Positions 1 through 64,000 of a stretch of DNA of 64,000 bases are shown here, in pieces. This stretch comes from a virus, in the IMG/VR virus record IMGVR_UViG_3300037261_000082, positions 36,178 to 100,177 of that record; one strand, 5' to 3'. The notes under the pieces were generated by a model, which made no database searches, was not told where the DNA came from, and saw only the letters and a program-made list of their open reading frames with translations. The number at the start of each line of letters is the position of its first letter. The first letter of the stretch is position 1. The position numbers and the translations under genes were made by a program.

Positions 1-59
1 TGGCTCAGGAAATGGCATATAATGGGTAGGATGAATGGGGTTGCCATACTCGAAAGAAC

Positions 60-278
60 TTAAAGACTACGCAGAACCTGATGCGGTCCCTGAATCTTTA
101 CCAAAATGCGATACCATTTATTTCCTTTAGTGTGAGCTTCCAAATACAAACCAAGAGAACTGGCCTTCATAAGGGCTGCACGGCTGTCAGCACCTACACC
201 GTCGGAAGCATAAACATGATCACCCTCAAAACATAAACGTATATTAGACGCAACAGACTTCATTTTTACTTTTGCCAT
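60..278 (-). CDS. Small hypothetical protein
   Basis: 72-aa ORF preceded by an AAGGAG RBS, divergent from the large virion gene. Confidence 0.55.
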   Translation of the reverse strand: MAKVKMKSVASNIRLCFEGDHVYASDGVGADSRAALMKASSLGLYLEAHTKGNKWYRILVKIQGPHQVLRSL

Positions 279-332
279 ACCGAGTCTCCTTTCCCTAATT
301 AAACATACTAACCTCTAATCCGGCAAAACTAA

Positions 333-3300
333 ATGGCTGATATCAACGACTTTGTACCTGACACTACTCCGGCTCCTGTTCCGGTGCCACAGCACGACGA
401 CTTCGTGCCTGATGTGGCACACGATGATTTTGTGCCTGATGCTCCTCATGGGCGTGCCCCCTTGGTATCTGCAGTAGGAGCTTCTGAAGCAGCACCAGCT
501 TCCGGTGAAAGCAACATGCTTTCTGACGTGCCTCATGAAGTGTATGAAGCAGGTAAATCTGCTTTGACTGACATTAATGCTGGGCTGAACCCTTGGTCGG
601 AGGAAAACAAAGCTGCTGAAGCAAAGAAAGCTAACGCACCTACTTTTTTGAGTGGTCTATCTGCGCAAGCTAGCGACTTGGGACGAGTTGGTAAGGGGCT
701 TATGGGAATTCCGGCTCTTGCTGTGGCTCCAATTACTGGTGCTGCTCGGTCGTTAATTGGGCACCCGTTAGCTACAGCAGAACACACTGCTGGTACTATA
801 ATTGCTCCGGAAATTGCAGCGAAAGACAATCCGGATGAAATGTACCGTACTGCAAAGGAGGGCGTTGATACGGCTATGATGGGGCTACGCCCGGCTGGTG
901 CGCCTGTGCTTCGTGCTCCCCCGTCAGGACTTCCTCGTGGCCCCTATGAAATTCCTCCTACTAAGCCTGCTCTGGCTTGGGAAGCTCCTACAAAACCACA
1001 GCCTCCTACTCCACCGGCCTTAACACCACAGAATCGTCCTTTTGGTGTTACCCTTAGTCAAGGTGAAGTTGAGGGTGATTTAGCTAAGCGCATGGCTGAG
1101 CAAAATGCCATTCGTAGTGGCGACCCTCATGCTAGGGCTTTCGCTGATCAACGTGCTGCGGAATTAGCACGGTCTCGTGAGGACTTAACAGCTCAATTAG
1201 ATCCAACCCAGCAACTTGTTGAGTCCCCTCATGCTGCTGCAGAAAAGATTATTGGGGAACTGCAAGCCCAAAGCCACGCTGAACAGGCTGCCACTCAGCA
1301 GCGTGAAAGTTTGCTTCAGCAGTACCATGAAGGCTACCGAAATAATCTAAGCCCTACCCATACCCAGCTAGCGTCTAATCCCATGGAAGCAGCTGATATT
1401 GTTTCTGGTTCGGTTGCGGCTTCGGCTGAACGTGCACAAGCTGCCGCAGACGCAGCCTACACTGCCTTCCGTGAGTTGCCCGGACAGTTCCATCCTGCGT
1501 CTTTTAACAAGACAGCTGACGTAATTAAGAGCAATCTTGCACGGGGCGACGACCCTACATTTATCAATCCTCAGAATACTCCCAATGCTAATACAGCATT
1601 AGGTGATCTTACAGATATTCTGGGAGATATTAGTCAGGTTCGTGATCCGGAGACGGGACAGATCATTCCTCGCCCGCCAGTTACGCCACAGCTGGTTGAG
1701 ACAGCGCGTAAGCGCCTTAATACTTCGCTCAGTAATGCATTGAGTTCTGCTCGTTCCACTGGGAACTGGGCCGACGTTAGAGCTATGCGTCAGGTAATTG
1801 ACGAGTTTGATGGCCAGGTTCTAAAGAAACTAGACACTACCTTTACCGGGGGTGACCCTCGTGACGTTTCGTCTACCTTAAAATGGGCACGTGGGCAGTA
1901 TGCTGAGTACCGCAAGACATTTACTCCGCAAGGTGCTGGCGATGTAGTTGGCCCTGCTATTCAGAAGATTGTTGGGCGTCAGGAAGGACAGGCTGCTGCT
2001 CCCGAAGAAATTAAGTCTATGCTCTACGGAAATGGGCAGCTGCCGCCTAAGATAGCACGGCGGCTGGTTGATATGTTTGGGGTCAACTCGCCTGAGATAG
2101 GAGCCATTAAGCAGGGCCTTTTCTCCTCTATTACTGAGCGCCCGCCAGGAGCAACAGCCTGGGGGCCAGCACAGGTAGCGGATCGTATTGATGCTGCGGC
2201 AAATAGCACCCTTACGCGGGCTTACCTTAACCCAACTGAGATTAAGGATCTGCAGCGGTACGGGCGGGCCTTGCGTCAGCACGACGCAGTTACTAACGCA
2301 CCCCAGGACAGTGTTGGGAGTATTATCTCAAAGCTGACGGGTACGGATACTGCTGAACCTGCTAGCCTGCAAGCTGCTGTTAACCGGCTATTCAAGAATA
2401 CTCTCACCGGAGAGTCCAATTCTGTTGCCCTTATTAATGAGTTGAAAACACGACTAAGCCCTGAAGCCTTTACTACATTTAAGCAGGGCTTATTTCAGTA
2501 CGCAGTAAGTCCCGGTGAAAACCTGGAAGCTTGGGGACCGCAGAAGATTGCCACCAATCTCAATAAACTATTGAATACTACAGGGCGTCAAGGTGCAGCT
2601 GCTGTCTATTCACCCCAGGAGCGGGCTACGCTGCAGGCTTATGCCAACTTGATGGGCAAGATAACGATGCCTCCTGGCACATACTTCCCGTCTGCACCAG
2701 GTATTAATGCTATGATGTCTACAGTGGCAAACCGCATTGGGCAAGTCATAGGTGCGCTTGTGGGGCGTTCATTGACTCCTGGGCTGCCGCTCATTGGTGA
2801 GTTTGCCGGTATCACCATTGGCGGAAAGCTGGAAAGAGCCTTAGAGAAATTGCATGGTGGTGTTAGTAAGCAATTGCCTCTCGTAACTAATGAGATGCAG
2901 AAATGGCAACGTGCTCAGGCTCGTGCTGCTAAGAATCCCAATTGGGCAACTAAGCAAGGTGCATTACTTGCTACAACGAGTCTGCAGAATTCTCTACGCC
3001 CTCTCGGAATTGACTTCAGTAGGTTGCAATTGCCAGGCCCAGGCACAGCCCAGGATCAGCAACCTCAGCAGCGGGCTGATGGTGGTGCAACAGACAATGC
3101 ACCTACTCCCCCAGCAGGTCCTCGCCCATTTGGTTGGCCTCCTCATTTGCCTTGGGACCAACCGTCTCAGAAAGGCTCAGCACAAGCACCAATAGATAAG
3201 AGAGCTGATGGTGGTGCAACAGACGATAATCCTGACGTAGGGAGTAATTACGTCACACGTCGCACTGCCCCTTTTCCGGAAAAGCCTGAGGGCTACGAAT

Positions 3301-4487
3301 ATATTGAAGCCAAAGGGGCCGGGGCTGATACTCCAGGCCCTATTGCTACACCCTTATCCAGCGGGCTAGAGACGCTTGCAGGGGCGGTAGGTGCGCCTGA
3401 GCCTAGCCCAACCCCCTCTACCCTCGAAGAAGCGCCTGCAGGAGGCCCTGCAGACTGGTCTACAGCGGGGTTTGGCCCGTCTGTGGATACTAGTGAAGGG
3501 TTAGGCAGTAAGGCGTTGAATAGACTTACTGGCGCTGGTGGTGAAGAACGCCTTCAGACTTGGCCTGAGAAAATGGTCCGTTCTGGCACAACCCTTGCAG
3601 GTGACGTGCTGTCTGGGCAAGAACCTGACTTGACTGGATTGCGTAGAGAGGATTTTACGGACGAGCCACGTCCGGGTGGTTTTACGGTTGCTGCCGAACC
3701 TCAGGATGCCCTTATTCAACGTACCCAGGACATGGCTGCGTTGGCGGGTGGTGCAGGAATTCCTAATGCTGAGGAAGGTGCGTTGGGAATGGCTGGAGGA
3801 AAATTAACCCAACCTCCTATGGAGCAGGCCCTTAGCCGGGGCATGCCATTATTCTCGGACACGGCTAAGCCAGGGGCGGCGTTGAGTGGGTTAGAGAATA
3901 AACTTAAGAAAGTTTCTGATGCACCAATTCAGGGGGAGTACCAATTAAACAATGATCCTGATTTAAGGTTTATTGCTGACCATGGTAAAAATTGGAAAGC
4001 TGGTGAATTAGCTCCTGGCAACTATTTAGGTAAAGAGGCTGAGTGTCACTGGAATGTTGCTCGTTTATTTCATGATGGTAAAATTGATCAAGTAGTAGTT
4101 GGTTACGCAGAAAATGCTGATGGGTGGCACCAGCATACTTGGGGATTAAAGGCTGGGAAAGTTGTGGAGACTACACGTTCTAACACTGAGAATAAAAATT
4201 GGTACGGGGCGCCATTAAGTAATGCGCAGTCAACACAATTTTCCAATTATGTGTTAAAGCCTAAAAATAGCCCTGGAAAAGGAAATGTTCGTACAACTCA
4301 AGGGTCACATCGTATCTTACAAAATGCTGGTATTGTTGGCACGCCATTGAGTGCTAATAAAACTCGTTCCAATCAAAACCATATTCCAAGGCCAATAGCC
4401 CAGCAGCCACACCCCGGTCAACCAGCCCAGGAGCAAAACCGTGCGCATGGTGGGCGGGTTAATCCGGCCAATATCAAAAAGTTTTAG
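333..4487 (+). CDS. Large virion internal/DNA-ejection-type protein (modular)
   Basis: 1384 aa, Ala/Pro/Gln-rich; N-terminal DFVPD repeats; RADGG/RAHGG motifs; C-terminal CHWN..HQHTW domain; lies just before the lysis genes. Function is inferred from position and composition. Confidence 0.55.
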   Translation: MADINDFVPDTTPAPVPVPQHDDFVPDVAHDDFVPDAPHGRAPLVSAVGASEAAPASGESNMLSDVPHEVYEAGKSALTDINAGLNPWSEENKAAEAKKANAPTFLSGLSAQASDLGRVGKGLMGIPALAVAPITGAARSLIGHPLATAEHTAGTIIAPEIAAKDNPDEMYRTAKEGVDTAMMGLRPAGAPVLRAPPSGLPRGPYEIPPTKPALAWEAPTKPQPPTPPALTPQNRPFGVTLSQGEVEGDLAKRMAEQNAIRSGDPHARAFADQRAAELARSREDLTAQLDPTQQLVESPHAAAEKIIGELQAQSHAEQAATQQRESLLQQYHEGYRNNLSPTHTQLASNPMEAADIVSGSVAASAERAQAAADAAYTAFRELPGQFHPASFNKTADVIKSNLARGDDPTFINPQNTPNANTALGDLTDILGDISQVRDPETGQIIPRPPVTPQLVETARKRLNTSLSNALSSARSTGNWADVRAMRQVIDEFDGQVLKKLDTTFTGGDPRDVSSTLKWARGQYAEYRKTFTPQGAGDVVGPAIQKIVGRQEGQAAAPEEIKSMLYGNGQLPPKIARRLVDMFGVNSPEIGAIKQGLFSSITERPPGATAWGPAQVADRIDAAANSTLTRAYLNPTEIKDLQRYGRALRQHDAVTNAPQDSVGSIISKLTGTDTAEPASLQAAVNRLFKNTLTGESNSVALINELKTRLSPEAFTTFKQGLFQYAVSPGENLEAWGPQKIATNLNKLLNTTGRQGAAAVYSPQERATLQAYANLMGKITMPPGTYFPSAPGINAMMSTVANRIGQVIGALVGRSLTPGLPLIGEFAGITIGGKLERALEKLHGGVSKQLPLVTNEMQKWQRAQARAAKNPNWATKQGALLATTSLQNSLRPLGIDFSRLQLPGPGTAQDQQPQQRADGGATDNAPTPPAGPRPFGWPPHLPWDQPSQKGSAQAPIDKRADGGATDDNPDVGSNYVTRRTAPFPEKPEGYEYIEAKGAGADTPGPIATPLSSGLETLAGAVGAPEPSPTPSTLEEAPAGGPADWSTAGFGPSVDTSEGLGSKALNRLTGAGGEERLQTWPEKMVRSGTTLAGDVLSGQEPDLTGLRREDFTDEPRPGGFTVAAEPQDALIQRTQDMAALAGGAGIPNAEEGALGMAGGKLTQPPMEQALSRGMPLFSDTAKPGAALSGLENKLKKVSDAPIQGEYQLNNDPDLRFIADHGKNWKAGELAPGNYLGKEAECHWNVARLFHDGKIDQVVVGYAENADGWHQHTWGLKAGKVVETTRSNTENKNWYGAPLSNAQSTQFSNYVLKPKNSPGKGNVRTTQGSHRILQNAGIVGTPLSANKTRSNQNHIPRPIAQQPHPGQPAQEQNRAHGGRVNPANIKKF

Positions 4488-4499
4488 GTGGACTTTCTT

Positions 4500-5360
4500 A
4501 TGTGGTATCACTACGTCTATATTCACTATAAAGCTGATAACGATGTTCCTTTTTACGTTGGAAAGGGACATGTAAGCAAGAAAGCTAAGGAACAGGTTTT
4601 TAAGCGTGCGAACGAGCCACGCTTGAAGAATTTACATTGGGCAAATACTGTCAAAACGCACGGGTTACGGGTAGCAATCTTTGCTTCTTGCTCCTCAGAC
4701 GAGGAAGCACAACGCTTAGAAAAAGTTCTTATTGCTGAATTTGGCCGTAAGGATTTAGGGAGGGGATCTTTAATTAATCGTACTGACGGGGGCGAGGGGA
4801 GTTGTGGTATGATTATTTCCCCAAAACACCGAGAACGGTTAAGTGTTTCTCTTACAGGAAGAAAAGGGAAGCCATTTTCTCTGGAGCAAAAAGAGGAGAT
4901 GAGTAGGAGAAAAAAGATGCAGTATGCTAACGGTTGCAAGACAACAAAAGGTTACCATCATACATTAGAAACTAAAGCAGTGCTGTCTGCTAAAAATAAG
5001 GGACGCAAGGCTTTCTTTTCGGAAGAACATAAAGCTAATATATCTGCGGCAAAGAAGAACAAACCTTCTACCTTGAAAGGTAAGAAGAGGCCTCCTTTTT
5101 CGTCTGAATGGCGTGCAAATCTGTCAGCAGCGGCAACTAGGCGCTATGCTAAGGAAGAAGGGAGAGCTGCCAGCCGCGCAGCTTGGGAAAAAGTAAAAGT
5201 AAATAATCCTAATTGGCGCCAAGACCTGCTTGAGAGATCAGCAAAAGGTGCACGCCAACGTAGCCTAAACGCTAAGATTAGAAGAGAATTAAAAGCCCAA
5301 ACTCCTCCTATAAGGTTTCCAGAAAATGCACATAATGCTGTATTAAGTTTTGGAGCGTAA
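4500..5360 (+). CDS. GIY-YIG-type homing endonuclease with NUMOD3-like repeats
   Basis: YVYIH..PFYVGKG, RA, E..LI, LINRTDGGEG motifs; basic repeats such as HTLETKAVLS and FSEEHKANIS. Alternative GTG start at 4488. Confidence 0.8.
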   Translation: MWYHYVYIHYKADNDVPFYVGKGHVSKKAKEQVFKRANEPRLKNLHWANTVKTHGLRVAIFASCSSDEEAQRLEKVLIAEFGRKDLGRGSLINRTDGGEGSCGMIISPKHRERLSVSLTGRKGKPFSLEQKEEMSRRKKMQYANGCKTTKGYHHTLETKAVLSAKNKGRKAFFSEEHKANISAAKKNKPSTLKGKKRPPFSSEWRANLSAAATRRYAKEEGRAASRAAWEKVKVNNPNWRQDLLERSAKGARQRSLNAKIRRELKAQTPPIRFPENAHNAVLSFGA

Positions 5361-5475
5361 GTGCTCCCATTTCCGTCGTAAGCGTCTTTGACGGTTAAAA
5401 CTGTTCGTGCTTAGGCAATAGCGGCACGGTCTGATTACGCCTTATACTAACCCACAACCCACTTAGGAGGATACA

Positions 5476-5703
5476 ATGGATCTCGCAATCGCTTTAGGTA
5501 TTACCCTGCTCGTTGGCATCGCTCTCGGTGCTATCGGCGTGCACTACATTCATAATGTAGCCAGTGCGGCTACACGTGCAGTTACCGTACCTGGTAGCGC
5601 TGCTGCAACTACTCCAGCCGTGGTCAGCGATGTAGCGGCTAGCCTTCAAAAGCAAATCAGTGATCTTGAAGCTAAGCTAGCCGCAGCAGCCCCAAAGGTG
5701 TAA
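5476..5703 (+). CDS. Small membrane-anchored protein
   Basis: N-terminal TM helix and C-terminal coiled coil; strong TAGGAGG RBS. Confidence 0.7.
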   Translation: MDLAIALGITLLVGIALGAIGVHYIHNVASAATRAVTVPGSAAATTPAVVSDVAASLQKQISDLEAKLAAAAPKV

Positions 5704-5709
5704 CCAGCC

Positions 5710-6369
5710 ATGACAATAAATTTGAAGGTGTTGGACCTTAGTCATCATAACTGTGGCCCTAGCGGCGACCCTAATGATCCTATCGATTTTGAGGCCATCG
5801 CTGCCTATGGCGTCAAGGGGATTATCCATAAGGCTAGCCAGGGGACCGGCGTGGTTGACCACAAGTATGCAGAACGGCGCACTGCTGCTGTGGCTGCCGG
5901 ACTTCTCTGGGGCGCTTACCACTTTGCTACTGGTGATGATGTTGATGCACAGGTTAAGCATTTTCTGGACTGTGCCCAACCTGACGCTAGCACGCTGACG
6001 GCACTTGATCATGAACCAAATGGGGGGAATGAGTTGGACCTTGCTGGTGCGCGTTCCTTCATGGAAAGTTTGCGTGATCAAAACTCAGGTAAGAATCCTG
6101 TCATCTATAGTGGCAATCTGATTAAGGAACAGATGGCTAAGGATGACAGCCAGAACGACTTCTTTGGTAGCTTCCGGCTATGGTTGTGTCAATATGGTCC
6201 AAATGCGGTTCTTCCCCCAGCATGGGACAGGTACTGGCTCTGGCAGTTTGCCGGCGATGGAACAAACTCACATGGTATTGTGGTCCCTGGCATTTTTGCT
6301 GGCAGCAAAGTTGATATGAATACCTGGGATGGCACGGATGAGGACTTAGCTGCCCAATGGGCAACCTAA
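5710..6369 (+). CDS. Endolysin, GH25 muramidase
   Basis: DLSHHN, HKASQG, GAYHF, LDHE (DxE), IYSG, LWQF and VDMN motifs of GH25. Confidence 0.92.
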   Translation: MTINLKVLDLSHHNCGPSGDPNDPIDFEAIAAYGVKGIIHKASQGTGVVDHKYAERRTAAVAAGLLWGAYHFATGDDVDAQVKHFLDCAQPDASTLTALDHEPNGGNELDLAGARSFMESLRDQNSGKNPVIYSGNLIKEQMAKDDSQNDFFGSFRLWLCQYGPNAVLPPAWDRYWLWQFAGDGTNSHGIVVPGIFAGSKVDMNTWDGTDEDLAAQWAT

Positions 6370-6759
6370 ATGCCGGAACCGGATGCACTTGCCAATGAGG
6401 GATGGTTTAACAACAGGTGGAGGCCCGCAATGGCGTGGCTGTGGTTCACAACCTCAGCCTTTGACTTTATTTTGTTTCCTATCCTAAATGCCTTTGCTGC
6501 TGGTGTGAAAATGATACCCTACGCTCCTTGGGATCCCATAACACTTAAGGGGGGTGGGCTGTTTCACATGGCAATGGGCGCGGTAGTTGGGGTTGCTACG
6601 TGGCAAAGGACGCAAGAAAAACTAGCGATCATGCGGACCGACAGTGGTTCATATAGCGAGAGTAGCCACACCATTGAAACGGTCACGTCTAAGGACGCGG
6701 TTAAGCCAACTACTACATCACCGTCCACTTCACCAACAGTTTCATCGAGGGCCGATTAA
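6370..6759 (+). CDS. Holin (GTA holin 3TM-like)
   Basis: WRPAMAW..FDFILFP..GGLFHMAMGAVVG..RTQEK pattern; directly after the endolysin. Confidence 0.8.
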   Translation: MPEPDALANEGWFNNRWRPAMAWLWFTTSAFDFILFPILNAFAAGVKMIPYAPWDPITLKGGGLFHMAMGAVVGVATWQRTQEKLAIMRTDSGSYSESSHTIETVTSKDAVKPTTTSPSTSPTVSSRAD

Positions 6760-7121
6760 TGTTAACAATGGTATGGCACTGGTTTACCGGGTGGCTAATT
6801 AGTTGGGGCGGTGTTGGTGGGGCCATTGCCGTTGGAGCATGGGCCTTATGGTTTTTCTGTCCTGCTGGGTTGCTCACTTACAAAACACAACTGATGTATA
6901 TTGCTATTGCTGCAACTGTAATTGCAATTACAAACACGCATTCATATACCACGGGCTACAACAGAGGTCGTTCAGAAGTTCTTCACGCGGTAGCAGCGCA
7001 GGACGCGAAGGCGAAAGAAGAGGGAGATAGAGCAAATGACGACGTTCAGAAGTGCTTTGCTGGTGGTGGTAGTTGGAACATTGCTGACAGCGTGTGCGAC
7101 GCCGCCGCCAGCAACCGTTAA
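6759..7121 (+). CDS. Putative i-spanin (Rz-like)
   Basis: N-terminal TM segments and a periplasmic helix with two Cys; overlaps the following lipoprotein gene. Confidence 0.6.
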   Translation: MLTMVWHWFTGWLISWGGVGGAIAVGAWALWFFCPAGLLTYKTQLMYIAIAATVIAITNTHSYTTGYNRGRSEVLHAVAAQDAKAKEEGDRANDDVQKCFAGGGSWNIADSVCDAAASNR

Positions 7122-7461
7122 TGGTCTGAAGGCAGTCTTTCACGATCCTGGCTTTGCCGTCCAAGGCAAGACTCGTACTGATCAAGTGTGGATTAGTGCC
7201 ACACAGGAGACTGGCATCCGTGTTCTCGGTTGGGCGCGGCCGAAGGGGGTAGCAGGGAAGAAAGTAGTTCTCGTAAAAACTCACAAGGCAATTCAGACTT
7301 CTCATAAAGTGGTTATCCTGCCGAAGGCAAGACCTACAATTCTTACGCCAGCAACTCCTGCTGTTGTAACTGTCGTGCCGAAGAAACCAGTCACTACGCA
7401 ATCCCTTAGAGAGCGAATCAGGGCGCTCAATGAGAAAGTAAGAAGGCTGGAAGGCAAGTAG
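7036..7461 (+). CDS. Putative o-spanin lipoprotein (Rz1-like)
   Basis: Signal peptide with LLTAC lipobox, Pro-rich mature start, overlaps the preceding gene. Confidence 0.65.
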   Translation: MTTFRSALLVVVVGTLLTACATPPPATVNGLKAVFHDPGFAVQGKTRTDQVWISATQETGIRVLGWARPKGVAGKKVVLVKTHKAIQTSHKVVILPKARPTILTPATPAVVTVVPKKPVTTQSLRERIRALNEKVRRLEGK

Positions 7462-7463
7462 TT

Positions 7464-7841
7464 ATGCCACGACGTAAGCCACCTTCACCAACACTTGTCC
7501 ATCGGGTCGTTGCCCTTCTCAAGCGCAACCCATGGAGGACGATCTCGTTGGTTGTTACCTTGTTCATTGGCATTCCAGGGATTGGCCTCAGCTTGGAGTA
7601 CGTCAATCGTAATCTAGAACCATGGTACTGGACGAGTCATGCTTATGCTCGTGAGTTAGTTGCAGACGATCATACGTACATCATCTATCTAAAGCTACGT
7701 GATGCACGACAAGCTTTGAAAGATGCCAAGGCAGATTTGGTAAAGACCCCAGACAGTGGTACAGCGCAGCGGGCAGTTGAGTATTATGTTGACATTATAG
7801 CAAAGTATCAGAAGCAACTTGACAAAGCGGCAGGAAATTAA
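7464..7841 (+). CDS. Membrane protein, lysis region
   Basis: Single TM helix followed by a helical domain. Confidence 0.65.
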   Translation: MPRRKPPSPTLVHRVVALLKRNPWRTISLVVTLFIGIPGIGLSLEYVNRNLEPWYWTSHAYARELVADDHTYIIYLKLRDARQALKDAKADLVKTPDSGTAQRAVEYYVDIIAKYQKQLDKAAGN

Positions 7842-8338
7842 TGGCTGCAATTCCTACTAGTATAGTGACTGCAACTACTACTGACGTAGCAGCGTGGGCT
7901 GCTGTTGTACTATCAGCTACATCGATTCTATACTCATTCTTCTTTGCTAGTGTAAAGCACGCCCGCGAAATGGCTACCTTGACCGTCAAGGTTGACACTA
8001 TGTGGGGGTTTACAATGCGCCAAGCTGTTAGTCGGGCTGTAGATAATGATCTAATGAAACACAACTCCCCGCTTGAGATCACGGCGAAGGGCTACAACTA
8101 CATTAAGCCGGTAGCTCAAGAACTTTGGGAGTATTATCAGAAATTTCCCACCAGCGTAAGCAAGCTAACTGATGCTGACTTGGCCTTGGCTATTGAACGT
8201 GACTTTGGGGAACGACTATTGAAAGAAATCTGCATCCCAAATGGCCTTCTATTCGGTGAGTGCGTTATCCTTGCCATTGAAGCAATTAGGAAGAACGGTA
8301 ACTTACCACCGCACATTACATTGGGCAATGTAGCATGA
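7841..8338 (+). CDS. Membrane-anchored hypothetical protein
   Basis: N-terminal TM helix; TAATG coupling to the upstream gene. Confidence 0.65.
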   Translation: MAAIPTSIVTATTTDVAAWAAVVLSATSILYSFFFASVKHAREMATLTVKVDTMWGFTMRQAVSRAVDNDLMKHNSPLEITAKGYNYIKPVAQELWEYYQKFPTSVSKLTDADLALAIERDFGERLLKEICIPNGLLFGECVILAIEAIRKNGNLPPHITLGNVA

Positions 8339-8724
8339 GAATCTTCGGTCTTCCCTACCATCATAAAGAAAATCCACTGGACGGGGCAAGCCCAGCGGTT
8401 GTCGAACTCTATCACATGCTGGCCCACATCATAAACAACCAGGAGAAGATCATGGCTGCAATCGACGATCTCGCGGCTGCCGTAGCGGCAGAGGATACTG
8501 TTATTGACGGTGCTGTAACACTGCTCAATGGCATCCCAGCACTTATTGCGGCGGCTGGCACGGACCCGGCCAAGCTTGCTGCGCTGCAAGCTGACATCAC
8601 TGCAAAAACGACCACCCTTGCGGCGGCTGTTCTTGCAGGTACCCCAACCCCGGTTCCGGCTGCTCCGCCAGTCACGGCTGCGGCAGCCACTACTGCGGCC
8701 ACGGCTGCTGTAGCGGCGGCTTAG
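8335..8724 (+). CDS. Ala-rich helical phage protein
   Basis: ATGA overlap; internal GGAG RBS before MAAIDDL suggests a second start. Confidence 0.65.
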   Translation: MRIFGLPYHHKENPLDGASPAVVELYHMLAHIINNQEKIMAAIDDLAAAVAAEDTVIDGAVTLLNGIPALIAAAGTDPAKLAALQADITAKTTTLAAAVLAGTPTPVPAAPPVTAAAATTAATAAVAAA

Positions 8725-8739
8725 TCTCTAGTCTCGCGT

Positions 8740-8776
8740 AAGCCCAGGCCGCAATCCCTGCGGCTTGGGGGCTTTC
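8740..8776 (+). terminator. GC-rich hairpin, probable terminator
   Basis: aagcccaggccgca-atccc-tgcggcttgggggcttt after the stop codon. Confidence 0.5.
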
Positions 8777-8800
8777 ATCGTTGATCAATGAGGTAACCCC

Positions 8801-9055
8801 ATGGGGTGCTTTACTCTCGCGTGGCTTGAGCAGTTCTTAGTCTGGTGCGTGATCGTTGGAGCGATCATCGCGATCATCCGCCTTGTTGTGCCCTGGATTA
8901 TGGCTCAGGTTGGAATCCCTATGTTAGCTCAGATTGTTAATATCATTCTCTGGGCTATCGTATGTATCTTCGTGATCTACATCGTGTTCGCACTTCTGAG
9001 TTGCTTGATTGGACTGGGCGGTGGTGGGCTATCCCTGCTTCCGCCGCATAGGTAA
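8801..9055 (+). CDS. Small two-TM membrane protein
   Basis: Strongly hydrophobic 84-aa ORF with GAGG RBS. Confidence 0.7.
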   Translation: MGCFTLAWLEQFLVWCVIVGAIIAIIRLVVPWIMAQVGIPMLAQIVNIILWAIVCIFVIYIVFALLSCLIGLGGGGLSLLPPHR

Positions 9056-9300
9056 ATGCTGATGAAAGGCAACATCACTGATAATCAAGTTGTTCTTCTG
9101 GTGCTGGTGATTGCTGCCGTCATCGTTGGCGTGTATCTGGCCGGCATCGGCAACTGTTGCTAGCACGCTTAATTACCTGCCCGGTGGGGTTGTCCTATCG
9201 GGCAGCAGTATGTATAACCTACGTGTTTTCCTTCTAATCAATTAAATCCCCAGGAGGTGGGATAGATGAACTAGCCCTGAAACAAACGACAGAGGACACC

Positions 9301-9927
9301 ATGAATATTCGGGTCATGGCGGCATTCGCCGTCGCTTTCATAGCAGTTCTTCTAGCCCAACCGGCTGAAGCACGAAGCGTCAATACAAAATACCAAGTCC
9401 AGAAGCATCGCGTTATTCGTGATGTGGCACCAAGTTACGCTGCCCACACTGAGCAATTTAGTGCACGGCGGCATTCAGTGCACCGTCGCCATTACACTCG
9501 TCGCAGTGGCGGGAGTCGCCATTATGCCCGTAGGGGCGGTGGCGCTTGCGACGGTTTCCAGCGTTGCCGGTGTGGCACTACTGCCGCCCGCCATTTTGGC
9601 CTTCCATATAGTTACAAAGGCTTCAACTTGAAGCTGGCGTGGGAGTGGCAGCGCGCATTTCCACACACGTCCTTTCACGTTGGGGTAGCCGGTGTGCGCC
9701 CACATCACGTTCTTGCAGTGATTGGGGGCTCCAACTGTAGTAATGCCACTATCTCCGATGATGCTGGAACGCGTCAGCGCAACGTCTGCGGCTTTACGTT
9801 CGTGGAAGTTGGCGGGGGTGGCTTTACAAACACAGCTTCAGCCCAAACGCACAGGCACCATTCACGGATACGCCACCGTGAGAATTATCAACAGTTTACA
9901 TTTAACGGCAGGAGTGATGCCTACTAG
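9301..9927 (+). CDS. Secreted His/Arg-rich protein with a Cys/His (CHAP-like?) domain
   Basis: Signal peptide ending AEA; CRCG..LAWEW..FP..RPHHV. Confidence 0.65.
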   Translation: MNIRVMAAFAVAFIAVLLAQPAEARSVNTKYQVQKHRVIRDVAPSYAAHTEQFSARRHSVHRRHYTRRSGGSRHYARRGGGACDGFQRCRCGTTAARHFGLPYSYKGFNLKLAWEWQRAFPHTSFHVGVAGVRPHHVLAVIGGSNCSNATISDDAGTRQRNVCGFTFVEVGGGGFTNTASAQTHRHHSRIRHRENYQQFTFNGRSDAY

Positions 9928-10339
9928 GCTTTGCTTGGCTGCAGCGCTTCTGCTTGCGACGACGGCGGCAGAAGCGCGCAACAGCTGCCGGGAGGCAGGC
10001 TTAACCGGCAACGCCTTAAAGAACTGCTCTATCCAGCGTTATGTGCCCAAGCCAGCAGGATGTAAGTGGGCAACCTCCTATGGCAACGGAGATGGCTACT
10101 TAGGCAAGCCGGTGAGTGCTGGTGGTGTGCTAGACCGCACGACACCCACCGCTGCTCATCTCACCAAGCCATTAGGTAGCCATGTGCAGCTGCACCATGG
10201 AAACAGGAGTGTTACTGTTTTGATAAATGATCGGGGACCCCACCACTCGGTTGCTGAGTACGACTTATCCCCGGCTGCTGGTCGTGCTCTTGGGTTTGAA
10301 GGTGATACTGGCTACGTATGTGAGGGCTCAGGATCATAA
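9917..10339 (+). CDS. RlpA-like (DPBB) lytic transglycosylase
   Basis: Signal peptide; ATSYG, TAAH..PLGS, V.V.INDRGP and DLS.AA motifs. Confidence 0.85.
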   Translation: MPTRLCLAAALLLATTAAEARNSCREAGLTGNALKNCSIQRYVPKPAGCKWATSYGNGDGYLGKPVSAGGVLDRTTPTAAHLTKPLGSHVQLHHGNRSVTVLINDRGPHHSVAEYDLSPAAGRALGFEGDTGYVCEGSGS

Positions 10340-10359
10340 CCTAACATTCCTCTGCTTTG

Positions 10360-10400
10360 AAAGAGACCGTCTAGCATAACAGCTAGGCGGTCTTTTTATT
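10360..10400. terminator. Intrinsic terminator between convergent operons
   Basis: Stem AGACCGTCTAGC/GCTAGGCGGTCT followed by a T-run, with an A-run on the other side. Confidence 0.8.
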
Positions 10401-10521
10401 TGGGGTTAATGAAAGGCAATGATGAGGGCTATGAATGCTAGGATAACACAACCAATTATCAAAACAGAGACTCCGTTAGCAGCCCGTTCTTGAGTTTCTC
10501 GGAACCAATTTATCAAATGTC

Positions 10522-12357
10522 TCACTCGAAGTGTGCTCCTTTCGCTGTTTTAACAACAGTAACAGAGCCTGAAAATGCAGTGCCTTCACGAGCCATATGA
10601 TCAACCATCCAGATTTGTCTATCCAATCGTTCCGCCCGGTCACTAAGGTAGTCACACAGATCTCTTACGCCAGATTCACTGAGATGTCTGGTGGGTTCGT
10701 CCAGACATTCAAAGCTGGTTTCTACCCCTGCATGGTTGAGCAGCACCTGGCTTAGGGCAAGAGCTCCTACAATACGTAGCCGTTGCCCTTCTCCACCACT
10801 CCAATTCTCAAACCGCACAGCCTCCTTATTGCTAGGCGAGAGAATGACGGCATTGATGCCCCGCTGGGTTCCACCAGATTTAGTTTCCCTCTCCACATCA
10901 AACTTAATGGACCAGTCGTCTAGTCCAACTTCGGTCAAGGCGGCATTTGTGGTTAACTCTAGTTCCTGCAAGACCTCCTGGATGAGGTAGAGTTTTAAGT
11001 CCTTAAAGCCCTTGACCCAGAACTTCGTACGCTCCAACTGGCGTCCCGCTTTAGCAATGTCCTCTTTCAATTCGGTAAGCTTAACCTCGGTCTGCTGACT
11101 CTTACGGCGCAATGCTTGTACTTGCTCCTGGTAGGGATTGGAAGCCTCCTCCTGCTCCGTACGCCCACTCTTAAGAGCTAGTACCGTGGCGGCTAACTCA
11201 GCAACCTGGGGCTTGAGGAAGTCTAGTTCTACCCGAGCCTTATCAGCTTTGTCCTCAAAGTCCCCAGCCGCTGCAGAGGCTCGCTCTAGAGCGTCCTCTG
11301 CCTTTTCCTTAGCTAGGGTCAGCTTCTGGGGTATACCCGCTGCTATAACGGTCTGCAGGGCTTTCAGCTGGGCCTTTAGTTCTGCCTGGTGCTTAGCTAG
11401 CCCGGTGCCCTTCAAGGACTGGCCACAGGTAGGGCACTCCTCAGCCTCACCCAGCGTAGCCATTTCGCGTTCTATCTTGCGGGCCTCAGTCTTCTTCGTC
11501 TCTAAGAGATAACTAGAGCCACTGTGCACTTCCTTGTGCTGGGCAACAGCCTCAGCCAGCACCAGTATCTCTTTCTTCAGGGCCTTAAGTTCGGTAGTAG
11601 CACCATCCCAGGCTAGGTCCGCGTTGCCTAACTTAGCCCGCTGGCGTGCTAGGATAGCCTCTTGCTCCTTGAGAGTCTGGGCGGCTTTAGCAACCCGCTC
11701 ACGACGTTCGGCTTCCCATGCTGTTGAGTGAGTCTTTGCTGTGGCTAGCAAGCCCTCGGCCTGGGCTAGAGCAGCATTGAGGCCGGTTTCCTCACCTGTC
11801 AACTCAGCTGCCAATTGCTCTAGCTCACGGGCCTTCGCTGAGGCTCCAGTTGAACGATCTTCCCAACGCTCTAGGTTAAGCACATCCGCAAACAGTTGCA
11901 TCTTGTCTTTGGGGGAACGGTCTAAAAATAAGGGCTGGCCTTGCGCCAGCAGGACCGTGTTGGTAAATACATCAAAGGATAGTCCAATCAGCTTCTCGGC
12001 TTCTTCGGAGCCAACTTCCTGGCCGTCAATCCTAAGACCATTAGTAACCGCTGTGCGAGTGATCTCGTGAGGATCGCCGTCCAATTCTAAGCGTAGAGTA
12101 ACAGTGGGGGTGCCGCGTCCAGTCCAAGGCTTGATATCCGTGTTGCGAAGGCCGTCCGCCGTCTTGCCATAAAGACACCAGCATAATGCTGCGAATGCCG
12201 AACTCTTCCCGGCTCCATTAGCGCCAAGTTTGGGTTCGACGTCGTTCCTTCCACGCATAAACCAAAGACCAGAACCACGGGATGCAAAGCCCAAGGTCTG
12301 CTTCGTTGTGAAGCATTTGAAGTCAGAAATTTCTAGGGAGTCAAATTCCAGTCTCAT
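10522..12357 (-). CDS. SbcC/Rad50-like (gp46-like) SMC ATPase
   Basis: Walker A GANGAGKS, coiled coil, CPTC zinc hook, SGGE signature, LDEP Walker B. Confidence 0.92.
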   Translation of the reverse strand: MRLEFDSLEISDFKCFTTKQTLGFASRGSGLWFMRGRNDVEPKLGANGAGKSSAFAALCWCLYGKTADGLRNTDIKPWTGRGTPTVTLRLELDGDPHEITRTAVTNGLRIDGQEVGSEEAEKLIGLSFDVFTNTVLLAQGQPLFLDRSPKDKMQLFADVLNLERWEDRSTGASAKARELEQLAAELTGEETGLNAALAQAEGLLATAKTHSTAWEAERRERVAKAAQTLKEQEAILARQRAKLGNADLAWDGATTELKALKKEILVLAEAVAQHKEVHSGSSYLLETKKTEARKIEREMATLGEAEECPTCGQSLKGTGLAKHQAELKAQLKALQTVIAAGIPQKLTLAKEKAEDALERASAAAGDFEDKADKARVELDFLKPQVAELAATVLALKSGRTEQEEASNPYQEQVQALRRKSQQTEVKLTELKEDIAKAGRQLERTKFWVKGFKDLKLYLIQEVLQELELTTNAALTEVGLDDWSIKFDVERETKSGGTQRGINAVILSPSNKEAVRFENWSGGEGQRLRIVGALALSQVLLNHAGVETSFECLDEPTRHLSESGVRDLCDYLSDRAERLDRQIWMVDHMAREGTAFSGSVTVVKTAKGAHFE

Positions 12358-13373
12358 AACAACGTCAACCCTGTCTTTTCCGTACGCTCGTCAAGCCCAC
12401 GTGACTTAGCATACTCTTGGATTAACTGCTCGTCACTCTTGGTAGCCTTTGCCTTAATGGCTTTGGCAGAACCACGTTCTAGGGCAGTTACAACTGGCTG
12501 CACAAGGTGGATCAGATACCCATTGTCAACGCCCCAGGCTCTTACCTTAGCGGCTAGTTCAGGCCATTCAGCATGCTGCTCCGGTGCAATCGTCAAACGT
12601 ACTTTCAAGATATCACCAGGGTTGAGTTGACGCTGCTTACTTAACTCGGCAATTGATTTGACTTCTACAAGGCGCTTCTGGGGGCCGGTGCACGGAATAG
12701 AACGCAGCTTGCCGTTGTTCTCAATCAACAAACATCTTGGCATAAACTCATCGCCAAAATCTACATGAAAGGGTGCTCCCACGTAGGTCAGTGGCCCTAA
12801 TGTTTGTGGACGATGAATATCCCCGCTTATGATCTGCAGGTACTTTGGGAAGTAGTTGAGAGGGATGCCATCCAACTTAAATCCGGAATCACTCAGAGCA
12901 TTGGCGAAGGTCTGGTGCATAAAGGCTAGATCGTAACTCTTAAAGTCGATGTCAGCCCAGTCTCGCTCATAATTAGGAGAGAATGGAACGAATATAGCCC
13001 TGCCCAGGCTCCTAGCGGCGGTCGCTGGTACGTTCTTTAGGTCTCGTATAGGGGTGGGCTGCCCGACCCATGAAATACCCTCTATTCGCTGTAGAAACCT
13101 AAAATAAGGGTTATCAGGCGAGGAAAGGTAATCGTGGTTGCCTTGCAATACGATAACCGGGCAGACGGTGGCTAAGGCGTACAGGTGGTCAACTAGAGCG
13201 TTGACGAGTTCGGCGGGGTGAGCATCTTTCTCCTCACACAAGTCCCCGAGAATTATGACTAGTTCTGCTCCGAACTTCTTGGCTAGCGCGGGAAATCGCT
13301 TCATGAATTCGTGGCGGTAAGCGTCACGCACATTTGCGGATAGATGAATATCGGCTGTTACAAGTACGGTCAT
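12354..13373 (-). CDS. SbcD/Mre11-like (gp47-like) nuclease
   Basis: Metallophosphoesterase motifs ADIH, LGD, GNHD, SGDIH. Confidence 0.92.
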   Translation of the reverse strand: MTVLVTADIHLSANVRDAYRHEFMKRFPALAKKFGAELVIILGDLCEEKDAHPAELVNALVDHLYALATVCPVIVLQGNHDYLSSPDNPYFRFLQRIEGISWVGQPTPIRDLKNVPATAARSLGRAIFVPFSPNYERDWADIDFKSYDLAFMHQTFANALSDSGFKLDGIPLNYFPKYLQIISGDIHRPQTLGPLTYVGAPFHVDFGDEFMPRCLLIENNGKLRSIPCTGPQKRLVEVKSIAELSKQRQLNPGDILKVRLTIAPEQHAEWPELAAKVRAWGVDNGYLIHLVQPVVTALERGSAKAIKAKATKSDEQLIQEYAKSRGLDERTEKTGLTLL

Positions 13374-13843
13374 TTTGCGTCTAACACTCTTTCTAAATTA
13401 GCCTCAGCATACCGTAATAGACATACGGCATCTGCCTCATGCTCATTGCTGCCTTTATACCCCATACGCTTTGCAGCAATGATCATTTGATCCTTGCTGG
13501 CCTTTCCATGACCAGTAGCAAACTTCTTTATTGTGGGAACCGCCACATCGACAACGGGTAGCCCCGCGTTGGTTGCACAGGCTTCAATTATCCCGGCTAT
13601 GCCCCAGAGTGATCGAGTGGCGTCACGACCACGGGCGAAAGGAGTTTCGTAAACAGCAATATCAAACCCAGGACTACCCTGGCTTTGGTAGTCAAAGAAT
13701 AGGTTGTTTAGAAAAGTACTAAGGGAGCCTAGACGGTGGGCACGAGTCTCGCCGGTCAGCACTTCTAAATGAGTTGCGGGACGTTTAGAAAGATTATGGG
13801 CAAACGCAAAATTGCGGCCCAAGTCAAATGCAATGATTTTCAT
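13370..13843 (-). CDS. RuvC-like Holliday junction resolvase
   Basis: IIAFDLG, VYE, IKKFATGHGKASK and EADA motifs. Confidence 0.85.
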   Translation of the reverse strand: MKIIAFDLGRNFAFAHNLSKRPATHLEVLTGETRAHRLGSLSTFLNNLFFDYQSQGSPGFDIAVYETPFARGRDATRSLWGIAGIIEACATNAGLPVVDVAVPTIKKFATGHGKASKDQMIIAAKRMGYKGSNEHEADAVCLLRYAEANLERVLDAK

Positions 13844-14136
13844 TTTGTTTCCACTAGATCAAACTCAACAATTTCCATATCATTTTTCTTTCGATGGGGC
13901 TGTGGGGTTACCCGCAATGAGAAGTCTTCGTTCCCATTGTAATCAAGGCTGTAGTCATTCTCAAATATTCCTTGTAGCCAGTTACCTAAAAACGACCTAG
14001 CAGATAAGGCTGATGGGAATATGCGTGGGGGACTGTCGTTAGTTGGCTCAGAATGACTTCCTCCGCGCTTAAATCCACGCTTAAGAATTGGAATAAAGTA
14101 GCCGGTGGATTTTTGCCGAACAGCATAAGCTTTCAT
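13840..14136 (-). CDS. Hypothetical protein
   Basis: Start MKAYAVRQ after a GAGG RBS; stop overlaps the RuvC-like start. Confidence 0.65.
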   Translation of the reverse strand: MKAYAVRQKSTGYFIPILKRGFKRGGSHSEPTNDSPPRIFPSALSARSFLGNWLQGIFENDYSLDYNGNEDFSLRVTPQPHRKKNDMEIVEFDLVETK

Positions 14137-14258
14137 GGTAAGCCTCAAAATTAAGTGGTGGGGCACTTGGTTTCCGGACCCCACCGTGCCGGTCATAGGA
14201 TGAACGCAGACGGCAATCTGCGCTCTGGCCACCAAGCTAGGCCAAATCATACTTTACC

Positions 14259-14477
14259 TTATTCTGGGTCATTTCCTATGAGTTTGTTGGGTAGCCCTGA
14301 TACAAACCCCATCTTCTTCAACGGGGCTTCGTGCACAGGTTCGTCTAGGTCATGCGTTGCAGCGCGGGTCTGGATTGTTTTCAGGTCACCCTGAATTGAC
14401 CATCCACACGTGCATACGGCACGGAACAGGCCCGGTTCGTCAGGGCAGCGATAGAAGCGTGTGATGTGTGTGGTCAT
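14259..14477 (-). CDS. Small Cys/His protein
   Basis: CTCGW..H motif. Confidence 0.5.
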   Translation of the reverse strand: MTTHITRFYRCPDEPGLFRAVCTCGWSIQGDLKTIQTRAATHDLDEPVHEAPLKKMGFVSGLPNKLIGNDPE

Positions 14478-14565
14478 GATAGCACCACTGCCCAGACTGT
14501 CAACATAGCCACGAAAAGGGCCAATGCAACTAGAGTAGCCGCTTCATGCAGGATTGTCTTAGCCA

Positions 14566-14760
14566 TTAGCGGCTCCTCTTATTTGCTGCATCAACAAGTG
14601 CCGCCATTGCAGATTCAAATTTCTGTTCAGCCCTAACGTAACGTGTGTGCGCGGTATCAGTTTTGTGATGTTTAGCCCAAGCTATAGCCCAGGTTTGAGC
14701 TGCATCAATTGCGTTATCATGCCTTTTTACAACACGTTGGACTATGTCTTGCGGGATCAT
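14566..14760 (-). CDS. Hypothetical protein
   Basis: CATAGGAGG RBS. Confidence 0.6.
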   Translation of the reverse strand: MIPQDIVQRVVKRHDNAIDAAQTWAIAWAKHHKTDTAHTRYVRAEQKFESAMAALVDAANKRSR

Positions 14761-15212
14761 TCGCTACCTCCTATGATTGTTTTCCACTTAGTCACGACAC
14801 GTGCCGCAGCTTGGCGGCAGGCCTCGGCGTGCACTCCGCCGTAGTAAGCTGGGCGTGGATGCTTATAATCCGGTTCGGCTCCAGTACGCCAGCCGACATT
14901 ACCTAACGGGCCAAGCTTTACAACCTTGGTTTTGCCGCCAACATAGTCATAATTGACGGTCAGCGTTTCGGCTTCAGTTGTCTGTTCGTAATCAACGCCA
15001 AAGGATTCGACGATGCACTTGGCGCGTAAGAATTTCTCTCGCCAGTCCTTCTTGCGGCCAGCCAAATCCATATTGCCCCAATTCGGTGCGTTGTAGGTCT
15101 TGGCTGTTATGTAGTCACACCACGCCCCAAACTTGGCGGCATCCTCTGCCGCCTGCAAAAGAAAGGGTTCAGCGTCGTCAGCTAGCAACGTCAACGTAAC
15201 TTTGTTTGCCAT
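14757..15212 (-). CDS. Hypothetical early protein
   Basis: CATAGGAG RBS. Confidence 0.65.
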   Translation of the reverse strand: MANKVTLTLLADDAEPFLLQAAEDAAKFGAWCDYITAKTYNAPNWGNMDLAGRKKDWREKFLRAKCIVESFGVDYEQTTEAETLTVNYDYVGGKTKVVKLGPLGNVGWRTGAEPDYKHPRPAYYGGVHAEACRQAAARVVTKWKTIIGGSE

Positions 15213-15544
15213 TTGTCAGTCTCCTATGATGTTTCTGGGTGGCAAGGGCGGCTTTTGCACCGCCCTTGTTTCAACTATTTAAGCCAGGTAGTTTCTACCT
15301 CACGGTACTCAACGTCTGAAGGCTTTTGCCGTTTCCAGCGCAGTGCTTTTCTTTCACTGCGGTAAGCGCACACGGTTTCCATCCTTTCAAAAGTTCCCTC
15401 AGAGCAGAAATAGATACGCACAGGCTTGCGTTTACGCTTTTTTATGGCCATGTGAGTAGTCCGTTTCGGGTGGCGGCTACAACTGCAATAATTGTGAGCG
15501 AACCACTCACCATTAATGCAATAGACACGTAGTGCCACACTTTC

Positions 15545-15904
15545 TCAGCCCTGTGCATTATGCCCTCCTTGTCCCTTATGCATACCGAGCCATATCTCGG
15601 CAAACTTTTCGTAATCTTTCTTGGGAATACAGAATGCCCGGCCATCGTCAGTCACGGCATAGATCAACATTCTGGGATTTTCGTGGGCCAGGTACACCGC
15701 CACAGCAAAGGACTTAACTGTGGCTATTTCTGAGCCATTGAAGGTTCCGTATTTCACGATGTTGAAGTGACTTGCCGTACGGAATACCCGTTCTTCAAAA
15801 GCCTCACGGGTTGCCCCAAACTCAGGCTCGCGGTTGCTGGCCGCTAGCCTTAAATGGGTGAGGCGCTGGCTGGGTGATTTGGGTTGGGGGTAAGTGGTTT
15901 TCAT
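15545..15904 (-). CDS. Hypothetical protein
   Basis: ATGA-coupled to the upstream gene. Confidence 0.6.
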   Translation of the reverse strand: MKTTYPQPKSPSQRLTHLRLAASNREPEFGATREAFEERVFRTASHFNIVKYGTFNGSEIATVKSFAVAVYLAHENPRMLIYAVTDDGRAFCIPKKDYEKFAEIWLGMHKGQGGHNAQG

Positions 15905-16206
15905 CGGAAGGCCCCAACTTGCTCAGCAAGGTTGCGCAATTCGTAGCGCGGGGAAAACTGGTCCTTGAGTTTCCCCGTTTCGCGGTCCAGGTGGTCCCTG
16001 ATGCCACAGACGTCATGAAAGAAGTTAAAGTCGTCAGCGGCGAGCAGGTCGCTGAGCTTCAACGGACAGCCGTTTGAGATAACGGCTTCCAGGTCCATCA
16101 TCACGTCCAACTTCTTGCCAAAGTTTGGGAACCGTTTCAAGTAACGATTCGCAATTTGGCTCATCAGAAGTAAGTCATTGTGCGAAGCTTTGAATTGAAC
16201 AGTCAT
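15901..16206 (-). CDS. Conserved phage protein (DUF6874-like)
   Basis: MDL..NGCPLKL..LL.ADDFNF.HDV.GI..HLDR.TGKL...F.PR motif. Confidence 0.7.
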   Translation of the reverse strand: MTVQFKASHNDLLLMSQIANRYLKRFPNFGKKLDVMMDLEAVISNGCPLKLSDLLAADDFNFFHDVCGIRDHLDRETGKLKDQFSPRYELRNLAEQVGAFR

Positions 16207-16264
16207 GGTTCACTCCTATGATTAAGTTTGGGTTAGACCGGGCCGTTAAGCCCGGTCTTGTCTT

Positions 16265-17638
16265 TTACGCAGCGATTGCTACCTCTGTCCCACAGTCAAT
16301 AACCTTACCCCAGGGCAGAGCACTTCCGAGTCGCTCAACGGCGCGTGGGTCACCCCAGGCACAGAAAAGCGCAGGACTAGCCGGTTCCGGTCCTGGGTCG
16401 CCAATGTACAGGTCAGTACAGCAGACAATCAGGGACGCGTCCGGTTCGTTCTCCTCAACCCACGCAAACGCTGGGCGCATATCAGTACCACCACGCCCAG
16501 GAGCCTTGAACTCAATCTTGTCGCCGTCAATGTACCTGTCCACCTTATTGACGCGGGTGTCACAATAGACGGTTACGACTTCGCTGATTGAGCCATCGTC
16601 CATAGCGGCTTGTACTTCTTCTGCTATCTTGGCGAGTACCGGATCACTCATTGACCCAGAAGTATCGATAATGAACGCGACCTTGTTGATGCCATCGCGC
16701 TGACTGCCCGGTAGGATAGTTCCGGAGTAGGCAAAGCGACGGTTTGGGCGGTTCCAGGTATCAATACGACGGGCACCTGCGTCAATGTATTCACGCAGAA
16801 TGGCACGCCAATCCTGGGTAGGTGTTTTGCGACGTTCAATGATGCTTTCCCAGTGGCCCGGAAGGCTGCCCTGCTTCTTAGCAATGGCTGCTGCCTGACG
16901 AGTTACGACTTCCCACTTGGCGTCTAAGTCAGCCTTCTCGGCTGCGGTGCCAGGGGCGTCTAGTACTTCGCCACAGCCACCATCCTCGCCACATGACTGA
17001 GGTTTGCCAGAACCCTGGCCTTCCTCAGCTTCACCTTCGCCTTCTCCGTCGCCGTCCTCAGAAGGAGAACCTTCACCTTCCTCAGAGCCTTCACCTTCGT
17101 CATCACCAGCTTCATCACCAGCTTCGGAATCAGAGCCGTCGTCACTCTTATCCTCAGAAGCATCCTCAGACTTTTCGTCGTCCTGGGGCTTCTGTTCCTC
17201 TTGCTGCTGCTTCTGCTGTTCCTCAATTTCCAGGATGCGGTAGATTTCCTCAGCCGCCATACCTACAAATTCCTTACGGAACAGAATGCCGTCTGGCAAC
17301 TCAAAGCCTTCGGCTATTAAGTCACCATTGATGGCGTAGTCGCAGGCCTTGTTCCACCGCTGTGGGTCACGCCCAGCGCGGCGGGTAGAGTGATGGCGGG
17401 CATCGTGCTCACTTTCATGGGCCTGCGTACCCAGGATTTTCTTGGGAGGCAGGCTTACAATGAACTCCGGATTGTAGAAGTGCTGTACGGAGTTCGTCGC
17501 CATGGTGGGGAAGTCCCAGGACGGCACCGGGTCAACTTGGGACACCAGCACCGCATAGAACTTCCGTTCCAGGATTAGGGCTGCGCGTGCATTTCGGATC
17601 AGCACGGCAGCCTTGGCTTCCATCTCAACCTTGTCCAT
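16265..17638 (-). CDS. HExxH metallopeptidase-VWA domain protein (DUF2201-like)
   Basis: HESEH, N.ACDYAIN, acidic linker, DTSGS MIDAS motif, GRGGTD, TD. Confidence 0.88.
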   Translation of the reverse strand: MDKVEMEAKAAVLIRNARAALILERKFYAVLVSQVDPVPSWDFPTMATNSVQHFYNPEFIVSLPPKKILGTQAHESEHDARHHSTRRAGRDPQRWNKACDYAINGDLIAEGFELPDGILFRKEFVGMAAEEIYRILEIEEQQKQQQEEQKPQDDEKSEDASEDKSDDGSDSEAGDEAGDDEGEGSEEGEGSPSEDGDGEGEGEAEEGQGSGKPQSCGEDGGCGEVLDAPGTAAEKADLDAKWEVVTRQAAAIAKKQGSLPGHWESIIERRKTPTQDWRAILREYIDAGARRIDTWNRPNRRFAYSGTILPGSQRDGINKVAFIIDTSGSMSDPVLAKIAEEVQAAMDDGSISEVVTVYCDTRVNKVDRYIDGDKIEFKAPGRGGTDMRPAFAWVEENEPDASLIVCCTDLYIGDPGPEPASPALFCAWGDPRAVERLGSALPWGKVIDCGTEVAIAA

Positions 17639-17662
17639 AACCTTGCTCCTATGAAGGCAAGT

Positions 17663-18697
17663 TTAGTGAAGCGTGATATCTTGATTCGCAACAGCCCAAG
17701 TAACGTAGGCTGTTGTTTCTGCCAACTTCTTGTCGCGTTGCACGGCGTCGGTTACCGCCACGATCTCCAACTCGCGGTTCGTCTCGCCAATGCGCTTAGC
17801 GTAGGTCACGATGTTGTCGAAGTTCTTGCGATCAGCAAGGCGTCCGAGTGCCGTGACTACGGCATAGCATTCTGACCGTTCGGTAGGCAGCTTCGCAGTC
17901 TTGGGGTTGGCCAGAATGTCCTCGATGTTAGCGAGGGACTGGTACATAGCCACGAAGCTTTCCATTTCCGAGCCAACATCCTTACCTACGAGGGCCACGA
18001 AAGCCTTGTAGCGCAGCCGGGTAGGCATACTGACGTAGACGCCACACTTATAGACCGAACGGGGTGAAGCATAGGCGTTCTCATCCCCCAGCAACTGCCG
18101 GGAGATATGGTCAGGGCGGAATCGCCCAAAGGCCACGATTTCCGGCGCTAGGTTGGTACGTACGCAGTGACCAACCCACGACTCGTGGTCAAACACCATT
18201 GTGTAGTGGGCGAAGCGGTTACGAAGCGGCTTCGGCATCTGCACAACAGCACGGGAGTCCTTAGAACGATTGCCCATGGCCAGGATGACGCAATTATCAG
18301 GGAGGATATAATCCCCAACCTTGCGATCCAGAACCAGTTGCATAGCAACGGCCATCATTTGCATCGTGCCGGTATTGATTTCGTCCAGCACGAGAATAGA
18401 AGGACCGTCGCTTCCGTCCATTTTGGGCAACTCGCCTGGCACGAACCAGTCCGTAGTCTTGGTCTTCATGTTGGGCACCGGAATGCCCCGCATATCCACT
18501 GGCTCACGGATATTAAGGCGGAAGTCAAACTTCTTCCGACTCAAGGTGAGAGCAACCTGGTCTGAGAGTTCCGATTTGCCAATACCGGCATCGCCCCAGA
18601 CCATCACTGCCTGCTTCTGCTCGAAGTGCATGGGCAGTAGTTCAACCAGTTCCCGCGACGTCACGGGGTTCTCGATTTCCATGTTGATTGCCGTCAT
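17663..18697 (-). CDS. MoxR-like AAA+ ATPase
   Basis: GDAGIGKS, LVLDE, MGN, LRNRF, SPRS; start placed after CATAGGAG. Confidence 0.88.
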   Translation of the reverse strand: MTAINMEIENPVTSRELVELLPMHFEQKQAVMVWGDAGIGKSELSDQVALTLSRKKFDFRLNIREPVDMRGIPVPNMKTKTTDWFVPGELPKMDGSDGPSILVLDEINTGTMQMMAVAMQLVLDRKVGDYILPDNCVILAMGNRSKDSRAVVQMPKPLRNRFAHYTMVFDHESWVGHCVRTNLAPEIVAFGRFRPDHISRQLLGDENAYASPRSVYKCGVYVSMPTRLRYKAFVALVGKDVGSEMESFVAMYQSLANIEDILANPKTAKLPTERSECYAVVTALGRLADRKNFDNIVTYAKRIGETNRELEIVAVTDAVQRDKKLAETTAYVTWAVANQDITLH

Positions 18698-18732
18698 TGT
18701 CGTAGCTCCTATGATTAATCTGTTGTCGTGCT

Positions 18733-18930
18733 TTAAGGTGCGGGAATACACCTAACATTGTATCCTTCATTCATAATCCAAGCTTCGTTCCACCACAAAC
18801 CTGCTTCTTGATGGTGCATAAATTTGTGGGCGGCTTCTTTGCACGCTTGCTCTGTTTTGTATCCTGGTTGCAGAGCAGGTTGAGGAGTGCCAAGTCCTCC
18901 TAAAGTTATCAGCACAAGAGTCCATGTCAT
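18733..18930 (-). CDS. Small hypothetical protein
   Basis: CATAGGAG RBS; WTLVLI..C..C pattern. Confidence 0.6.
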   Translation of the reverse strand: MTWTLVLITLGGLGTPQPALQPGYKTEQACKEAAHKFMHHQEAGLWWNEAWIMNEGYNVRCIPAP

Positions 18931-18954
18931 TTTTAGTCTCCTATGGGGTTAAGC

Positions 18955-19857
18955 TTACGCCATAAACTTGGTGACGTCCTTGAGGATCTTCTCGGCAGCG
19001 TCCGCAACCTTCTCGCGGGCGTTATCACTTTCACGCAACTCTGGGGCATCGAACGCACAGAGGTCTTTCTCCATTTTGTCCGCTAGAGTATTGATGACCG
19101 GGTCGTCAGCAAAGTTGAAGGTGCGGAGCACAGGGACGAACTCACGGATGTTATCAACAAGGCTTCCGTAAAGTCGGCCTTCAGTCTTCTCGCCCTTTTC
19201 TGCTGCAGGCTTATAGGCACGCAGCCGGTCAACCATCGTACTGACGAGGGTTGCAGCTTTCTCAAGAGCAAACTTCTGGGCGTCGTGCAGCCCAGCCGCT
19301 AACCGCTTCTGAACGTCCGCTTCAATGTCAGCGAGTTGTTCTGACGCTATGTCACAGCGGAAGTCTGAGGATGGGCAAGGCATAACCGCCACGTCAAAGT
19401 AGAAGCGGTGCCCAATCTGGCTCTGGTCAGGGTAGTCAGCCGGGTCGAAGGCCCCATTGAGGCGCTTCTTGGCAGCCTCCACGAACGTGGGGTAAGCAGC
19501 CACGAATTCCTTGACGGCTGAGGAAAACTCCTCCTTGAGTTTCCGCATCTCATTCGTGTACTCAATATAGGCCACGGCGGGCAGCAACCGCTGGCCGTCC
19601 ATGTCCATCCAAGGGAGTGTCTTGGACCAGTTATACCCACGAGCCTTATTGTGGATATGGGTAATCTTTTCCAAGGCATCCTTGGCCAGCAGCTGCTTGT
19701 TGTAGCGACCAGCGTCGTCCTGCATGCCGTGAGAGGTATGCACGTCGTTCGTCAACTTCTTATCGAAGCGTCGCGCTGACCATTGCGAAATAGTCAACAC
19801 AGTGAGAACCGCCTTTTTGCTAAGGACGGACTCAGCATTCTTGATCGGATTGATCAT
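18955..19857 (-). CDS. DUF3150-like helical protein
   Basis: ISQWSARR.D, TLPW..G.RLLP, F...YP, F...DYP; first gene of the triad with the AAA and VWA genes. Confidence 0.7.
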   Translation of the reverse strand: MINPIKNAESVLSKKAVLTVLTISQWSARRFDKKLTNDVHTSHGMQDDAGRYNKQLLAKDALEKITHIHNKARGYNWSKTLPWMDMDGQRLLPAVAYIEYTNEMRKLKEEFSSAVKEFVAAYPTFVEAAKKRLNGAFDPADYPDQSQIGHRFYFDVAVMPCPSSDFRCDIASEQLADIEADVQKRLAAGLHDAQKFALEKAATLVSTMVDRLRAYKPAAEKGEKTEGRLYGSLVDNIREFVPVLRTFNFADDPVINTLADKMEKDLCAFDAPELRESDNAREKVADAAEKILKDVTKFMA

Positions 19858-20020
19858 GGTGTTAGTCTCCTATGATTAAGCTTTTGGTGCTAGTCGTTGT
19901 AGTGAAGCTTGATGCCGGCAGCACGGATGGCTACTGCCGGGTCGTTCTTAGGGGCTTGACCTTTTGTCGAACCATCGAACCGGGGGTGGGGTGTAGCCCG
20001 CGCTTGCCGACGCGACAGCT

Positions 20021-20051
20021 AGAATATGCGCTAATTCGGCAAAGTAAACAA
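20021..20051 (-). promoter_or_regulatory. Putative early leftward promoter containing a shared 13-bp box
   Basis: Minus strand TTGTTTACTTTGCCGAATTAGCGCATATTCT; CTTTGCCGAATTA recurs at 30026-30038. Confidence 0.5.
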
Positions 20052-20091
20052 GGGGTTTTGCCGGATTACCTGAAATATCTGAGGGGTGGAG

Positions 20092-20106
20092 TTAAGGCCC
20101 GATTAA
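20092..20106. promoter_or_regulatory. CtrA-type box
   Basis: TTAA-GGCCCGA-TTAA matches TTAA-N7-TTAA in intergenic DNA. Confidence 0.45.
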
Positions 20107-20319
20107 GGGGGCCTAGTCGGGGTAGGGCTGTTTTGGGCCTAAATAAGGGGTAAACCAGGGCCTAGAGACGGCTGCAGAGACGTTTTAGGGGGTGGGGAGC
20201 CACCGCTACGCCGATAAGGGCTAAAAGCCTCTAAAAAGGCCCTTTTAGGCCGATTAGAGATAGGCCTGGTTTTATTGGGGTTTTGACGTATTACCCCCTC
20301 TAGAGCTGCCCTCGGGGGC

Positions 20320-20595
20320 CTAGCCGGGGGTAGGCTTGACGATTTTAAGGTGAGCTACCTGGGCCGGGGTGCTGGGCGTTTCTAGCCACTTAAACCAAAG
20401 GGCCATTTCAGCACGGGTGTTAAAGAAGACCGTGGATTCCGGCAGAACGTCTAGGTCAATGAGACGCATAAAGGTAGCGGGCATATCGTCCGGTCGGAAC
20501 AGATAAAGAGTTGGCGTAATAAGGCTTACAATTTTGCCAGTTAGATAATGCTCGTCATCAGTTTCGAGCATGATGAATTTTCCGACAAGGCTCAT
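20320..20595 (-). CDS. Hypothetical protein
   Basis: ATGA-coupled to the ProQ-like gene; AAGGA RBS. Confidence 0.6.
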   Translation of the reverse strand: MSLVGKFIMLETDDEHYLTGKIVSLITPTLYLFRPDDMPATFMRLIDLDVLPESTVFFNTRAEMALWFKWLETPSTPAQVAHLKIVKPTPG

Positions 20596-20951
20596 GATTT
20601 TATTCCTTTGATTATGCTGGCCCAATTTTCCTGAGTTTCTTTAGAAAGTTGTTCCATTTGTTCTTTTGCACGGGTAGCCTGGGCAGCATTCACAGAACCA
20701 ACAATTTTTCCTTGAAGGCTATACCGAGGTGCCCCTTCTAGTAGCATAGCCTTATAACTTGGTCCAGCAACATAATCTTCCAGGGCTTTCCGCAAAAGCC
20801 AGGAATTTATTTTTGGTAATTGAGCACGAATATCGTCATAGATTCCTACCTTCAACGGGCGTTTTGTAGTTCGAACCGGGCAGAAACAGTTTGGGAACCG
20901 CTCCACCAAAGACTCACGGATTTTCTGGATCTTTTTAGAGAGGTTGCTCAT
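20592..20951 (-). CDS. ProQ/FinO-domain RNA chaperone
   Basis: L.ERFP.CF..RPLKVGI..DI..L..Y....Y......G..R..L.G...G.V pattern. Confidence 0.88.
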   Translation of the reverse strand: MSNLSKKIQKIRESLVERFPNCFCPVRTTKRPLKVGIYDDIRAQLPKINSWLLRKALEDYVAGPSYKAMLLEGAPRYSLQGKIVGSVNAAQATRAKEQMEQLSKETQENWASIIKGIKS

Positions 20952-20999
20952 AGTAAAAACATACTAAGAGCTATGGGGTTTAGAAAAACTTAAAACTCA

Positions 21000-21862
21000 C
21001 TAACAAAAAGTCGTAGTCTTTTTGCAATAGCTAGTTTAAGTTGAAAACGCCCGCAGGTTTAGCGACCCACGGGCGTTGATGACCAATCTAGGGCAGCTAG
21101 TGGTCAACTAGAAACTTGTTAGGAAATATATAACCTACCTGTTTCGGTAAAACTAGCCCTCCCCAGAACGGTGCCCACAGCCCTTTTAACTCTAACAGGG
21201 GTTTGCCATCGTTTCTAGCGACCTTAATCGCTCAGGGGACCCAGTCCTTTTAAGGACTGACCGAGTCCAGCAAACCAATAAAGGCTTAAAGAGGACGGAA
21301 GCTCTTAGTTCTTCCGAGACGAGTCGCGGCGGGGAGGAGACCCCCGACGCCCCCGACGGCTGAAAGGCAGCCCAGGGGATATCAACGTACTTGGTACTGG
21401 ATAAGTTGTAATGTTCAGAAAAGTTCAATCAACTCTCGGAACAATGCTACCGACTTCAGAATCAGTGGGTGGTTGCCGCTGTGATAGCGCCGCCACATGG
21501 ACCCCAGGAGAGAAATCTCCCCCAGCTTATCAAAAATTCCTCGTTCTTAAGGCAACAGCTGCGTTTGAACCACAAGGTATAGTGGAAGCAACTGTTCGCA
21601 TAGAGGGAAACAGCGGGGCTGGTGTGCCCCGACAACAAAACACGGGTCCTCGTAAAACGCGACTGGCAGCTGCCTTTGATGTGAGGGTTGTAACATAACT
21701 AGGTTGCAGCTTTAGCATCTTTACCCGTTCATCTTGGCTGTAGCTAGAGTTGCATTAACACTAGCACATAGGTGCTGGACCAGACGCGGGTCCTACGCCA
21801 GCCAGGGTAGCGGGGGTCTTTATATGGCTGCAAGGGTAGGACGGTAGTGTGCTAGTGTTATG
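21000..21862. ncRNA. Candidate large structured RNA or structured origin/regulatory region
   Basis: No convincing ORF; dense series of hairpins including a 13-bp stem 21756-21768/21848-21860. Confidence 0.4.
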
Positions 21863-21917
21863 TAAATGAATGAAAATAGAGTATGATTGCATGTGCAGGC
21901 TTAGATAGGGTAATAGC

Positions 21918-22319
21918 ATGACCACCTGGACGGCTGACCGCACTGAAATACTGGTTAAGTTACGAAAGAAGCACCAGCCTGTATCTGTCATGGTTGAACG
22001 TCTTGGTATTACTCGTACCGCCATCATGGGTAAGTTGTTTCGTTTAGGACTGTCCGTGGCAAGAGTTCGCAACCCAGCACCAACCTTGACTGCACCTGAG
22101 CCACACTCTACGCGAGTAGGCATCACTCTTTTGCAGTTGACGAGTAAAACCTGTCATTGGCCTCTGGGTGATCCCCAGCAATCCAACTTTGCCTTCTGTG
22201 GGGATGTGAGTCTAGATGGTTGCCCTTATTGTGAAGCCCACGCTAAGATTGCTTATAATAAAGGTGGGAACATAAGAGTGACGATGAAAGCTTCAGCGTA
22301 TTGGAAAAAGCGGTATTAA
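21918..22319 (+). CDS. gcrA: GcrA-like cell-cycle regulator
   Basis: WT..R...L..L, LGITR.AIMGK..RLGL, L.QL...CHWPLGDP, FCG, PYC..H...AY. Confidence 0.88.
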   Translation: MTTWTADRTEILVKLRKKHQPVSVMVERLGITRTAIMGKLFRLGLSVARVRNPAPTLTAPEPHSTRVGITLLQLTSKTCHWPLGDPQQSNFAFCGDVSLDGCPYCEAHAKIAYNKGGNIRVTMKASAYWKKRY

Positions 22320-22369
22320 TGAAAAGCTGGGAAGTCGTATGACTAGGCATCTAAATCGGATAAACATCA

Positions 22370-23620
22370 ATGACAAAGAAAATCACCAAACTAACTACTA
22401 GCCAAGAAACTCGTCTTATCGAGTTTCGTGAGGAATGGCTAAAGATTGGGTTATGCTGTGAACCGGCGGATTTTACAACTGGCGATGAAGTCATTCGTGG
22501 TTTTTACGCGAGGCTAAAGAAGCCTTCGCCAATAATCTTGCATTTCTCATCACCAGCAATATGCGAACTGGCAGTAAACTTTATCTTTATGTTGCTTAAA
22601 GAGAAACCGAGCCAGTTGTGGAGCCAGTTGGGGAGCCAGTTGGAGAGCCAGTTGTGGAGCCAGTTGGGGAGCCAGTTGCGGAGCCAGTTGGGGAGCCAGT
22701 TGGGGAGCCAGTTGCGGAGCCAGTTGGGGAGCCAGTTGGAGAGCCAGTTGTGGAGCCAGTTGCGGAGCCAGTTGCGGAGCCAGTTGGGGAGCCAGTTGGG
22801 GAGCCAGTTGTGGAGCCAGTTGTGGAGCCAGTTGGGGAGCCAGTTGTGGAGCCAGTTGTGGAGCCAGTTGCGGAGCCAGTTGGGGAGCCAGTTGGGGAGC
22901 CAGTTGTGGAGCCAGTTGTGGAGCCAGTTGGGGAGCCAGTTGGGGAGCCAGTTGCGGAGCCAGTTGTGGAGCCCCCAGCTTTATTTTCGAAATAATAGTT
23001 TTGGCGGGCAACACTGGTGTGCCTGGGAGGCTTTTTATCTTTTTGGGCACGAAATTGGTGTAACTTATAAAGCCGAAGACATTGCGCTTCTGTTGGAATG
23101 GGCCAGACAATCACAAAGTATTGGTTGGTGGGCACCTTGGGATGGGATTTGCTTTGTGAGTGACCGTCCGCGTTTAGTTAAGTTCGATGCTGAAAAGCGT
23201 TTTCATAATGAAACCGGAAAATCCGTCGAATACTCTGATGGCTGGGGGGTTTCATCTTGGCATGGAGTGCAAGTGCCAGACGAGTGGATAGTAAAGAAGC
23301 AAGACCTTACTCCGAAGGTTGCCCTAACTTGGAAAAACATTGAGCAGCGTCGTGCGGCTTGCGAGATTATAGGTTGGGAGCGTATATTGCACGAGTTGAA
23401 TGCTAAGACTATTGATAAGGACGGTGACCCAGAAATAGGTGAACTTGTAGAAGTAGAATTGCCGGAAATTGGCAAAGAGAAATTTCTACGGGTAGTATGT
23501 GGTACTAAGCGGTCTTTTGCTTTGCCAGTGCCTCCTAATATGAAAACTGCACTAGAGGCCAATGCTTGGACCTTTGGGCTTGACAAGGTAACCTTCGTTC
23601 GGCCTGAGGTTAGAACTTAA
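22370..23620 (+). CDS. DUF6745-like protein with a tetrapeptide repeat
   Basis: 30 SQLx repeats; C-terminal WW.PW..ICF.SDRP, H...G..V.Y.DGW....WHGV.VP, N.EQRR. Confidence 0.8.
   Translation: MTKKITKLTTSQETRLIEFREEWLKIGLCCEPADFTTGDEVIRGFYARLKKPSPIILHFSSPAICELAVNFIFMLLKEKPSQLWSQLGSQLESQLWSQLGSQLRSQLGSQLGSQLRSQLGSQLESQLWSQLRSQLRSQLGSQLGSQLWSQLWSQLGSQLWSQLWSQLRSQLGSQLGSQLWSQLWSQLGSQLGSQLRSQLWSPQLYFRNNSFGGQHWCAWEAFYLFGHEIGVTYKAEDIALLLEWARQSQSIGWWAPWDGICFVSDRPRLVKFDAEKRFHNETGKSVEYSDGWGVSSWHGVQVPDEWIVKKQDLTPKVALTWKNIEQRRAACEIIGWERILHELNAKTIDKDGDPEIGELVEVELPEIGKEKFLRVVCGTKRSFALPVPPNMKTALEANAWTFGLDKVTFVRPEVRT
22610..22969 (+). repeat. 12-bp coding tandem repeat, 30 copies
   Basis: AGCCAGTTG plus TGG/GGG/CGG/GAG, uninterrupted. 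Confidence 0.97.
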
Positions 23621-23645
23621 CTCTTGCTTGGAGAAAGTATCCCCG

Positions 23646-23984
23646 ATGAAAACCTTTAAGAACTTTTGCGCGCAGGGTGATATCTACATTCGTCGTGTAG
23701 ATAAATTGCCAACAGAAGCAATTGCTGTTAAGGCAGAGAATGGCCAGGTAACTGTTACCCATTCGGAAACTGGGCATCACCACGTGATGGACGCGACTAC
23801 AGTTACAATGTACCGGCTGCCAAACTCAATCATGGACTGCTTGCTTGTGGTAGATCAGCCAACGGCTCTTGAGCATTTGCGGGAGTTTGATCAGCACGAG
23901 CCTATCATGTTTGACAAGGGTATCTACCATGTCCGTCGCCAGCAGGAACACACACCTGAAGGATTGCGGCGGGTAGAAGACTAG
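23646..23984 (+). CDS. His-rich partner of the DUF6745-like protein
   Basis: QGD, HSETGHHH, L.H....H..I...G.Y.VRRQ.E, RV.D. Confidence 0.75.
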   Translation: MKTFKNFCAQGDIYIRRVDKLPTEAIAVKAENGQVTVTHSETGHHHVMDATTVTMYRLPNSIMDCLLVVDQPTALEHLREFDQHEPIMFDKGIYHVRRQQEHTPEGLRRVED

Positions 23985-23991
23985 CTGTCTT

Positions 23992-24471
23992 ATGAGGGGC
24001 AATGCTGACCTAACTTTGGTGCTTAAGCATCTGCCAAAGCTAGGTAGACTTGATCTCGAAAAAGTTCGCCAGCGGACGGTCTTCTTGTTGGGAGTAGCCG
24101 CGCCTAAAGGAAATCCTTCTGAACAGGATTGGTTGTTAGACGGCATAACAAGTGAGTTGCGACGACGTGGGTTGTGGTCCCGTTCTCCTGTTCCTAAGAA
24201 GTTGTTGCCTGAAGGTTTTGCTGAGAAGTCTGTTGTTGTTAGGGAGCATCTATTGAAGGGCTTGACTAAGCCTAACCCGCGCCCGGCAGAGCGTATGGCG
24301 TTAGGGGCACTCGCGGCAGCTGCACTAGCAGATTATCTGACGAAGGTGCAAGTGCCTGTTGGGCCGAAGACTTTGCTAAACAATATTGAGAAGGTACCGC
24401 TTGCGTTAGAAGAATCATTTCCCGGCTACTGGGCACAAAAGTTACTGGGTTTCTGCGTGAAAGTGAGTTAG
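23992..24471 (+). CDS. Hypothetical protein upstream of the helicase
   Basis: 159-aa ORF in the operon. Confidence 0.6.
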   Translation: MRGNADLTLVLKHLPKLGRLDLEKVRQRTVFLLGVAAPKGNPSEQDWLLDGITSELRRRGLWSRSPVPKKLLPEGFAEKSVVVREHLLKGLTKPNPRPAERMALGALAAAALADYLTKVQVPVGPKTLLNNIEKVPLALEESFPGYWAQKLLGFCVKVS

Positions 24472-24474
24472 GTC

Positions 24475-25905
24475 TTGGCGGGCGAGGAACCACTCACAGA
24501 GTCCCTACAGGAAGCCATTCTGGCTGTCTTGGCGTTTGACGCTAAGCACGGAGCACTTATAGCAACTCAGGTTGCTCCTGAACACTTTTCAGGACAGTAC
24601 CATGAAATTGCTGGGCCGGTATTAGAGTACCGCAAGAAGTATGGCAAGCCCCCAGGCCACGCTCACCTAGAGCATATATTCTCCCGTTCGAAGCTAGACC
24701 CGGCCGACCGCAGAACGGCGGCGCTGCGGCGTACCTTAGTCAATTTGTCTTCCCAGGCCGAAGCCCTCAATGCTGAATACATCGTCTCTCGGGTACAGGA
24801 CTTCGTACGGTCGCAGAAGCTAATCTCAGCCCTTCTGGCAGCCAATGACCGGGCGGTGCAGGGTGGCGAGGGGATGGCAACGGACGTGGAGGGTATTCTC
24901 CACACGGCGCTGCGTTACCGCCAGACTACTTTAGACGCTGGTACATTCTTAAATCAGATAGAAAAGTCTGCACTATTTTCTCCTCGTGCTGAGGAAACTT
25001 ATGCATTAGGTATTCCAGAACTAGATCGTTTGGGCATAGGTCCTGCTGCTAAACGGTTGATGCTTTACATTGCTCCGAAAAATACGGGGAAGTCATGGGC
25101 ATGTGTTCATGTAGGGCGTCAGTGCCTTCTACAAAAAGCCAAGGTGGTGCATATTTCACTTGAAATGTCAGAACGAGAGGTTTTGGGAAGATATTATCAA
25201 AATTTCTTCAGCATTGCTACGCGGTCTGATCCCTATACCAAAGCAACTCTAGAGTTTGATGAGTTAGAAAGGTTGACTGGCTTTAAGGTGCGGCGCAGTA
25301 AGCCTAAGCTAGATTTTGGTGATCCAGGTATTCGAAAGTTCCTTCGCAATAAAGTGAGCTCCTGGGGAACACGCTTTAAGCGCCTTGTTATCAAAGAGTA
25401 CCCATCAGGCACTCTCACGATTGATGCTTTACGGGGCTACCTAGACTACCTAGAGTTGGTAGAGAAATTCATACCCAACGTGCTGATTGTGGATTATGGG
25501 GATTTGTTTGCTATAAAATCAACTGACTACCGTCTTGCGCTGGGGCGAATATTTGTGGATTTGCGAGGTTTAGCTTCTGAGCGTAATCTAGCTGTGGTTG
25601 TGCCTACGCAATCAGGGCGTTCGAGCATAGGAGCGAAGCGGGTTAATAGCGCCAATGTAACAGAGGATATTAGCAAAGTCTTTACTTCCGACTTAGTAAT
25701 AGCATATAGTCAAACAAATGCAGAGGAGAAGTTGGGGTTAGCGCGGTTATCAGTAGAACATGCTAGAAATGCTCCTAGGGGGTCAGTAATTCTAATTTCT
25801 CAATCTTATAGTACTGGCCAATTTGTGTTAGAGTCTGCTGCTTTGACTAGCAACGCATATTGGGAAAAGTTACGTGAGGTCACAGGAGATGATGGTGAGG
25901 GCTAA
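24475..25905 (+). CDS. DnaB-like replicative helicase
   Basis: APKNTGKS, HISLEMS, IVDY, PTQ.GR and EDISK motifs. Confidence 0.88.
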   Translation: MAGEEPLTESLQEAILAVLAFDAKHGALIATQVAPEHFSGQYHEIAGPVLEYRKKYGKPPGHAHLEHIFSRSKLDPADRRTAALRRTLVNLSSQAEALNAEYIVSRVQDFVRSQKLISALLAANDRAVQGGEGMATDVEGILHTALRYRQTTLDAGTFLNQIEKSALFSPRAEETYALGIPELDRLGIGPAAKRLMLYIAPKNTGKSWACVHVGRQCLLQKAKVVHISLEMSEREVLGRYYQNFFSIATRSDPYTKATLEFDELERLTGFKVRRSKPKLDFGDPGIRKFLRNKVSSWGTRFKRLVIKEYPSGTLTIDALRGYLDYLELVEKFIPNVLIVDYGDLFAIKSTDYRLALGRIFVDLRGLASERNLAVVVPTQSGRSSIGAKRVNSANVTEDISKVFTSDLVIAYSQTNAEEKLGLARLSVEHARNAPRGSVILISQSYSTGQFVLESAALTSNAYWEKLREVTGDDGEG

Positions 25906-26458
25906 TCCCGATAAATCTTTGAAACGTAGGCGGTCGCTACGCACGCAATATATGGGGCATAAACAGCGAGCTATTCGCAGTGGTATTGGATTTGATATGA
26001 CTTTTGAGGAATGGTCCAATATTTGGGTTGATTCAGGGCATTGGGAGGAGCGTGGTGTGCGTAAAGGTCAATATGTAATGGCTCGCACAAAAGATCAGGG
26101 GCCTTACAAGGTTGGTAACGTTCGGATTTGTACGGTTGAAGAGAATAGAGCAGAACAAACTGCAAATATTCGTCCAGAAACGCGCGCAAAAATAAGCAAG
26201 TCTTTGTTAAATAACAAACGTACGGTTGGTAATAAAAATCACTTAGGTTGCTCGCAGCCGCAATCTGCTAAAGATGCAATAAGCAGGAAAAATCGAGGTC
26301 GGGTGTTGAGTGATAAGACTAAGGCTAGAATGAGTAAAGCTAAGAAAAATAACATTTATCGTTTAGGTACAACACAGTCTTTGGAGACTAGAGCTAAAAT
26401 GCGTGCGGCTCAAACTAGGAGACGCTTACGAGAGAAAGGGTTTTATTTGCTGTATTAG
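25889..26458 (+). CDS. HNH-like homing endonuclease with NUMOD3-like tail
   Basis: GI.F..TFEEW..IW..SGH, MAR..D.GPY.VGNVRIC...EN; paralog of 42545-43180. Confidence 0.75.
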   Translation: MMVRANPDKSLKRRRSLRTQYMGHKQRAIRSGIGFDMTFEEWSNIWVDSGHWEERGVRKGQYVMARTKDQGPYKVGNVRICTVEENRAEQTANIRPETRAKISKSLLNNKRTVGNKNHLGCSQPQSAKDAISRKNRGRVLSDKTKARMSKAKKNNIYRLGTTQSLETRAKMRAAQTRRRLREKGFYLLY

Positions 26459-26489
26459 GCAACGGTATGGTTTGGTAGGGAGACTAATC

Positions 26490-27158
26490 ATGGGCGCACG
26501 AAATGAATGTGTTGAGGCAGTTTTACTAGAACTAGAACGCTTTGGTTTGAAGGGCGAAGTCAGTGCCCTCGCTAAGCATATGGAGATTGCTTGGCATTAT
26601 CCTGATGGTACAAGACGTATTCAGATAGTTCCAGCTACTCCGTCAGACCATCGTGCTGCATTAAACTCTCGTGGCGACGTGCGGCGACAGTTGCGTGCTG
26701 ATAACGTACAGAAGCCTGAGCGCCCGGTTGTTAGCTTAGGCAAGGCATTACAGCTGCCCAGCCCTAATGATTTTGCGGCTAATAGATTGGCGCGGCTAGA
26801 GAAGGATGTTGAGGGTTTGCTAGACTTAGTTGTGGAGTTAACTTCTCAACTAGCAGAAACGCAGGCGCGATTGAGCAACGCGCGAGTGATAACGACTTTG
26901 AGCTTTGAGGCTCAGCCTGTAATGGTTCCTGTTGAAACCCCTGCGGTGCCTCATCGTAAAGGTTCTCGTCAGGAAGGGATAATGTCTGCGTTGAGTAATG
27001 GTCAGTGGCGTTATCGCAATGATATTGCGGAAGAGGTTAAGGCTGACGTAAAGCTGGTGAGTGCCTGCCTAAGTAATCTTCGAGCAAAGGGCTTAGTTGA
27101 GAACGGTCTGCGCGGTTTGTGGCGCAAGGTGCCCGAACTTAGGGTGGCAGCGCAATGA
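26490..27158 (+). CDS. HicA-like, coiled-coil and winged-HTH protein
   Basis: KH..(ATPSDHRA..N...VRR.LR) N-domain; C-terminal IAEEV..VSACLSNLRAKGLVE..GLW. Confidence 0.6.
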   Translation: MGARNECVEAVLLELERFGLKGEVSALAKHMEIAWHYPDGTRRIQIVPATPSDHRAALNSRGDVRRQLRADNVQKPERPVVSLGKALQLPSPNDFAANRLARLEKDVEGLLDLVVELTSQLAETQARLSNARVITTLSFEAQPVMVPVETPAVPHRKGSRQEGIMSALSNGQWRYRNDIAEEVKADVKLVSACLSNLRAKGLVENGLRGLWRKVPELRVAAQ

Positions 27159-27427
27159 AACTTAGAACCGGGCGTAGCACTTACCCTCTCCCTAAGCATA
27201 GTCAAATTTTGTTGGTGCTTATTGAGGGGAATCAGAAGCACAATCAGGGAATAGACTTTGCGTTACGGCCGATAAGTCTTTCAGATATGGATGAGGTTAG
27301 TAAGCAGAAAATTAGGGCTATTCCTACCGTTTTTACAATAATTCATGGCAGGATTGAGTTTTGGCCAGTTCCTTCTAAACCTTACAAGGTGCGGGTGCGT
27401 TACGTTCCACCAATAATGGAATGCTAA
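27155..27427 (+). CDS. Hypothetical protein
   Basis: ATGA-coupled ORF. Confidence 0.55.
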   Translation: MKLRTGRSTYPLPKHSQILLVLIEGNQKHNQGIDFALRPISLSDMDEVSKQKIRAIPTVFTIIHGRIEFWPVPSKPYKVRVRYVPPIMEC

Positions 27428-28990
27428 GTGATTCCTAGCTCAGCTGTAAACAACTATCTCAGACGACAGCTTGACGGCCACCTTTGGGTGAAGCAGTTGA
27501 CGGCTAAGCAGCTAGATGCTGCTATTGCTCAATTACAGCCCCCACCAAAATTAAACCCGCGTCTTCGGCTCCATCAAAAGGGGTGCTTTCTTATTGGGGT
27601 AGCTCAGCCAAAATTCTGCTTTTTTCTCGATATGGGAACTGGGAAAACATTACTCACTCTTGAGTTGTTGCGTTACTGGTTTCAGGTTGGCTTGATAAAG
27701 CGAGCATTGATTTTCGTGACATCAGATAAAGCCTTTCCTACTTGGGAGAAGCAACTGATTGAGTTTGGTATTAAGTTACCAATTACAGCATTGGCTGGGT
27801 CGTCAGAACAGAAGTGGCAGCAGCTTGAGAAGTTTGGTGACGGGTTAGTGCTAGTTCCTTATCCCGGTGCGCTAGCTATGGTTTGCACAAAGGTAAAAGT
27901 GAAGAAAGGTAAGAAGAATAAATTCAAACTGGACTCCCAAAAAATAGCGCGACTAGCGGCTTGGGCTGGCGCAGTTGTTCTTGATGAGAGCACCAAGTGC
28001 GCGGGGGATAGTTTAACTTTTTCTATGATAGCCCATCTTTGTAAGAATGCTAAGGTGCGTTATGCTCTAGCGGGGCGTCCTTTTGGGCGTGATCCTATTA
28101 TGCTCTGGGCGCAGCACTACCTAATTGACGACGGGGAAACTTTGGGTGAGACCAAGGGTCTATTCCGGGCAGCATTTTACAATGAGAAGCCCAATTTCTG
28201 GGGTGGCCCTTATTCGAAGGATTACACATTCAAGGATAAGTTGAAGCCCACACTAGCGAAGATGATACAGCATCGTTCAATCACTTATGCAGCGGACGAA
28301 TGCATTGATATGCCCCAGGTGGTCCCCATTCGGGAGGTTGTGCGCTTTCCAGAGGAAGCTGAGCAATACTATCGTAAGGTGATAGAACAGGTTATTGCTG
28401 CGAAGGGCAATTTGCAGGAAATGAAGAGTGCCTTCCTTCGTATGCGCCAAATATCCTCTGGATTTGTTGGGATGCGTAACGAGGACACTGGTGACCGTGC
28501 TGAGATTGAGTTTGATGCAAATCCAAAGTTGGAGCGTTTACTAGAGTTGGTTGAAGAGCTTCCTGAAGGTAGGGGAGCGTGCATTTTTTATCAGCATACT
28601 TGGTTTGGGCAACGGATAGTAAAAGAATTGACGGCGTTAGGGCATAAGCCCATCTGGCTGTGGTCAGGAACTAAGGATGCTAGGGCTGAACTAGACCGTT
28701 TCGCCAAGATGAAACAACCCATTGCTGTGATTCAGAACCAGGTGGGCGCGTACTCGATAGATTCGCTCCAGCATTCAGCCAACTATCTTCTATTTGGGGA
28801 ATCCCCTTTGTCTGTGATTGACCGTGAGCAAGCGGAACGTAGGCTAGTTCGGGACGGACAGAAGCATAAGGTTTTCATTTACGATATTCTAGTGGCGGGG
28901 ACTGTAGATGAGAAAATACTTGATTTTCATGCTTCTGGTGAGGAATTATTTCAAGCATTGCTGCGTGACCCAAAAGGCACATTGTTATGA
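27428..28990 (+). CDS. SNF2-family helicase
   Basis: DMGTGKT, VLDES, LAGRP, QISSGF, NPKL, QAERRL.R.GQ. Confidence 0.9.
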   Translation: MIPSSAVNNYLRRQLDGHLWVKQLTAKQLDAAIAQLQPPPKLNPRLRLHQKGCFLIGVAQPKFCFFLDMGTGKTLLTLELLRYWFQVGLIKRALIFVTSDKAFPTWEKQLIEFGIKLPITALAGSSEQKWQQLEKFGDGLVLVPYPGALAMVCTKVKVKKGKKNKFKLDSQKIARLAAWAGAVVLDESTKCAGDSLTFSMIAHLCKNAKVRYALAGRPFGRDPIMLWAQHYLIDDGETLGETKGLFRAAFYNEKPNFWGGPYSKDYTFKDKLKPTLAKMIQHRSITYAADECIDMPQVVPIREVVRFPEEAEQYYRKVIEQVIAAKGNLQEMKSAFLRMRQISSGFVGMRNEDTGDRAEIEFDANPKLERLLELVEELPEGRGACIFYQHTWFGQRIVKELTALGHKPIWLWSGTKDARAELDRFAKMKQPIAVIQNQVGAYSIDSLQHSANYLLFGESPLSVIDREQAERRLVRDGQKHKVFIYDILVAGTVDEKILDFHASGEELFQALLRDPKGTLL

Positions 28991-30012
28991 GTCGCTTTGA
29001 TTGGCCCTCATTTCTGCGGCAGAATCGGATTGAGTTTGTAACGTCCGGTCCTAACACCGCTCGGAATCATATTTCTTGTCGATGTCCATTTTGCGGCGAA
29101 GCTGACCCATCGCAGCATCTTGGTATTTCACTTGATGGAAGAGGTTGGGGCTGCTTACGAAATGCAGCCCATCGGGGTAAGTCTCCTGTCCGGCTTATAC
29201 GGCAGCTGTTACGGTGCAGTGAGGCTGAAGCTAAACGGATAGTGGGCGGCGCTGAGGCAACGGCTCCTACATTGAGTTCTTTTGAGGCTAGTGTTGCTGC
29301 CCTGCGTGGGAGTGCCACTACGCTGCAGCCCGAACCAGAAATTGACTTACACTTCCCAAAAGAATTTAAGCCTCTCGCAAATGGTTCGCCCTTATCACAG
29401 CCTTTTATTGGCTACCTAGAAAGCCGGGGCTATCGTACTGCCCAGATAAAGTGGCTGGCCCAGAACTACGGCTTGCAGTACGCGACGCGAGGGCTTTATG
29501 CTCACCGCATTATCATTCCTATTTATGACCGTTACGGTGACTTGCTCTCTTGGACGGCGCGTACAATTAGTTCTGAAACACAGCCGCGTTATCGTACACT
29601 CCGGATGAAGAGTGACGACGGTGGCTCTGTGGCTAAACTGGCAGCCAATAATACGGTGCTAGGCTTGCCGGTGCTTTACGGGGCGGATAATCCTCGTGCC
29701 CTCGTCGTAGTTGAAGGCCCATTTGACGCATTGAAGGTAACAGCTTTCGGGCAGGGCTTAGGCGTCTATGCAACAAGCCTTTTCGGTCTTAACGTGTATC
29801 CTTCGCAGGTGGCTGAACTGCAGCAACTCGCTCCACGGTTTGATCGAGTTTATTTGCTTATTGATGAGGATGCTGAACTGCAGCGGTTACGGCTATTGCA
29901 GTCCCTCTCTTCAGTGCGTTGTATTACTCTTAAAATGCCGGTTGGCAGCGACGACCCCGGTGCGTTGTCTGGAGGTCAGGTTGTAGAGTTAGCAATGAAC
30001 TTGCAGGAATAA
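28987..30012 (+). CDS. DNA primase (zinc finger plus TOPRIM)
   Basis: CPFCG..H..C, RIIIPI, VVEGPFDAL, DED, DPG. Confidence 0.9.
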   Translation: MSRFDWPSFLRQNRIEFVTSGPNTARNHISCRCPFCGEADPSQHLGISLDGRGWGCLRNAAHRGKSPVRLIRQLLRCSEAEAKRIVGGAEATAPTLSSFEASVAALRGSATTLQPEPEIDLHFPKEFKPLANGSPLSQPFIGYLESRGYRTAQIKWLAQNYGLQYATRGLYAHRIIIPIYDRYGDLLSWTARTISSETQPRYRTLRMKSDDGGSVAKLAANNTVLGLPVLYGADNPRALVVVEGPFDALKVTAFGQGLGVYATSLFGLNVYPSQVAELQQLAPRFDRVYLLIDEDAELQRLRLLQSLSSVRCITLKMPVGSDDPGALSGGQVVELAMNLQE

Positions 30013-30022
30013 AAGAATCTCC

Positions 30023-30052
30023 TTGCTTTGCCGAATTAAGTCATAGTATGAT
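30023..30052 (+). promoter_or_regulatory. Sigma70-type promoter
   Basis: TTGCTT-N18-TATGAT followed by a hairpin-rich leader of about 140 nt. Confidence 0.55.
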
Positions 30053-30194
30053 TGTTTTGTAAGGTCGGTCTTAGCTCTGGCGAAGTGCAGCCCAGTCCCC
30101 GCGTTCCCCCTCGCCAAGTTAAGAATGCAACCTCGGGTAAGACCAGCGAGTGACCGAACTGGTCGTTTCATTTGGCTTAAGGGGACCCCCAAAA

Positions 30195-30779
30195 ATGACA
30201 ACGGCACCAGACTTGTTTCTCGATGCAGGTATGAGAGGCTTCATAGTTAATACGGCAAAACGGGAGTACTGGCGGGTTGCTGAGTTGGTAGATTTTGAAG
30301 ATCTAATCCAGGATGGCTACGTTTGCTATTACAAATGTTTCCGACGGTACACAGATATTACTTCCGCTAAGAATCCTACAAAGGACCAGCGTCGTCATTT
30401 TCAGTCCCTCGTCAAGACCACCTTCTTCAACCATATATCCACGCTAGCGGCCAAACACAAGGGTGTGTCCGTTAAGGCTGTCTCTCAGCTTCCGGCTGCT
30501 GAGGCTATGTCTGAAAATGAAGTGTGGGATACGCTCATGCCCTCGACGCCTGAGGAAGGTACGCTTCGCGCCTTATTGGCGTCTGCCCCTGCTGAGATTA
30601 AGCAACTCGCTATGCTCCTAGCCAGTGATGGCCTCAGCCTGCTGGGCTTTGAACGGAAGCGGAAAGGGCGACGGCTTCTGCGTGAGACCACGAATGAATT
30701 CTATTGCAGGCTTTTGGGCCGCAATCCGGAACAAGAGGATATCGTAGGCCGGGTGCGGGCATATTTCCGCCCTAGTTGA
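30195..30779 (+). CDS. Sigma-factor-like protein
   Basis: Region-2-like DFEDLIQDGY..Y.KC..Y and F.SLV...F.N. Confidence 0.6.
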   Translation: MTTAPDLFLDAGMRGFIVNTAKREYWRVAELVDFEDLIQDGYVCYYKCFRRYTDITSAKNPTKDQRRHFQSLVKTTFFNHISTLAAKHKGVSVKAVSQLPAAEAMSENEVWDTLMPSTPEEGTLRALLASAPAEIKQLAMLLASDGLSLLGFERKRKGRRLLRETTNEFYCRLLGRNPEQEDIVGRVRAYFRPS

Positions 30780-30826
30780 TGCTAGTATGTATCTAGAATA
30801 GAGCAACCGTTGGAGGGTTAACGCTC

Positions 30827-31480
30827 ATGGCTGAAACTACCATTGTAGAAGATCTTCAGGCGCTTCTAAATTTGGAGCCAGAAGAGGGCGAAACTCAGCA
30901 CGAGTTTGCTAAGCGCCTTGCGGAGAAGGGTTTTGCCGTTACGGAGGAGAACTGGGAAACACTGAGCGAGCCAACGCAAAGCTGGATTAATGACACAGTC
31001 ACGGCGGTGAGCGAGAAGAAGCCAATTTCGCAGCTTACGCTACCGTCAGGGATTGACGAAGTTATCCCAGCTGAGCCTGCGTCAGACCCAGAAACAGGCG
31101 AAATTACAGCTGATCCTGCCCCGGCTAAGAAGTCAGCCAAGAAGAAGGCTGCTGCTAAGGCCAAGCCTAATCCGGAGAAGAAGGCAGCAACTGGTAAGCC
31201 TACGGCGGTGAAAGCCAAGCCCGCTGCTAAGGCTCCGGCTAAGAAGGCAGCCAAGACAAATGGCGCGCCCAAAGCTAAGGTTGGCCCAAAGGGCCGGTTT
31301 GACTTAACCCAAAAGATCAAGATTGTTGCCAAGGAAAATCCCTTCCGCAAGGGCACCAAGTGTGAAGCTTGGCACAACAAGCTGAAGGATGGCATGACTT
31401 CGGAAGCTGCTATTGAAGCGGGGGTTCCGCGTCACCATATCCGCTGGGAACAGACGCTGGGTCATATTAAGATTGGCTAA
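30827..31480 (+). CDS. Lys/Ala-rich putative DNA-binding protein
   Basis: Acidic N-domain, histone-like KA repeats, C-terminal ENPFRKGTK domain. Confidence 0.65.
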   Translation: MAETTIVEDLQALLNLEPEEGETQHEFAKRLAEKGFAVTEENWETLSEPTQSWINDTVTAVSEKKPISQLTLPSGIDEVIPAEPASDPETGEITADPAPAKKSAKKKAAAKAKPNPEKKAATGKPTAVKAKPAAKAPAKKAAKTNGAPKAKVGPKGRFDLTQKIKIVAKENPFRKGTKCEAWHNKLKDGMTSEAAIEAGVPRHHIRWEQTLGHIKIG

Positions 31481-31485
31481 GCGTT

Positions 31486-32598
31486 ATGCGCAAAATTGGC
31501 CGGGCTTCAGAAGTAGAACAAAAGAAGCTGAAGCCTGGCTTAGACTTTCGGTTGCCGCAGTACCGTCGCGAAGTCTTTCTGCGGTTCTATGAGTTTCATT
31601 TAGAGAACCGCTCCCACCCTGGTTGTGTCTATTATGCTATGCCTTGGCTGGCGAAGAAGCACAAGCTGGACCAGGAGCAGAAGCTTTGGCTGGCTTTCAT
31701 CAACGGCAACACCCAGAATATTGTTACCAGCTGGGCAATCTTTAATAGGTTCCCAACGGTTAATGCCAAAGGACTAAAGGTTTGGTTCGACGAGAAGTAC
31801 AATTCCCTCGCCTGGGATACAGATCGGCGCTACCATAAGAAGGATTTCATTAAATCAGTGGAGTGCTATCGACGCCTTGTTGGTCAGTCTCAGCAAAAGT
31901 ATTTTGCAGGCTTAGAGGGTATGAGTGAGGCAGAAACTTTTGCTATTTTGTGGCGAGCGTTGCGAAGTGACTTTTACACGTTTGGGCGGCTGTCCTCATT
32001 CTCCTACGCTGAGTATCTCCGGATTATGGGTGTGCCAGTCTTGTGTGATACTTTATTCCTGCGTGACTTAGACGGTTCCAAGTCTCATCGCAATGGTTTA
32101 GCAAAGGTTTTGGGTCGGGACGACCTAGACTGGTTCCGAGAAACCAACTTTATGGGCGACTATACGGAGGACGAGTTCGTATGGTTAGAAGGAGAGGGCG
32201 ACGCACTGCTTAAGGAGGCTCAGAAGCGTACGGCAGCTAACCCTAAGATAGACCCCCGCGAAGTGCACTACTTTACATTGGAATCAGCACTTTGTACGTA
32301 CAAGAGTTGGTACAGGAAAAATAGAAGATACGGAAATGTTTATCAGGACATGTTCTTTGAGCGTATTCAGAAGGGTGAGGCTGCTTTTGGTAAGGAAGAG
32401 GTAAAGCAGTTCTGGAAATGTCGTGTGGAATGTCAGCCAGAGCATCTGTTGCTAGAGAAGTGTCCTAATGATCCAGGTTTGGTGCCTGAGAAGCAGAATT
32501 ACTACCGGGAAACGGGTAGTCCCATTATGATGTCGAAGCGGTGGCCGGAGTTTGACAACGAGTTTGACCGCAAGATTTGGCGTAAGACGTGGCTATGA
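31486..32598 (+). CDS. Amino acid:DNA transferase (aGPT-Pplase2/AADT)
   Basis: DFRLPQYRREVFLRFYEFHL, LWLAF.NG.TQ, DTDRRY.K, FGRLSSFSY.EY, LESALC.YK; hypermodification context. Confidence 0.82.
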   Translation: MRKIGRASEVEQKKLKPGLDFRLPQYRREVFLRFYEFHLENRSHPGCVYYAMPWLAKKHKLDQEQKLWLAFINGNTQNIVTSWAIFNRFPTVNAKGLKVWFDEKYNSLAWDTDRRYHKKDFIKSVECYRRLVGQSQQKYFAGLEGMSEAETFAILWRALRSDFYTFGRLSSFSYAEYLRIMGVPVLCDTLFLRDLDGSKSHRNGLAKVLGRDDLDWFRETNFMGDYTEDEFVWLEGEGDALLKEAQKRTAANPKIDPREVHYFTLESALCTYKSWYRKNRRYGNVYQDMFFERIQKGEAAFGKEEVKQFWKCRVECQPEHLLLEKCPNDPGLVPEKQNYYRETGSPIMMSKRWPEFDNEFDRKIWRKTWL

Positions 32599-33344
32599 AA
32601 ATCTGTGTTCGCAATTACGAGCCAATTCTAATTCCGGATGACCTCACGGCAAAAGAGGTTGGCCCCTTTGACGGCCATACGCCTTACGTAGCAAAAGTTA
32701 CCACCCGTCTTAATAAGCGTGGGTACAGAGAGAGAACGCTCCCTAGCAAACTCTTATGCCTAGAGGCCATCAAGGGGCGGATGCTTGCTCTAGGCGGCTA
32801 CAAATCCTTTGCAGAGCCTCTGGCAGGGGTGGGATTAAGCGCCCGCCTCTTTAACAACGGTGGGAAGCTCTATCTGAACGATACTGACGAGGGCTGCCGC
32901 AGAATTCTAGACCTAAACTTCGGAGGCGTATCAACAGGCCTAGACGTCTTGACAATGAAGCTGCCAAAGGCTGATGCTATATTTCTAGATTTCAATGACT
33001 TTACGTTGAAGCGGTATAATCAGACGGCTTACGGAGTCGTCTTGGGCGGGGCTTTGAAGACGGCCCGGAAGTTTGTCATTCTGAATGACTGTTCTATCTT
33101 CTATTTTCGTTATGGAAAGAGCTCGTTTGAGACTTATTCGAAGTACCTTGGCCAGAAGATTAATTCGATTGAGGACTATCTGCGTGCTGTGAGAGCGTAC
33201 CACCGTAGGGAGTTCCCGGATTGGTGGTTAGTGCATGCAGCCTACTTCCGGGACTCGTCCTTCCAATTGTTCTCCCGCGAAGTTGCACCCCTAAAGATTG
33301 AGTCTGTAAAAACTATTCCCAAAGCTATGGTAACGGTGCGGTAA
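32595..33344 (+). CDS. Putative SAM-dependent methyltransferase-fold protein
   Basis: AEPLAGVG (motif I-like), LNDTD, DAIFLDF; ATGA-coupled to the AADT gene. Confidence 0.5.
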   Translation: MKICVRNYEPILIPDDLTAKEVGPFDGHTPYVAKVTTRLNKRGYRERTLPSKLLCLEAIKGRMLALGGYKSFAEPLAGVGLSARLFNNGGKLYLNDTDEGCRRILDLNFGGVSTGLDVLTMKLPKADAIFLDFNDFTLKRYNQTAYGVVLGGALKTARKFVILNDCSIFYFRYGKSSFETYSKYLGQKINSIEDYLRAVRAYHRREFPDWWLVHAAYFRDSSFQLFSREVAPLKIESVKTIPKAMVTVR

Positions 33345-33529
33345 TGATCTTTTTAGTTTCACAAGAGAACCCGCACGGCTACTGGTGCCGCAAGTGCGGC
33401 CGAGATCGAGCGTATGCGGAGAAGCATTGCTCATCCGCTAACTGCAAGGAGCGCCGGGACGCGGAGGACCTCGACCGAGAGAATCCGCGCCCGGACTATA
33501 CCCGTTGGAACATGTTTGAGGGGCCATGA
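33344..33529 (+). CDS. Small Cys-rich protein
   Basis: CRKC..C...C; coupled on both sides. Confidence 0.55.
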   Translation: MIFLVSQENPHGYWCRKCGRDRAYAEKHCSSANCKERRDAEDLDRENPRPDYTRWNMFEGP

Positions 33530-34092
33530 CCATTATCACGGTGGCTGGAACAAGTGGCTCTGGCAAGTCACATATCGTCCGTTCTTTCCTAGACTGGGCA
33601 CGTAAGAATGGCAGAGTGACAGAGGAATTTATTGAGGGCCGCACGTCACCTATTGCTTACACGGTTTCCTTGAAAGGCAAGGCTCCAATTTATGTCTTAG
33701 GCTCTTATGAGGTGCCTACCGGGGGTTGTGATACCATTCATGACGTGGCAGATATATTTGACCGGGTTAAGAAGAATCACCGGAATTGTCATGTGGTTTA
33801 TGAGGGTCTGTTTGTGATGAACATGACCAGAGGACCAAAGTTGGTATCAGAGGTAGGTAAGACTCGGCTTTGTGTGTTGCAACTGGATACGCCCTTAGCA
33901 ACGTGCATAGCATCAATTGATGCACGCCGTGCTGAAAAGGGTAAGGATAAGTTGGAGGCTAAGACTAACACGGTTGATAACTATCGTCGCGCTAGAAACT
34001 ACTGTTCTAAAATGCGGGATGCTGGTGCAAGAGTGTTCAAGGTAACTCGTGATGAAGCGTTGCCCAAGATGCTTGAATTGTTGGAGGTGTAG
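33526..34092 (+). CDS. P-loop nucleotide/5-hmdU kinase
   Basis: GTSGSGKS, VLGSY...GGCD, VVYEG, C...I.ARR. Confidence 0.82.
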   Translation: MTIITVAGTSGSGKSHIVRSFLDWARKNGRVTEEFIEGRTSPIAYTVSLKGKAPIYVLGSYEVPTGGCDTIHDVADIFDRVKKNHRNCHVVYEGLFVMNMTRGPKLVSEVGKTRLCVLQLDTPLATCIASIDARRAEKGKDKLEAKTNTVDNYRRARNYCSKMRDAGARVFKVTRDEALPKMLELLEV

Positions 34093-34094
34093 CT

Positions 34095-34364
34095 ATGGAT
34101 AGAACTATTTGGAAAGCAGTTTTGAAGCCAACTGGTATACAGGAACTTGAATTTCCGGTGGGTGCTGAGTTTCTTTGTGCTCATGAACAGCACGAAAAGA
34201 TTTGTATATGGTTTAGAGTTAATCCTGACCAGAAGGTTACAGAGCGCCGCAAAATTGCGATTATTGGCACAGGCCATCCTGCCCCTGCTGATGGGCGTTA
34301 TTTAGGCTCGGCATTTCTTAATGGTGGGTTGCTTGTGCTTCATGTGTTTGCTTGGCCAAGCTAA
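34095..34364 (+). CDS. Conserved small phage protein
   Basis: IWK..L, P.GA..L...Q, W..V.P, GTGH, YLG......V.HVF. Confidence 0.7.
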   Translation: MDRTIWKAVLKPTGIQELEFPVGAEFLCAHEQHEKICIWFRVNPDQKVTERRKIAIIGTGHPAPADGRYLGSAFLNGGLLVLHVFAWPS

Positions 34365-34365
34365 T

Positions 34366-35982
34366 ATGCTGCTTTCTATACGAGGCACAAATGGATGTTT
34401 GGCGGCGGGCACATTAATTGATTGCCCACGAAACCTTATTGAGTATCCTCGAGGAATTCCGATTGAAGATTTAGTTGGGAAGAGATTCCTTACATACAGC
34501 TGGGATTTGTCTAAGGATACGTTTACGCTTTCGCAAGTAACTAAGGTTTGGTGTGTTGGAAAAAGGCGTACTTATCGAGTGGTAGTTTCTGCATACCAAA
34601 CTAAAAACAAAGTTGGGTTTAAGTCAGGAGGTTCAGGTAAGGGCCGGTATTTGCCTCCTTGCGAACTTGTCGGAACTTATGAGCATCTTGTTATGCTTTC
34701 AGATGGCACCTGGAAAAAGCTTGGAGAACTCAAACCAGGTGACTCTCTTAAGTCACTTTATCGCAGGCACACAGACCGAGGAAAGCTTTATTGGACGACA
34801 AACGTAGTAAAAACTCAAGAGAACTATGGAACGCCTTATGGGCCAGTTAAGAATATTTTTACTTACCAAGGTGTAACAAAGCCAGTAAGTGAGCAACAAT
34901 TTGTTTGTGCTCAAGCTCACGGACCACGTCCCGGAACAGAAAAAGAGTTTCAGGTCCACCACAAGAATGAGAATCCTTATGATCATTCTCCTAAAAACTT
35001 AGAGTGGAAGGATACTCATAAGCACCAATCTGATCACCTTAAGGCTCGTAGGGCACTCGGGCCTACAGGTTGGGAAGTTACTGGAGTCCATCCTAGGGGG
35101 ATGGCTGGTAAGAAACATACAGATTCTACCTTAGGTAGAATTGGTGCAGCAAGTATGGAAATACATAAGCAGCGGCGTGATCCTAGGTTTTATGACGATG
35201 TTTGGATGCGTGAGCATTACCCTCGGTGTTCCCTTAGCGAACTTAATAAGATACTGAGAGTAAGTACTGCTTTAATTAAGACCCGACTTAAGAGTTTAGG
35301 TATTAAGCTTGTGGGCTTGCGTGCCCGAGAGGTGCTAAATCACCGCGTTTTAGAAACTCCCGTTTTTGTAGGGAGTGAAAAAGTATACGATATGGAGGTA
35401 GCGCAGACTAAGAACTTTGTAGCAAACGGGATGGTTGTTCACAACAGTGGAAAAACTACAATCGTTAGGGCGATCCTAGATCAGTTCAAGGGCGTCCCCA
35501 TTTATGGTGTGCTCGGTCCACGTCGTCCTGAGGCTTACGCACTGAAGGTTAAGGGTGTGCCCCAGATAGTCTATGTGCTGGGTTCTTACCATACAATTAG
35601 CGGCGGCTGCGATCAGGTTCAACCATATCAACTAATTTTGGAATTGATTGAGAAGTATGCAGCAAAGGGCCACGTGCTATTTGAGGGAGTAATTGTTAGT
35701 TCGAGTTATGGGCGCGTGGGGCGGTTATTAGAGAAGTGGGGCCAGGAAGCAGTAATGGCTTTTCTGACAACGTCCTTAGAGGACTGCCTTAAGAATGTGC
35801 AGAAGCGTCGTAATGCTAGGGATGATGCTAGGGAATTCAATCCGAAGAACACGACGAGTAAGTACAATCAGATCTTGAAGAGTCGCACGACAATAGCTGA
35901 AGCAGGTAAGTTGCGGGTGGTTGACATAGACCCCAACAAGGGTGTGGCCCAGGTGCTTAGTCTCCTGCGAGAAGCGTCATGA
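34366..35982 (+). CDS. P-loop 5-hmdU kinase interrupted by an intein
   Basis: Exteins join as MLLSIRGTNG|SGKTT, giving 188 aa; paralog of 33526-34092. Confidence 0.85.
   Translation: MLLSIRGTNGCLAAGTLIDCPRNLIEYPRGIPIEDLVGKRFLTYSWDLSKDTFTLSQVTKVWCVGKRRTYRVVVSAYQTKNKVGFKSGGSGKGRYLPPCELVGTYEHLVMLSDGTWKKLGELKPGDSLKSLYRRHTDRGKLYWTTNVVKTQENYGTPYGPVKNIFTYQGVTKPVSEQQFVCAQAHGPRPGTEKEFQVHHKNENPYDHSPKNLEWKDTHKHQSDHLKARRALGPTGWEVTGVHPRGMAGKKHTDSTLGRIGAASMEIHKQRRDPRFYDDVWMREHYPRCSLSELNKILRVSTALIKTRLKSLGIKLVGLRAREVLNHRVLETPVFVGSEKVYDMEVAQTKNFVANGMVVHNSGKTTIVRAILDQFKGVPIYGVLGPRRPEAYALKVKGVPQIVYVLGSYHTISGGCDQVQPYQLILELIEKYAAKGHVLFEGVIVSSSYGRVGRLLEKWGQEAVMAFLTTSLEDCLKNVQKRRNARDDAREFNPKNTTSKYNQILKSRTTIAEAGKLRVVDIDPNKGVAQVLSLLREAS
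34396..35445 (+). mobile_element. Intein (350 aa) with an HNH endonuclease
   Basis: Starts CLAAGT; block B GT.EH; VYDMEV; ends FVANGMVVHN before Ser; internal VHHKNENPYDHSPKNL. Confidence 0.93.
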
Positions 35983-36851
35983 ACCCACTTGTTGAATTTG
36001 TTAAGGCGCGCGAGGCTCTGCGCAAGAAGAAGGCGGAAGGAGGACCTCCCCCGCATACTGACAATGAAATATTGCAGAAATACAGGTTTACAAATGTGCG
36101 AAGACCGTTTGATAGAGTATCTCGTTGGCTGATTGAGAATGTGTTATTGGAGAAGCATATTGAAAGTGATTTGGACTCGTTCTTGAAGTTCTCGGCGCTT
36201 TGTCGGTGGGTTAATTGGCCGCCAACAATTAAGGCAATTATGGACGCGGGGCACTTCCCAAATAAGCACCCGAACTATAAAGCAATCGGGAAGTTGATTG
36301 ACGCACGCAAGAAGTCAGGGGAGAAGACATGGACGGGGGCTTATCTTATTAGAGCAAAACCTGGTAGTAAGAAAGGTAAAGGGCATTTCGTAGCAGTTGA
36401 GGTAATTGAAAAGCCCCTTACCAAAGCAATGCCTGCGCTAGTTGCTGCGTTAAGCAATAATGTTCGCACGCGTAGGGCTGTCTGGGGAGTGCTTTACAAT
36501 TGCCATAATTGGGGGCCATTTCTCTCTGGGCAGGTTGTAGATGATTGGTCTTGGACGCCTTTGTTGGCTAGTGCATTAGATACTTTTACTTGGGCTCCGC
36601 AAGGTCCTGGAAGTTTACGAGGGTTTAACAGGTTACTGGGCCTTCCACTTAAGACTAGACATAGTGAGGAGGAGTGGTGCATACACCTTCAAATGTGGCG
36701 GAAAGAAATTATTCATGAGTTGGGGCCTGAATTTAAAAGTATGACTCTGATGGACTGCCAAAATTCACTTTGCGAAACGGACAAGATTCTCCGTGTAAAG
36801 AATGGTGAGGGTAGGCCTCGTTCCAATTATCGACCGGAGACAGCATTCTAA
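35979..36851 (+). CDS. 5-hmdU DNA kinase helical domain (aGPT-Pplase1)
   Basis: IL.KYRFTNVRR..DRVSRW, TGAY, G.FL..QVV.D, GPGS.RG, QN.LCE.DK. Confidence 0.85.
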   Translation: MNPLVEFVKAREALRKKKAEGGPPPHTDNEILQKYRFTNVRRPFDRVSRWLIENVLLEKHIESDLDSFLKFSALCRWVNWPPTIKAIMDAGHFPNKHPNYKAIGKLIDARKKSGEKTWTGAYLIRAKPGSKKGKGHFVAVEVIEKPLTKAMPALVAALSNNVRTRRAVWGVLYNCHNWGPFLSGQVVDDWSWTPLLASALDTFTWAPQGPGSLRGFNRLLGLPLKTRHSEEEWCIHLQMWRKEIIHELGPEFKSMTLMDCQNSLCETDKILRVKNGEGRPRSNYRPETAF

Positions 36852-37393
36852 TGACGCCCTTTCAGCGAGTAATGGCAATTCGGACTGGTGGTAATACGGA
36901 GCGTTGCCACGGAATTAGGCATGTTGGTTCGTACTCTGTTGGGTTGCATTCTTGGAATGTTGCAATGTTAATGCTGGTGCTTTGGCCTGGGGATTTTCCT
37001 AGGCTGGTTACTTATTGTCTTACTCATGACATTCCAGAAGCGTGGGTAGGAGATATTCCCGCGCCCACTAAGAGATACTGTCCTGAAATAAAAACTGCCT
37101 GCAACCGGATGGAAGATGAGATATTCTTACGCTTGAATTTGTCGAATGGTGCTGCATTGCCTAAAGAAGATCGCGCGAAGTTGAAAGCTTGTGATCATTT
37201 GGAACTCTATCTCTGGGCACGTGAGCAAACGTATGGTGGTAATATGCACGCGGATTGTGTTAGGCGTGAACTAGAAAGGTTCTTTCTTGAAACTCCTCTG
37301 CCTTGGGTAGCGCACGAATTGTATGAGGTCATTAAGGCGGGTGTCACCGAGTATGCTACTGACAATTTAATAAAAGAACTGAATAGAGGATAG
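36851..37393 (+). CDS. HD-domain (YfbR-like) nucleotide hydrolase
   Basis: R.H, SV..HS, HDIPE...GDIP.P.K, LK.CD.LE. Confidence 0.85.
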   Translation: MTPFQRVMAIRTGGNTERCHGIRHVGSYSVGLHSWNVAMLMLVLWPGDFPRLVTYCLTHDIPEAWVGDIPAPTKRYCPEIKTACNRMEDEIFLRLNLSNGAALPKEDRAKLKACDHLELYLWAREQTYGGNMHADCVRRELERFFLETPLPWVAHELYEVIKAGVTEYATDNLIKELNRG

Positions 37394-37399
37394 TAGCAG

Positions 37400-38473
37400 A
37401 TGTACGTAATTACGGTTCCAGGTGTGAATGCTGCCTATTCACAAGGCTTGCGTTACATTTGTGAGCGGGGCGAGTTGCAGAACTCACGGGCAGGCGAAGT
37501 TCTGGTAGCACCTACGCCTGTCACCATTGTCTACGAAAAGCCTCAGGAGCGGGTGCTCTTTGATCCATTACGGGATGCAAATCCAGTATTCCATCTCATG
37601 GAATCACTTTGGATGTTGGCCGGACGTAACGATGCCCGCTGGCTTGATCAATTCGTGAAAGACTTCTCCTCGCGTTTTGCAGAGGACGACGGCATTCAGC
37701 ACGGCGCTTATGGGTTCCGCTGGCGTCATCACTTCGATATGGAAGGTGGTGGTGAGTGGGATTTGCCCGATCAGTTGGATAGTGTAGTGAATATGCTCAC
37801 GAAAGACCCTGAGAGTCGTCGTGCTGTAATCCAAATGTGGGATCCGGTTGCAGACTTAGGTGCTAACAAAAAAGACTTGCCGTGTAATTGCACTATATTT
37901 CTGCGTGTGCATATTAATCGTGAGTGCGTGAGCGGGCAATGGAAGGATATCTCAGTACTTGATATGATGGTGTGCTGCCGGTCAAATGATTTGGTGTGGG
38001 GAGCTACCGGGGCAAACGCTGTGCATTTCTCTATGCTCCTTGAATACCTAGCTGGACGCATAGGAGTTAAGGTTGGCAGGTATACGCAGTGTGCAAATAA
38101 TATGCATATTTATACCAGCATTTTGCCTAAGCTAGACAAGCCTCAGAACCTTGCCTTCTATCCTGGTGTACGCTCAATTGGTACGGTGTGGGATTACTGG
38201 GATAACGATTTGAATAAGTTTATGGTTTGGACTACATTGGACAATCCTGCGAAGGCTGATCTGAGTTACGCCAACGTCTGGTTCAAGGATACGGCTGAGC
38301 CTATGTTCTATGCACACTGGCTCTGGCGCTTTGCTAGAAAGCAAGAGGCATTGGATTATTTACTTACTCCTAACAATATGGCACCAGACTGGAAGAAGGC
38401 AGCCTTAGAATGGATGCAGCGCAGAATGGCTCGCAGTATGATTGCTAAAGGGGAGCTAGTCCATGGACGCTGA
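37400..38473 (+). CDS. Thymidylate-synthase-family dUMP hydroxymethylase
   Basis: YG.RW, SRRAV...WD, DLPCN, RSND..WG..GAN..HF, N.HIY; the Asn is consistent with a dUMP substrate. Confidence 0.85.
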   Translation: MYVITVPGVNAAYSQGLRYICERGELQNSRAGEVLVAPTPVTIVYEKPQERVLFDPLRDANPVFHLMESLWMLAGRNDARWLDQFVKDFSSRFAEDDGIQHGAYGFRWRHHFDMEGGGEWDLPDQLDSVVNMLTKDPESRRAVIQMWDPVADLGANKKDLPCNCTIFLRVHINRECVSGQWKDISVLDMMVCCRSNDLVWGATGANAVHFSMLLEYLAGRIGVKVGRYTQCANNMHIYTSILPKLDKPQNLAFYPGVRSIGTVWDYWDNDLNKFMVWTTLDNPAKADLSYANVWFKDTAEPMFYAHWLWRFARKQEALDYLLTPNNMAPDWKKAALEWMQRRMARSMIAKGELVHGR

Positions 38474-38927
38474 CGATTATCAAGTTGCGGGTAACCATTA
38501 TCGGGGAGGGGGTTACCAACACTGGAATCTGGTGCTTAGCTGTGACCTTGATTATCTGGCTGGGTGCTCTACAAAGTATGTGAGCCGCTGGCGTAAAAAG
38601 GATGGCTTGAAGGATTTACAAAAGAGTTTGCACTATTTGAATAAGCTGGAGGAATCACGGGCTAAACCTCTGGCGCGGCTTATGACGGTAGAGGAAATAT
38701 TGCGTGAGGTAAATGCTTTCAGCGAAGCCAACAAACTGAGTGACCTAGAACGTAGCTACGTTCGTATGCTTAGTACGTGGCAGACCCGTGATGAGTTGAA
38801 TATGGCGCGAGAGTTGCTCTTCTTGTTGTTGGATGAAGCTGAGGCGCTAGAGAAGGGTGCTAAGCCAGTTCCTCTCTGTGAGGAAAATCATTATTCTGAA
38901 AGGGCTGGAGAACCTCATGTTGATTGA
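38463..38927 (+). CDS. DUF3310-like protein
   Basis: QV.G.HY, KY..RW..K.G..DL.K..HYL. Confidence 0.8.
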   Translation: MDADDYQVAGNHYRGGGYQHWNLVLSCDLDYLAGCSTKYVSRWRKKDGLKDLQKSLHYLNKLEESRAKPLARLMTVEEILREVNAFSEANKLSDLERSYVRMLSTWQTRDELNMARELLFLLLDEAEALEKGAKPVPLCEENHYSERAGEPHVD

Positions 38928-39960
38928 TCGTGAAGAATTTATAGCCGCGCTGACACAGCTTAAGCCTGCACTTGGCGTGAAGGGTGTAGTGCCTGAGCTA
39001 GCTCACGTCTGGTTTGAGAAGGGTACAGCCCAGGCTTACGATGGTGGCTTTGGCATTAAGATACCTTTCAAGACTGATTTGATTTGTGGAGTGCCTGGAA
39101 CCACTCTCTTAGGCTTGCTCCAGACGTCTGCCTTAAAGCAGGCTACTCTTGAACCTAACGGTAAGGATGCTTTGCAGCTTAAGCTGGGCAAGTCACACAG
39201 CAAGCTGGCTACTCTGGCGGCCGACCGCAAGGTGTGGCCCTTCCCAATTAAGTTGCCCCAGAAGACAGACCCAACAGAACTCAACGAAGAATTCATTGAG
39301 GGTTTGCGCAAGACGCTCTTTATCAAGGCTTCTCCGGCTACGCGGGTTGAGCATTATGGTGTGATGGTGCACCATGTTAAGAATGATTTGCTGCTCTACA
39401 GCACAGATTCAGCTACCATGGTTCAGGTGATGGTTAAGGGGGCCGGTAAGGCGGCAGGCTTTGAGCGTACACTATTCCCGCGTGACTTTGCGGAGCAACT
39501 CGTAGCCCAGGCTCCAGCAGGAGCAACTCTCTACACGCCGGAGGACTGCTTCATAGCTGAAGCGGAGGGTATCTCTCTCTATTCAAACTTGTTGGATATA
39601 TCCTCAGCGGACGACATTGGGGCTATCGTGGACCGGAACCTAGACCGTCACCCAGAAGAGGTACCCCTGCCTGCAGGCTTAGAGGGCGCACTGGCACGGG
39701 CTGAGATATTGGCAGGTACACAGCAGCCTGACATTGAAGCCTCCATAGAGAAAGGTGTTCTAAAGTTGAGTGGGGATTATGCTCTGGGTACATTGCAGGA
39801 AAGTCTGCCGCTAGAGGGTAAGCATCCGGACGCCAAGATACGGTTACGGGCAGGACTAATTCGTCGTGCCCTCGTTCATGCCGATAGTTTCTCATTGACC
39901 AAGGAGTCTTTGTTGTTGTGTGGAACGCCGGGATTTGTCTATTTGGTAGCATCGTTATAA
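38917..39960 (+). CDS. Sliding clamp (Pol III beta-like)
   Basis: About 347 aa; IDREEF..AL, STDS, AL.RA; lies just before the polymerase, with the clamp loader nearby. Confidence 0.65.
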   Translation: MLIDREEFIAALTQLKPALGVKGVVPELAHVWFEKGTAQAYDGGFGIKIPFKTDLICGVPGTTLLGLLQTSALKQATLEPNGKDALQLKLGKSHSKLATLAADRKVWPFPIKLPQKTDPTELNEEFIEGLRKTLFIKASPATRVEHYGVMVHHVKNDLLLYSTDSATMVQVMVKGAGKAAGFERTLFPRDFAEQLVAQAPAGATLYTPEDCFIAEAEGISLYSNLLDISSADDIGAIVDRNLDRHPEEVPLPAGLEGALARAEILAGTQQPDIEASIEKGVLKLSGDYALGTLQESLPLEGKHPDAKIRLRAGLIRRALVHADSFSLTKESLLLCGTPGFVYLVASL

Positions 39961-39968
39961 CGTAGCCC

Positions 39969-42548
39969 GTGTCTTCATTTCTATCACAGCAAGCCCCCGT
40001 CAATTTGCGCAATGCTAGTGATCTGGCTTTGTTGCATCAGATGGAATGTCGTGCTTGTCCATTGAATAACACAGTGGGAGGCAAGATGGCTCCTACTGGG
40101 GCTGTGCGCCCCCTCGTATATATTTTGGGAGAAGGTCCCGGTGAAGCAGAAATTGATGAGCAACAGCAGTTTGTTGGGGAATCAGGCCAACTCCTGAGGG
40201 CGCATATTCCTCGTCGTTTCAAGGATCAAATCAGATTTAACAATGTTGTGCGTTCACGGCCACCGGGTAATGCTACGCCAGACCGTATTGAAATAGAATG
40301 TTGCCGTCCGAGCGTGGTTAAGGACATAGAGCGGTCCAAGCCCAAGATTATTCTAGGCTTCGGAAATGTGCCTCTAGAGTGGGTCTCAGGTTTTAATGGG
40401 ATAACGCTCTGGCGTGGACGACGCATGCCGGTTAAGGTAGGCAGCCACACGTGCTGGTACTACCCTATGCTGCATCCATCCTACTTATTGCGCCAGCGCC
40501 GTAATGATGGCGTAGGTTCTGAAGAAGAACGCATGTTCAAGTTTGACATGAAACGTGCGTTTGACGAAGTAGAAACGCTGCCCGAGCCAATAGTGCACTC
40601 GCACGTAGATGTTAGGCAGGGTGTAGAAATAATTGTTGAGGGTGGCGTTAGAGGAATTAATCGGGTTAGGGATGTATTAGCTTGGGCAACTGAGCAGCCA
40701 GTCATTGGAATAGACTATGAAACAAACGGAATTAGACCATATTTTGCAGGCGCTAAGGTGTTAAGTGCAGCAATAGCAACTGGTGAACGTGCTGTAGCTT
40801 TCCCTTTTGACCACCCTGAGTCCCAGTGGAATCTAGATGAGCGGGATCAAGTATGTAACCTCTGGCGGAACTTTATTTTCAAAGCTAAAGGTGTCAAGGC
40901 AGTTCACAATCTTGCCTTCGAGTTAGAGTGGTCTGGGCATAAGTTTGGGCAGGATTTAATTAGAGCAGGTACCTGGGAAGACACTGCTACGCAAGCGTGC
41001 ATTCTGGACGAACGTGCGGGCAACAAAAAGGCCGGACCGTTCTCATTAGAATTTTTAGTACAGCAGTACTTCGGCTTCAACCTTAAGAAGCTAGCGGGGG
41101 TTGATCGTAAGAAACTTGCTGAAACGCCTATTGAAGCTGTACTGCAATATAATGCGCCAGATGCTAGGTACCATGCGTTGCTTTGGGAAAAGCAAGCAGA
41201 GCGTATTAAGGCGGAGGGACTAGAGGAGCCTTATGAGTTAGGACTTCGGCGCGTACCAACGGTAATTCTATCCCAACTTAGGGGTGTGCCTGTTGATCAG
41301 AAGGAAGCTAAGCGGCTCCAGAATAAGTACGAGGGGCAGATAGAGACTACTGAGAATTTGATAGCTGCGCTGCCAGTTGCTCAGGAGTTTAAGCGTAAGA
41401 AGGGTCAAACATTTAATGCATTCTCTAATAAGGATGTCCTCTACGTGTTTAAGGATATGCTTCATCGCAGTGAGATTTTAGTTGAAGACAAGTATACGAA
41501 GAAACGTCATTACTCTGCTGACGAGGGTGTGTTAGAAACGATTGATCATCCTTTGGCTAAATTGTTGGTGAAGCTGCGTAAGGCTAATAAGCGCAAGGCA
41601 ACGTATATTGACCCTCTTTGTTCAGATCATGAAGAGACGCTGATTTTCCCCGATGGGCTTCTCCACGCACAATTTAATACGTTCTTTGCATCCACTGGAA
41701 GATTATCATGTGAGTCTCCGAATTTGCAGAACTTCCCGAAAAGGGATAGTGGTGTTGAGGGTGAGCGTAAGGATGAAGCACGTGAGGTTCGCAAACAAAT
41801 TGTTGCTCCCCCAGGACATGTGATTCTTGCATTTGATGCGGGACAAATCGAGGCCCGCGTCATCGCCATGTTTACGAAGGACAAGCAGTTTTGTAAGGCA
41901 CTCTGGGAACGATACGATGTTCATATGGAATGGGCTGAGCGGTTAGCACGAGCATACCCCGCACGGGTGGGGGGGAAGAAGAATCTAACTGATAAAACGG
42001 TGATGAAGGCTTTTCGTACTGACATTAAGAATCAGTTTACGTTTCCGTTATTCTTCGGGGCACGTTTGGAGTCTGCTGCAGGATACCTAAATATTCCACC
42101 CCATATTTTGAAGCCCCATTATGATGAATTTTGGCGGCAGTTTTCTGGTGTTCGAGAATGGCAAGAGCAGCAACTAGAGTTCTACCACGAGTATGGCTAT
42201 GTCGAGTGCTTAACTGGTCGGCGTAGGCACGGTCCTCTGAGTGTGAATATGGTGTATAATACACCAGTTCAAGGAACTGCAGCTGAAATAGTTATGGACA
42301 TGATGGGCAGGCTTAGTGAGGGTGGTGACCCAGAATTACAACCGGAAATAAATATCCATGATGATCTTACATGGCTTCGGGTTCCTGAGAAGCGAGTAGA
42401 TGATATAGCTGAGAAAATACTAAACATTATGTTGGATGTTCCATTTGATTGGGTTAACGTGCCAATTACTGTTGAAGGTAGTGTAGGAGCAAATTGGCTT
42501 GAAATGTCAGAATTTGGTGTATTTAGTTCGGATACTTGGTTCAAATGA
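39969..42548 (+). CDS. Family A DNA polymerase with an N-terminal family-4 UDG domain
   Basis: CRACPL, GEGPG, RPPGN, HPSY (UDG); DYET, HN..FE, YN..D (exonuclease); TGRLS, NLQN, D..QIE.R, N.PVQG, IHDD. Confidence 0.93.
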   Translation: MSSFLSQQAPVNLRNASDLALLHQMECRACPLNNTVGGKMAPTGAVRPLVYILGEGPGEAEIDEQQQFVGESGQLLRAHIPRRFKDQIRFNNVVRSRPPGNATPDRIEIECCRPSVVKDIERSKPKIILGFGNVPLEWVSGFNGITLWRGRRMPVKVGSHTCWYYPMLHPSYLLRQRRNDGVGSEEERMFKFDMKRAFDEVETLPEPIVHSHVDVRQGVEIIVEGGVRGINRVRDVLAWATEQPVIGIDYETNGIRPYFAGAKVLSAAIATGERAVAFPFDHPESQWNLDERDQVCNLWRNFIFKAKGVKAVHNLAFELEWSGHKFGQDLIRAGTWEDTATQACILDERAGNKKAGPFSLEFLVQQYFGFNLKKLAGVDRKKLAETPIEAVLQYNAPDARYHALLWEKQAERIKAEGLEEPYELGLRRVPTVILSQLRGVPVDQKEAKRLQNKYEGQIETTENLIAALPVAQEFKRKKGQTFNAFSNKDVLYVFKDMLHRSEILVEDKYTKKRHYSADEGVLETIDHPLAKLLVKLRKANKRKATYIDPLCSDHEETLIFPDGLLHAQFNTFFASTGRLSCESPNLQNFPKRDSGVEGERKDEAREVRKQIVAPPGHVILAFDAGQIEARVIAMFTKDKQFCKALWERYDVHMEWAERLARAYPARVGGKKNLTDKTVMKAFRTDIKNQFTFPLFFGARLESAAGYLNIPPHILKPHYDEFWRQFSGVREWQEQQLEFYHEYGYVECLTGRRRHGPLSVNMVYNTPVQGTAAEIVMDMMGRLSEGGDPELQPEINIHDDLTWLRVPEKRVDDIAEKILNIMLDVPFDWVNVPITVEGSVGANWLEMSEFGVFSSDTWFK

Positions 42549-43180
42549 GAAAGCGCGGCCCATATAAATTTGGACTTTCAGCCGAAGAACGGTTGCTTTG
42601 GCGGTGGTTTCAAAAACATCGCATTCGTTCGTTAGATAGAGGGATTGAATTTTTGCTTACATTTGAGGAATGGCTTAAAATTTGGACTGATTCGGGTCAT
42701 TTGTATGAGCGCGGGCAGGGTAAAGAAAAGTATTGTATGGCTCGGTATAAGGATAAGGGTCCTTACGCTGTTGGAAATGTACGCATCTGCAAGAACCGTG
42801 AAAATCAAGAAGAGCTTTTGGCAAACCCTGAAAAGCTGGTTGAAATTGGTTCTGCTATGCGGGGGAAGAAACATCGGATTGATACCCGAAAAAGAATGAG
42901 TCGCTCTAAGCGTGGAAATCAAAATGCAAAGGGGATGAAACATTCAGCGGAAACTAAAGAAATTATTGGGGCGAAGTCTGCAGCAAACTGGGTGGACCCT
43001 GTTTATGCTGCTCATGGTTCTGAAGTAATGCTTTCTCTCTGGGAGGATCCACAGTACCGCGCAAAAGTGAGTGCTGGTCACCAAAAAGCTTGGGATAATC
43101 CTGAGCGACGCAGGGCTGCTAGTGAGCGTATGCGTGTGAGGAATCAACAGCGTAGGGAAGCTAAGTGTCCAACTCCTTAA
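42545..43180 (+). CDS. HNH-like homing endonuclease with NUMOD3-like tail
   Basis: TFEEW..IW.DSGH, CMAR..D.GPY.VGNVRIC; MRGKKH and KHSAETK repeats. Confidence 0.75.
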   Translation: MRKRGPYKFGLSAEERLLWRWFQKHRIRSLDRGIEFLLTFEEWLKIWTDSGHLYERGQGKEKYCMARYKDKGPYAVGNVRICKNRENQEELLANPEKLVEIGSAMRGKKHRIDTRKRMSRSKRGNQNAKGMKHSAETKEIIGAKSAANWVDPVYAAHGSEVMLSLWEDPQYRAKVSAGHQKAWDNPERRRAASERMRVRNQQRREAKCPTP

Positions 43181-44097
43181 TCAATAAATATCGGCCAACT
43201 CAATTCTCTGAAGTCGTAGGCCACGACGCTGTTGTGCGTTCATTACAGGCTGTCCTTAAGCGCGGTTCTAGTAAGACCTTTCTATTTACTGGTCCTAGTG
43301 GGACGGGCAAAACGACTCTTGCACGTATCGTGGCTAGTGCGGTTGGCTGTGTCCCAGCGGATTTATTAGCCATAGATGCCGTAACGTACACAGGCGTAGA
43401 TGATATGCGGGCTGTCACTGCTAATTTGATCTATAAACCTCTTGGTGAGGGAGCAGTGAAGGCTATCATCGTTGATGAGTTTCAAGGCTTGAGTAAAGCT
43501 GCCCTTCAGTCTCTACTCAAGATTTTAGAGGAACCACCCGCTTGGGTTTGGTGGTTTTTATGTACAACAGAGCCAACTCGCATTCCAGTAAATATTCTGA
43601 CGCGTTGCACACGTTACGACCTTAAGCCTGTAAGTGTGAGCATTCTTGGTGATTTGCTAGAAAGCATTGTCGAGCAGGAAAAGCTAGCTTCTATTGATGG
43701 TAGAATTATTGATTTGTGTGCAAAGGAAGCGAATGGATCCCCGCGTCAAGCCATAGCCAATTTGACGGCTTGTTCTGCCGCTAAGAACTATGCAGAGGCT
43801 CAGGAATTGCTTCGTTCAGCAATTGAGAGTGAAGAAGCTGTAAATCTAGCTCGTGCGTTAGTTAAAGGGGCACAATGGGAAGAAGTTTGGAGAATTGTTA
43901 ATGGCTTGCAAAATATCAACCCGGAATCGGTTCGTCATGTGGTGCGGGCGTATGTCTTACGAGTAGCTTTGAATGCTAAGAGTGAGGCGGCAGCTGGGCG
44001 TGGTCTGGAGATACTTGACGCATTCAGCGAACCGTTTAATTCGTCAGATGGTCTAGCGCCATTGTTGTTAGCTTGTGGGAGGGTTTTGTTACAATGA
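43165..44097 (+). CDS. Clamp loader (Pol III gamma/tau-like AAA+)
   Basis: KYRP..F.EVVG, GPSGTGKTT, IVDE, LLK.LEEPP, TRC, GSPR. Confidence 0.9.
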   Translation: MSNSLINKYRPTQFSEVVGHDAVVRSLQAVLKRGSSKTFLFTGPSGTGKTTLARIVASAVGCVPADLLAIDAVTYTGVDDMRAVTANLIYKPLGEGAVKAIIVDEFQGLSKAALQSLLKILEEPPAWVWWFLCTTEPTRIPVNILTRCTRYDLKPVSVSILGDLLESIVEQEKLASIDGRIIDLCAKEANGSPRQAIANLTACSAAKNYAEAQELLRSAIESEEAVNLARALVKGAQWEEVWRIVNGLQNINPESVRHVVRAYVLRVALNAKSEAAAGRGLEILDAFSEPFNSSDGLAPLLLACGRVLLQ

Positions 44098-44600
44098 GCA
44101 TGCTAGAGCACTATCGCAATAATCTTGCCATTGATAGGGATGATCTCGACACTTGCCTAATGCGCCAGCCGGAAGTTTATTACGGAGTGGCTCAAAACGT
44201 CGCACTGTCAAATGCAGAACGCGACGCCTGTAAGCTTGACCTTGAGGAGTTGCAGGCGCAACTTGATCAGGATATTCGGGCTGAGGCTTTGCGTAAGGAT
44301 GAGAAGCTTACTGAGACTTCCCTCCAGAATCGCCTTAAGACCCTCCCTAAGATGCAGGATATTCAGAGGGAGTTTCTCAAGAAGCGTCAGGAGGCTGAAA
44401 GCTGGCAGGTGCTTAAGGAGGCTTTTCAGCAGAGATCATTCATGTTACGGGAATTGGTGGCCCTCTATATTGCTCAGCGTCATGACGCGGCTATGGAAGG
44501 GGGTGCTGGTCAAGCGAGGGCTAGTTTAACGGCTGATAAGGCAGATCAGAACCGGGCTGCGGCAGGAGCAATCCGGCGTGTTAAGCGGGCCACTGTGTAG
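44094..44600 (+). CDS. UvsY-like recombination mediator
   Basis: Helical; L.ID..DLD..L..QP, AF.QRS.ML; next to SSB and RecA. Confidence 0.55.
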   Translation: MSMLEHYRNNLAIDRDDLDTCLMRQPEVYYGVAQNVALSNAERDACKLDLEELQAQLDQDIRAEALRKDEKLTETSLQNRLKTLPKMQDIQREFLKKRQEAESWQVLKEAFQQRSFMLRELVALYIAQRHDAAMEGGAGQARASLTADKADQNRAAAGAIRRVKRATV

Positions 44601-44623
44601 TATGGTTACTGCAAGGAATTGAA

Positions 44624-44806
44624 ATGTTTTCTAGTGCTACTCTTGGAACAAGTCTAAGCTGGTTGGCGGGTGCTGTATTGCTCGTCATTCTTGCTTATGC
44701 AGTGACACGTGCGGCGAGCTTTGCACACTTCCGCACTAAGCTTGAGTATCTGCGAAGTGTGCTCAGAGAAATAAATAGAGGAGGAGGTCGTAATGGCCAA
44801 GGGTAA
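44624..44806 (+). CDS. Small membrane protein
   Basis: One TM helix; AAGGA RBS. Confidence 0.55.
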   Translation: MFSSATLGTSLSWLAGAVLLVILAYAVTRAASFAHFRTKLEYLRSVLREINRGGGRNGQG

Positions 44807-45893
44807 ATTCGTGTATCGTGGTACTGCCCGTACGGTGGAGTCCGTCGTGCGCAAGTCAAAGCAGGCGGGTGGGCTTTACGACAGTTATCTCGCAGCGGAA
44901 ATGCAGATGTACAAGCCGAAGGAAGGCGAGGCCTGCGTACGCATTCTGCCTCCTACCTGGGATGACGTCGAGAAGTGGGGTGACGGCTGGGAAATTGGCG
45001 TCTATATCCACTACTCCGTTGGTCCGGACAACGGCACCTACCTCTGCCTAGATAAGATGAAGGGCGAGCCTTGCCCGGTGTGCGAAGCTAGGCGTCAGAT
45101 TACGGATCAGGATGAAGCTGACCAGCTTAAGCCGGGTTATCGCTGTCTGGCCTGGGTAATTGACCGCGATAATGAGAAGGCTGGTCCTATGATCTGGTCC
45201 ATGCCGGTCTCCCTTTTCCGGGATATCAATGCGCGTTCGGTAGACAAGAAGTCCAATGCGCCTATTCTGATTGACGATCCGGAGGAGGGCTACGACATCA
45301 TCTACAACCGGGAAGGTACTGGCCTCAAGACCAAGTACACGGCTGTTGAGGTCTCGCGGGAGCCGTCGCCCTTACATGACAATGAGAAGCTGCAGGCGCG
45401 CTGGCTGGAGTACATTACGGAACATCCCCTACCGGAGGTGCTTAATTTCTATGATGCTGAACACATCGAGAAGGTGTTGTTCGGAAAGACTGACCGTCGC
45501 AAGGATGCAGAAGAAGAGACGGAAGCAGAGCCGGAGACGAGGCCTTCTCGTCGTGGGCGTGCAGAGCCAGTAGAGGAGGTCGTAGAGGAGGAGGCTCCCC
45601 GTGGTGGCCATAGGGCTAGCCGTGCTGAGCCAGAGGTTGAGGATCGCCCTACCCGTGGTGGCCGCCATTCGCGTGGTGGCGCGGCGGAGGAGACAGAGGA
45701 AGAACCCCCTTTTGAGGAGAACTCTCGTACAGCCCGTCGCAGGGCCTTATTGGACGAGGGTGACGCACCAGAGGAAGGGGAGACCCAGACAAGGCCCCGT
45801 ACTCGGCCAGAGACGGATGCAGAGGATGAGACGCCTGTTAAGGCTGCCCGTCGTAGCCTCGAAAGGCTTAAACCAACTGGACGGCGTTCCTAG
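44793..45893 (+). CDS. gp32-like single-stranded DNA-binding protein
   Basis: RILPP, H....CL......CPVCE, D.EEG.D, TKY; long acidic tail. Confidence 0.8.
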   Translation: MAKGKFVYRGTARTVESVVRKSKQAGGLYDSYLAAEMQMYKPKEGEACVRILPPTWDDVEKWGDGWEIGVYIHYSVGPDNGTYLCLDKMKGEPCPVCEARRQITDQDEADQLKPGYRCLAWVIDRDNEKAGPMIWSMPVSLFRDINARSVDKKSNAPILIDDPEEGYDIIYNREGTGLKTKYTAVEVSREPSPLHDNEKLQARWLEYITEHPLPEVLNFYDAEHIEKVLFGKTDRRKDAEEETEAEPETRPSRRGRAEPVEEVVEEEAPRGGHRASRAEPEVEDRPTRGGRHSRGGAAEETEEEPPFEENSRTARRRALLDEGDAPEEGETQTRPRTRPETDAEDETPVKAARRSLERLKPTGRRS

Positions 45894-45898
45894 CGCCT

Positions 45899-46930
45899 AT
45901 GAAACGGGTGAGACTGAACGGGTCGGTTAAGCGTCAGGGCGGGAACGACTATTTCCCAGTCCTGACGCCTGGTGTTGAATGCATCCCAACGGGTTGTGCT
46001 CTCTTAGATTGCGTACTGGGAGGAGGCTGGGCACGACGACGTATTGTAAATGTTGTTGGCGATAAGAGCGTCGGAAAGTCGCTACTCGCGATTGAAGCCT
46101 GCGCCAACTTTGCCCATCTAGAACCGAAGGGCAAGATCTTCTATCGGGAGGCTGAAGCAGCATTTGACGAGCCTTACGCTGAGGGTCTTGGGTTGCCACT
46201 TAAGCGGGTGGACTTCGGACCGGAAGGTATAGATACGGTTTGGGATACCGTTGAAGACATATTTGAGGATCTAGATGCCAAACTGGCAGAGTGCGAAAAG
46301 AATAAGACCCCAGGACTGTATATCGTAGACTCGCTGGACGCTTTGACGTCGCGAGCGGAACTCGGGCGTAAGCCTGGTGAAGCTACTTTCGGGTTAGAAA
46401 AACAGAAGATGATGGGCAAGTTATTCCGGCAGCTAACCCGCCGCATCAAATCTGCTGATATGTGTGTGATGATCATATCCCAGGTTCGCGATAAGATAGG
46501 CGTGGTGTTTGGGGAGAAGCATACCCGCACAGGGGGCAAGGCCCTCGATTTCTATGCCAGCCAGATACTCTGGCTCAGTCATATACAGAAGCTAACTCGC
46601 ACGGTTGGCAACGTTAAGCGTACCACGGCTGTTCGCATTAAGGCTCAGTGCAAGAAGAACAAGGTATCGCTGCCTTTCCGAGAGTGCCTCTTTGAAATTG
46701 AATTTGGGTTTGGGATGCGTGACGCTGAGGCTTCCTTAGCGTGGTTAGAGGAGGTCAAGGCGCTAGGAAAGCTGGGTACAAAGGACCCTGGAGCCTTCCT
46801 GACGCATTTAGATAAGCTGTCGGGGGTTGAGCTAGCCAAGGAGCAGGAACGCTTGCGAGCGGTTGTTATAGCGGCTTGGCAGGAGGTAGAAGGACGGTTT
46901 GCTCCTACTCGTAAGAAGTACGGGCAATAG
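45899..46930 (+). CDS. RecA/UvsX-like recombinase
   Basis: TG..LD..LGGG, GDKSVGKS, E.AFD..YA, VDS, ISQ.R, GGKAL.FYAS, KNK. Confidence 0.92.
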   Translation: MKRVRLNGSVKRQGGNDYFPVLTPGVECIPTGCALLDCVLGGGWARRRIVNVVGDKSVGKSLLAIEACANFAHLEPKGKIFYREAEAAFDEPYAEGLGLPLKRVDFGPEGIDTVWDTVEDIFEDLDAKLAECEKNKTPGLYIVDSLDALTSRAELGRKPGEATFGLEKQKMMGKLFRQLTRRIKSADMCVMIISQVRDKIGVVFGEKHTRTGGKALDFYASQILWLSHIQKLTRTVGNVKRTTAVRIKAQCKKNKVSLPFRECLFEIEFGFGMRDAEASLAWLEEVKALGKLGTKDPGAFLTHLDKLSGVELAKEQERLRAVVIAAWQEVEGRFAPTRKKYGQ

Positions 46931-46986
46931 CAGCAAACTTTTAACTGCTTCTCTGCATTACCTTTACCCAGACGCATCAAACGCTT

Positions 46987-47511
46987 ATGCTCTCGGGCAT
47001 GTTTGGGAATCCTTTCTGGGTAGCCGTGAAGACAAAGCCACAGCGGGAGCAGTGGGCTGCAGATAATGTAGCTAATCAAGGCTACGAGTTTTATTTGCCT
47101 CTTACAGAGGCTCTTACTAAGCCTAAGCCTAAGAAACCTTGCTTAGTTCCTAAGCCCCAATACTTATTCCCACGCTACCTTTTTGTACAGACAGAGGGAC
47201 CCTGGCGGTTCCTTCTAGGAACACGTGGGGTCATGAGTGTGATTATGTGCGGGCAGCGCCCTGCAGTTATGCTCCCAAGAGAAATTGACGAATTACGTGC
47301 ACGCGAAAATACTGAGGGATTGATCGTGTTGGAAGATAAGGAACAGTTTCGTTTTAATAATGGTGACAAAGTACGAGTTATCTCAGGACCATTTAGTACT
47401 TATGAGGGACTTTATGACCGTGATCCCCAGAATAGAATAAGTGTACTGTTAGATGTATTGGGACGATATGTACCAGTGCCCCTTGATGAAGACGCCTTAG
47501 AAGCGGTATGA
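46987..47511 (+). CDS. NusG/RfaH-family antiterminator
   Basis: W.AV.TKP.RE, LFP.YLFV, GV, KOW motif GDKVRV.SGPF. Confidence 0.88.
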   Translation: MLSGMFGNPFWVAVKTKPQREQWAADNVANQGYEFYLPLTEALTKPKPKKPCLVPKPQYLFPRYLFVQTEGPWRFLLGTRGVMSVIMCGQRPAVMLPREIDELRARENTEGLIVLEDKEQFRFNNGDKVRVISGPFSTYEGLYDRDPQNRISVLLDVLGRYVPVPLDEDALEAV

Positions 47512-47518
47512 TGCTCAA

Positions 47519-48154
47519 ATGGTAGCCCGCGTAAAACTTAAGACCAAGCCCGCTAAACTCGAGAAGAAGCAATCTTATCCGGGGGCTAGGCGTGGGCCGA
47601 AGTCTACGTACCTCCCTCAATTTGCTAAGGTAGCCGGGGTACTGTGTTCGCGGGGTGCAACAAATGCGGACCTAGCAGACGCTTTTAGTGTTACCACAAT
47701 GACCATCCAGAATTGGATGGGTATGTACCCAGAATTTGATGAAGCAGTAAGGCGGGGCAAGGCTGAGATATTTGACCCCAAGGTGGAGCGTGCTCTTGCC
47801 CAACGGGCGTTAGGCTACTCAGTAGACACTGAGGAAATACGTGTGCTTAAGGACGGCGAGGTTATTCGTGTGCCTGTCCGAAAGCATTATCCCCCAGAAA
47901 CTCTTGCGTGTATTTTCTGGCTTAAGAACCGCAAGCCGGAGCAGTGGCGTGATGTGCAGAACCATCTACATTCAGGCAAGGTTGAGAATTTGACAGCAGC
48001 TGAGTTGTTGGCTGAGATACGGAAGGATGCTACTGAGTTGGGCATTCTTCCGGAGGCACTATTGCATGCTGGTGTTGTTCCGTCTGTAAAAGGCAATCGT
48101 TCAGGTAACGGATTGAGCAACGGCAATGGTGCAAACGGAAGGACTAAGCATTGA
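47519..48154 (+). CDS. Terminase small subunit
   Basis: HTH GAT..DLA..F.V...TI.NW, ERAL..RA.GY, PP...A.IFWLKNR.PE.WRD. Confidence 0.85.
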   Translation: MVARVKLKTKPAKLEKKQSYPGARRGPKSTYLPQFAKVAGVLCSRGATNADLADAFSVTTMTIQNWMGMYPEFDEAVRRGKAEIFDPKVERALAQRALGYSVDTEEIRVLKDGEVIRVPVRKHYPPETLACIFWLKNRKPEQWRDVQNHLHSGKVENLTAAELLAEIRKDATELGILPEALLHAGVVPSVKGNRSGNGLSNGNGANGRTKH

Positions 48155-49371
48155 TTCTAACTTACAAATATCGTCTGCTTCCTTCTAAGCGTCAGCATCG
48201 CGCGCTAGAAGAGATTCTAGAGGCGCAACGTATTTTATATAATTCTGCTTTAGAAGGTAGGATTTGGTACTATAAAAATACTCGGCAACTTCTTAGTCTT
48301 TTTGATCAGACAAAAGAGTTGACTATCTGCCGTCGAGAAATGCCAGAAATGGCGGCTATTCCTACAACAATTCAGCGTTGGACGCTGAAGCATCTTGACT
48401 GGGCTTATCGAGGATTTTTTCGTAGAATTCGCAAAGCGCACAAAACTCCTGGCTTTCCGCGTTTCAAAAGTTATTACCGGTGGCGGTCTTTTGGTTTTAA
48501 CCAGACTGTTGGCAGTTTTCGTTTTGGAGACAACAACCATATTGGTTTTAAAGGCTTTCCAGGTTGGATTCGTATCCATTATCATAGACCTCTGCCTAAA
48601 AAGGCAGATGTTAAGTCTTGTAGCTTTACAAAGGATACTAAAGGTTGGTATATTACTTTTCAGATTAAGTTAATTGAAAAGACTAAATGTACGATTTCGT
48701 CTGCTGTTGGGATTGATCTTGGCTTAAAAGTTTTTGCTTATCAGTCTGATGGAGTAATTATTCCAAATCCAAGAGTAGCACGTAAGGCTGAAAAAGAAAT
48801 GAGGAGGAGACAACGTGCTTTAGCGCGTTGTAAGAAAGGTTCTAAACGGCGAATAAAAGTGCGGGTTAGTTGTACAAGATTGAGTGCTTCAGTCACTAAT
48901 GCTAGAAATACTTGGTTACATCAGCAGTCGGCTCGTATTGTTAGATCTTACGATCTAATTGCGGTTGAAGATTTGAATGTAAAAAATATGCTTCAAAATT
49001 CTACATTTGCACGTTCAATTTCGGATGCTTCTTGGTCGGGGTTTCTAACCTTTCTCGCTTACAAGGCTGAAAGAGCTGGTAAGTACTTAGTTAGGGTGGA
49101 TCCTAAAAATACAACTAAAAAATGTTCTGGTTGCGGAGAGTTGGTTCCCAAGGCTATACTGGAGAGGACCCATTCTTGTCCTGAGTGTGGTCTAACTTTA
49201 GATAGGGACCATAATGCAGCTAGGAACATCTTAGCGGTCGTTGCGGATCGCGGAGAGCATAACGTGGCCCAGTGGGGCGAGCGTGCTCTCGGAAACCTCA
49301 GTTTGGCCTCTAGCCAAAGTTCGAGACGTAACCTTAGTCTTGCCGTTACTAAAACTAGCAACAAACATTAA
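48151..49371 (+). mobile_element. tnpB: TnpB RNA-guided nuclease (IS200/IS605 family, no TnpA)
   Basis: YKYRL.P HTH, GIDLG, AVEDL, CSGC..CPEC zinc finger, DRD.NAA.NI; RuvC D-E-D intact. Confidence 0.92.
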
Positions 49372-49491
49372 TGCGTGTGTTTAATTTAGGAGTTTGTTTT
49401 GAGGAATTCTCATGTTGATAAGCGCAGCAATCGCTACGCTGCAAGACAGTTCGTCAGTGATATTGAGTATGAACCAGTGGAGAGCTTAGCG

Positions 49492-49749
49492 ATGGGTATC
49501 GAAACGAATGGCAACAGCGTGACAGAGCGTTCTCAGGGAACAGTGAAGTTCTTTAATGGTGAAAAAGGCTTTGGATTTGTACGTCGAGAGAATAATGCCC
49601 CGGACGTGTTTATTCATGCGAATGAATTGAAGCGGTCTGGCATTGAAGGTGGCGTAAAAACAGGTGACCGCCTTGAGTTTGATGTTACCGCCGTAGATGG
49701 GAAAGGTCCAAAAGCAAGTTCCATCAAGTTGATTGCAGCGGCTAAGTGA
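49492..49749 (+). CDS. Cold-shock domain protein
   Basis: GTVKFFN..KGFGF, DVFIH, KGPKA. Confidence 0.92.
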   Translation: MGIETNGNSVTERSQGTVKFFNGEKGFGFVRRENNAPDVFIHANELKRSGIEGGVKTGDRLEFDVTAVDGKGPKASSIKLIAAAK

Positions 49750-49909
49750 ACGTCCTTCTTCATGACTGGCGTGGACCGCGCATGGTCGCCCTTAAATGGT
49801 TGTCACTAAGTTGGGACTGGGGATGTTGGCACTATCACATTGATCGCTGGGGCTGTGTCATAATGCTTTGGGTCTGGGAAAAGGACGAGCACCCCCTTGA
49901 AGATGTATA

Positions 49910-51634
49910 ATGAGTGTTGCTGCCCCCGCCATTTCAAAGACCATCCCCGCTGAGCGCCTTACAGCATTCAGGGATAAGCTTGCGCGCTATGCCGTAGTGG
50001 AGGCTAAGGAGCGTTGCGAGGACTCTCTTATTGAGTTTCTGCAAGCTGCATGGCCTTACATAGATGCTTCTGCCTATCAGCCTTCATGGGCAATAGAAGC
50101 CATGTGCGACCACCTTGAGGCCGTGACATTAGGGCAGATCCCACGTCTACTAATCAACGTTCCACCCCGTTGTGCTAAGACTTCTTTGTGCTCCATTATT
50201 TACCCAGCATGGACTTGGGCTAGATCAGAAATATCCTTTCTGAGTGGCCGTCAAGTGCGGTTTCTGTGTGCTAGTTATGGCCATGCACTTTCCTTAGACA
50301 GTTCTAATAAGTCGCGGCGGCTATTGCAAAGCCCTTGGTACCAAAAACACTGGCCTGGTCAGATTACATTTCAGCCCGATCAAAATACCAAGATGCAATT
50401 TGACAATACAGCCGGTGGTTCACGCATAGCAACTTCTGTTGGGGGAAGTTTGCTCGGAATTGGCGGCGATATTTTGATAGCCGACGATTTGAATAATACT
50501 GAACAGGTGGAGTCTGAAGCTGAGCGGATGACAGTGGCTAATTTCTGGAATGAGTTCCACTCCACGCGCCTTAATGATCCAAAGCGGTCGGCTATTATTG
50601 CTATTCAACAGCGTTTGCATGAGCAGGATGTATCAGGACTAATTCTAGATAGTGATGAGGATTGGACGCATTTAATGATCCCCATGCGTCATGATGAGGC
50701 TCGTCATTGTGTTACCGTTAAGCTTCCTCAATATGACGACAACGAACCTTGGTCTGATCCACGTATTGATGAAGGTGAGTTGATGTGGCCTGAACGGTTT
50801 GGTGAGACTCAGGTGCGGTCTCTCGAAACTGCCCTTGGCCCATATATGGCAGCCGGTCGTCTTCAACAAAGCCCTACGCCGAAAGGTGGTGGTATTATTA
50901 AGCGTGAATGGTGGCAGCCTTGGGATCAACAGGAGGCCCAGCGTTATGGGTTAGAGTGGACCGGGGAGCGTAAGGAGTTTCCACAGTTTGAATTGGTAGT
51001 AGGATCACTCGATACTTCTTATGGCGAGAAGCAGGAGAATGACTACAATGCCTTGACGGTGTGGGGCGTCTGGATTGATCGTAATAAAAATAGACGTGCT
51101 ATGTTGATGTTTGCCTGGGCTAAGCGGTTGCCCCTACACGGCAAGGTAATATCTGCGTTGCCTAATGAAGCCAAGGTCAATTTTGAGCAGCGCCAGCGAG
51201 AACAGTTTGGGTTAATTCAATGGGTTGCGGATACGGCAAAAAGGTATAAGATTCGACGGTTGCTGATTGAGAATAAGACGCGAGGGCGTGATGTGGCTAA
51301 TGAGATCAACCGTCTTTATGCAAGAGAAAATTGGGGTGTAGAATTATTGGATCCGGTTGGGGATAAGGTGTCACGTACTCATTCAGTTGTGCCCTTGTTT
51401 ACCGATAACGTGATTTGGGCACCGGATACAAAATGGGCAGATGCTGTAATTGCAAATAGTCAAAGTTTTCCGAAGGCTGCGCATGACGATTTGCACGATA
51501 CCGTAACTCAGTTTCTCAATTGGTCCCGGGAGAACGGAATTTTGTTGAGGGGTGATGAGATGAGTGCTGCACTAGAAGACGAACAAGCGTATAAGCCGCC
51601 TCAAGATTCAGTAGCACGAATGTATGGGGTCTAG
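49910..51634 (+). CDS. Terminase large subunit
   Basis: INVPPRCAKT, G.GGD..IADD, QRLHE.D, QQ.P.P..G, DT, IE.K, FP...HDD..D. Confidence 0.93.
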   Translation: MSVAAPAISKTIPAERLTAFRDKLARYAVVEAKERCEDSLIEFLQAAWPYIDASAYQPSWAIEAMCDHLEAVTLGQIPRLLINVPPRCAKTSLCSIIYPAWTWARSEISFLSGRQVRFLCASYGHALSLDSSNKSRRLLQSPWYQKHWPGQITFQPDQNTKMQFDNTAGGSRIATSVGGSLLGIGGDILIADDLNNTEQVESEAERMTVANFWNEFHSTRLNDPKRSAIIAIQQRLHEQDVSGLILDSDEDWTHLMIPMRHDEARHCVTVKLPQYDDNEPWSDPRIDEGELMWPERFGETQVRSLETALGPYMAAGRLQQSPTPKGGGIIKREWWQPWDQQEAQRYGLEWTGERKEFPQFELVVGSLDTSYGEKQENDYNALTVWGVWIDRNKNRRAMLMFAWAKRLPLHGKVISALPNEAKVNFEQRQREQFGLIQWVADTAKRYKIRRLLIENKTRGRDVANEINRLYARENWGVELLDPVGDKVSRTHSVVPLFTDNVIWAPDTKWADAVIANSQSFPKAAHDDLHDTVTQFLNWSRENGILLRGDEMSAALEDEQAYKPPQDSVARMYGV

Positions 51635-51637
51635 GTT

Positions 51638-51838
51638 ATGAAGAAGCTTCCCTGGCGTGTGCGGGTTAGGTTAGTTGTAGAAGGTTGGGTAGATATAGAA
51701 GCCTCTACTGCAAGTATTGCAGAAGTAGAAGCGGCTAAGCTGCCTAATGTTATTTCTGTATTTAGGGCATCAGCTACTTTAGCAAATAAGGTGGCAGGAG
51801 CAGAAGCACCAGCCGGTGTGCAAGAAGATTTATTTTAG
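51638..51838 (+). CDS. Hypothetical protein
   Basis: 66-aa ORF following terL. Confidence 0.55.
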   Translation: MKKLPWRVRVRLVVEGWVDIEASTASIAEVEAAKLPNVISVFRASATLANKVAGAEAPAGVQEDLF

Positions 51839-54800
51839 TTAGTGTTGAGTAGATCGATAATCCCAAGACCATGATGCGCGATATGGAAAACAACGGCGTG
51901 TAGTAGCCCCTTGGTTCCGCTGAATTTCATTCATCGCATTGATCTGAGTGAGCGTCACAATCGGCCTTTGATGTTGAAAGTTATAGGTTAGCGCGTTCAG
52001 TTGTCGAGATAGTGGCTCTTTGGGCGCTTACATGGCCCGAGATATTCCCAGCCGCGCCGTGCAAGTTCTTGTGGCGTAATCGGCTGTGCCTCTCCGATGC
52101 AATGCCACACATTTCCAAGCCACTCTGCTATTCCAGGCTTGCTTGATCGCTCAGAATGAAGCCAATGGTAGGCATCCATATTGAGCATGTCGGCGGGTGG
52201 CCAGGTTCCTGGCATCGTGTGCATTGCGGTTTTGCGCAGCGACATTTGGTGGCCTCTACTGTTCCAAAGCTTCACGCGCGATCTTGCGCATTTTCCACGT
52301 CTGAGGCTCATCAACAATCGCGGTGAGGACCGCTCGCAACCGCTGACATTCAACTATGGCGTCAGCGAGCGTCATTCGGCCATATCTGATCTGTGCTTCT
52401 GCGGCTTCCATTGCCCGTCCTCAGTTGTTCGGTTTGAATAAGCGGAATCCTGTGACAACTAATTGCCGCAACAAAAGTCGCAGCACGATTGATCGGGTTT
52501 GCAGTAGGCGCGGTTCGGTTTTTCCTCAGTCGGGCCACCCGCGTCGTTGTTCTCGATCAGGTCCGCTATGGCCTCAGCCTCAGTCGCCCCGGTGCCGGTC
52601 ACGCCTTCCTCCATCCCGTCATAGTACGCCAGCCAATCAAAGCGGCGGATCGGGATCGGCGGATAGACATACTCGGTGACGATTTTCACGGCGGGCCTAT
52701 TTCTCCAACGCGGCGATTGCCGCATCTGCATAAATAAAACACAGGTCGCAAGCCGCAACCGGATTGTGTGGGTAGGCGCGGCGCTGCTCAGGCGTGTTCA
52801 TTGGCCACGGCTTCCCTTGGCAGTCGGGCCGCTTTGCCCAAATCGCTCGGGCGACCATTTCTCGCGGCGTGAACTTTGATTCCGTGCTCTCGTCGCCTGT
52901 TGCACTTGTAGTGTGCGAGGACAACATTTCCCTCTCCCATATGGCCTCCGTCGCGGCGACGCTTAACGTGCTCAAAGGTTGCAAAGTCTCGCGTTGGCAT
53001 TCCGTTCGGACGGTGCTTGAGCTTCATTGGCTTCTGGCACCAGTGGCAAAGACTGCGTTGCTGGTCGAAAAGGCGCTGTCGCCAAGCATTCTTTCGTGCA
53101 GCAGTCGGAGACATTCCGTGCCTATTCTGACTTTGGAGGGGTGAGGAATTTTTCTAGGATGTAAGCCTCGATGGTTACGGAGGCGGCGGGAGAATATCCC
53201 CTGGCCTTGATCTCGATAGATTGGGTGCTGGACGGGTTTTGCAAAGCGGCCCGAACCACAGTTTTCAGCTTTTCATATTCTTCCTGCTCATAGCTCATGT
53301 TTGCGGGCCTAATCCTTCAACGCGGCTTCAACGTCCGCGAGCTTCTGTTCGACATGCGAAATCCAAGCATCGATGGCCTCAAGAACGGTTGGCTTCGGCT
53401 CGCAACTCCAGACCGTGCAGGCGCAAACTGGCTTGTCGGTTTTGGCCAGTCCGTCACAGACGATTGACGCAAGCCAATGGTCGCGCAGGACGCGGCGCAA
53501 TGGGGTAAGGGCGGCTTTGTGCTTTTCCCATGCGGCGTCGATCATCTCGTTTTCATCGGGGGTTAAGGGGCGTTCCATTTCGGGCCTTTACTGACTGGCT
53601 AGAGGGTTGAAGATCGGCGGGTAGCTGCCGAGCGGCATTCCGGCGGCGGTAAGGCCAATGATTTCCCCATCGCGGTAGACGACTGACGGTTCCAGTTCCG
53701 ACACCCACAAGCCGAGCAATGTACGTAATGTACATTCATCGCGCCGCATCTTGGCCTCGACAGCTTGCTCGATGATGCGTTTCACGGCGGCCTCTATTGA
53801 CAAGTTTGGGGTTGGTTTTTGAGATAGCCTCTTACGTTCTCGGCGCGAGATCGGTAATCGTTAGCCTGCTCCATCAATTTTGCGGCTTGGACCTCAAGGC
53901 GCTTTGCGGCATCCTCTAGGTATTGAGCGCGAAACTGCCAATCCTCTCGTTCTGTCATGGCTGCGGCCTACTCTGACAATTCGCGCATGGCTATCATGGC
54001 GGCGCGGGCTAGGGTGCGAGCGTATCGCTGCGCACTTTCATCTTCCTCGGCCAGTCCGCAAACCGGCAAGGTGCTGCCCGTGTAGCGAGCGCGGTTGATC
54101 GCATTGGCAACCTTGTCCACGGCAGCATCGGTGATGGTCTGCATTGGCGGCCTCTATATCCAGATTGTTCAACGCATTTCGTCGTAGTCGAGAAAGTAGC
54201 TTTCGCCGCACACATCGCAGCGGTAGCGTTCGCCCTCAAAGCCGCCGCCGACTTCCTTGAGGTTTGGACACTGCGACCAGTGACCCAAGCCCTGCGGATG
54301 GTTCGGTATCGGCGTAAACACCGGCTCGCACCCCGCACTCTTTTTCGCTGGATCGCCTTTGATCGCCATCGGGGGGGGGGTAATCCTTCAATCGTGTCCG
54401 TGTTGTTTTTGGTACTCGGCAACTTGCCGAAGAATAGCGAACGCGCCATCCGATATGGATGTGCCGGGCCAAGACAAGAGTGCTGCCACCATCGCAAGAC
54501 GGAAGCTTTCTGGCCCGTATAGGTCGGGGGCGATGCCGGGCTTACGCTTTTTCATCGGGGCTCCTTTGACAATCTGTTAGGCGTAGATAACGAGAGCGAC
54601 TAGACCGACAAAAACAGCGGAGCAAAGTGCGGCGGTAAATGATCCTAGCGCCCATCCGTTCACGCGGAACGTCCAGTGACTTGTCGAGTAGTCCGCGATG
54701 CTGCTGATGGCCGCCGTCGCCACGCCTACCATTAAACTGCCGACGACCCAAACTATCCAGAGTTTTACAGGCAACGGCATGGCGGGCCTTATTTGACAAA

Positions 54801-55159
54801 ATCGGTTAGGGACTTTTCCACTTCGGGCCGCGACATGATTGTGGGCTTCCCGTAGAGGATCGCTTCCGCATCAATAATTACGTCCCACATCGCGCTCATA
54901 CTTCCTACCGTAGCTGCTTTGCGTCGGGCGCGGTTGATGTGATCGACTAATTCTTGATCGGTCATGGCTTGATAATCTGTTAAGCGACTCGATGGGGTAC
55001 AGGTTTGGGCGGCGCGGCAGGTCCCGGCGGAATGCCGGTCACGTCAGCGACGGCAAGATTGATGGCCGCATGAATTTCGTATTCAAGCTGATCGCGCAGC
55101 AAACCCTTGGCATATCGGTCGGCCACTTTCTTCGCCTCGGCTTGCGCGTGGAATGCCAT
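51839..55159 (-). other. Leftward array of 16 short genes with AGGCC(C)GC junctions
   Basis: ORFs: 54980-55159, 54789-54965, 54577-54780, 54388-54555, 54169-54369, 53968-54144, 53794-53958, 53588-53785, 53309-53578, 53122-53298, 52788-53114, 52697-~52887, 52459-52689, 52256-52411, 51997-52245, 51839-51958. Confidence 0.8.
52788..53114 (-). CDS. Small HNH endonuclease (array member)
   Basis: CHWC..ATFEH...R.DGG....N.VLAH..CN. Confidence 0.75.
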   Translation of the reverse strand: MSPTAARKNAWRQRLFDQQRSLCHWCQKPMKLKHRPNGMPTRDFATFEHVKRRRDGGHMGEGNVVLAHYKCNRRREHGIKVHAARNGRPSDLGKAARLPREAVANEHA

Positions 55160-55234
55160 TGCTGCGGCCTCCACTAACTATCTAGACATACTGTGTTCCG
55201 AATTACGGAATAGCTTAAGCAACGTAGGTTACGC

Positions 55235-55263
55235 TTGATTTGTTAACCTGTAAAGCCTATTAT
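55235..55263 (+). promoter_or_regulatory. Sigma70 promoter giving a probably leaderless transcript
   Basis: TTGATT-N17-TATTAT, then 6 nt, then ATG at 55270; no SD sequence. Confidence 0.65.
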
Positions 55264-55269
55264 CGTTAA

Positions 55270-55836
55270 ATGGCTGTTGAAGACACCAGATCATACCTAA
55301 ATCCATTGAAACCTAGTTGGAGTGAAGTCTCTCAACGAGAGAAGCTTACTGGAGAAATATACTGTGCAGATCAGCGCGAAGCATTATTGCGATCTTTACG
55401 AAAAGGCAGTGTTGTTGAGGTAGTAGAAACTTTCTTATTGGCTAAAACAGTTGGACGTGTTGATGTTAGAAAACGTGACTTGCTGGCAATTGTTGATCAA
55501 ATTGAAAACCGAAAAGGAGTTATTCGAGAACTTGCTACAGGACATCAATCTAATATACCCAAGCAATGGCGTCAAATGCAGGCGCGGGCGTTTGCTCTTA
55601 TTTCTAGTTCTGCACGAGGAAAGAACTCCGCAGTTAATGGTAAACAATCTAAAGGCAGGCCCCATAAAACATATCATGAAGACCAACTTTCTGTTATGGA
55701 AAAAGTTTGGTTTAGTCGGCGGTACAAGACAATTGCGGAACGTATGTCTTATCTAGGCGGAATTGGGATTAAGGTAAAACGTGGGTGGATGTATAGTCGT
55801 TTTGGAACCGTTGAAAATCCCCGAGTAAAACTTTAG
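55270..55836 (+). CDS. Serine-resolvase-fold protein with substituted catalytic residues
   Basis: LLRSLRKGSVVEV, RDLLAIVDQIE.RKGVI, GRP hinge and HTH-like tail; YARVS replaced by YLNPL and LDRL by TFLL. Confidence 0.65.
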   Translation: MAVEDTRSYLNPLKPSWSEVSQREKLTGEIYCADQREALLRSLRKGSVVEVVETFLLAKTVGRVDVRKRDLLAIVDQIENRKGVIRELATGHQSNIPKQWRQMQARAFALISSSARGKNSAVNGKQSKGRPHKTYHEDQLSVMEKVWFSRRYKTIAERMSYLGGIGIKVKRGWMYSRFGTVENPRVKL

Positions 55837-55845
55837 GAGTTTGCC

Positions 55846-56184
55846 TTGCGCGCCATAGTCTGCGGAAGCCGCAACTACAAGAATTGGGAACTGCTTTATC
55901 GCGTTCTCGATGGCCTTGGAATTACCCACGTCATCGAAGGCGGCGCGCGTGGGGCGGATAGATTGGCGAGGGAGTGGGCACAGTCTCGGCTCATTCCTAT
56001 GACGACATTTGATGCGAATTGGGACACTCACGGGAAAGTCGCAGGACAGATTCGCAATCAGCAAATGCTCGATGAAGGAAAGCCTGAATTAGTGGTGGCC
56101 TTCCCCTTGGAGAAAAGCAGCGGAACATGGGATATGGTTCGCAAGGCCAGAGCCGCTGGCGTCAAAGTTGAACTGGTTGAATAA
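55846..56184 (+). CDS. YspA/SLOG-family (DUF2493-like) protein
   Basis: VCGSRNY, IEGGARGAD.LA..WA, AG.IRN..ML, AFP, GT.DM. Confidence 0.88.
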   Translation: MRAIVCGSRNYKNWELLYRVLDGLGITHVIEGGARGADRLAREWAQSRLIPMTTFDANWDTHGKVAGQIRNQQMLDEGKPELVVAFPLEKSSGTWDMVRKARAAGVKVELVE

Positions 56185-59100
56185 TTAGGAGCGCACCGTG
56201 CATACTTGGAACCCACCCGTAGAAATGACAACAACCGCGCCGCAGGGCGTGACAGAATTAAAAACCATCATGCGCGACGATAATAAAATGGTAGGCGTAA
56301 CAAAACTTGGCCGTACCATTCGTTCTGCCCTGTCCGAACTACGCGAAATCCACACCGATCTACCTTTTGCGATATTGACCGTAATTTTATCTGATGAACT
56401 GAATAAATAGGAGATTTTAGATGGCATGGAAATGTAAGGAATGCGGGAAGCATAGCGGCGGGCCGTACTGCGATGAATGTGGAGCGCCACCGTCCTGCAA
56501 ATCAGGCAAGAGATAAAGGAGTTTGCATGACGATAGACAGCACGATGGTTCCGGCGGGTGGCACTCGCAAGGGCGATAAGGTTTACGACGCGCGAGGCCG
56601 ACTGATTGAAATCTATGAGGGCGAGTGGCGCGTCGTGGTTGATGGTGGCCGGTCAGGCTGGTGGCGTTTCAACGAACACTACGACCGCGACGGCTACTGC
56701 GACAATCCCGCCCGTGGGTACTGAATATAGAGGAGATTTTCGTGTCTGCATTGGATGCGCGCCAACAGGCTTTCCGAGAAATGGATCGGGGGGTGTTCAA
56801 CATCCTCAAACTGGCGCTCGCCTATGACATGACCGATGATCTGTTTATCCAAGTCGCACACGACATTAGAACCACGCTGCCGCCGAACGCCCGCAAGGAG
56901 ATGCTGGCCTACACAAAAGAGATTGAGATTTTTGTGAGTGGCCGCCAATGGCAGAGGGGATGGTGGTTTTGCAAAAAGACAACTTGGAAGCACATCAATG
57001 CCGAGATCACCTTCAATCCGTACAAGGCAAGTTTGAGTTGCTGGACTGATCCAAAAGAACCGGGCGGAATTGTCTGCTTTCAATAGTCACAAGAGGAGAA
57101 TTGGCGTGCTTATCGACGATCCCAACAGTGCGAGCGGCAAGCGCGTCATCGCGGACAACCCAGGCTGCATGGCACCAGACGGCGGCGAATGCTGTCCTCA
57201 ATATCTAGCCCTCTCGCAAGAAAACGAGAGGATGCGTGAAATTCTAATTTGGCTTGATCGAGTTGGCGGACTTGGACTGGAAACTCATGGGCGCATTCGC
57301 AAGGCGCTCGGTTTCAAATCCGCTGCTGACGATTGAATATAGAGGAGCAAACGAATGTCTGACCTTGAGGACGGTCTAGTCGCCGCAAAAAAGGCTTTGA
57401 TTGATTGTGGTTTCTGTGGTGCTGGTGAACATGGCGCAGGCGATCCTGAGATTAACTCCATCGATAGGGTTATTGGTGCGCTGCGTTCTGGTCGTCGCAC
57501 AGCAACACTTGAAATGATGGGTTTCCCAGATGCGGCATCTTTTGCAAAAGACCCAACTCAATGAGTGTGCCAATGGCCGTCAAGGTAGTCTGGGTGCTTA
57601 CGTCGATTTGGTCGGTTCACAATGCTCCTGAGCATCACTATCTACAGTTCGCTTCTCACGACGAATGTAGAGACGCTGCAATTCAAGCAATCGAAGTGGG
57701 CGGCGCAAAGTTTGCGTTCTGCACTGAGGGATACGCGACGCCACTTCAATATCTGCCGTATGAACGCTGAATAAATAGGAGATTGTCGTGTCACCTGGCG
57801 AGAAGCGGCGGCGTAAAGCAAAGCGAGAGCGCGAGCAAGCAGCCTATGCCGCCGCAGTATCAGCGTTGCCGACCGGCTCTTGCTGTTGCAACTGCGCTCA
57901 TCGCGGTACGATGCCACTTTCGCGCAAACCGATCTGCACGCTCGACAGCGATTTTGCCGGCTACACAGTGGTTGAGTTGATGCACGTCTGTCCGCGATGG
58001 ACTACTAAATAAACAGGAGCGACCGTGGCTGAGTATCGTTGGATTGGAGACTTCGGCGGATACGGTTGGGCTATCTGCCCCACATGCAGCGGTCGTGGTC
58101 ACTGGATTGGAGTAGCCACAACAACGGCTGCTGATTGTCGTACCTGTCACGGCAACGGAAAGGTGTCATGGGGGCGCTGGCCGAACTACAATCCAACGTC
58201 AGAGCATGATGAGGGAACGAGAATGGTCCCTCCGCCATTGGCGATAACAAAATAGGAGTTTTTCGTGTGCGACTGCAAAATCTATTGCCAAGATACAGGC
58301 AACGGAGATTGCCGCTATATGGTCAAGTGTTCGAAGGGAACGCCGAAGTCTGACTTTGAGCATGTGCCGATGAAGGCCGCGATCGATGATACAGTCTACT
58401 GCATCCGCTGTGGACGGGAACTAGGTCTAGCGAATTAGGAGCAACCAGCATGGCCGTCGATTTTTGGACCGATGTTGACCTCTACGAGCCGACTTGCGTC
58501 TTGCGCCGGTTCGGCATTGGAGATGTTCTTGAGCAGCAATGGCGCAAAGCAAAGATAGGACGGCTCGGCCACGTCGAGGGATTTTATTATGAATGGCGTC
58601 CGGTGCCGCACGTTTACGGTGAACCAAAGTCAGAATAGGAGATTGAAAAATGATCTATGTGCACCCCACCAAACCGCGCGGATTAATCGCCCGTTATGCG
58701 ATGGCACCGCTGGTGTTTTTGCAAGTCCTCTACCTGCATCCGAAGAATGGCATTGGCTATGCCGCTCGTTGGGCGCGGCAGAGCACCATCGTTCCCAATG
58801 GCGTGTTCCCAAATTAGGAGCCGACCATGAGTATGGCAGAATATGAAATCCCGCGCCGCGTCTGCCTTGATCGAATGACGGAAGCCGAGTTGGCAATTCG
58901 CCAAGCCGTGATTGAAGTCGAGAAGGTTGGTGCAGACGTTCGACTAACTGACGCCGTGATATTGCTATCGGCTGCACAGACGCGCGTAGCTGACTACGTT
59001 GATCGTGTCCCCGGCCTACGCACTGTCCCGCAACAGCTTCAAGAGAATTAGGAGCGCAGACATGAGCCGCAGCGATACCGCGATAGTGGCCTACGCTATT

Positions 59101-59481
59101 TTTGTCGGCATCAATATGTTGGGGCTGTGTGGTATGCTGTATTTTCGGTTTACGATAGCCAACTAAGGAATTACAGATGCGCGAGGCTCACGACATACCG
59201 TTTAAGGGCTGGATACCGCTCAACGCTTTTCTGTGGGTGGCCGCTGGCGCTGCGATCTGGCTTGCGCTGCCTTACATCATCAGGCCGTTTATTTAGGGGC
59301 AAATTCCGTGGTCACGAAAGAAGAATGGGACGCGCTAGATAAGAAAGTTAAATCGTGGCTCGATTTTCGCTGCCAACGCGAGCTAGAGGAATCTGCAAAG
59401 CGGGTGAAAGATGCGGCGCAGAAACTTCACGATGATCTGCGGCCCGATCCAGAGATTCTACGAAAGCCGACAACTATTTAA
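55846..59481 (+). other. Rightward array of 17 short genes with AWW(T/G)AGGAG junctions
   Basis: ORFs: 55846-56184, 56198-56410, 56421-56516, 56527-56724, 56742-57086, 57106-57336, 57355-57564, 57561-57770, 57788-58012, 58025-58255, 58265-58438, 58450-58638, 58650-58817, 58827-59051, 59062-59166, 59177-59296, 59308-59481. Confidence 0.85.
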
Positions 59482-59534
59482 GGAGCGCGGCAATCAATAA
59501 GGGCTGCCATTTTAACTCATTCCCAAGCCAGTAG

Positions 59535-59563
59535 TTGCTTATTTGCCGTTTTGAGCGTATGAT
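59535..59563 (+). promoter_or_regulatory. Sigma70-type promoter
   Basis: TTGCTT-N17-TATGAT; same hexamers as the promoter at 30023. Confidence 0.6.
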
Positions 59564-59678
59564 CATTACTTGCGGGGCTTGCACAAGTTCTCACACCGCA
59601 ATGCGGTAGCATCCGAAAATTCCCAATTGAATTTCGCAATTAGTTTGTCCCATAAAAGAATTATGAAAGGGTTGCATA

Positions 59679-59894
59679 ATGGATTTCAAATCCGTAACTA
59701 GTAGCAATATTGATGCTGTAGCTCATGATCCGAAAACAAACACTCTCCATGTGCGTTTCAAAGGTGGCGGTGTTTATGCGTATCAGGGTGTTGATGCAGA
59801 AAAACATGCAGCCCTGATGAATGCTGCTTCAGTTGGTTCATATTTGCATGCCCACATCAAGGGCAAACATGCACACTCGAAGATGGATGGGTAA
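59679..59894 (+). CDS. KTSC domain protein
   Basis: V.SSNI.AV.HD....L.V.F..G..Y.Y.GV.......L..A.SVGSY....IK. Confidence 0.9.
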   Translation: MDFKSVTSSNIDAVAHDPKTNTLHVRFKGGGVYAYQGVDAEKHAALMNAASVGSYLHAHIKGKHAHSKMDG

Positions 59895-60152
59895 GTGTTA
59901 ATGAGAAAAAATGGCTGGTCTGCAAGTGATGAAGCTTGGTTGTACACACATTATTTGACCGCTTCAACACCTCTTGCTCAAAAAGTATTGAAACGAAGCA
60001 GCACAGCTATCTCAGCACGCGCAGTTAAGTTAGGGCTTAACAAGAAAAGCTATCTTGCTAAATTGCGGATGATTGATGCGCAGGATCGTCTAAGCACGCT
60101 TCATCGTCCTAGGGTAGGTAGGTTCTATCAGTCAAGTTTTGAATTGAGCTAA
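59895..60152 (+). CDS. Small HTH-like protein
   Basis: WS..DE..L...Y, L.RS..AI..RA.KLGL. Confidence 0.6.
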   Translation: MLMRKNGWSASDEAWLYTHYLTASTPLAQKVLKRSSTAISARAVKLGLNKKSYLAKLRMIDAQDRLSTLHRPRVGRFYQSSFELS

Positions 60153-60191
60153 CGACTACTATCGTCCTCTTTACGTTAGGTTCTACAAAGC

Positions 60192-62747
60192 ATGAGCAAC
60201 GTCTTCCCCCTAGACACTGGCCAGAACTATCGTCAACCCGGTCCTGCACCCTTAACGGGGCAGGACATTACTGTTATTACTGAGGGTGATGGTGCACCTC
60301 AGTTTGACCAGGAGACGGGCACAACCCAGATTGAATTGCCGGATGGTGAAGTCACTATCAGCTTTGGTCCCCCTGAGCAGCCCAAGAAGGACTCCAAGTT
60401 TGACGATAACCTAGCCAATAAGCTGTCTGAGGCTGAGTTGTCTGTCATAGCTGAGAAGCTCTTGATGGGCATAGAGCAGGATAACCAGTCCCGTTCGGCG
60501 TGGCTTGAGAATATGAGTGCAGGCATTAGTCTGCTAGGCTTGGAGATTAAGAACCCTCGTGGTGCTGCAGCGTCTGGCGCTACGCCAGCTGAGGGAACTA
60601 GTACGGTTGATCACCCTTTGCTCTTAGAGGCTGTGTTACGGTTCCAGGCTAATGCTAGGGGTGAGTTGTTGCCTTCCGACGGCCCAGTGAAGGTGCGTAA
60701 TGACGGCGAAGCCAATAGTCTTTCTGATCGTCTGTCCCAGGCCTTAGAAAAGGATATGAATCATTATCTGACTAAGGTTGCGAAAGAGTACTATCCAGAT
60801 ACGGACCGGATGCTGCTGATGCTAGGCTTCAGCGGCATTTCTTTTAAGAAGGGCTATCACGATCCAATCAAGCGGCGTCCTGTTATTGCCTCTATTGATG
60901 CGAAGGATTTGATTGTCTCTAATGCAGCAACTGATATTGATGGCGCTGGGCGCGTAACTCATCGTATCATGATGCGTCCTTCCGTATTAAAACGCATGAT
61001 GTTATTAGGTGCTTACCGTGACATTGCGTTGCCTGTGGCTGGTCTACCTCAAATCAAGAATCCTGTTGAGGCCAAGATTGACGTTATTCAAGGTATTGCC
61101 CCGCCTACGTATGTAGAACCTACAGACCAGGATAGAGAACTGTACGAGTGCTACTGTGAAATAGAGGTGCCGGGCTTTGAGCACGAAATGGATGGTGAAG
61201 CGACAGGCTTGCCACTGCCATATAAGGTCACGATAGATCATGAAGCGAGACGCATTCTTGAGGTCCGCCGGAATTGGACTGAGGGTGATGACTTCTGTCT
61301 TCCTCGTAATCGCATCATTGCTTATGTGTTTATTCCTGGTCTTGGCTTCTATGGCATTGGGTTGCTCAACATTCTGGGTAATGCTACGAAAGCGGTTACA
61401 GCCGCATGGCGGCTGATGATTGATGCGGGCATGTTTGCCAACTTCCCAGGCTTCCTTTACCTTAAGCAACTCGCCAAGCAACTTACCAATCAGTTCCGTA
61501 TTCCTCCTGGTGGTGGAATGCCTATTGATACCATGGGCAACGACATTCGTGCGTCAGTTATGCCCTTGCCGTACAAGGATCCAAGTGCCGTATTCATTCA
61601 GTTAATTGAGAATATTGCCACCACAGCCCAGCGGGTTGGTGGTACTGCTGAAATGCAGATAGGCGAAGGCAAGCAGGATGCCCCTGTGGGCACAACGCTG
61701 GCGCTAATTGAGCAGGCTACGAAGCTTATGTCAGCCGTGCATAAGCGACTGCACCAAGCCCAGGGCCAAGAGTTTGATATGTTGAAGTCTTTGTTGATGG
61801 AGGATCCCGAGGCGTTGTGGCGACATAACAAGAAGTCTGCTGTGTTGGCCCAACTCACGGCGGAAATGGGGTTGCAGCCCCTTACAAACGCCCAGGACGG
61901 TGCAGAGCTAAGGCAACGGGCATTGTTCCTTACTGCCTTGCAGGACTGCGAGCTAGTCCCGGCTGCCGACCCCAATACAAGTAGCCAGACCGAACGCTAC
62001 CTGAAGGTGGTGGCCATGCGGCAAATGGCTGCCACGAACCAGAATATCGACTTGAATAAGGTTGATGAGAAAGCCTTCCACACGATGGGCGTGGACAATC
62101 CGGAAGACTTCTTTAAGCCACCACCGGATCCAAATGCACCACCGCCCCCGCCACCGCCAGAACAAGTTACGGCTATGGCTACAATGACGGCTGCGCAGGC
62201 TAGGCTGACGGATAGCCAGACGAAAGCAATGGAGGCTAAGACCAAGGCTGCCACGGCCCAGTCCGACGCTGCCATCAAGGCACAAGAGTTGCAGTCTAAG
62301 GAGAAGATTGCTTCGCTGGGTGTGGCCCGTGAGTTGGTCATCCACAATGACGATAAGGCTATGGCTGAACGACAGCTGGCTCAGGAGCATATGGGTCGTG
62401 CTGCTGACCGGGCGCACGAAGCACAACAGAGTGGGGCTGATCGTGCCCATCAGGTACAACAGACGGGGGTTGATAATAATCAGCGCTCGGCCGATAGGTT
62501 GCATGCCCTTGCTCTTGCCCATATGGGGCATCAGGCTGCATTCCGGCAGAAGCAGAGTGATCAGCAGCATGGTATAGCAACAGCTGTACTAGGACATCAG
62601 GTTACGTCACAACAGAAGGCTGCCGATCGTCAAAGTAGTATGATGCAACAGGGCGTAGCGCAAGGTCATGAAGCTACACAGAGTGAGTTGGACCGTCAGC
62701 ATCAGTTGGCGCTGGCAGCGGCTAAGCCTGATGGAGTTGCACCATGA
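60192..62747 (+). CDS. Portal protein
   Basis: HPLLLEA..RFQA.A..EL.P..GPV, PG.GFYG.GL, LIDAG...N.PG, APVGTT.ALIE; long coiled-coil tail; downstream of terL. Confidence 0.85.
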   Translation: MSNVFPLDTGQNYRQPGPAPLTGQDITVITEGDGAPQFDQETGTTQIELPDGEVTISFGPPEQPKKDSKFDDNLANKLSEAELSVIAEKLLMGIEQDNQSRSAWLENMSAGISLLGLEIKNPRGAAASGATPAEGTSTVDHPLLLEAVLRFQANARGELLPSDGPVKVRNDGEANSLSDRLSQALEKDMNHYLTKVAKEYYPDTDRMLLMLGFSGISFKKGYHDPIKRRPVIASIDAKDLIVSNAATDIDGAGRVTHRIMMRPSVLKRMMLLGAYRDIALPVAGLPQIKNPVEAKIDVIQGIAPPTYVEPTDQDRELYECYCEIEVPGFEHEMDGEATGLPLPYKVTIDHEARRILEVRRNWTEGDDFCLPRNRIIAYVFIPGLGFYGIGLLNILGNATKAVTAAWRLMIDAGMFANFPGFLYLKQLAKQLTNQFRIPPGGGMPIDTMGNDIRASVMPLPYKDPSAVFIQLIENIATTAQRVGGTAEMQIGEGKQDAPVGTTLALIEQATKLMSAVHKRLHQAQGQEFDMLKSLLMEDPEALWRHNKKSAVLAQLTAEMGLQPLTNAQDGAELRQRALFLTALQDCELVPAADPNTSSQTERYLKVVAMRQMAATNQNIDLNKVDEKAFHTMGVDNPEDFFKPPPDPNAPPPPPPPEQVTAMATMTAAQARLTDSQTKAMEAKTKAATAQSDAAIKAQELQSKEKIASLGVARELVIHNDDKAMAERQLAQEHMGRAADRAHEAQQSGADRAHQVQQTGVDNNQRSADRLHALALAHMGHQAAFRQKQSDQQHGIATAVLGHQVTSQQKAADRQSSMMQQGVAQGHEATQSELDRQHQLALAAAKPDGVAP

Positions 62748-62911
62748 ATCGGCGTGAGTTGACGCTAGGACTAGTAGCAACGGTAGCAGTACTACCGTTA
62801 GCTCCAGATCCTTGGTGGAAAGGGGGCTGGGTTCCGATTACGAATAAGACCACGCCATGTACTGTACAAGAGTTAGAGGAGTTGCACGGGGCAATTCAAA
62901 TCTTTAGGTAA
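62744..62911 (+). CDS. Small protein with a Tat-like N-terminus
   Basis: MNRRELTLGLVATVAV; ATGA overlap with the portal stop. Confidence 0.5.
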   Translation: MNRRELTLGLVATVAVLPLAPDPWWKGGWVPITNKTTPCTVQELEELHGAIQIFR

Positions 62912-62923
62912 GGAGATACAACG

Positions 62924-63217
62924 ATGAGTAAAGTTCTTAAGCGGGGGTCAGGTGGTGGTGTTACACCTATACAAATTAGTCCACCGGGGACCATGAGCCA
63001 GCAACAAGCAGCAGCCAGAGCGCACATGGCTGATGTGATTGGTGCTGATTTTTCTGGTAAAGAACACAATTCCTATATTAGGGAGATGGCTATAGAGCAT
63101 GGATGGAATCCGTTTGACGAAACGTACAGTCAAAGTAAGAGTAAGGGTGGTTCAGTTGAGGGTGAAGGCTCTTCACCAAAACATCGAAACGATCGCACAA
63201 AGCGCAAGCATTCATAG
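62924..63217 (+). CDS. Small basic protein with xxGG motifs
   Basis: TAAGGAG RBS; KRGSGG and KSKGGSV. Confidence 0.6.
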   Translation: MSKVLKRGSGGGVTPIQISPPGTMSQQQAAARAHMADVIGADFSGKEHNSYIREMAIEHGWNPFDETYSQSKSKGGSVEGEGSSPKHRNDRTKRKHS

Positions 63218-63409
63218 ATGGTTAAGGCTCCTCCAAATTTGCCAGAAGTTGGGGATAGAGTGAGACTGCGAGGAAATGATTGTGTTGGGAAGTTGGTTCG
63301 TCTTATACCAGATCATCCTTGGGCGGTCGTTGAATGGGACAAGGATAAAGTCGGAGCCAGAGTTGTGCATTTACTTGAACTAGAGCAGTTGGTAGGAGTT
63401 GTGTCTTGA
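63218..63409 (+). CDS. Small SH3/KOW-like protein
   Basis: VGDRVRL...G.......VEWD. Confidence 0.55.
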   Translation: MVKAPPNLPEVGDRVRLRGNDCVGKLVRLIPDHPWAVVEWDKDKVGARVVHLLELEQLVGVVS

Positions 63410-63609
63410 GTGCCCTTAGTGAGAACATGTTCAATGCTACTATCTGTAATGCTGTTGTGGCAGGCACTTGCGTGTGGATTCTAGATGAAGCAATTGTTTA
63501 TGCTGGCCCAATTAAGCATTGCCCTGAGATTGTAGACGGAACATTGATGCTGCTTAATACGAAAGACTTTGAGATATTGCAGGCCCATATCAAACGGCAC
63601 CAGAACTAA
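63406..63609 (+). CDS. Hypothetical protein
   Basis: Coupled ORF. Confidence 0.5.
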   Translation: MSALSENMFNATICNAVVAGTCVWILDEAIVYAGPIKHCPEIVDGTLMLLNTKDFEILQAHIKRHQN

Positions 63610-64000
63610 TGTTCTTCGACGGCAAAGATTACCAGATTGTTAATCCCAAACGGGTAGAAGCTCAGACGTTAAGTCATGCTCCTTTGCGTAAATTCTCAGA
63701 TGCTGCCTTGCGCATAGCTTATGTCCACGACCAGACGGCAAATGGCTTAGCCAGAACACTGCATTGCAACGTAGGCACTATACGGTCACATGCTCGGCGC
63801 TTAGGCTTGGCCCTTAAGGGTAAGCCTGGTGCACGTTGGACTTCTGAGGAAGACGTTATGGTCCGTGAGTGCGGGCGTGGTTTGATCAGTGTAGGGACTA
63901 TCACAAGAGTGACTAACCATTCCAGTAAATCTATTCGTATTCGTGCTTCTGAATTAGGTGTTGTGCTAGTGATTGGCGGCCAAGCCCAGCGTCCGCCCTA
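63609..64000 (+). CDS. HTH-repeat protein (runs off the window end)
   Basis: MFFDGKDY..., ARRLGL, WTSEED, RASELG; open to the window end. Confidence 0.6.
   Translation, partial: MFFDGKDYQIVNPKRVEAQTLSHAPLRKFSDAALRIAYVHDQTANGLARTLHCNVGTIRSHARRLGLALKGKPGARWTSEEDVMVRECGRGLISVGTITRVTNHSSKSIRIRASELGVVLVIGGQAQRPP

Follow-up and report, generated by a model that had tools for sequence, protein, structure and literature searches.

An integron consists of an IntI tyrosine recombinase, an attI site, a Pc promoter and promoterless cassettes bounded by attC sites, which are imperfect palindromes of about 60-140 bp found at each cassette boundary. In the host-takeover module of the Bacillus phage SPO1, and in similar early-gene clusters, about two dozen genes lie in a run; they are very small, their functions are unknown and their ribosome sites are unusually strong. 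In T4-type phages, hyperplastic regions carry promoter-early stem-loop (PeSL) cassettes (Arbiol et al., 2010, PMC2839356; Comeau et al., 2014, PMC4122927). A PeSL combines a sigma-70 promoter with a terminator hairpin, each gene forming its own transcription unit (PMC2839356), and mini-circles have been demonstrated for these elements (PMC2839356, PMC4122927). The start-associated sequences (SAS) of cluster K mycobacteriophages are defined by the 13-bp consensus GGGATAGGAGCCC (Pope et al., 2011, PMC3203893).

We analysed an island of tiny genes from a circular phage genome of ~100 kb from peat soil, using a stretch of 64,000 nucleotides (the window); the features are collected in Table 1. Reading of the sequence bore out the layout proposed in an initial annotation, namely two divergent arrays of small ORFs between terL and portal, with a 110-bp control region and a resolvase-like gene. 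Its 16 leftward ORFs were found as counted, and the rightward set comes to 18 when the 188-aa gene is added to the 17 tiny genes, giving 34 small ORFs that diverge from the control region. The island is bounded exactly by a conserved 66-aa gene on the terL side and a conserved 71-aa gene on the portal side. GC3 is 0.56 in the rightward and 0.615 in the leftward array (overall GC of the leftward operon, 0.56) versus 0.465 in the backbone, and is 0.28 in the 188-aa gene. The spread of GC3 among cassettes exceeds the sampling expectation (p = 0.005 and 0.049 for the arrays), and the composition of the arrays is foreign. Since no SD follows the promoter-like site or precedes the start of the 188-aa gene, the mRNA of this gene may be leaderless.

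Table 1. Features of the island and its flanks, with positions in the window.
Feature	Position	Strand	Basis or remark
terL	49910-51634		outer left flank of island
Conserved 66-aa gene after terL, left border	51638..51838	+	tblastn matches in L001, L003-L006
Leftward operon, 16 tiny genes, 34-108 aa	51839..55159	-	sequence reading
HNH endonuclease gene inside leftward array	52788..53114	-	Pfam PF01844; PHROG HNH families
Joint allele CCAAAGTCAGAATAGG, leftward copy of perfect 16-nt string (gene end and start of next gene's SD)	53121..53136	-	inverted repeat I5
Nine-C run (gene orientation), between GAAGGATTA joint and ATG of 66-aa gene 54169-54369	54371..54379	-	sequence
Divergent control region, 110 bp, palindrome TTCCG-AATTA-CGGAA	55160..55269	none	sequence
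Promoter-like TTGATT-17-TATTAT	55235..55263	+	consensus scan; ends 6 nt before ATG 55270
Rightward ORFs, n = 18 (188-aa gene and 17 of 31-114 aa)	55270-59481	+	sequence reading
188-aa resolvase-fold protein, degenerate active site	55270..55836	+	AlphaFold, Foldseek, VIA-align
Rightward operon, 17 tiny genes, 31-114 aa	55846..59481	+	sequence reading
YspA/SLOG-family gene, first rightward cassette	55846..56184	+	PF10686 2.5e-15; phrog_289
R6, 114-aa gene, common to window phage and G007 contig	56742..57086	+	88% aa
R7, 76-aa gene	57106..57336	+	weak relative in leftward array of G006; N-terminal half common to P0125
Joint allele CCAAAGTCAGAATAGG, rightward copy of perfect 16-nt string	58624..58639	+	repeat comparison
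Non-coding spacer, last cassette to conserved 71-aa gene	59482..59678	none	sequence reading
Conserved 71-aa gene before portal, right border	59679..59894	+	tblastn matches in L001, L003, L004, L006
Portal	60192-62747		outer right flank of island; Pfam SU10_portal

A gene content and order kept among related phages, which the initial annotation had set against its reading of the genes as cassettes, was not found. In the relatives identified through terL, the island site is occupied by 1-2 kb of other genes (1-1.9 kb in L001 and L006), and none of the 34 array genes occurs anywhere in the full genomes of two of them, G001 and G002. Judged from these genomes, the site is hypervariable and lineage-specific.

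We then examined the joints between genes. At rightward joints the stop codon overlaps or abuts AGGAG, and the sub-families TGAATA(A/T)A(T/G)AGGAGATT, AATTAGGAGC and AGGAGCGACCGTG were recognised; leftward joints have the form (GTCA-N2-4)-stop-AGG-CC(C)GC-start, with two of the GAAGGATTA type. AGG-CC(C)GC and AAGGAyTAGCCCC represent a dialect of the window that does not use AGGAG. All nine rightward TAGGAG positions listed in the initial annotation are present and hold 9 of the 30 plus-strand TAGGAG sites of the 100-kb genome, and its leftward GTCA-N2-4-AGGCC motif has four copies genome-wide, every one in the leftward block, together with 7 of the 11 minus-strand copies of AGGCC(C)GC. When compared with genes outside the arrays, which were called by a crude ad hoc gene caller, AGGAG lies 3-11 nt before the start of 14 of 18 rightward genes (28 of 129 elsewhere), spacers measure 7-24 nt at 28 of 32 joints (19 of 118 elsewhere; p = 7e-14), and TAG ends 16 of 34 array genes (29 of 129 elsewhere). 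At one boundary, the 3' end of the HNH gene overlaps the next ORF, of 34 aa, by 14 nt.

Joints also recur as strings. Near-identical pairs, in which 13 or more of the 18 flank positions agree, numbered three against 0.25 expected from column-preserving shuffles (P = 0.0015). The perfect 16-nt string links the leftward and rightward arrays, and 13 nt of it also match the array of another phage, G007. Strings of at least 11 nt common to the window and the G007 arrays numbered 22, versus 4.2 in shuffles, with the six longest, of 14-16 nt, situated at joints without exception; a joint string that includes spacer and start, AGGAGCGACCGTGG, was found in three phages. The initial annotation had considered that the motif might be an ordinary stop codon plus SD, but the sub-families, the near-identical pairs and the 14-16-nt strings common to arrays of unrelated genes in other phages show that the joints carry information beyond this.

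Ordinary early or accessory operons of a phage provide one alternative explanation. The joints would then be strong ribosome sites with coupled stops, shaped by a donor dialect or by the host ribosome, breakpoints at gene boundaries would arise from the selection against disrupted genes that is usual in mosaic phages, and recombination would make no particular use of the joints. AGAAGGA and AGGAG pair with the 3' tail of 16S rRNA, and TAGGAG-type SDs are used elsewhere in the genome of the window phage. Furthermore, a second lineage-specific island at ~10.4-19.9 kb on the minus strand has a stereotyped start motif of its own, (C)TTAATCATAGGAG, which stands before large genes and shows no link to stop codons. 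The small number of genes common to the arrays and the stability of the window array over years, both described below, are also in favour of ordinary operons. However, identical joint strings of 14-16 nt including spacer and start exceed what ribosome pairing needs, upstream genes differ in the frame in which they read one and the same joint string, and the duplications and the breakpoint described below end at joints. We consider this explanation unlikely. The array resembles the SPO1 module as a run of very small genes with strong ribosome sites; unlike that module, it lies between terL and portal, an unusual location for such genes, and the description of the SPO1 module includes neither joints shared across phages nor joint-bounded duplications.

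The island resembles PeSL regions in its small, mostly unknown genes, in its hypervariability between conserved core genes and in having a short motif at each boundary. At PeSLs, insertions, deletions, replacements and duplications end within the motif. Endpoints of indels and duplications likewise lie in the repeated motif in G006, in G007 and between L069 and G006, but not in the window's own population. Unlike a PeSL, the window repeat is a 7-24-nt joint of stop and ribosome site inside a polycistronic operon, and the boundary spacers are too short for a promoter or a terminator. Scans of the arrays gave 6 promoter-like sites against 7.5 expected, using a consensus that may not be that of the host, and 14 terminator-like sites against 9.9 expected, neither above chance; identity with PeSLs, which would place a promoter and a stem-loop at each boundary, was rejected.

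The rightward array resembles SAS, whose AGGAG motif stands 3-8 nt before start codons: an asymmetric AGGAG motif lies a few nucleotides before starts, in one orientation, at non-structural genes of different families, often with the upstream stop codon inside it, and its conservation extends to positions unable to pair with rRNA. The (C)TTAATCATAGGAG motif of the second island also fits this pattern. What is in common, however, is limited to the core TAGGAGC(C); the flanks differ, the leftward dialect has no AGGAG, and the window joints do not match the 13-bp SAS consensus itself. The host and phage lineage are also different, the window has several joint dialects, nearly each gene of two divergent arrays has a joint, and related arrays provide direct evidence for joint-to-joint duplication. 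ESAS-like 17-bp inverted repeats were not seen in the window phage. The stoperators of cluster A mycobacteriophages, to which the phage repressor binds, resemble the joints in position alone.

G006 and L069 encode homologs of the 188-aa protein at the same divergent position, with joints of similar style and unrelated tiny genes, in line with what the initial annotation had proposed for such homologs. The L069 and G006 platforms are 90% identical, while their flanking arrays have no common sequence. Homology ends exactly after TTAGGAG, the heptamer that in the window contains the TAG stop of the 188-aa gene, although dS is only 0.29 in the common part. In G006 an exact single-gene duplication of 371 nt runs from one TAGGAGC to the next; the contig ends fall within the duplicated cassette, so that the downstream link of the second copy depends on closure by the assembler. 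G007 likewise has a single-gene duplication, of 514 nt and 99.8% identical, whose ends are an AGGAG and the AGGAGC that follows. All four endpoints of these two independent duplications are AGGAG(C) cores, and together with the L069/G006 break they show breakpoints placed at the joints rather than at random with respect to them.

DNA homology between R6 and its G007 copy is limited to 56743-57086, and only that gene is common, as a single unit (dN/dS 0.057); since the copies are old (dS 1.6), the flanks of R6 say little on exact breakpoints. P0125 matches the first half of R7 only, indicating that breakpoints are not confined to joints. Repeat comparison found no duplicated cassette inside the window's own arrays. 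Among seven arrays compared, only one weak gene pair was common, and either exchange between these phages is rare or the similarity of the joints is convergent. The initial annotation had suggested looking for reordered arrays. Four further runs, which came from four studies and are dated 2018, 2020 and 2025, gave contigs identical to the window where they covered the region; these contigs showed no rearrangement, deletion or alternative order in 51839-59490, although contigs hide rare variants.

We next considered the 188-aa protein. The AlphaFold model has a pLDDT of 94.5, the top Foldseek matches are Tn3 and gamma-delta resolvase (E = 2e-5), and VIA-align to gamma-delta resolvase gave Z 14.1 and an rmsd of 2.0 A for 104 residues; the full-length alignments extended from residue 4 to residue 186. 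These results confirm the resolvase-like fold named in the initial annotation. The fold and domain order (resolvase catalytic-domain fold, long E helix and C-terminal HTH) are those of Tn3 and gamma-delta resolvase, Sin, Hin and Gin. Unlike these small serine recombinases, the protein has none of the catalytic residues Ser10, Arg8, Arg68 and Arg71, numbered as in gamma-delta resolvase. In the structural register model 5 = chain 2, Arg8 is replaced by Asn11, Ser10 by Leu13 and LDRLGR by TFLLAK. All four equivalents are replaced family-wide, the family consensus at the active-site positions is Y-x-N-P-(x)-x-P and LLA, and no other residue conserved in that active-site loop across the family could serve as nucleophile. 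PF00239 (Resolvase) gave no match for the protein even at E = 10, none among 64 family members and none anywhere in the phage genome, the control being found in 12 of 14.

The absence of the catalytic Ser and Arg throughout the family means that the protein is not a canonical recombinase, and the serine-recombinase platform of the initial annotation is not supported in that sense. The family comprises 122 clusters at 50% identity and, to judge from a dN/dS of 0.12 between the L069 and G006 copies, is under purifying selection. At res, Tn3 resolvase acts as the repressor of tnpA and tnpR, and tnpR sits at a divergent promoter region, a placement that the 188-aa gene shares. Taken together, the protein is most likely a DNA-binding regulator of the divergent promoters, rather than a DNA cutter, and would bind DNA and regulate them much as Tn3 resolvase does at res.

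A true site-specific cassette machine would require this protein to recombine joints, whether unaided by means of a non-canonical active site or jointly with a nuclease, for instance the T5orf172/GIY-YIG-like domain fused to some family members or the HNH protein of the array, and so to capture, excise and reorder cassettes. The family does head divergent arrays in two independent phage backgrounds, ~9 of 64 aligned members have a C-terminal MUG113/T5orf172 domain, and the duplicated units are the exact product expected of excision and reinsertion at joints. In L116 a T5orf172-like gene adjoins an array with the same joints, and the G007 array is headed by an ordinary, active-looking (intact) serine recombinase/resolvase, which could likewise speak for such a machine. 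However, L116 has no protein of the 188-aa type, and joints found without it, or with an ordinary resolvase, do not support the central role that it had been given. The replaced catalytic residues with no conserved substitute nucleophile, the lack of PF00239 and PF00589 matches in the whole genome, joints whose shortness, asymmetry and variability set them apart from known serine-recombinase crossover sites, and population contigs in which variant forms were not seen make a cassette machine very improbable.

Like an integron, the locus has a conserved platform (regulatory region and recombinase-fold gene) beside arrays of single-gene units, and array content differs wholly between platforms as close as those of L069 and G006. 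The units may also be promoterless, as integron cassettes are: a consensus scan gave no promoter-like sites above chance inside the arrays, and one in the control region. Unlike an integron, it has arrays on both sides of the platform, and the crossover sequences are ribosome-site joints. As the initial annotation had stated, neither a tyrosine integrase nor long palindromic attC sites are present: PF00589 had no match in the 100-kb genome (control found in 14 of 14 genomes), and neither attC-like palindromes nor other inverted repeats were found at the cassette boundaries, with their short spacers. These results speak against an integron-like machine, as do the lack of an active recombinase, the occurrence of joints without the protein and an array that is identical in contigs from runs dated 2018, 2020 and 2025.

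The joints could also be recognition sites of a trans-acting factor that defines a regulon. This could be a translational regulator or endoribonuclease acting on mRNA, as T4 RegB acts on GGAG, or a DNA-binding protein, possibly the dead resolvase, that works at every gene boundary on the model of the stoperators of mycobacteriophage L5. Conservation at positions unable to pair with rRNA, namely the CCCC(G) or CC(C)GC spacer and GTCA before the stop, would fit such a factor, as would the different joint styles kept by the left and right operons in both the window and G006. TTGTCA and TTATCA of the leftward joints presumably resemble half-sites of small serine recombinases. However, GTCA is absent from the joints of G006 and L069 despite the homologous protein, the joints have no dyad symmetry, unlike resolvase sites, and L116 has these joints but no such protein; we regard a trans-acting factor as quite unlikely, although the same argument from non-pairing positions was made for SAS (PMC3203893).

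The best explanation, which as a whole we hold to have an even chance of being correct, is that of coupled accessory operons with joints as short-homology crossover points and a dead resolvase as regulator. The island would be a lineage-specific accessory locus of two back-to-back polycistronic operons sharing one short divergent control region, and most of its tiny genes appear to have no known relatives. Inside an operon, translation would be coupled through the joint, in which the stop lies in or next to the SD core and a fixed short spacer follows. Since joint strings of 6-17 nt recur at gene boundaries and in other phages, they would also act as short-homology crossover points, where single genes may be duplicated, lost or replaced, probably by general or phage recombination functions. 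Such shuffling would resemble that at the PeSLs of T4-type phages, with a ribosome-site joint of the SAS kind as the repeat instead. Repeats of 6-17 nt are equally compatible with short-homology recombination and with a dedicated enzyme, and the evidence does not show the resolvase-like protein to be the agent of swapping. The single-gene cassette interpretation is supported in part, as to joint-bounded units and breakpoints at joints, but not as to an active recombinase, rearranged forms or genes common between arrays. A further possibility, which we think improbable, is that otherwise unrelated soil and peat phages exchange single genes through a common system whose dedicated crossover sites are the stop/SD joints, in the part of attC; it would be a phage counterpart of the integron, in which resolvase-derived proteins, dead or alive and sometimes fused to a GIY-YIG-like domain, organise or target exchange at the array heads.

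How phages gain and lose small unknown genes in hypervariable regions is a long-standing question, and direct support for the idea of linker or boundary sequences has so far come mainly from the PeSLs of T4-type phages. In the island the element that repeats is the translation joint, which unrelated peat phages have in common word-for-word and which is demonstrably the endpoint of single-gene duplications in related arrays. Start-associated sequences and modular shuffling, two observations that had lacked an explanation, are thereby connected. Members of the dead-resolvase family could serve as markers for such arrays in metagenomic data. Should the joints prove to be genuine exchange sites, phage accessory-gene cassettes could be located by a simple rule, and host-takeover or counter-defence genes are likely to make up many of them. 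The joints would then also offer a natural design for gene swapping in phage genomes.

The window forms the final 64 kb of one contig of 100,177 bp. The two contig ends share a 127-bp overlap, indicating that this metagenomic phage genome is circular or terminally redundant. Peat and permafrost metagenomes contained the phage in 14 runs, which belong to 11 studies; none of the listed runs was an RNA dataset, and a search of cultured phage records gave no near-identical or similar DNA. No tRNA genes were found within the window. Relatives of its terL in IMG/VR were 58-62% identical, and two of them lay on complete contigs of ~100 kb (loci L001 and L006, on genomes G001 and G002). The island between terL and the portal gene consists of two divergent arrays of tiny genes.

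Features of the island and its surroundings (window coordinates)
Feature	Position	Strand	Basis or remark
TnpB (IS605 OrfB-type)	48151-49371		between terS and terL
terL	49910-51634
Leftward genes (n = 16)	51839-55159	-	sequence reading and ORF translation
Gap between arrays	55160-55269		110 bp
Rightward genes (n = 18)	55270-59481	+	sequence reading and ORF translation; first is the 188-aa gene
R6, rightward array	56742-57086
R7, rightward array	57106-57336
Portal	60192-62747		Pfam SU10_portal match

The motif positions quoted by the initial annotation were all found in the sequence. When the arrays were compared with the rest of the genome, where the genes came from a crude gene caller, AGGAG stood 3-11 nt before the start in 14 of 18 rightward genes as against 28 of 129 genes elsewhere, spacers of 7-24 nt were far more frequent (28/32 versus 19/118, p = 7e-14), overlapping neighbours were rarer (2/32 versus 35/118, p = 0.005), TAG stop codons ended 16 of 34 genes versus 29 of 129, and GC3 was higher (0.56 and 0.615 versus 0.465 in the backbone), the arrays being GC-richer. 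All four genome-wide copies of GTCA-N2-4-AGGCC were in the leftward block. The spread of GC3 among cassettes exceeded what sampling explains. Most array genes belonged to no family: a PHROGs search with 30 small proteins (all but the last four rightward ORFs) matched only HNH endonuclease, SLOG/YspA and zinc-finger families, and a homolog search with an 89-aa leftward gene returned only itself. On sequence comparison, R6 is a real, old gene, and thus at least one tiny gene is real; its homolog on another phage contig, G007, is 88% identical, with dN/dS 0.057 and dS 1.6. Promoter-like and terminator-like sites within the arrays did not exceed chance numbers in a scan, nor was a sigma-70-type leftward promoter found.

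Analysis of the joints, the short stop codon and Shine-Dalgarno (SD) sequences at the gene boundaries, bore out the view that they carry more than these two signals. Rightward joints aligned on AGGAG held ~0.9 bit at several upstream positions compared with ~0.1 in the phage's other AGGAG genes, and near-identical joint pairs exceeded those in column-preserving shuffles (P = 0.0015). The sub-family TGAATA(A/T)A(T/G)AGGAGATT was present in four copies and has stop codons in all three frames; the upstream genes ended within it in differing frames, one at TAG and three at TGA, and therefore the conservation is at the nucleotide level and not that of a shared protein tail. Similar frame-independent conservation was seen for the leftward TTGAAGGATTA and for the GTCA element, which was read in all three frames or lay outside coding sequence, and a perfect 16-nt string, CCAAAGTCAGAATAGG, ended one gene in each array. 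That the joints are only ribosome sites is a doubtful explanation, set against the upstream information and the frame-independent strings. That they are sites for a trans-acting regulator we consider unlikely. A scan of IMG/VR with the pattern TGAATAWAKAGGAGATTK gave 28 single matches, approximately the chance level by our own estimate. The pattern AGAAGGACTAGCCC matched 84 contigs, with several copies only in the viral contig G006; L116, a 6.5-kb contig, was recognised later through degenerate copies of it.

Two other features of the joints were observed. Between the joint GAAGGATTA and the ATG of a 66-aa gene at 54169-54369, the spacer consists of nine consecutive G on the plus strand (C in gene orientation; 54371-54379), and slippage could change its length; contigs of sequencing run X6 break near this tract. 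Each array also has a pair of similar joints whose starts are 612 nt apart (52693-53320 and 56703-57347; repeats D4/D11 and D5); the two pairs are unrelated, and their equal spacing is probably a coincidence.

We then considered the 188-aa protein, which the initial annotation had described as resolvase-like. No Pfam match was obtained even at E = 10, and a PDB sequence search with the protein and its family profile gave no resolvase, the sole matches being weak, homeodomain-like and in the C-terminal part. In a Foldseek search with an AlphaFold model built from the family alignment (pLDDT 94.5), Tn3 and gamma-delta resolvase, Hin, Sin and Gin ranked at the top, and VIA-align superposed the model on the gamma-delta catalytic domain with Z 14.1 and an rmsd of 2.0 A over 104 residues, model residue 5 pairing with chain residue 2. 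These comparisons confirm the proposed resolvase fold. In the structural register Arg8 becomes Asn11, Ser10 becomes Leu13 and LDRLGR becomes TFLLAK; the family consensus has the same catalytic losses, R-x-S-T being kept by rare fringe members only. We first considered equating Gln22 of the family with Gln14 of resolvase, so that Arg16 and Ser18 would occupy the catalytic positions, but dropped this register because distant family members align with GY-x-R...Q19...L23 and because of the residue pair at which the structural alignment starts. Purifying selection nonetheless acts on the gene of this dead resolvase, two copies of which gave a dN/dS of 0.12 when compared. Its ATG stands 6 nt after the end of a promoter-like TTGATT-17-TATTAT, with no SD between them, so that its message may be leaderless. 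No match to PF00239 or PF00589 was found across the whole phage genome.

An exhaustive HMMER search gave 122 representative relatives of the 188-aa protein; the family representative P0001 is 75% identical to it, and 9 of 64 aligned members carry an extra C-terminal MUG113/T5orf172 domain. The protein had no match in phage records (tblastn) or in an IMG/VR scan, IMG/VR scanned with alignments A4 and A6 gave only G006, and GTDB genome contigs scanned with alignments A5 and A3 gave no relative. A metagenome scan located a 36%-identical homolog at two loci, namely L069, a 3.3-kb contig, and L070, the end of G006, which is a complete 63.9-kb viral contig (IMGVR_UViG_3300028800_000099; GC 0.625) whose terL has no detectable relatedness to that of the window. 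The comparison that the initial annotation had chiefly proposed came out in its favor, since both homologs sit amid short-ORF arrays with the same style of joint and different genes. Each lies at a divergent control region, with five leftward tiny genes and at least nine rightward genes in G006, and at least eight leftward tiny genes in L069. Leftward joints in both are AGAAGGACTAG(C/T)CCC, with eight copies in the 3.3 kb of L069, and are of the same type as the window joints GAAGGATTAGGCCCGC and GAAGGATTACCCCCCCCCG; rightward joints are (A)CTAGGAGC. TAG was the in-frame upstream stop in the three G006 joints checked, so that the upstream proteins end in Lys-Asp, and the L069 joints read likewise. 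All-against-all tblastx of seven arrays gave one weak pair, R7 of the window and a gene of the G006 leftward array.

L069 and G006 are 90% identical in DNA across the control region plus the gene of the protein (dS 0.29). The right end of this homology falls exactly after TTAGGAG, and the left end directly upstream of the first leftward ribosome site. Lying 35 nt past the TTAGGAG that ends the dead-resolvase gene, a tRNA-Pro(TGG) occupies the opposite strand of L069 (3263-3340), where G006 has its rightward array; it may mark a prophage end or be a phage tRNA. L116 carries a small-gene array upstream of head genes with the same AAGGACTAGCCCC(C)G joints and no resolvase-like gene in its 6.5 kb; a T5orf172-like gene adjoins the array, as does a small gene that may be ribbon-helix-helix-like.

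Duplications running from joint to joint were seen in two contigs. In G006, a 112-aa gene is present twice, with 371 nt of identity from the TAGGAGC of its own joint to that of the next and with unrelated flanks, the contig ends falling inside this repeat. G007, a 45.6-kb viral contig (IMGVR_UViG_3300048785_000055) found through R6, contains an internal duplication of a 164-aa gene (514 nt, 99.8% identical, from AGGAG to the next AGGAGC). At the head of its array of ~15 small genes stands a small serine recombinase of canonical type that looks intact (GYARVSTEEQ, RLDRLARS; 1360-1986 of locus L161). The window and G007 arrays have 22 common strings of at least 11 nt versus 4.2 in shuffles, the six longest all at joints; AGAGGAGATTTTCGTG, AAGTCAGAATAGGAG, CTGAATATAGAGGAG and AGGAGCGACCGTGG are used by both, and AGGAGCGACCGTGG(C) is present in G006 too. 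The last gene attached to the G006 rightward array, in the first ~930 nt after the contig-end repeat, encodes a 266-aa protein whose CxxxCxxC motif (GCGHKCAYCY) suggests a radical-SAM enzyme; its joint, TAGGAGCGAAAAC, is that of the duplicated cassette.

The site of the island is a hotspot. Its two border genes, encoding 66 and 71 aa, have homologs in L001 and L006 that are separated by 1.0 and 1.9 kb with other genes, and in the terL loci L003 and L004 ~9.4 kb of yet other genes adjoin terL. Neither homologs of the 34 array genes nor a DNA match to the 7.8-kb island was found in G001, G002 and the partial relatives. Four other runs, belonging to four studies and dated 2018, 2020 and 2025, gave contigs identical to the window wherever they covered the island; for the low-depth runs X9 and X10 the comparison used the parts with contig cover. 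The sole altered junction in run contigs skips the TnpB gene upstream of terL: in one X6 contig, 1254 nt (48108-49363) holding this gene are replaced by 34 other letters, indicating that the solo TnpB is an insertion polymorphism in the phage population. P0125, a metagenomic protein of 65 aa, is 86% identical to R7 over the N-terminal 36 residues of the latter and unlike it beyond them, a breakpoint within a gene; exchange thus takes place outside joints as well. The evidence speaks against the integron-like, active cassette machine proposed initially: for all the shared joint style of the arrays around the 188-aa homologs, identical contigs, short and asymmetric joints, the lack of an excess of promoter-like or terminator-like sites within the arrays, catalytic losses and this breakpoint inside a gene make a true recombinase-driven cassette system very improbable.

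The safest statement is that the arrays are translationally coupled accessory operons with joints like the start-associated sequences (SAS) of cluster K mycobacteriophages (PMC3203893). In the comparative sequence data, the joints are also the places of single-gene duplication and replacement. Duplication or replacement of genes at a boundary motif has been described for the promoter-early stem-loops of T4-type phages (PMC2839356), which are promoter-terminator cassettes, unlike the ribosome-site joints here. Lying at the 6-17-nt repeats of the joints, the endpoints fit short-homology recombination. For the dead resolvase, regulation of the divergent promoters by binding DNA is a better explanation than recombinase activity; it may conceivably also organise recombination, given that its position is fixed, that some of its family carry GIY-YIG-like fusions and that G007 has a live resolvase. 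We give about an even chance to the combined reading of coupled SAS-like operons, joints as exchange points and a dead resolvase as regulator. A second lineage-specific block of accessory genes (~10400-19900, minus strand), which G001 and G002 lack, uses a start-associated motif of its own, (C)TTAATCATAGGAG. Its five copies (14777, 15230, 16222, 18715 and 19876) precede genes encoding 64-457 aa, large ones included, with no tie to upstream stop codons. This indicates that stereotyped start regions are a wider habit of the accessory modules of this phage, a further likeness to SAS.

Follow-up and report, generated by a model that had tools for sequence, protein, structure and literature searches.

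What does a serine resolvase do once its serine has been lost? This question is raised by an open reading frame (ORF) in the window, the 64,000-nucleotide stretch of DNA analysed here, which constitutes the last 64 kb of virus record IMGVR_UViG_3300037261_000082, a complete genome of 100,177 bp with 127-bp terminal repeats. The original prediction described the product as a resolvase homolog with a rewritten active site, and proposed that it was a repurposed DNA-binding factor, a regulator of the neighbouring gene arrays, or an enzyme using a different nucleophile. As had been claimed, the ORF is intact, encoding 188 amino acids on the plus strand from an ATG at 55270 to a TAG at 55834-55836; we refer to its product as the pseudo-resolvase. 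The gene lies between terminase and portal, where two opposed arrays of small genes run leftward (51997-55159) and rightward (55270 to ~59500), respectively. Features defining the locus are as follows.

49910-51634: large terminase gene.
54980-55159, minus strand: first gene of the opposed leftward array, with its ATG at 55159.
55160-55269, no strand: divergent intergenic region, placed from gene positions; presumed control region and presumed binding target.
55270-55836, plus strand: pseudo-resolvase ORF, a small serine recombinase homolog without the serine, 188 aa.
55846-56184, plus strand: next gene of the operon, a YspA/cpYpsA-related SLOG domain protein (PF10686, E 2.5e-15).
60192-62747: SU10-type portal gene.

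The phage encodes its own DNA polymerase, a DnaB-type helicase and an SbcC-like protein, and has no detectable serine or tyrosine integrase; its nearest cultured phages, as judged by TerL, are at most 37% identical. It recurs in peat metagenomes from 2018-2025 with identical sequence in this region: from 54700 to 56400, contigs of four peat runs made in different years match the window with 100% identity, and the phage population is very stable. Terminase and portal are ~8.5 kb apart, the gap consisting of the two opposed arrays of mostly unannotatable small genes; such a break within a packaging module is unusual and has the look of an island of accessory or early genes. Also identified were three HNH-type endonuclease genes (52788-53114 and 16265-17638 on the minus strand, 34321-35982 on the plus strand), one inside the leftward small-gene array (52788-53114) and one combined with a small-terminase-like region. 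The SLOG domain encoded immediately downstream of the pseudo-resolvase is predicted to bind a nucleotide ligand. A further ORF of 188 amino acids, at 33526-34092, was considered as a paralog of the pseudo-resolvase and rejected as kinase/AAA-like; its weak match to the 5-hmdU DNA kinase family PF18748, which at E 1.6e-5 stays under the Pfam cut-off, is a hint that thymidine may be hypermodified in the phage DNA.

Used as a single query, the pseudo-resolvase returned nothing useful from Pfam, PHROG, NCBIfam, PADLOC or the PDB sequences, and PF00239 matched neither this protein at E<=10 nor any other in the phage. Homology emerged only once a family profile had been built. A word-indexed search recovered six relatives with 44-75% identity, and a profile of these six, compared with 1.84 billion cluster representatives, identified 211 at E<=1e-3, including 94 at E<=1e-10. 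Against PDB sequences, the family HMM found gamma-delta resolvase (1gdt, E 1.2e-3) and Gin (E 3e-3), both collinear with the query, and a profile-profile comparison with the active invertase PinE of the E. coli e14 element using hhalign (probability 94.3%, E 9.6e-8, 163 columns) spanned PinE residues 2-180 of 184, that is, from end to end. PF00239 itself reached E 0.005 with just 2 of 137 relatives.

We generated an AlphaFold2 model from a 137-sequence alignment of the family (pLDDT 95.2, pTM 0.75), which superseded a poor earlier model built from 7 sequences (pLDDT 62). Its elements follow the order b1, aA, b2, aB, b3, aD, b4, a 30-residue helix, a linker and three short helices. In a Foldseek search of the PDB, Tn3 and gamma-delta resolvases ranked first (E 1e-5, probability 1.00), and in an exhaustive VIA-align comparison with 48,161 chains serine recombinases occupied all of the top 14 places, with Z-scores of 11.6 for Sin (rmsd 2.5 A over 102 residues), 11.5 for Tn3 and 11.2 for gamma-delta, down to 5.6 for TnpX, the lowest of the 14; below these, only generic alpha/beta folds were found. 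Structural neighbours in BFVD and the ESM Atlas were likewise resolvases only. Structure prediction against resolvases had been put forward as a check on the original prediction, and the similarity that it revealed is strong (Z 11.6). The same residue equivalences were obtained from three independent alignments, namely family HMM to 1gdt, hhalign to PinE, and the fold matches, with scores well beyond those expected by chance, and by sequence and predicted structure the ORF at 55270-55836 encodes a true, full-length homolog of the small serine recombinases. The parts of the protein are predicted as follows.

55285-55557, plus strand: residues 6-96, resolvase-type alpha/beta catalytic-domain fold (b1-aA-b2-aB-b3-aD-b4), from the alignments and the AlphaFold2 model.
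55558-55647, plus strand: residues 97-126, long helix E, from the AlphaFold2 model and the family census.
55654-55662, plus strand: arm motif G129-R130-P131, from the alignments, conserved in 98, 82 and 86% of the family, respectively.
55678-55803, plus strand: residues 137-178, three-helix homeodomain-like helix-turn-helix (HTH) domain with pLDDT >90, from the AlphaFold2 model and the alignments.

Each of these parts has a counterpart with a role in DNA binding by recombinases. Helix E is the dimerisation helix of resolvases; in the pseudo-resolvase it carries a conserved M103/A107/I111 stripe, six Lys/Arg residues and no acidic residues. The G-R-x arm of resolvases and invertases binds the minor groove, and G129-R-P is its equivalent. 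The HTH domain, which also aligns with homeodomains, contains a recognition helix in which R171-G-W-M-Y-S-R-F-G179 pairs with V-S-T-L-Y-K-R-F-P of PinE, the profile-profile match taking in the recognition-helix motif LY+RF. The core strands and helices, GRP hinge and HTH-like tail RGWMYSRFG that had been read from the sequence as retained were recovered in the AlphaFold2 model and the alignments to PinE and 1gdt. Also observed across the family is an insertion of 7-8 mostly basic residues after strand 3, represented in the window protein by the loop G62-R-x-D-x-R-K-R69, and the protein as a whole is very basic (predicted pI 10.3).

The catalytic residues have fared differently from this scaffold. 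Residues Y9-L10-N11-P12-L13 align with resolvase Y-A/V-R-V-S, placing Asn11 at the position of gamma-delta Arg8 and Leu13 at that of the nucleophile Ser10, and E53-T-F-L-L-A-K59 aligns with K-L-D-R-L-G-R, such that Phe55, Leu56 and Lys59 occupy the positions of Asp67, Arg68 and Arg71. These substitutions, Asn and Leu for the catalytic Arg and Ser and ETFLLAK for KLDRLGR, are exactly those first noted by eye, and were reproduced by HMM, hhalign and fold matches alike. A census of alignment columns over 137 family members extended them to the whole family. Serine occurs at the Ser10 position in 0 of 137, the column being either absent or occupied by Leu, Ile, Phe or Tyr and followed by His, Pro, Leu or Val; the equivalents of Asp67, Arg68 and Arg71 are likewise retained in 0 of 137 members, with Phe/His and Leu at the first two positions and Pro/Glu/Asp at the third. 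Only the Arg8 position is divided, between Arg (47% of members) and Asn (40%). Activity as a classical recombinase is very unlikely for the pseudo-resolvase on this evidence, as had been proposed, with the catalytic residues replaced family-wide.

Conversely, many positions outside the catalytic set are strongly conserved in the same census, including Q22 (95%), R44 (89%), L57-A58 (90%), W147 (87%) and G179 (89%), together with G46, V51, E87, T90 and G91. Alignment of homologs had been suggested as a way of finding invariant residues, and relaxed selection among them as grounds for refutation; what the alignment revealed, in a family of 211 clusters, was strong conservation of non-catalytic positions. 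Since family members are mutually only 22-45% identical, this pattern indicates long-term purifying selection on a function other than phosphoryl transfer. Loss of the active site is a trait of the family and not a one-off decay of the window protein. Two hydroxyl residues, T90 and S94, are conserved in ~90% of members and align with a D/G-x-x-S/T motif preceding helix E that is also present in real resolvases; they are most readily seen as ancestral structural residues and not as a new active site.

Phylogenetic reconstruction of the family (a quick maximum-likelihood tree by IQ-TREE) identified two clades, separated with an SH-aLRT of 99 and comprising an Asn-type (60 rows, including the window protein) and an Arg-type (76 rows). 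No curated family in Pfam, PHROG or NCBIfam covers these proteins, and all members looked up are metagenomic sequences. When compared with 50,697 phage records by tblastn, the window protein had no match, and more distant family queries identified a single member, in MW202785.1; P0017 and alignment A4 found no match among viral contigs and alignment A5 none among genome contigs, hence no host or prophage was found. The member in MW202785.1 (CDS 1272-1844) is automatically annotated as 'transposon gamma-delta resolvase' and belongs to the family without the catalytic serine, an annotation which needs correction. MW202785.1 also encodes a tyrosine integrase (39290-39784), placing the family in temperate phages as well as in phages without a detectable integrase. 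A literature search, confined to the searchable library, found no description of a serine-less resolvase family. From the sequences surveyed, these proteins would represent an undescribed, widespread and serine-less branch of the small serine recombinases, and an old, conserved phage family.

We also examined the genomic setting of the gene. The pseudo-resolvase gene heads the rightward array at the point where the two arrays diverge. In all five loci obtained, namely the window, L002 (a complete virus of 63.9 kb), L003 (MW202785.1), L004 and L006, the rightward genes begin with the family gene, which a short divergent intergenic region separates from a leftward array of tightly packed small genes. 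In MW202785.1 the leftward genes run towards the tyrosine integrase, which puts the family gene in the cro-like position of an immunity region. The original suggestion of a regulator of the arrays is consistent with the place of the gene at their divergence point, the link between protein and arrays being one of position only. Two elements were identified in the intergenic region.

55235-55263, plus strand: promoter-like element, TTGATT, a 17-nt spacer and TATTAT, with its end 6 nt from the ATG.
55226-55249, no strand: inverted repeat AGGTTA-N12-TAACCT of 24 bp from a dyad search, overlapping the -35; candidate operator.

The promoter-like -10 lies 5-7 nt before the ATG, and no Shine-Dalgarno sequence precedes the family gene in 4 of 5 loci (the window and 3 of the 4 others); the genes downstream in the window carry a perfect AGGAG 6-8 nt before the start in 9 of 9 cases. 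The mRNA of the pseudo-resolvase gene may accordingly be leaderless or nearly so. Furthermore, the window and L006 share a conserved stretch of ~30 nt immediately upstream, consisting of TAACCTGT, 4 nt, CCTATTNTCG and then AAATGGC, despite a great difference in base composition between the two family genes. A start lacking a Shine-Dalgarno sequence, the adjacent promoter-like element and the upstream block shared with L006 together fit a first gene that travels with its own control region.

The candidate operator has the size of a resolvase dimer site and is present in one copy in the genome, with a score at chance level; its half-sites number 24 each, equal to expectation, and the dyad is not conserved in L006. 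A search for paired dyad sites of the res, hix or gix kind returned only this one chance-level 6-N12-6 arrangement, a search that divergent sites could escape, and neither repeated dyads nor iterons were found around the gene or in the rest of the genome. Separately, the divergent intergenic region contains a small palindrome, TTCCG-AATTA-CGGAA (55199-55213), and a perfect 14-nt palindrome, TCTTTTGCAAAAGA, lies within the rightward array at 57538-57551.

From the retained DNA-binding parts and the position of the gene we infer, with moderate confidence, that the pseudo-resolvase is a non-catalytic DNA-binding protein which regulates the divergent early region. The original idea of repurposing for DNA binding or regulation remains the best reading of the locus. 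The protein would be derived from a small serine recombinase, without catalytic activity but with those parts kept which sit on DNA, namely the fold scaffold, helix E, the GRP arm and the HTH domain. It would perform the steps that precede chemistry in a resolvase, dimerising via helix E and placing its HTH domains in successive major grooves, and its G-R-P arm in the minor groove, of a specific site. This site would lie in the divergent control region beside its own gene, and its occupation would regulate the two opposed early-gene arrays, the protein's own promoter included. TnpR bound at res autoregulates and represses the divergent tnpA and tnpR promoters (PMC7157771), and the analogous position of the pseudo-resolvase gene favours a regulator, in which only the repressor half of the action of Tn3/gamma-delta TnpR at res would have been retained. 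There is also a precedent for such a conversion in MrpR of SPbeta, a phage repressor whose tyrosine-recombinase fold is no longer catalytic (PMC10516654). Several observations count against this reading. The only dyad of the 6-N12-6 kind in the intergenic region is at chance level and absent from L006; heading an early operon fits many early functions besides that of a regulator; the GIY-YIG fusions described below demonstrate use of the module by a nuclease, and not for transcription control, in some of the relatives; and a recent arrival from a foreign source, suggested by the composition of the gene (GC 0.41, with a GC3 of 0.28 compared with 0.52-0.68 in its neighbours), would be odd for a core regulator of a resident phage. 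A second low-GC island in this genome of ~50% GC, at 59679-60152, is formed by a KTSC-domain gene (PF13619) and the ORF that follows it, with GC3 of 0.36-0.37.

A C-terminal domain of ~90 residues belonging to MUG113/T5orf172, of the GIY-YIG superfamily, was identified in 18-19 of the 137 family members, with its hallmark motifs intact. The fusions are scattered over both clades of the tree, each beside unfused siblings, so that many separate gains or losses of the nuclease must have occurred; over the whole module, the closest fused relative shows 44% identity. ICP1 Odn, in which T5orf172 is coupled to a DNA-binding domain borrowed from elsewhere, is a site-specific nuclease (PMC8263062), and with T5orf172 fusions known to act in this way the dead-resolvase module would be able to act as a DNA-targeting device. 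By this analogy the fusions lend independent support to the idea that the module binds DNA specifically. No description of a dead resolvase as the targeting module of T5orf172 was found in the literature searched, and these recurrent natural fusions are of practical interest as nature's version of the chimeric recombinase and nuclease designs made in the laboratory.

These fusions raise the possibility that DNA targeting within a site-specific nuclease or selfish-element system is the task of the dead resolvase, which would provide site recognition for the GIY-YIG (T5orf172) domain, and that the stand-alone form either protects the target as an immunity protein or recruits a nuclease in trans, for example a phage HNH enzyme. 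Such a system would account for the 18 of 137 members with C-terminal MUG113/T5orf172 and intact motifs, for the occurrence of fused and unfused siblings side by side in both clades, with Odn as a precedent, and for the HNH gene of the opposed array (52788-53114). The low GC3 of the gene was also counted in its favour, mobile genes often being compositional outliers. Conversely, a MUG113 or T5orf172 domain is absent from the window protein and from the whole phage at E<=1, and unfused forms, which make up ~86% of the family, are well conserved, which argues that they are functional in their own right. Free-standing homing endonuclease genes, moreover, do not typically take a conserved first place in an operon beside a divergent promoter, and we consider this explanation unlikely for the window protein.

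A non-catalytic architectural, synapsis or origin-binding role, in which the protein loops or pairs DNA for replication, packaging, nucleoid remodelling or host takeover, appears to us quite doubtful. Such a role would make use of helix E and the catalytic-domain scaffold, which provide dimer and tetramer contacts in resolvases and are retained here, and would suit both a very basic protein and a gene in the early or accessory region that separates terL from portal. It is opposed by the lack of repeated dyads or iterons, both around the gene and genome-wide, nor does anything relate specifically to replication or packaging, and transcriptional control is the simpler explanation of a divergent-promoter position found in 5 of 5 phages.

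The relationship of the pseudo-resolvase to the gene cassettes of the arrays was examined through the hexamer TAGGAG, which had been interpreted as a cassette junction, the stop codon of the ORF being described as the first of the array.

55834-55839, plus strand: TAGGAG, in which the stop codon TAG of the ORF overlaps the AGGAG ribosome-binding site of the next gene.

As stated, the TAG of the ORF falls within this hexamer, whose AGGAG is the Shine-Dalgarno sequence of the next gene, which starts with TTG at 55846. TAGGAG is over-represented in the window (47 sites versus 27 expected), and each of nine plus-strand sites between 55834 and 59054 (the eight others lying at 56186-59054) is found 6-8 nt upstream of a start codon. 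Their positions identify these sites as Shine-Dalgarno sequences, the initial T or TA in many cases also forming part of the stop codon of the preceding gene, and the proposal that they are binding sites of the protein is contradicted by this placement and by their lack of dyad symmetry. Exact words of 14-18 nt shared by cassette ends also consist of a gene 3' end and a Shine-Dalgarno sequence without dyad symmetry, and are therefore unlike serine-recombinase sites. These words, found at the 3' ends of otherwise unrelated cassettes, include one of 16 nt across the two arrays (53121-53136 on the minus strand and 58624-58639 on the plus strand), and two of 18 nt (56399-56416 and 57767-57784) and 14 nt (56722-56735 and 57334-57347). 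As possible mosaic boundary sequences, they could promote the exchange of cassettes via short homology; no variant joints of cassettes were found in peat metagenome contigs from the four runs.

A more speculative combination of these elements, which we regard as improbable, is that the dead resolvase forms a modular targeting or synapsis platform, a dimer or tetramer that would mark sites and hand them to a nuclease (a fused GIY-YIG, or one acting in trans such as the HNH enzyme of the opposed array), driving exchange or homing of early-gene cassettes that share the 14-18 nt words. If true, this would be a recombination system made from a recombinase that no longer cuts. That the protein is instead an active recombinase with a different nucleophile, acting on the cassette junctions of the two arrays, is hardly credible, for all its complete resolvase architecture, the ~90% conservation of T90 and S94 and the exact terminal words shared by cassettes of both arrays, given that the nucleophile and all four phosphate-activating positions are non-polar or non-equivalent (the polar pocket of Arg8, in this clade, Ser10, Asp67, Arg68 and Arg71 having become Asn, Leu, Phe, Leu and Lys/Pro, with Arg8 still present in 47% of the family as a whole), that T90 and S94 match the ancestral D/G-x-x-S/T motif of real resolvases, and that the junctions are stop codons with Shine-Dalgarno sequences, 6-8 nt before starts and devoid of dyad symmetry, for which no variant joints occur in peat contigs.

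Serine recombinases are textbook enzymes and important tools for genome engineering, and a conserved natural clade in which the whole active site has gone and the scaffold for DNA recognition remains is absent from Pfam, PHROGs, NCBIfam and the literature searched. Among known systems, Tn3/gamma-delta TnpR resembles the pseudo-resolvase in length and architecture (alpha/beta fold, helix E, G-R-x arm and C-terminal HTH), and in a gene that adjoins a divergent control region, from which TnpR represses both promoters (PMC7157771). Unlike TnpR, the pseudo-resolvase lacks the Ser nucleophile, Asp67, Arg68, Arg71 and, in its clade, Arg8; it escapes PF00239 and carries the basic insert of 7-8 residues after strand 3, and it resides in a phage early region, with no res-like dyad array found, rather than in a transposon. 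The invertases Hin, Gin and PinE are similar in that PinE provided the best profile-profile match and in that Gin and PinE are also phage- or prophage-borne, whereas they are active enzymes flanked by an invertible segment with hix or gix sites and an enhancer, features none of which is present here. With ICP1 Odn and other T5orf172/GIY-YIG fusion nucleases the comparison extends to those relatives that join the same nuclease type to a borrowed DNA-binding module (PMC8263062); the window protein differs in having no nuclease domain, and the targeting module of the family is a dead resolvase. Finally, MrpR (YopR), the master repressor of the Bacillus prophage SPbeta, is likewise a recombinase fold that serves, minus catalysis, as a phage DNA-binding repressor (PMC10516654), the role that we infer here, while its tyrosine-recombinase origin and unrelated fold, as opposed to the serine-recombinase fold of the pseudo-resolvase, make the likeness one of analogy only. 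If the members of this family are indeed regulators, they would constitute a serine-recombinase counterpart of the tyrosine-recombinase-derived MrpR, and would suggest that the repressor side of TnpR can survive alone as a phage early-gene switch.
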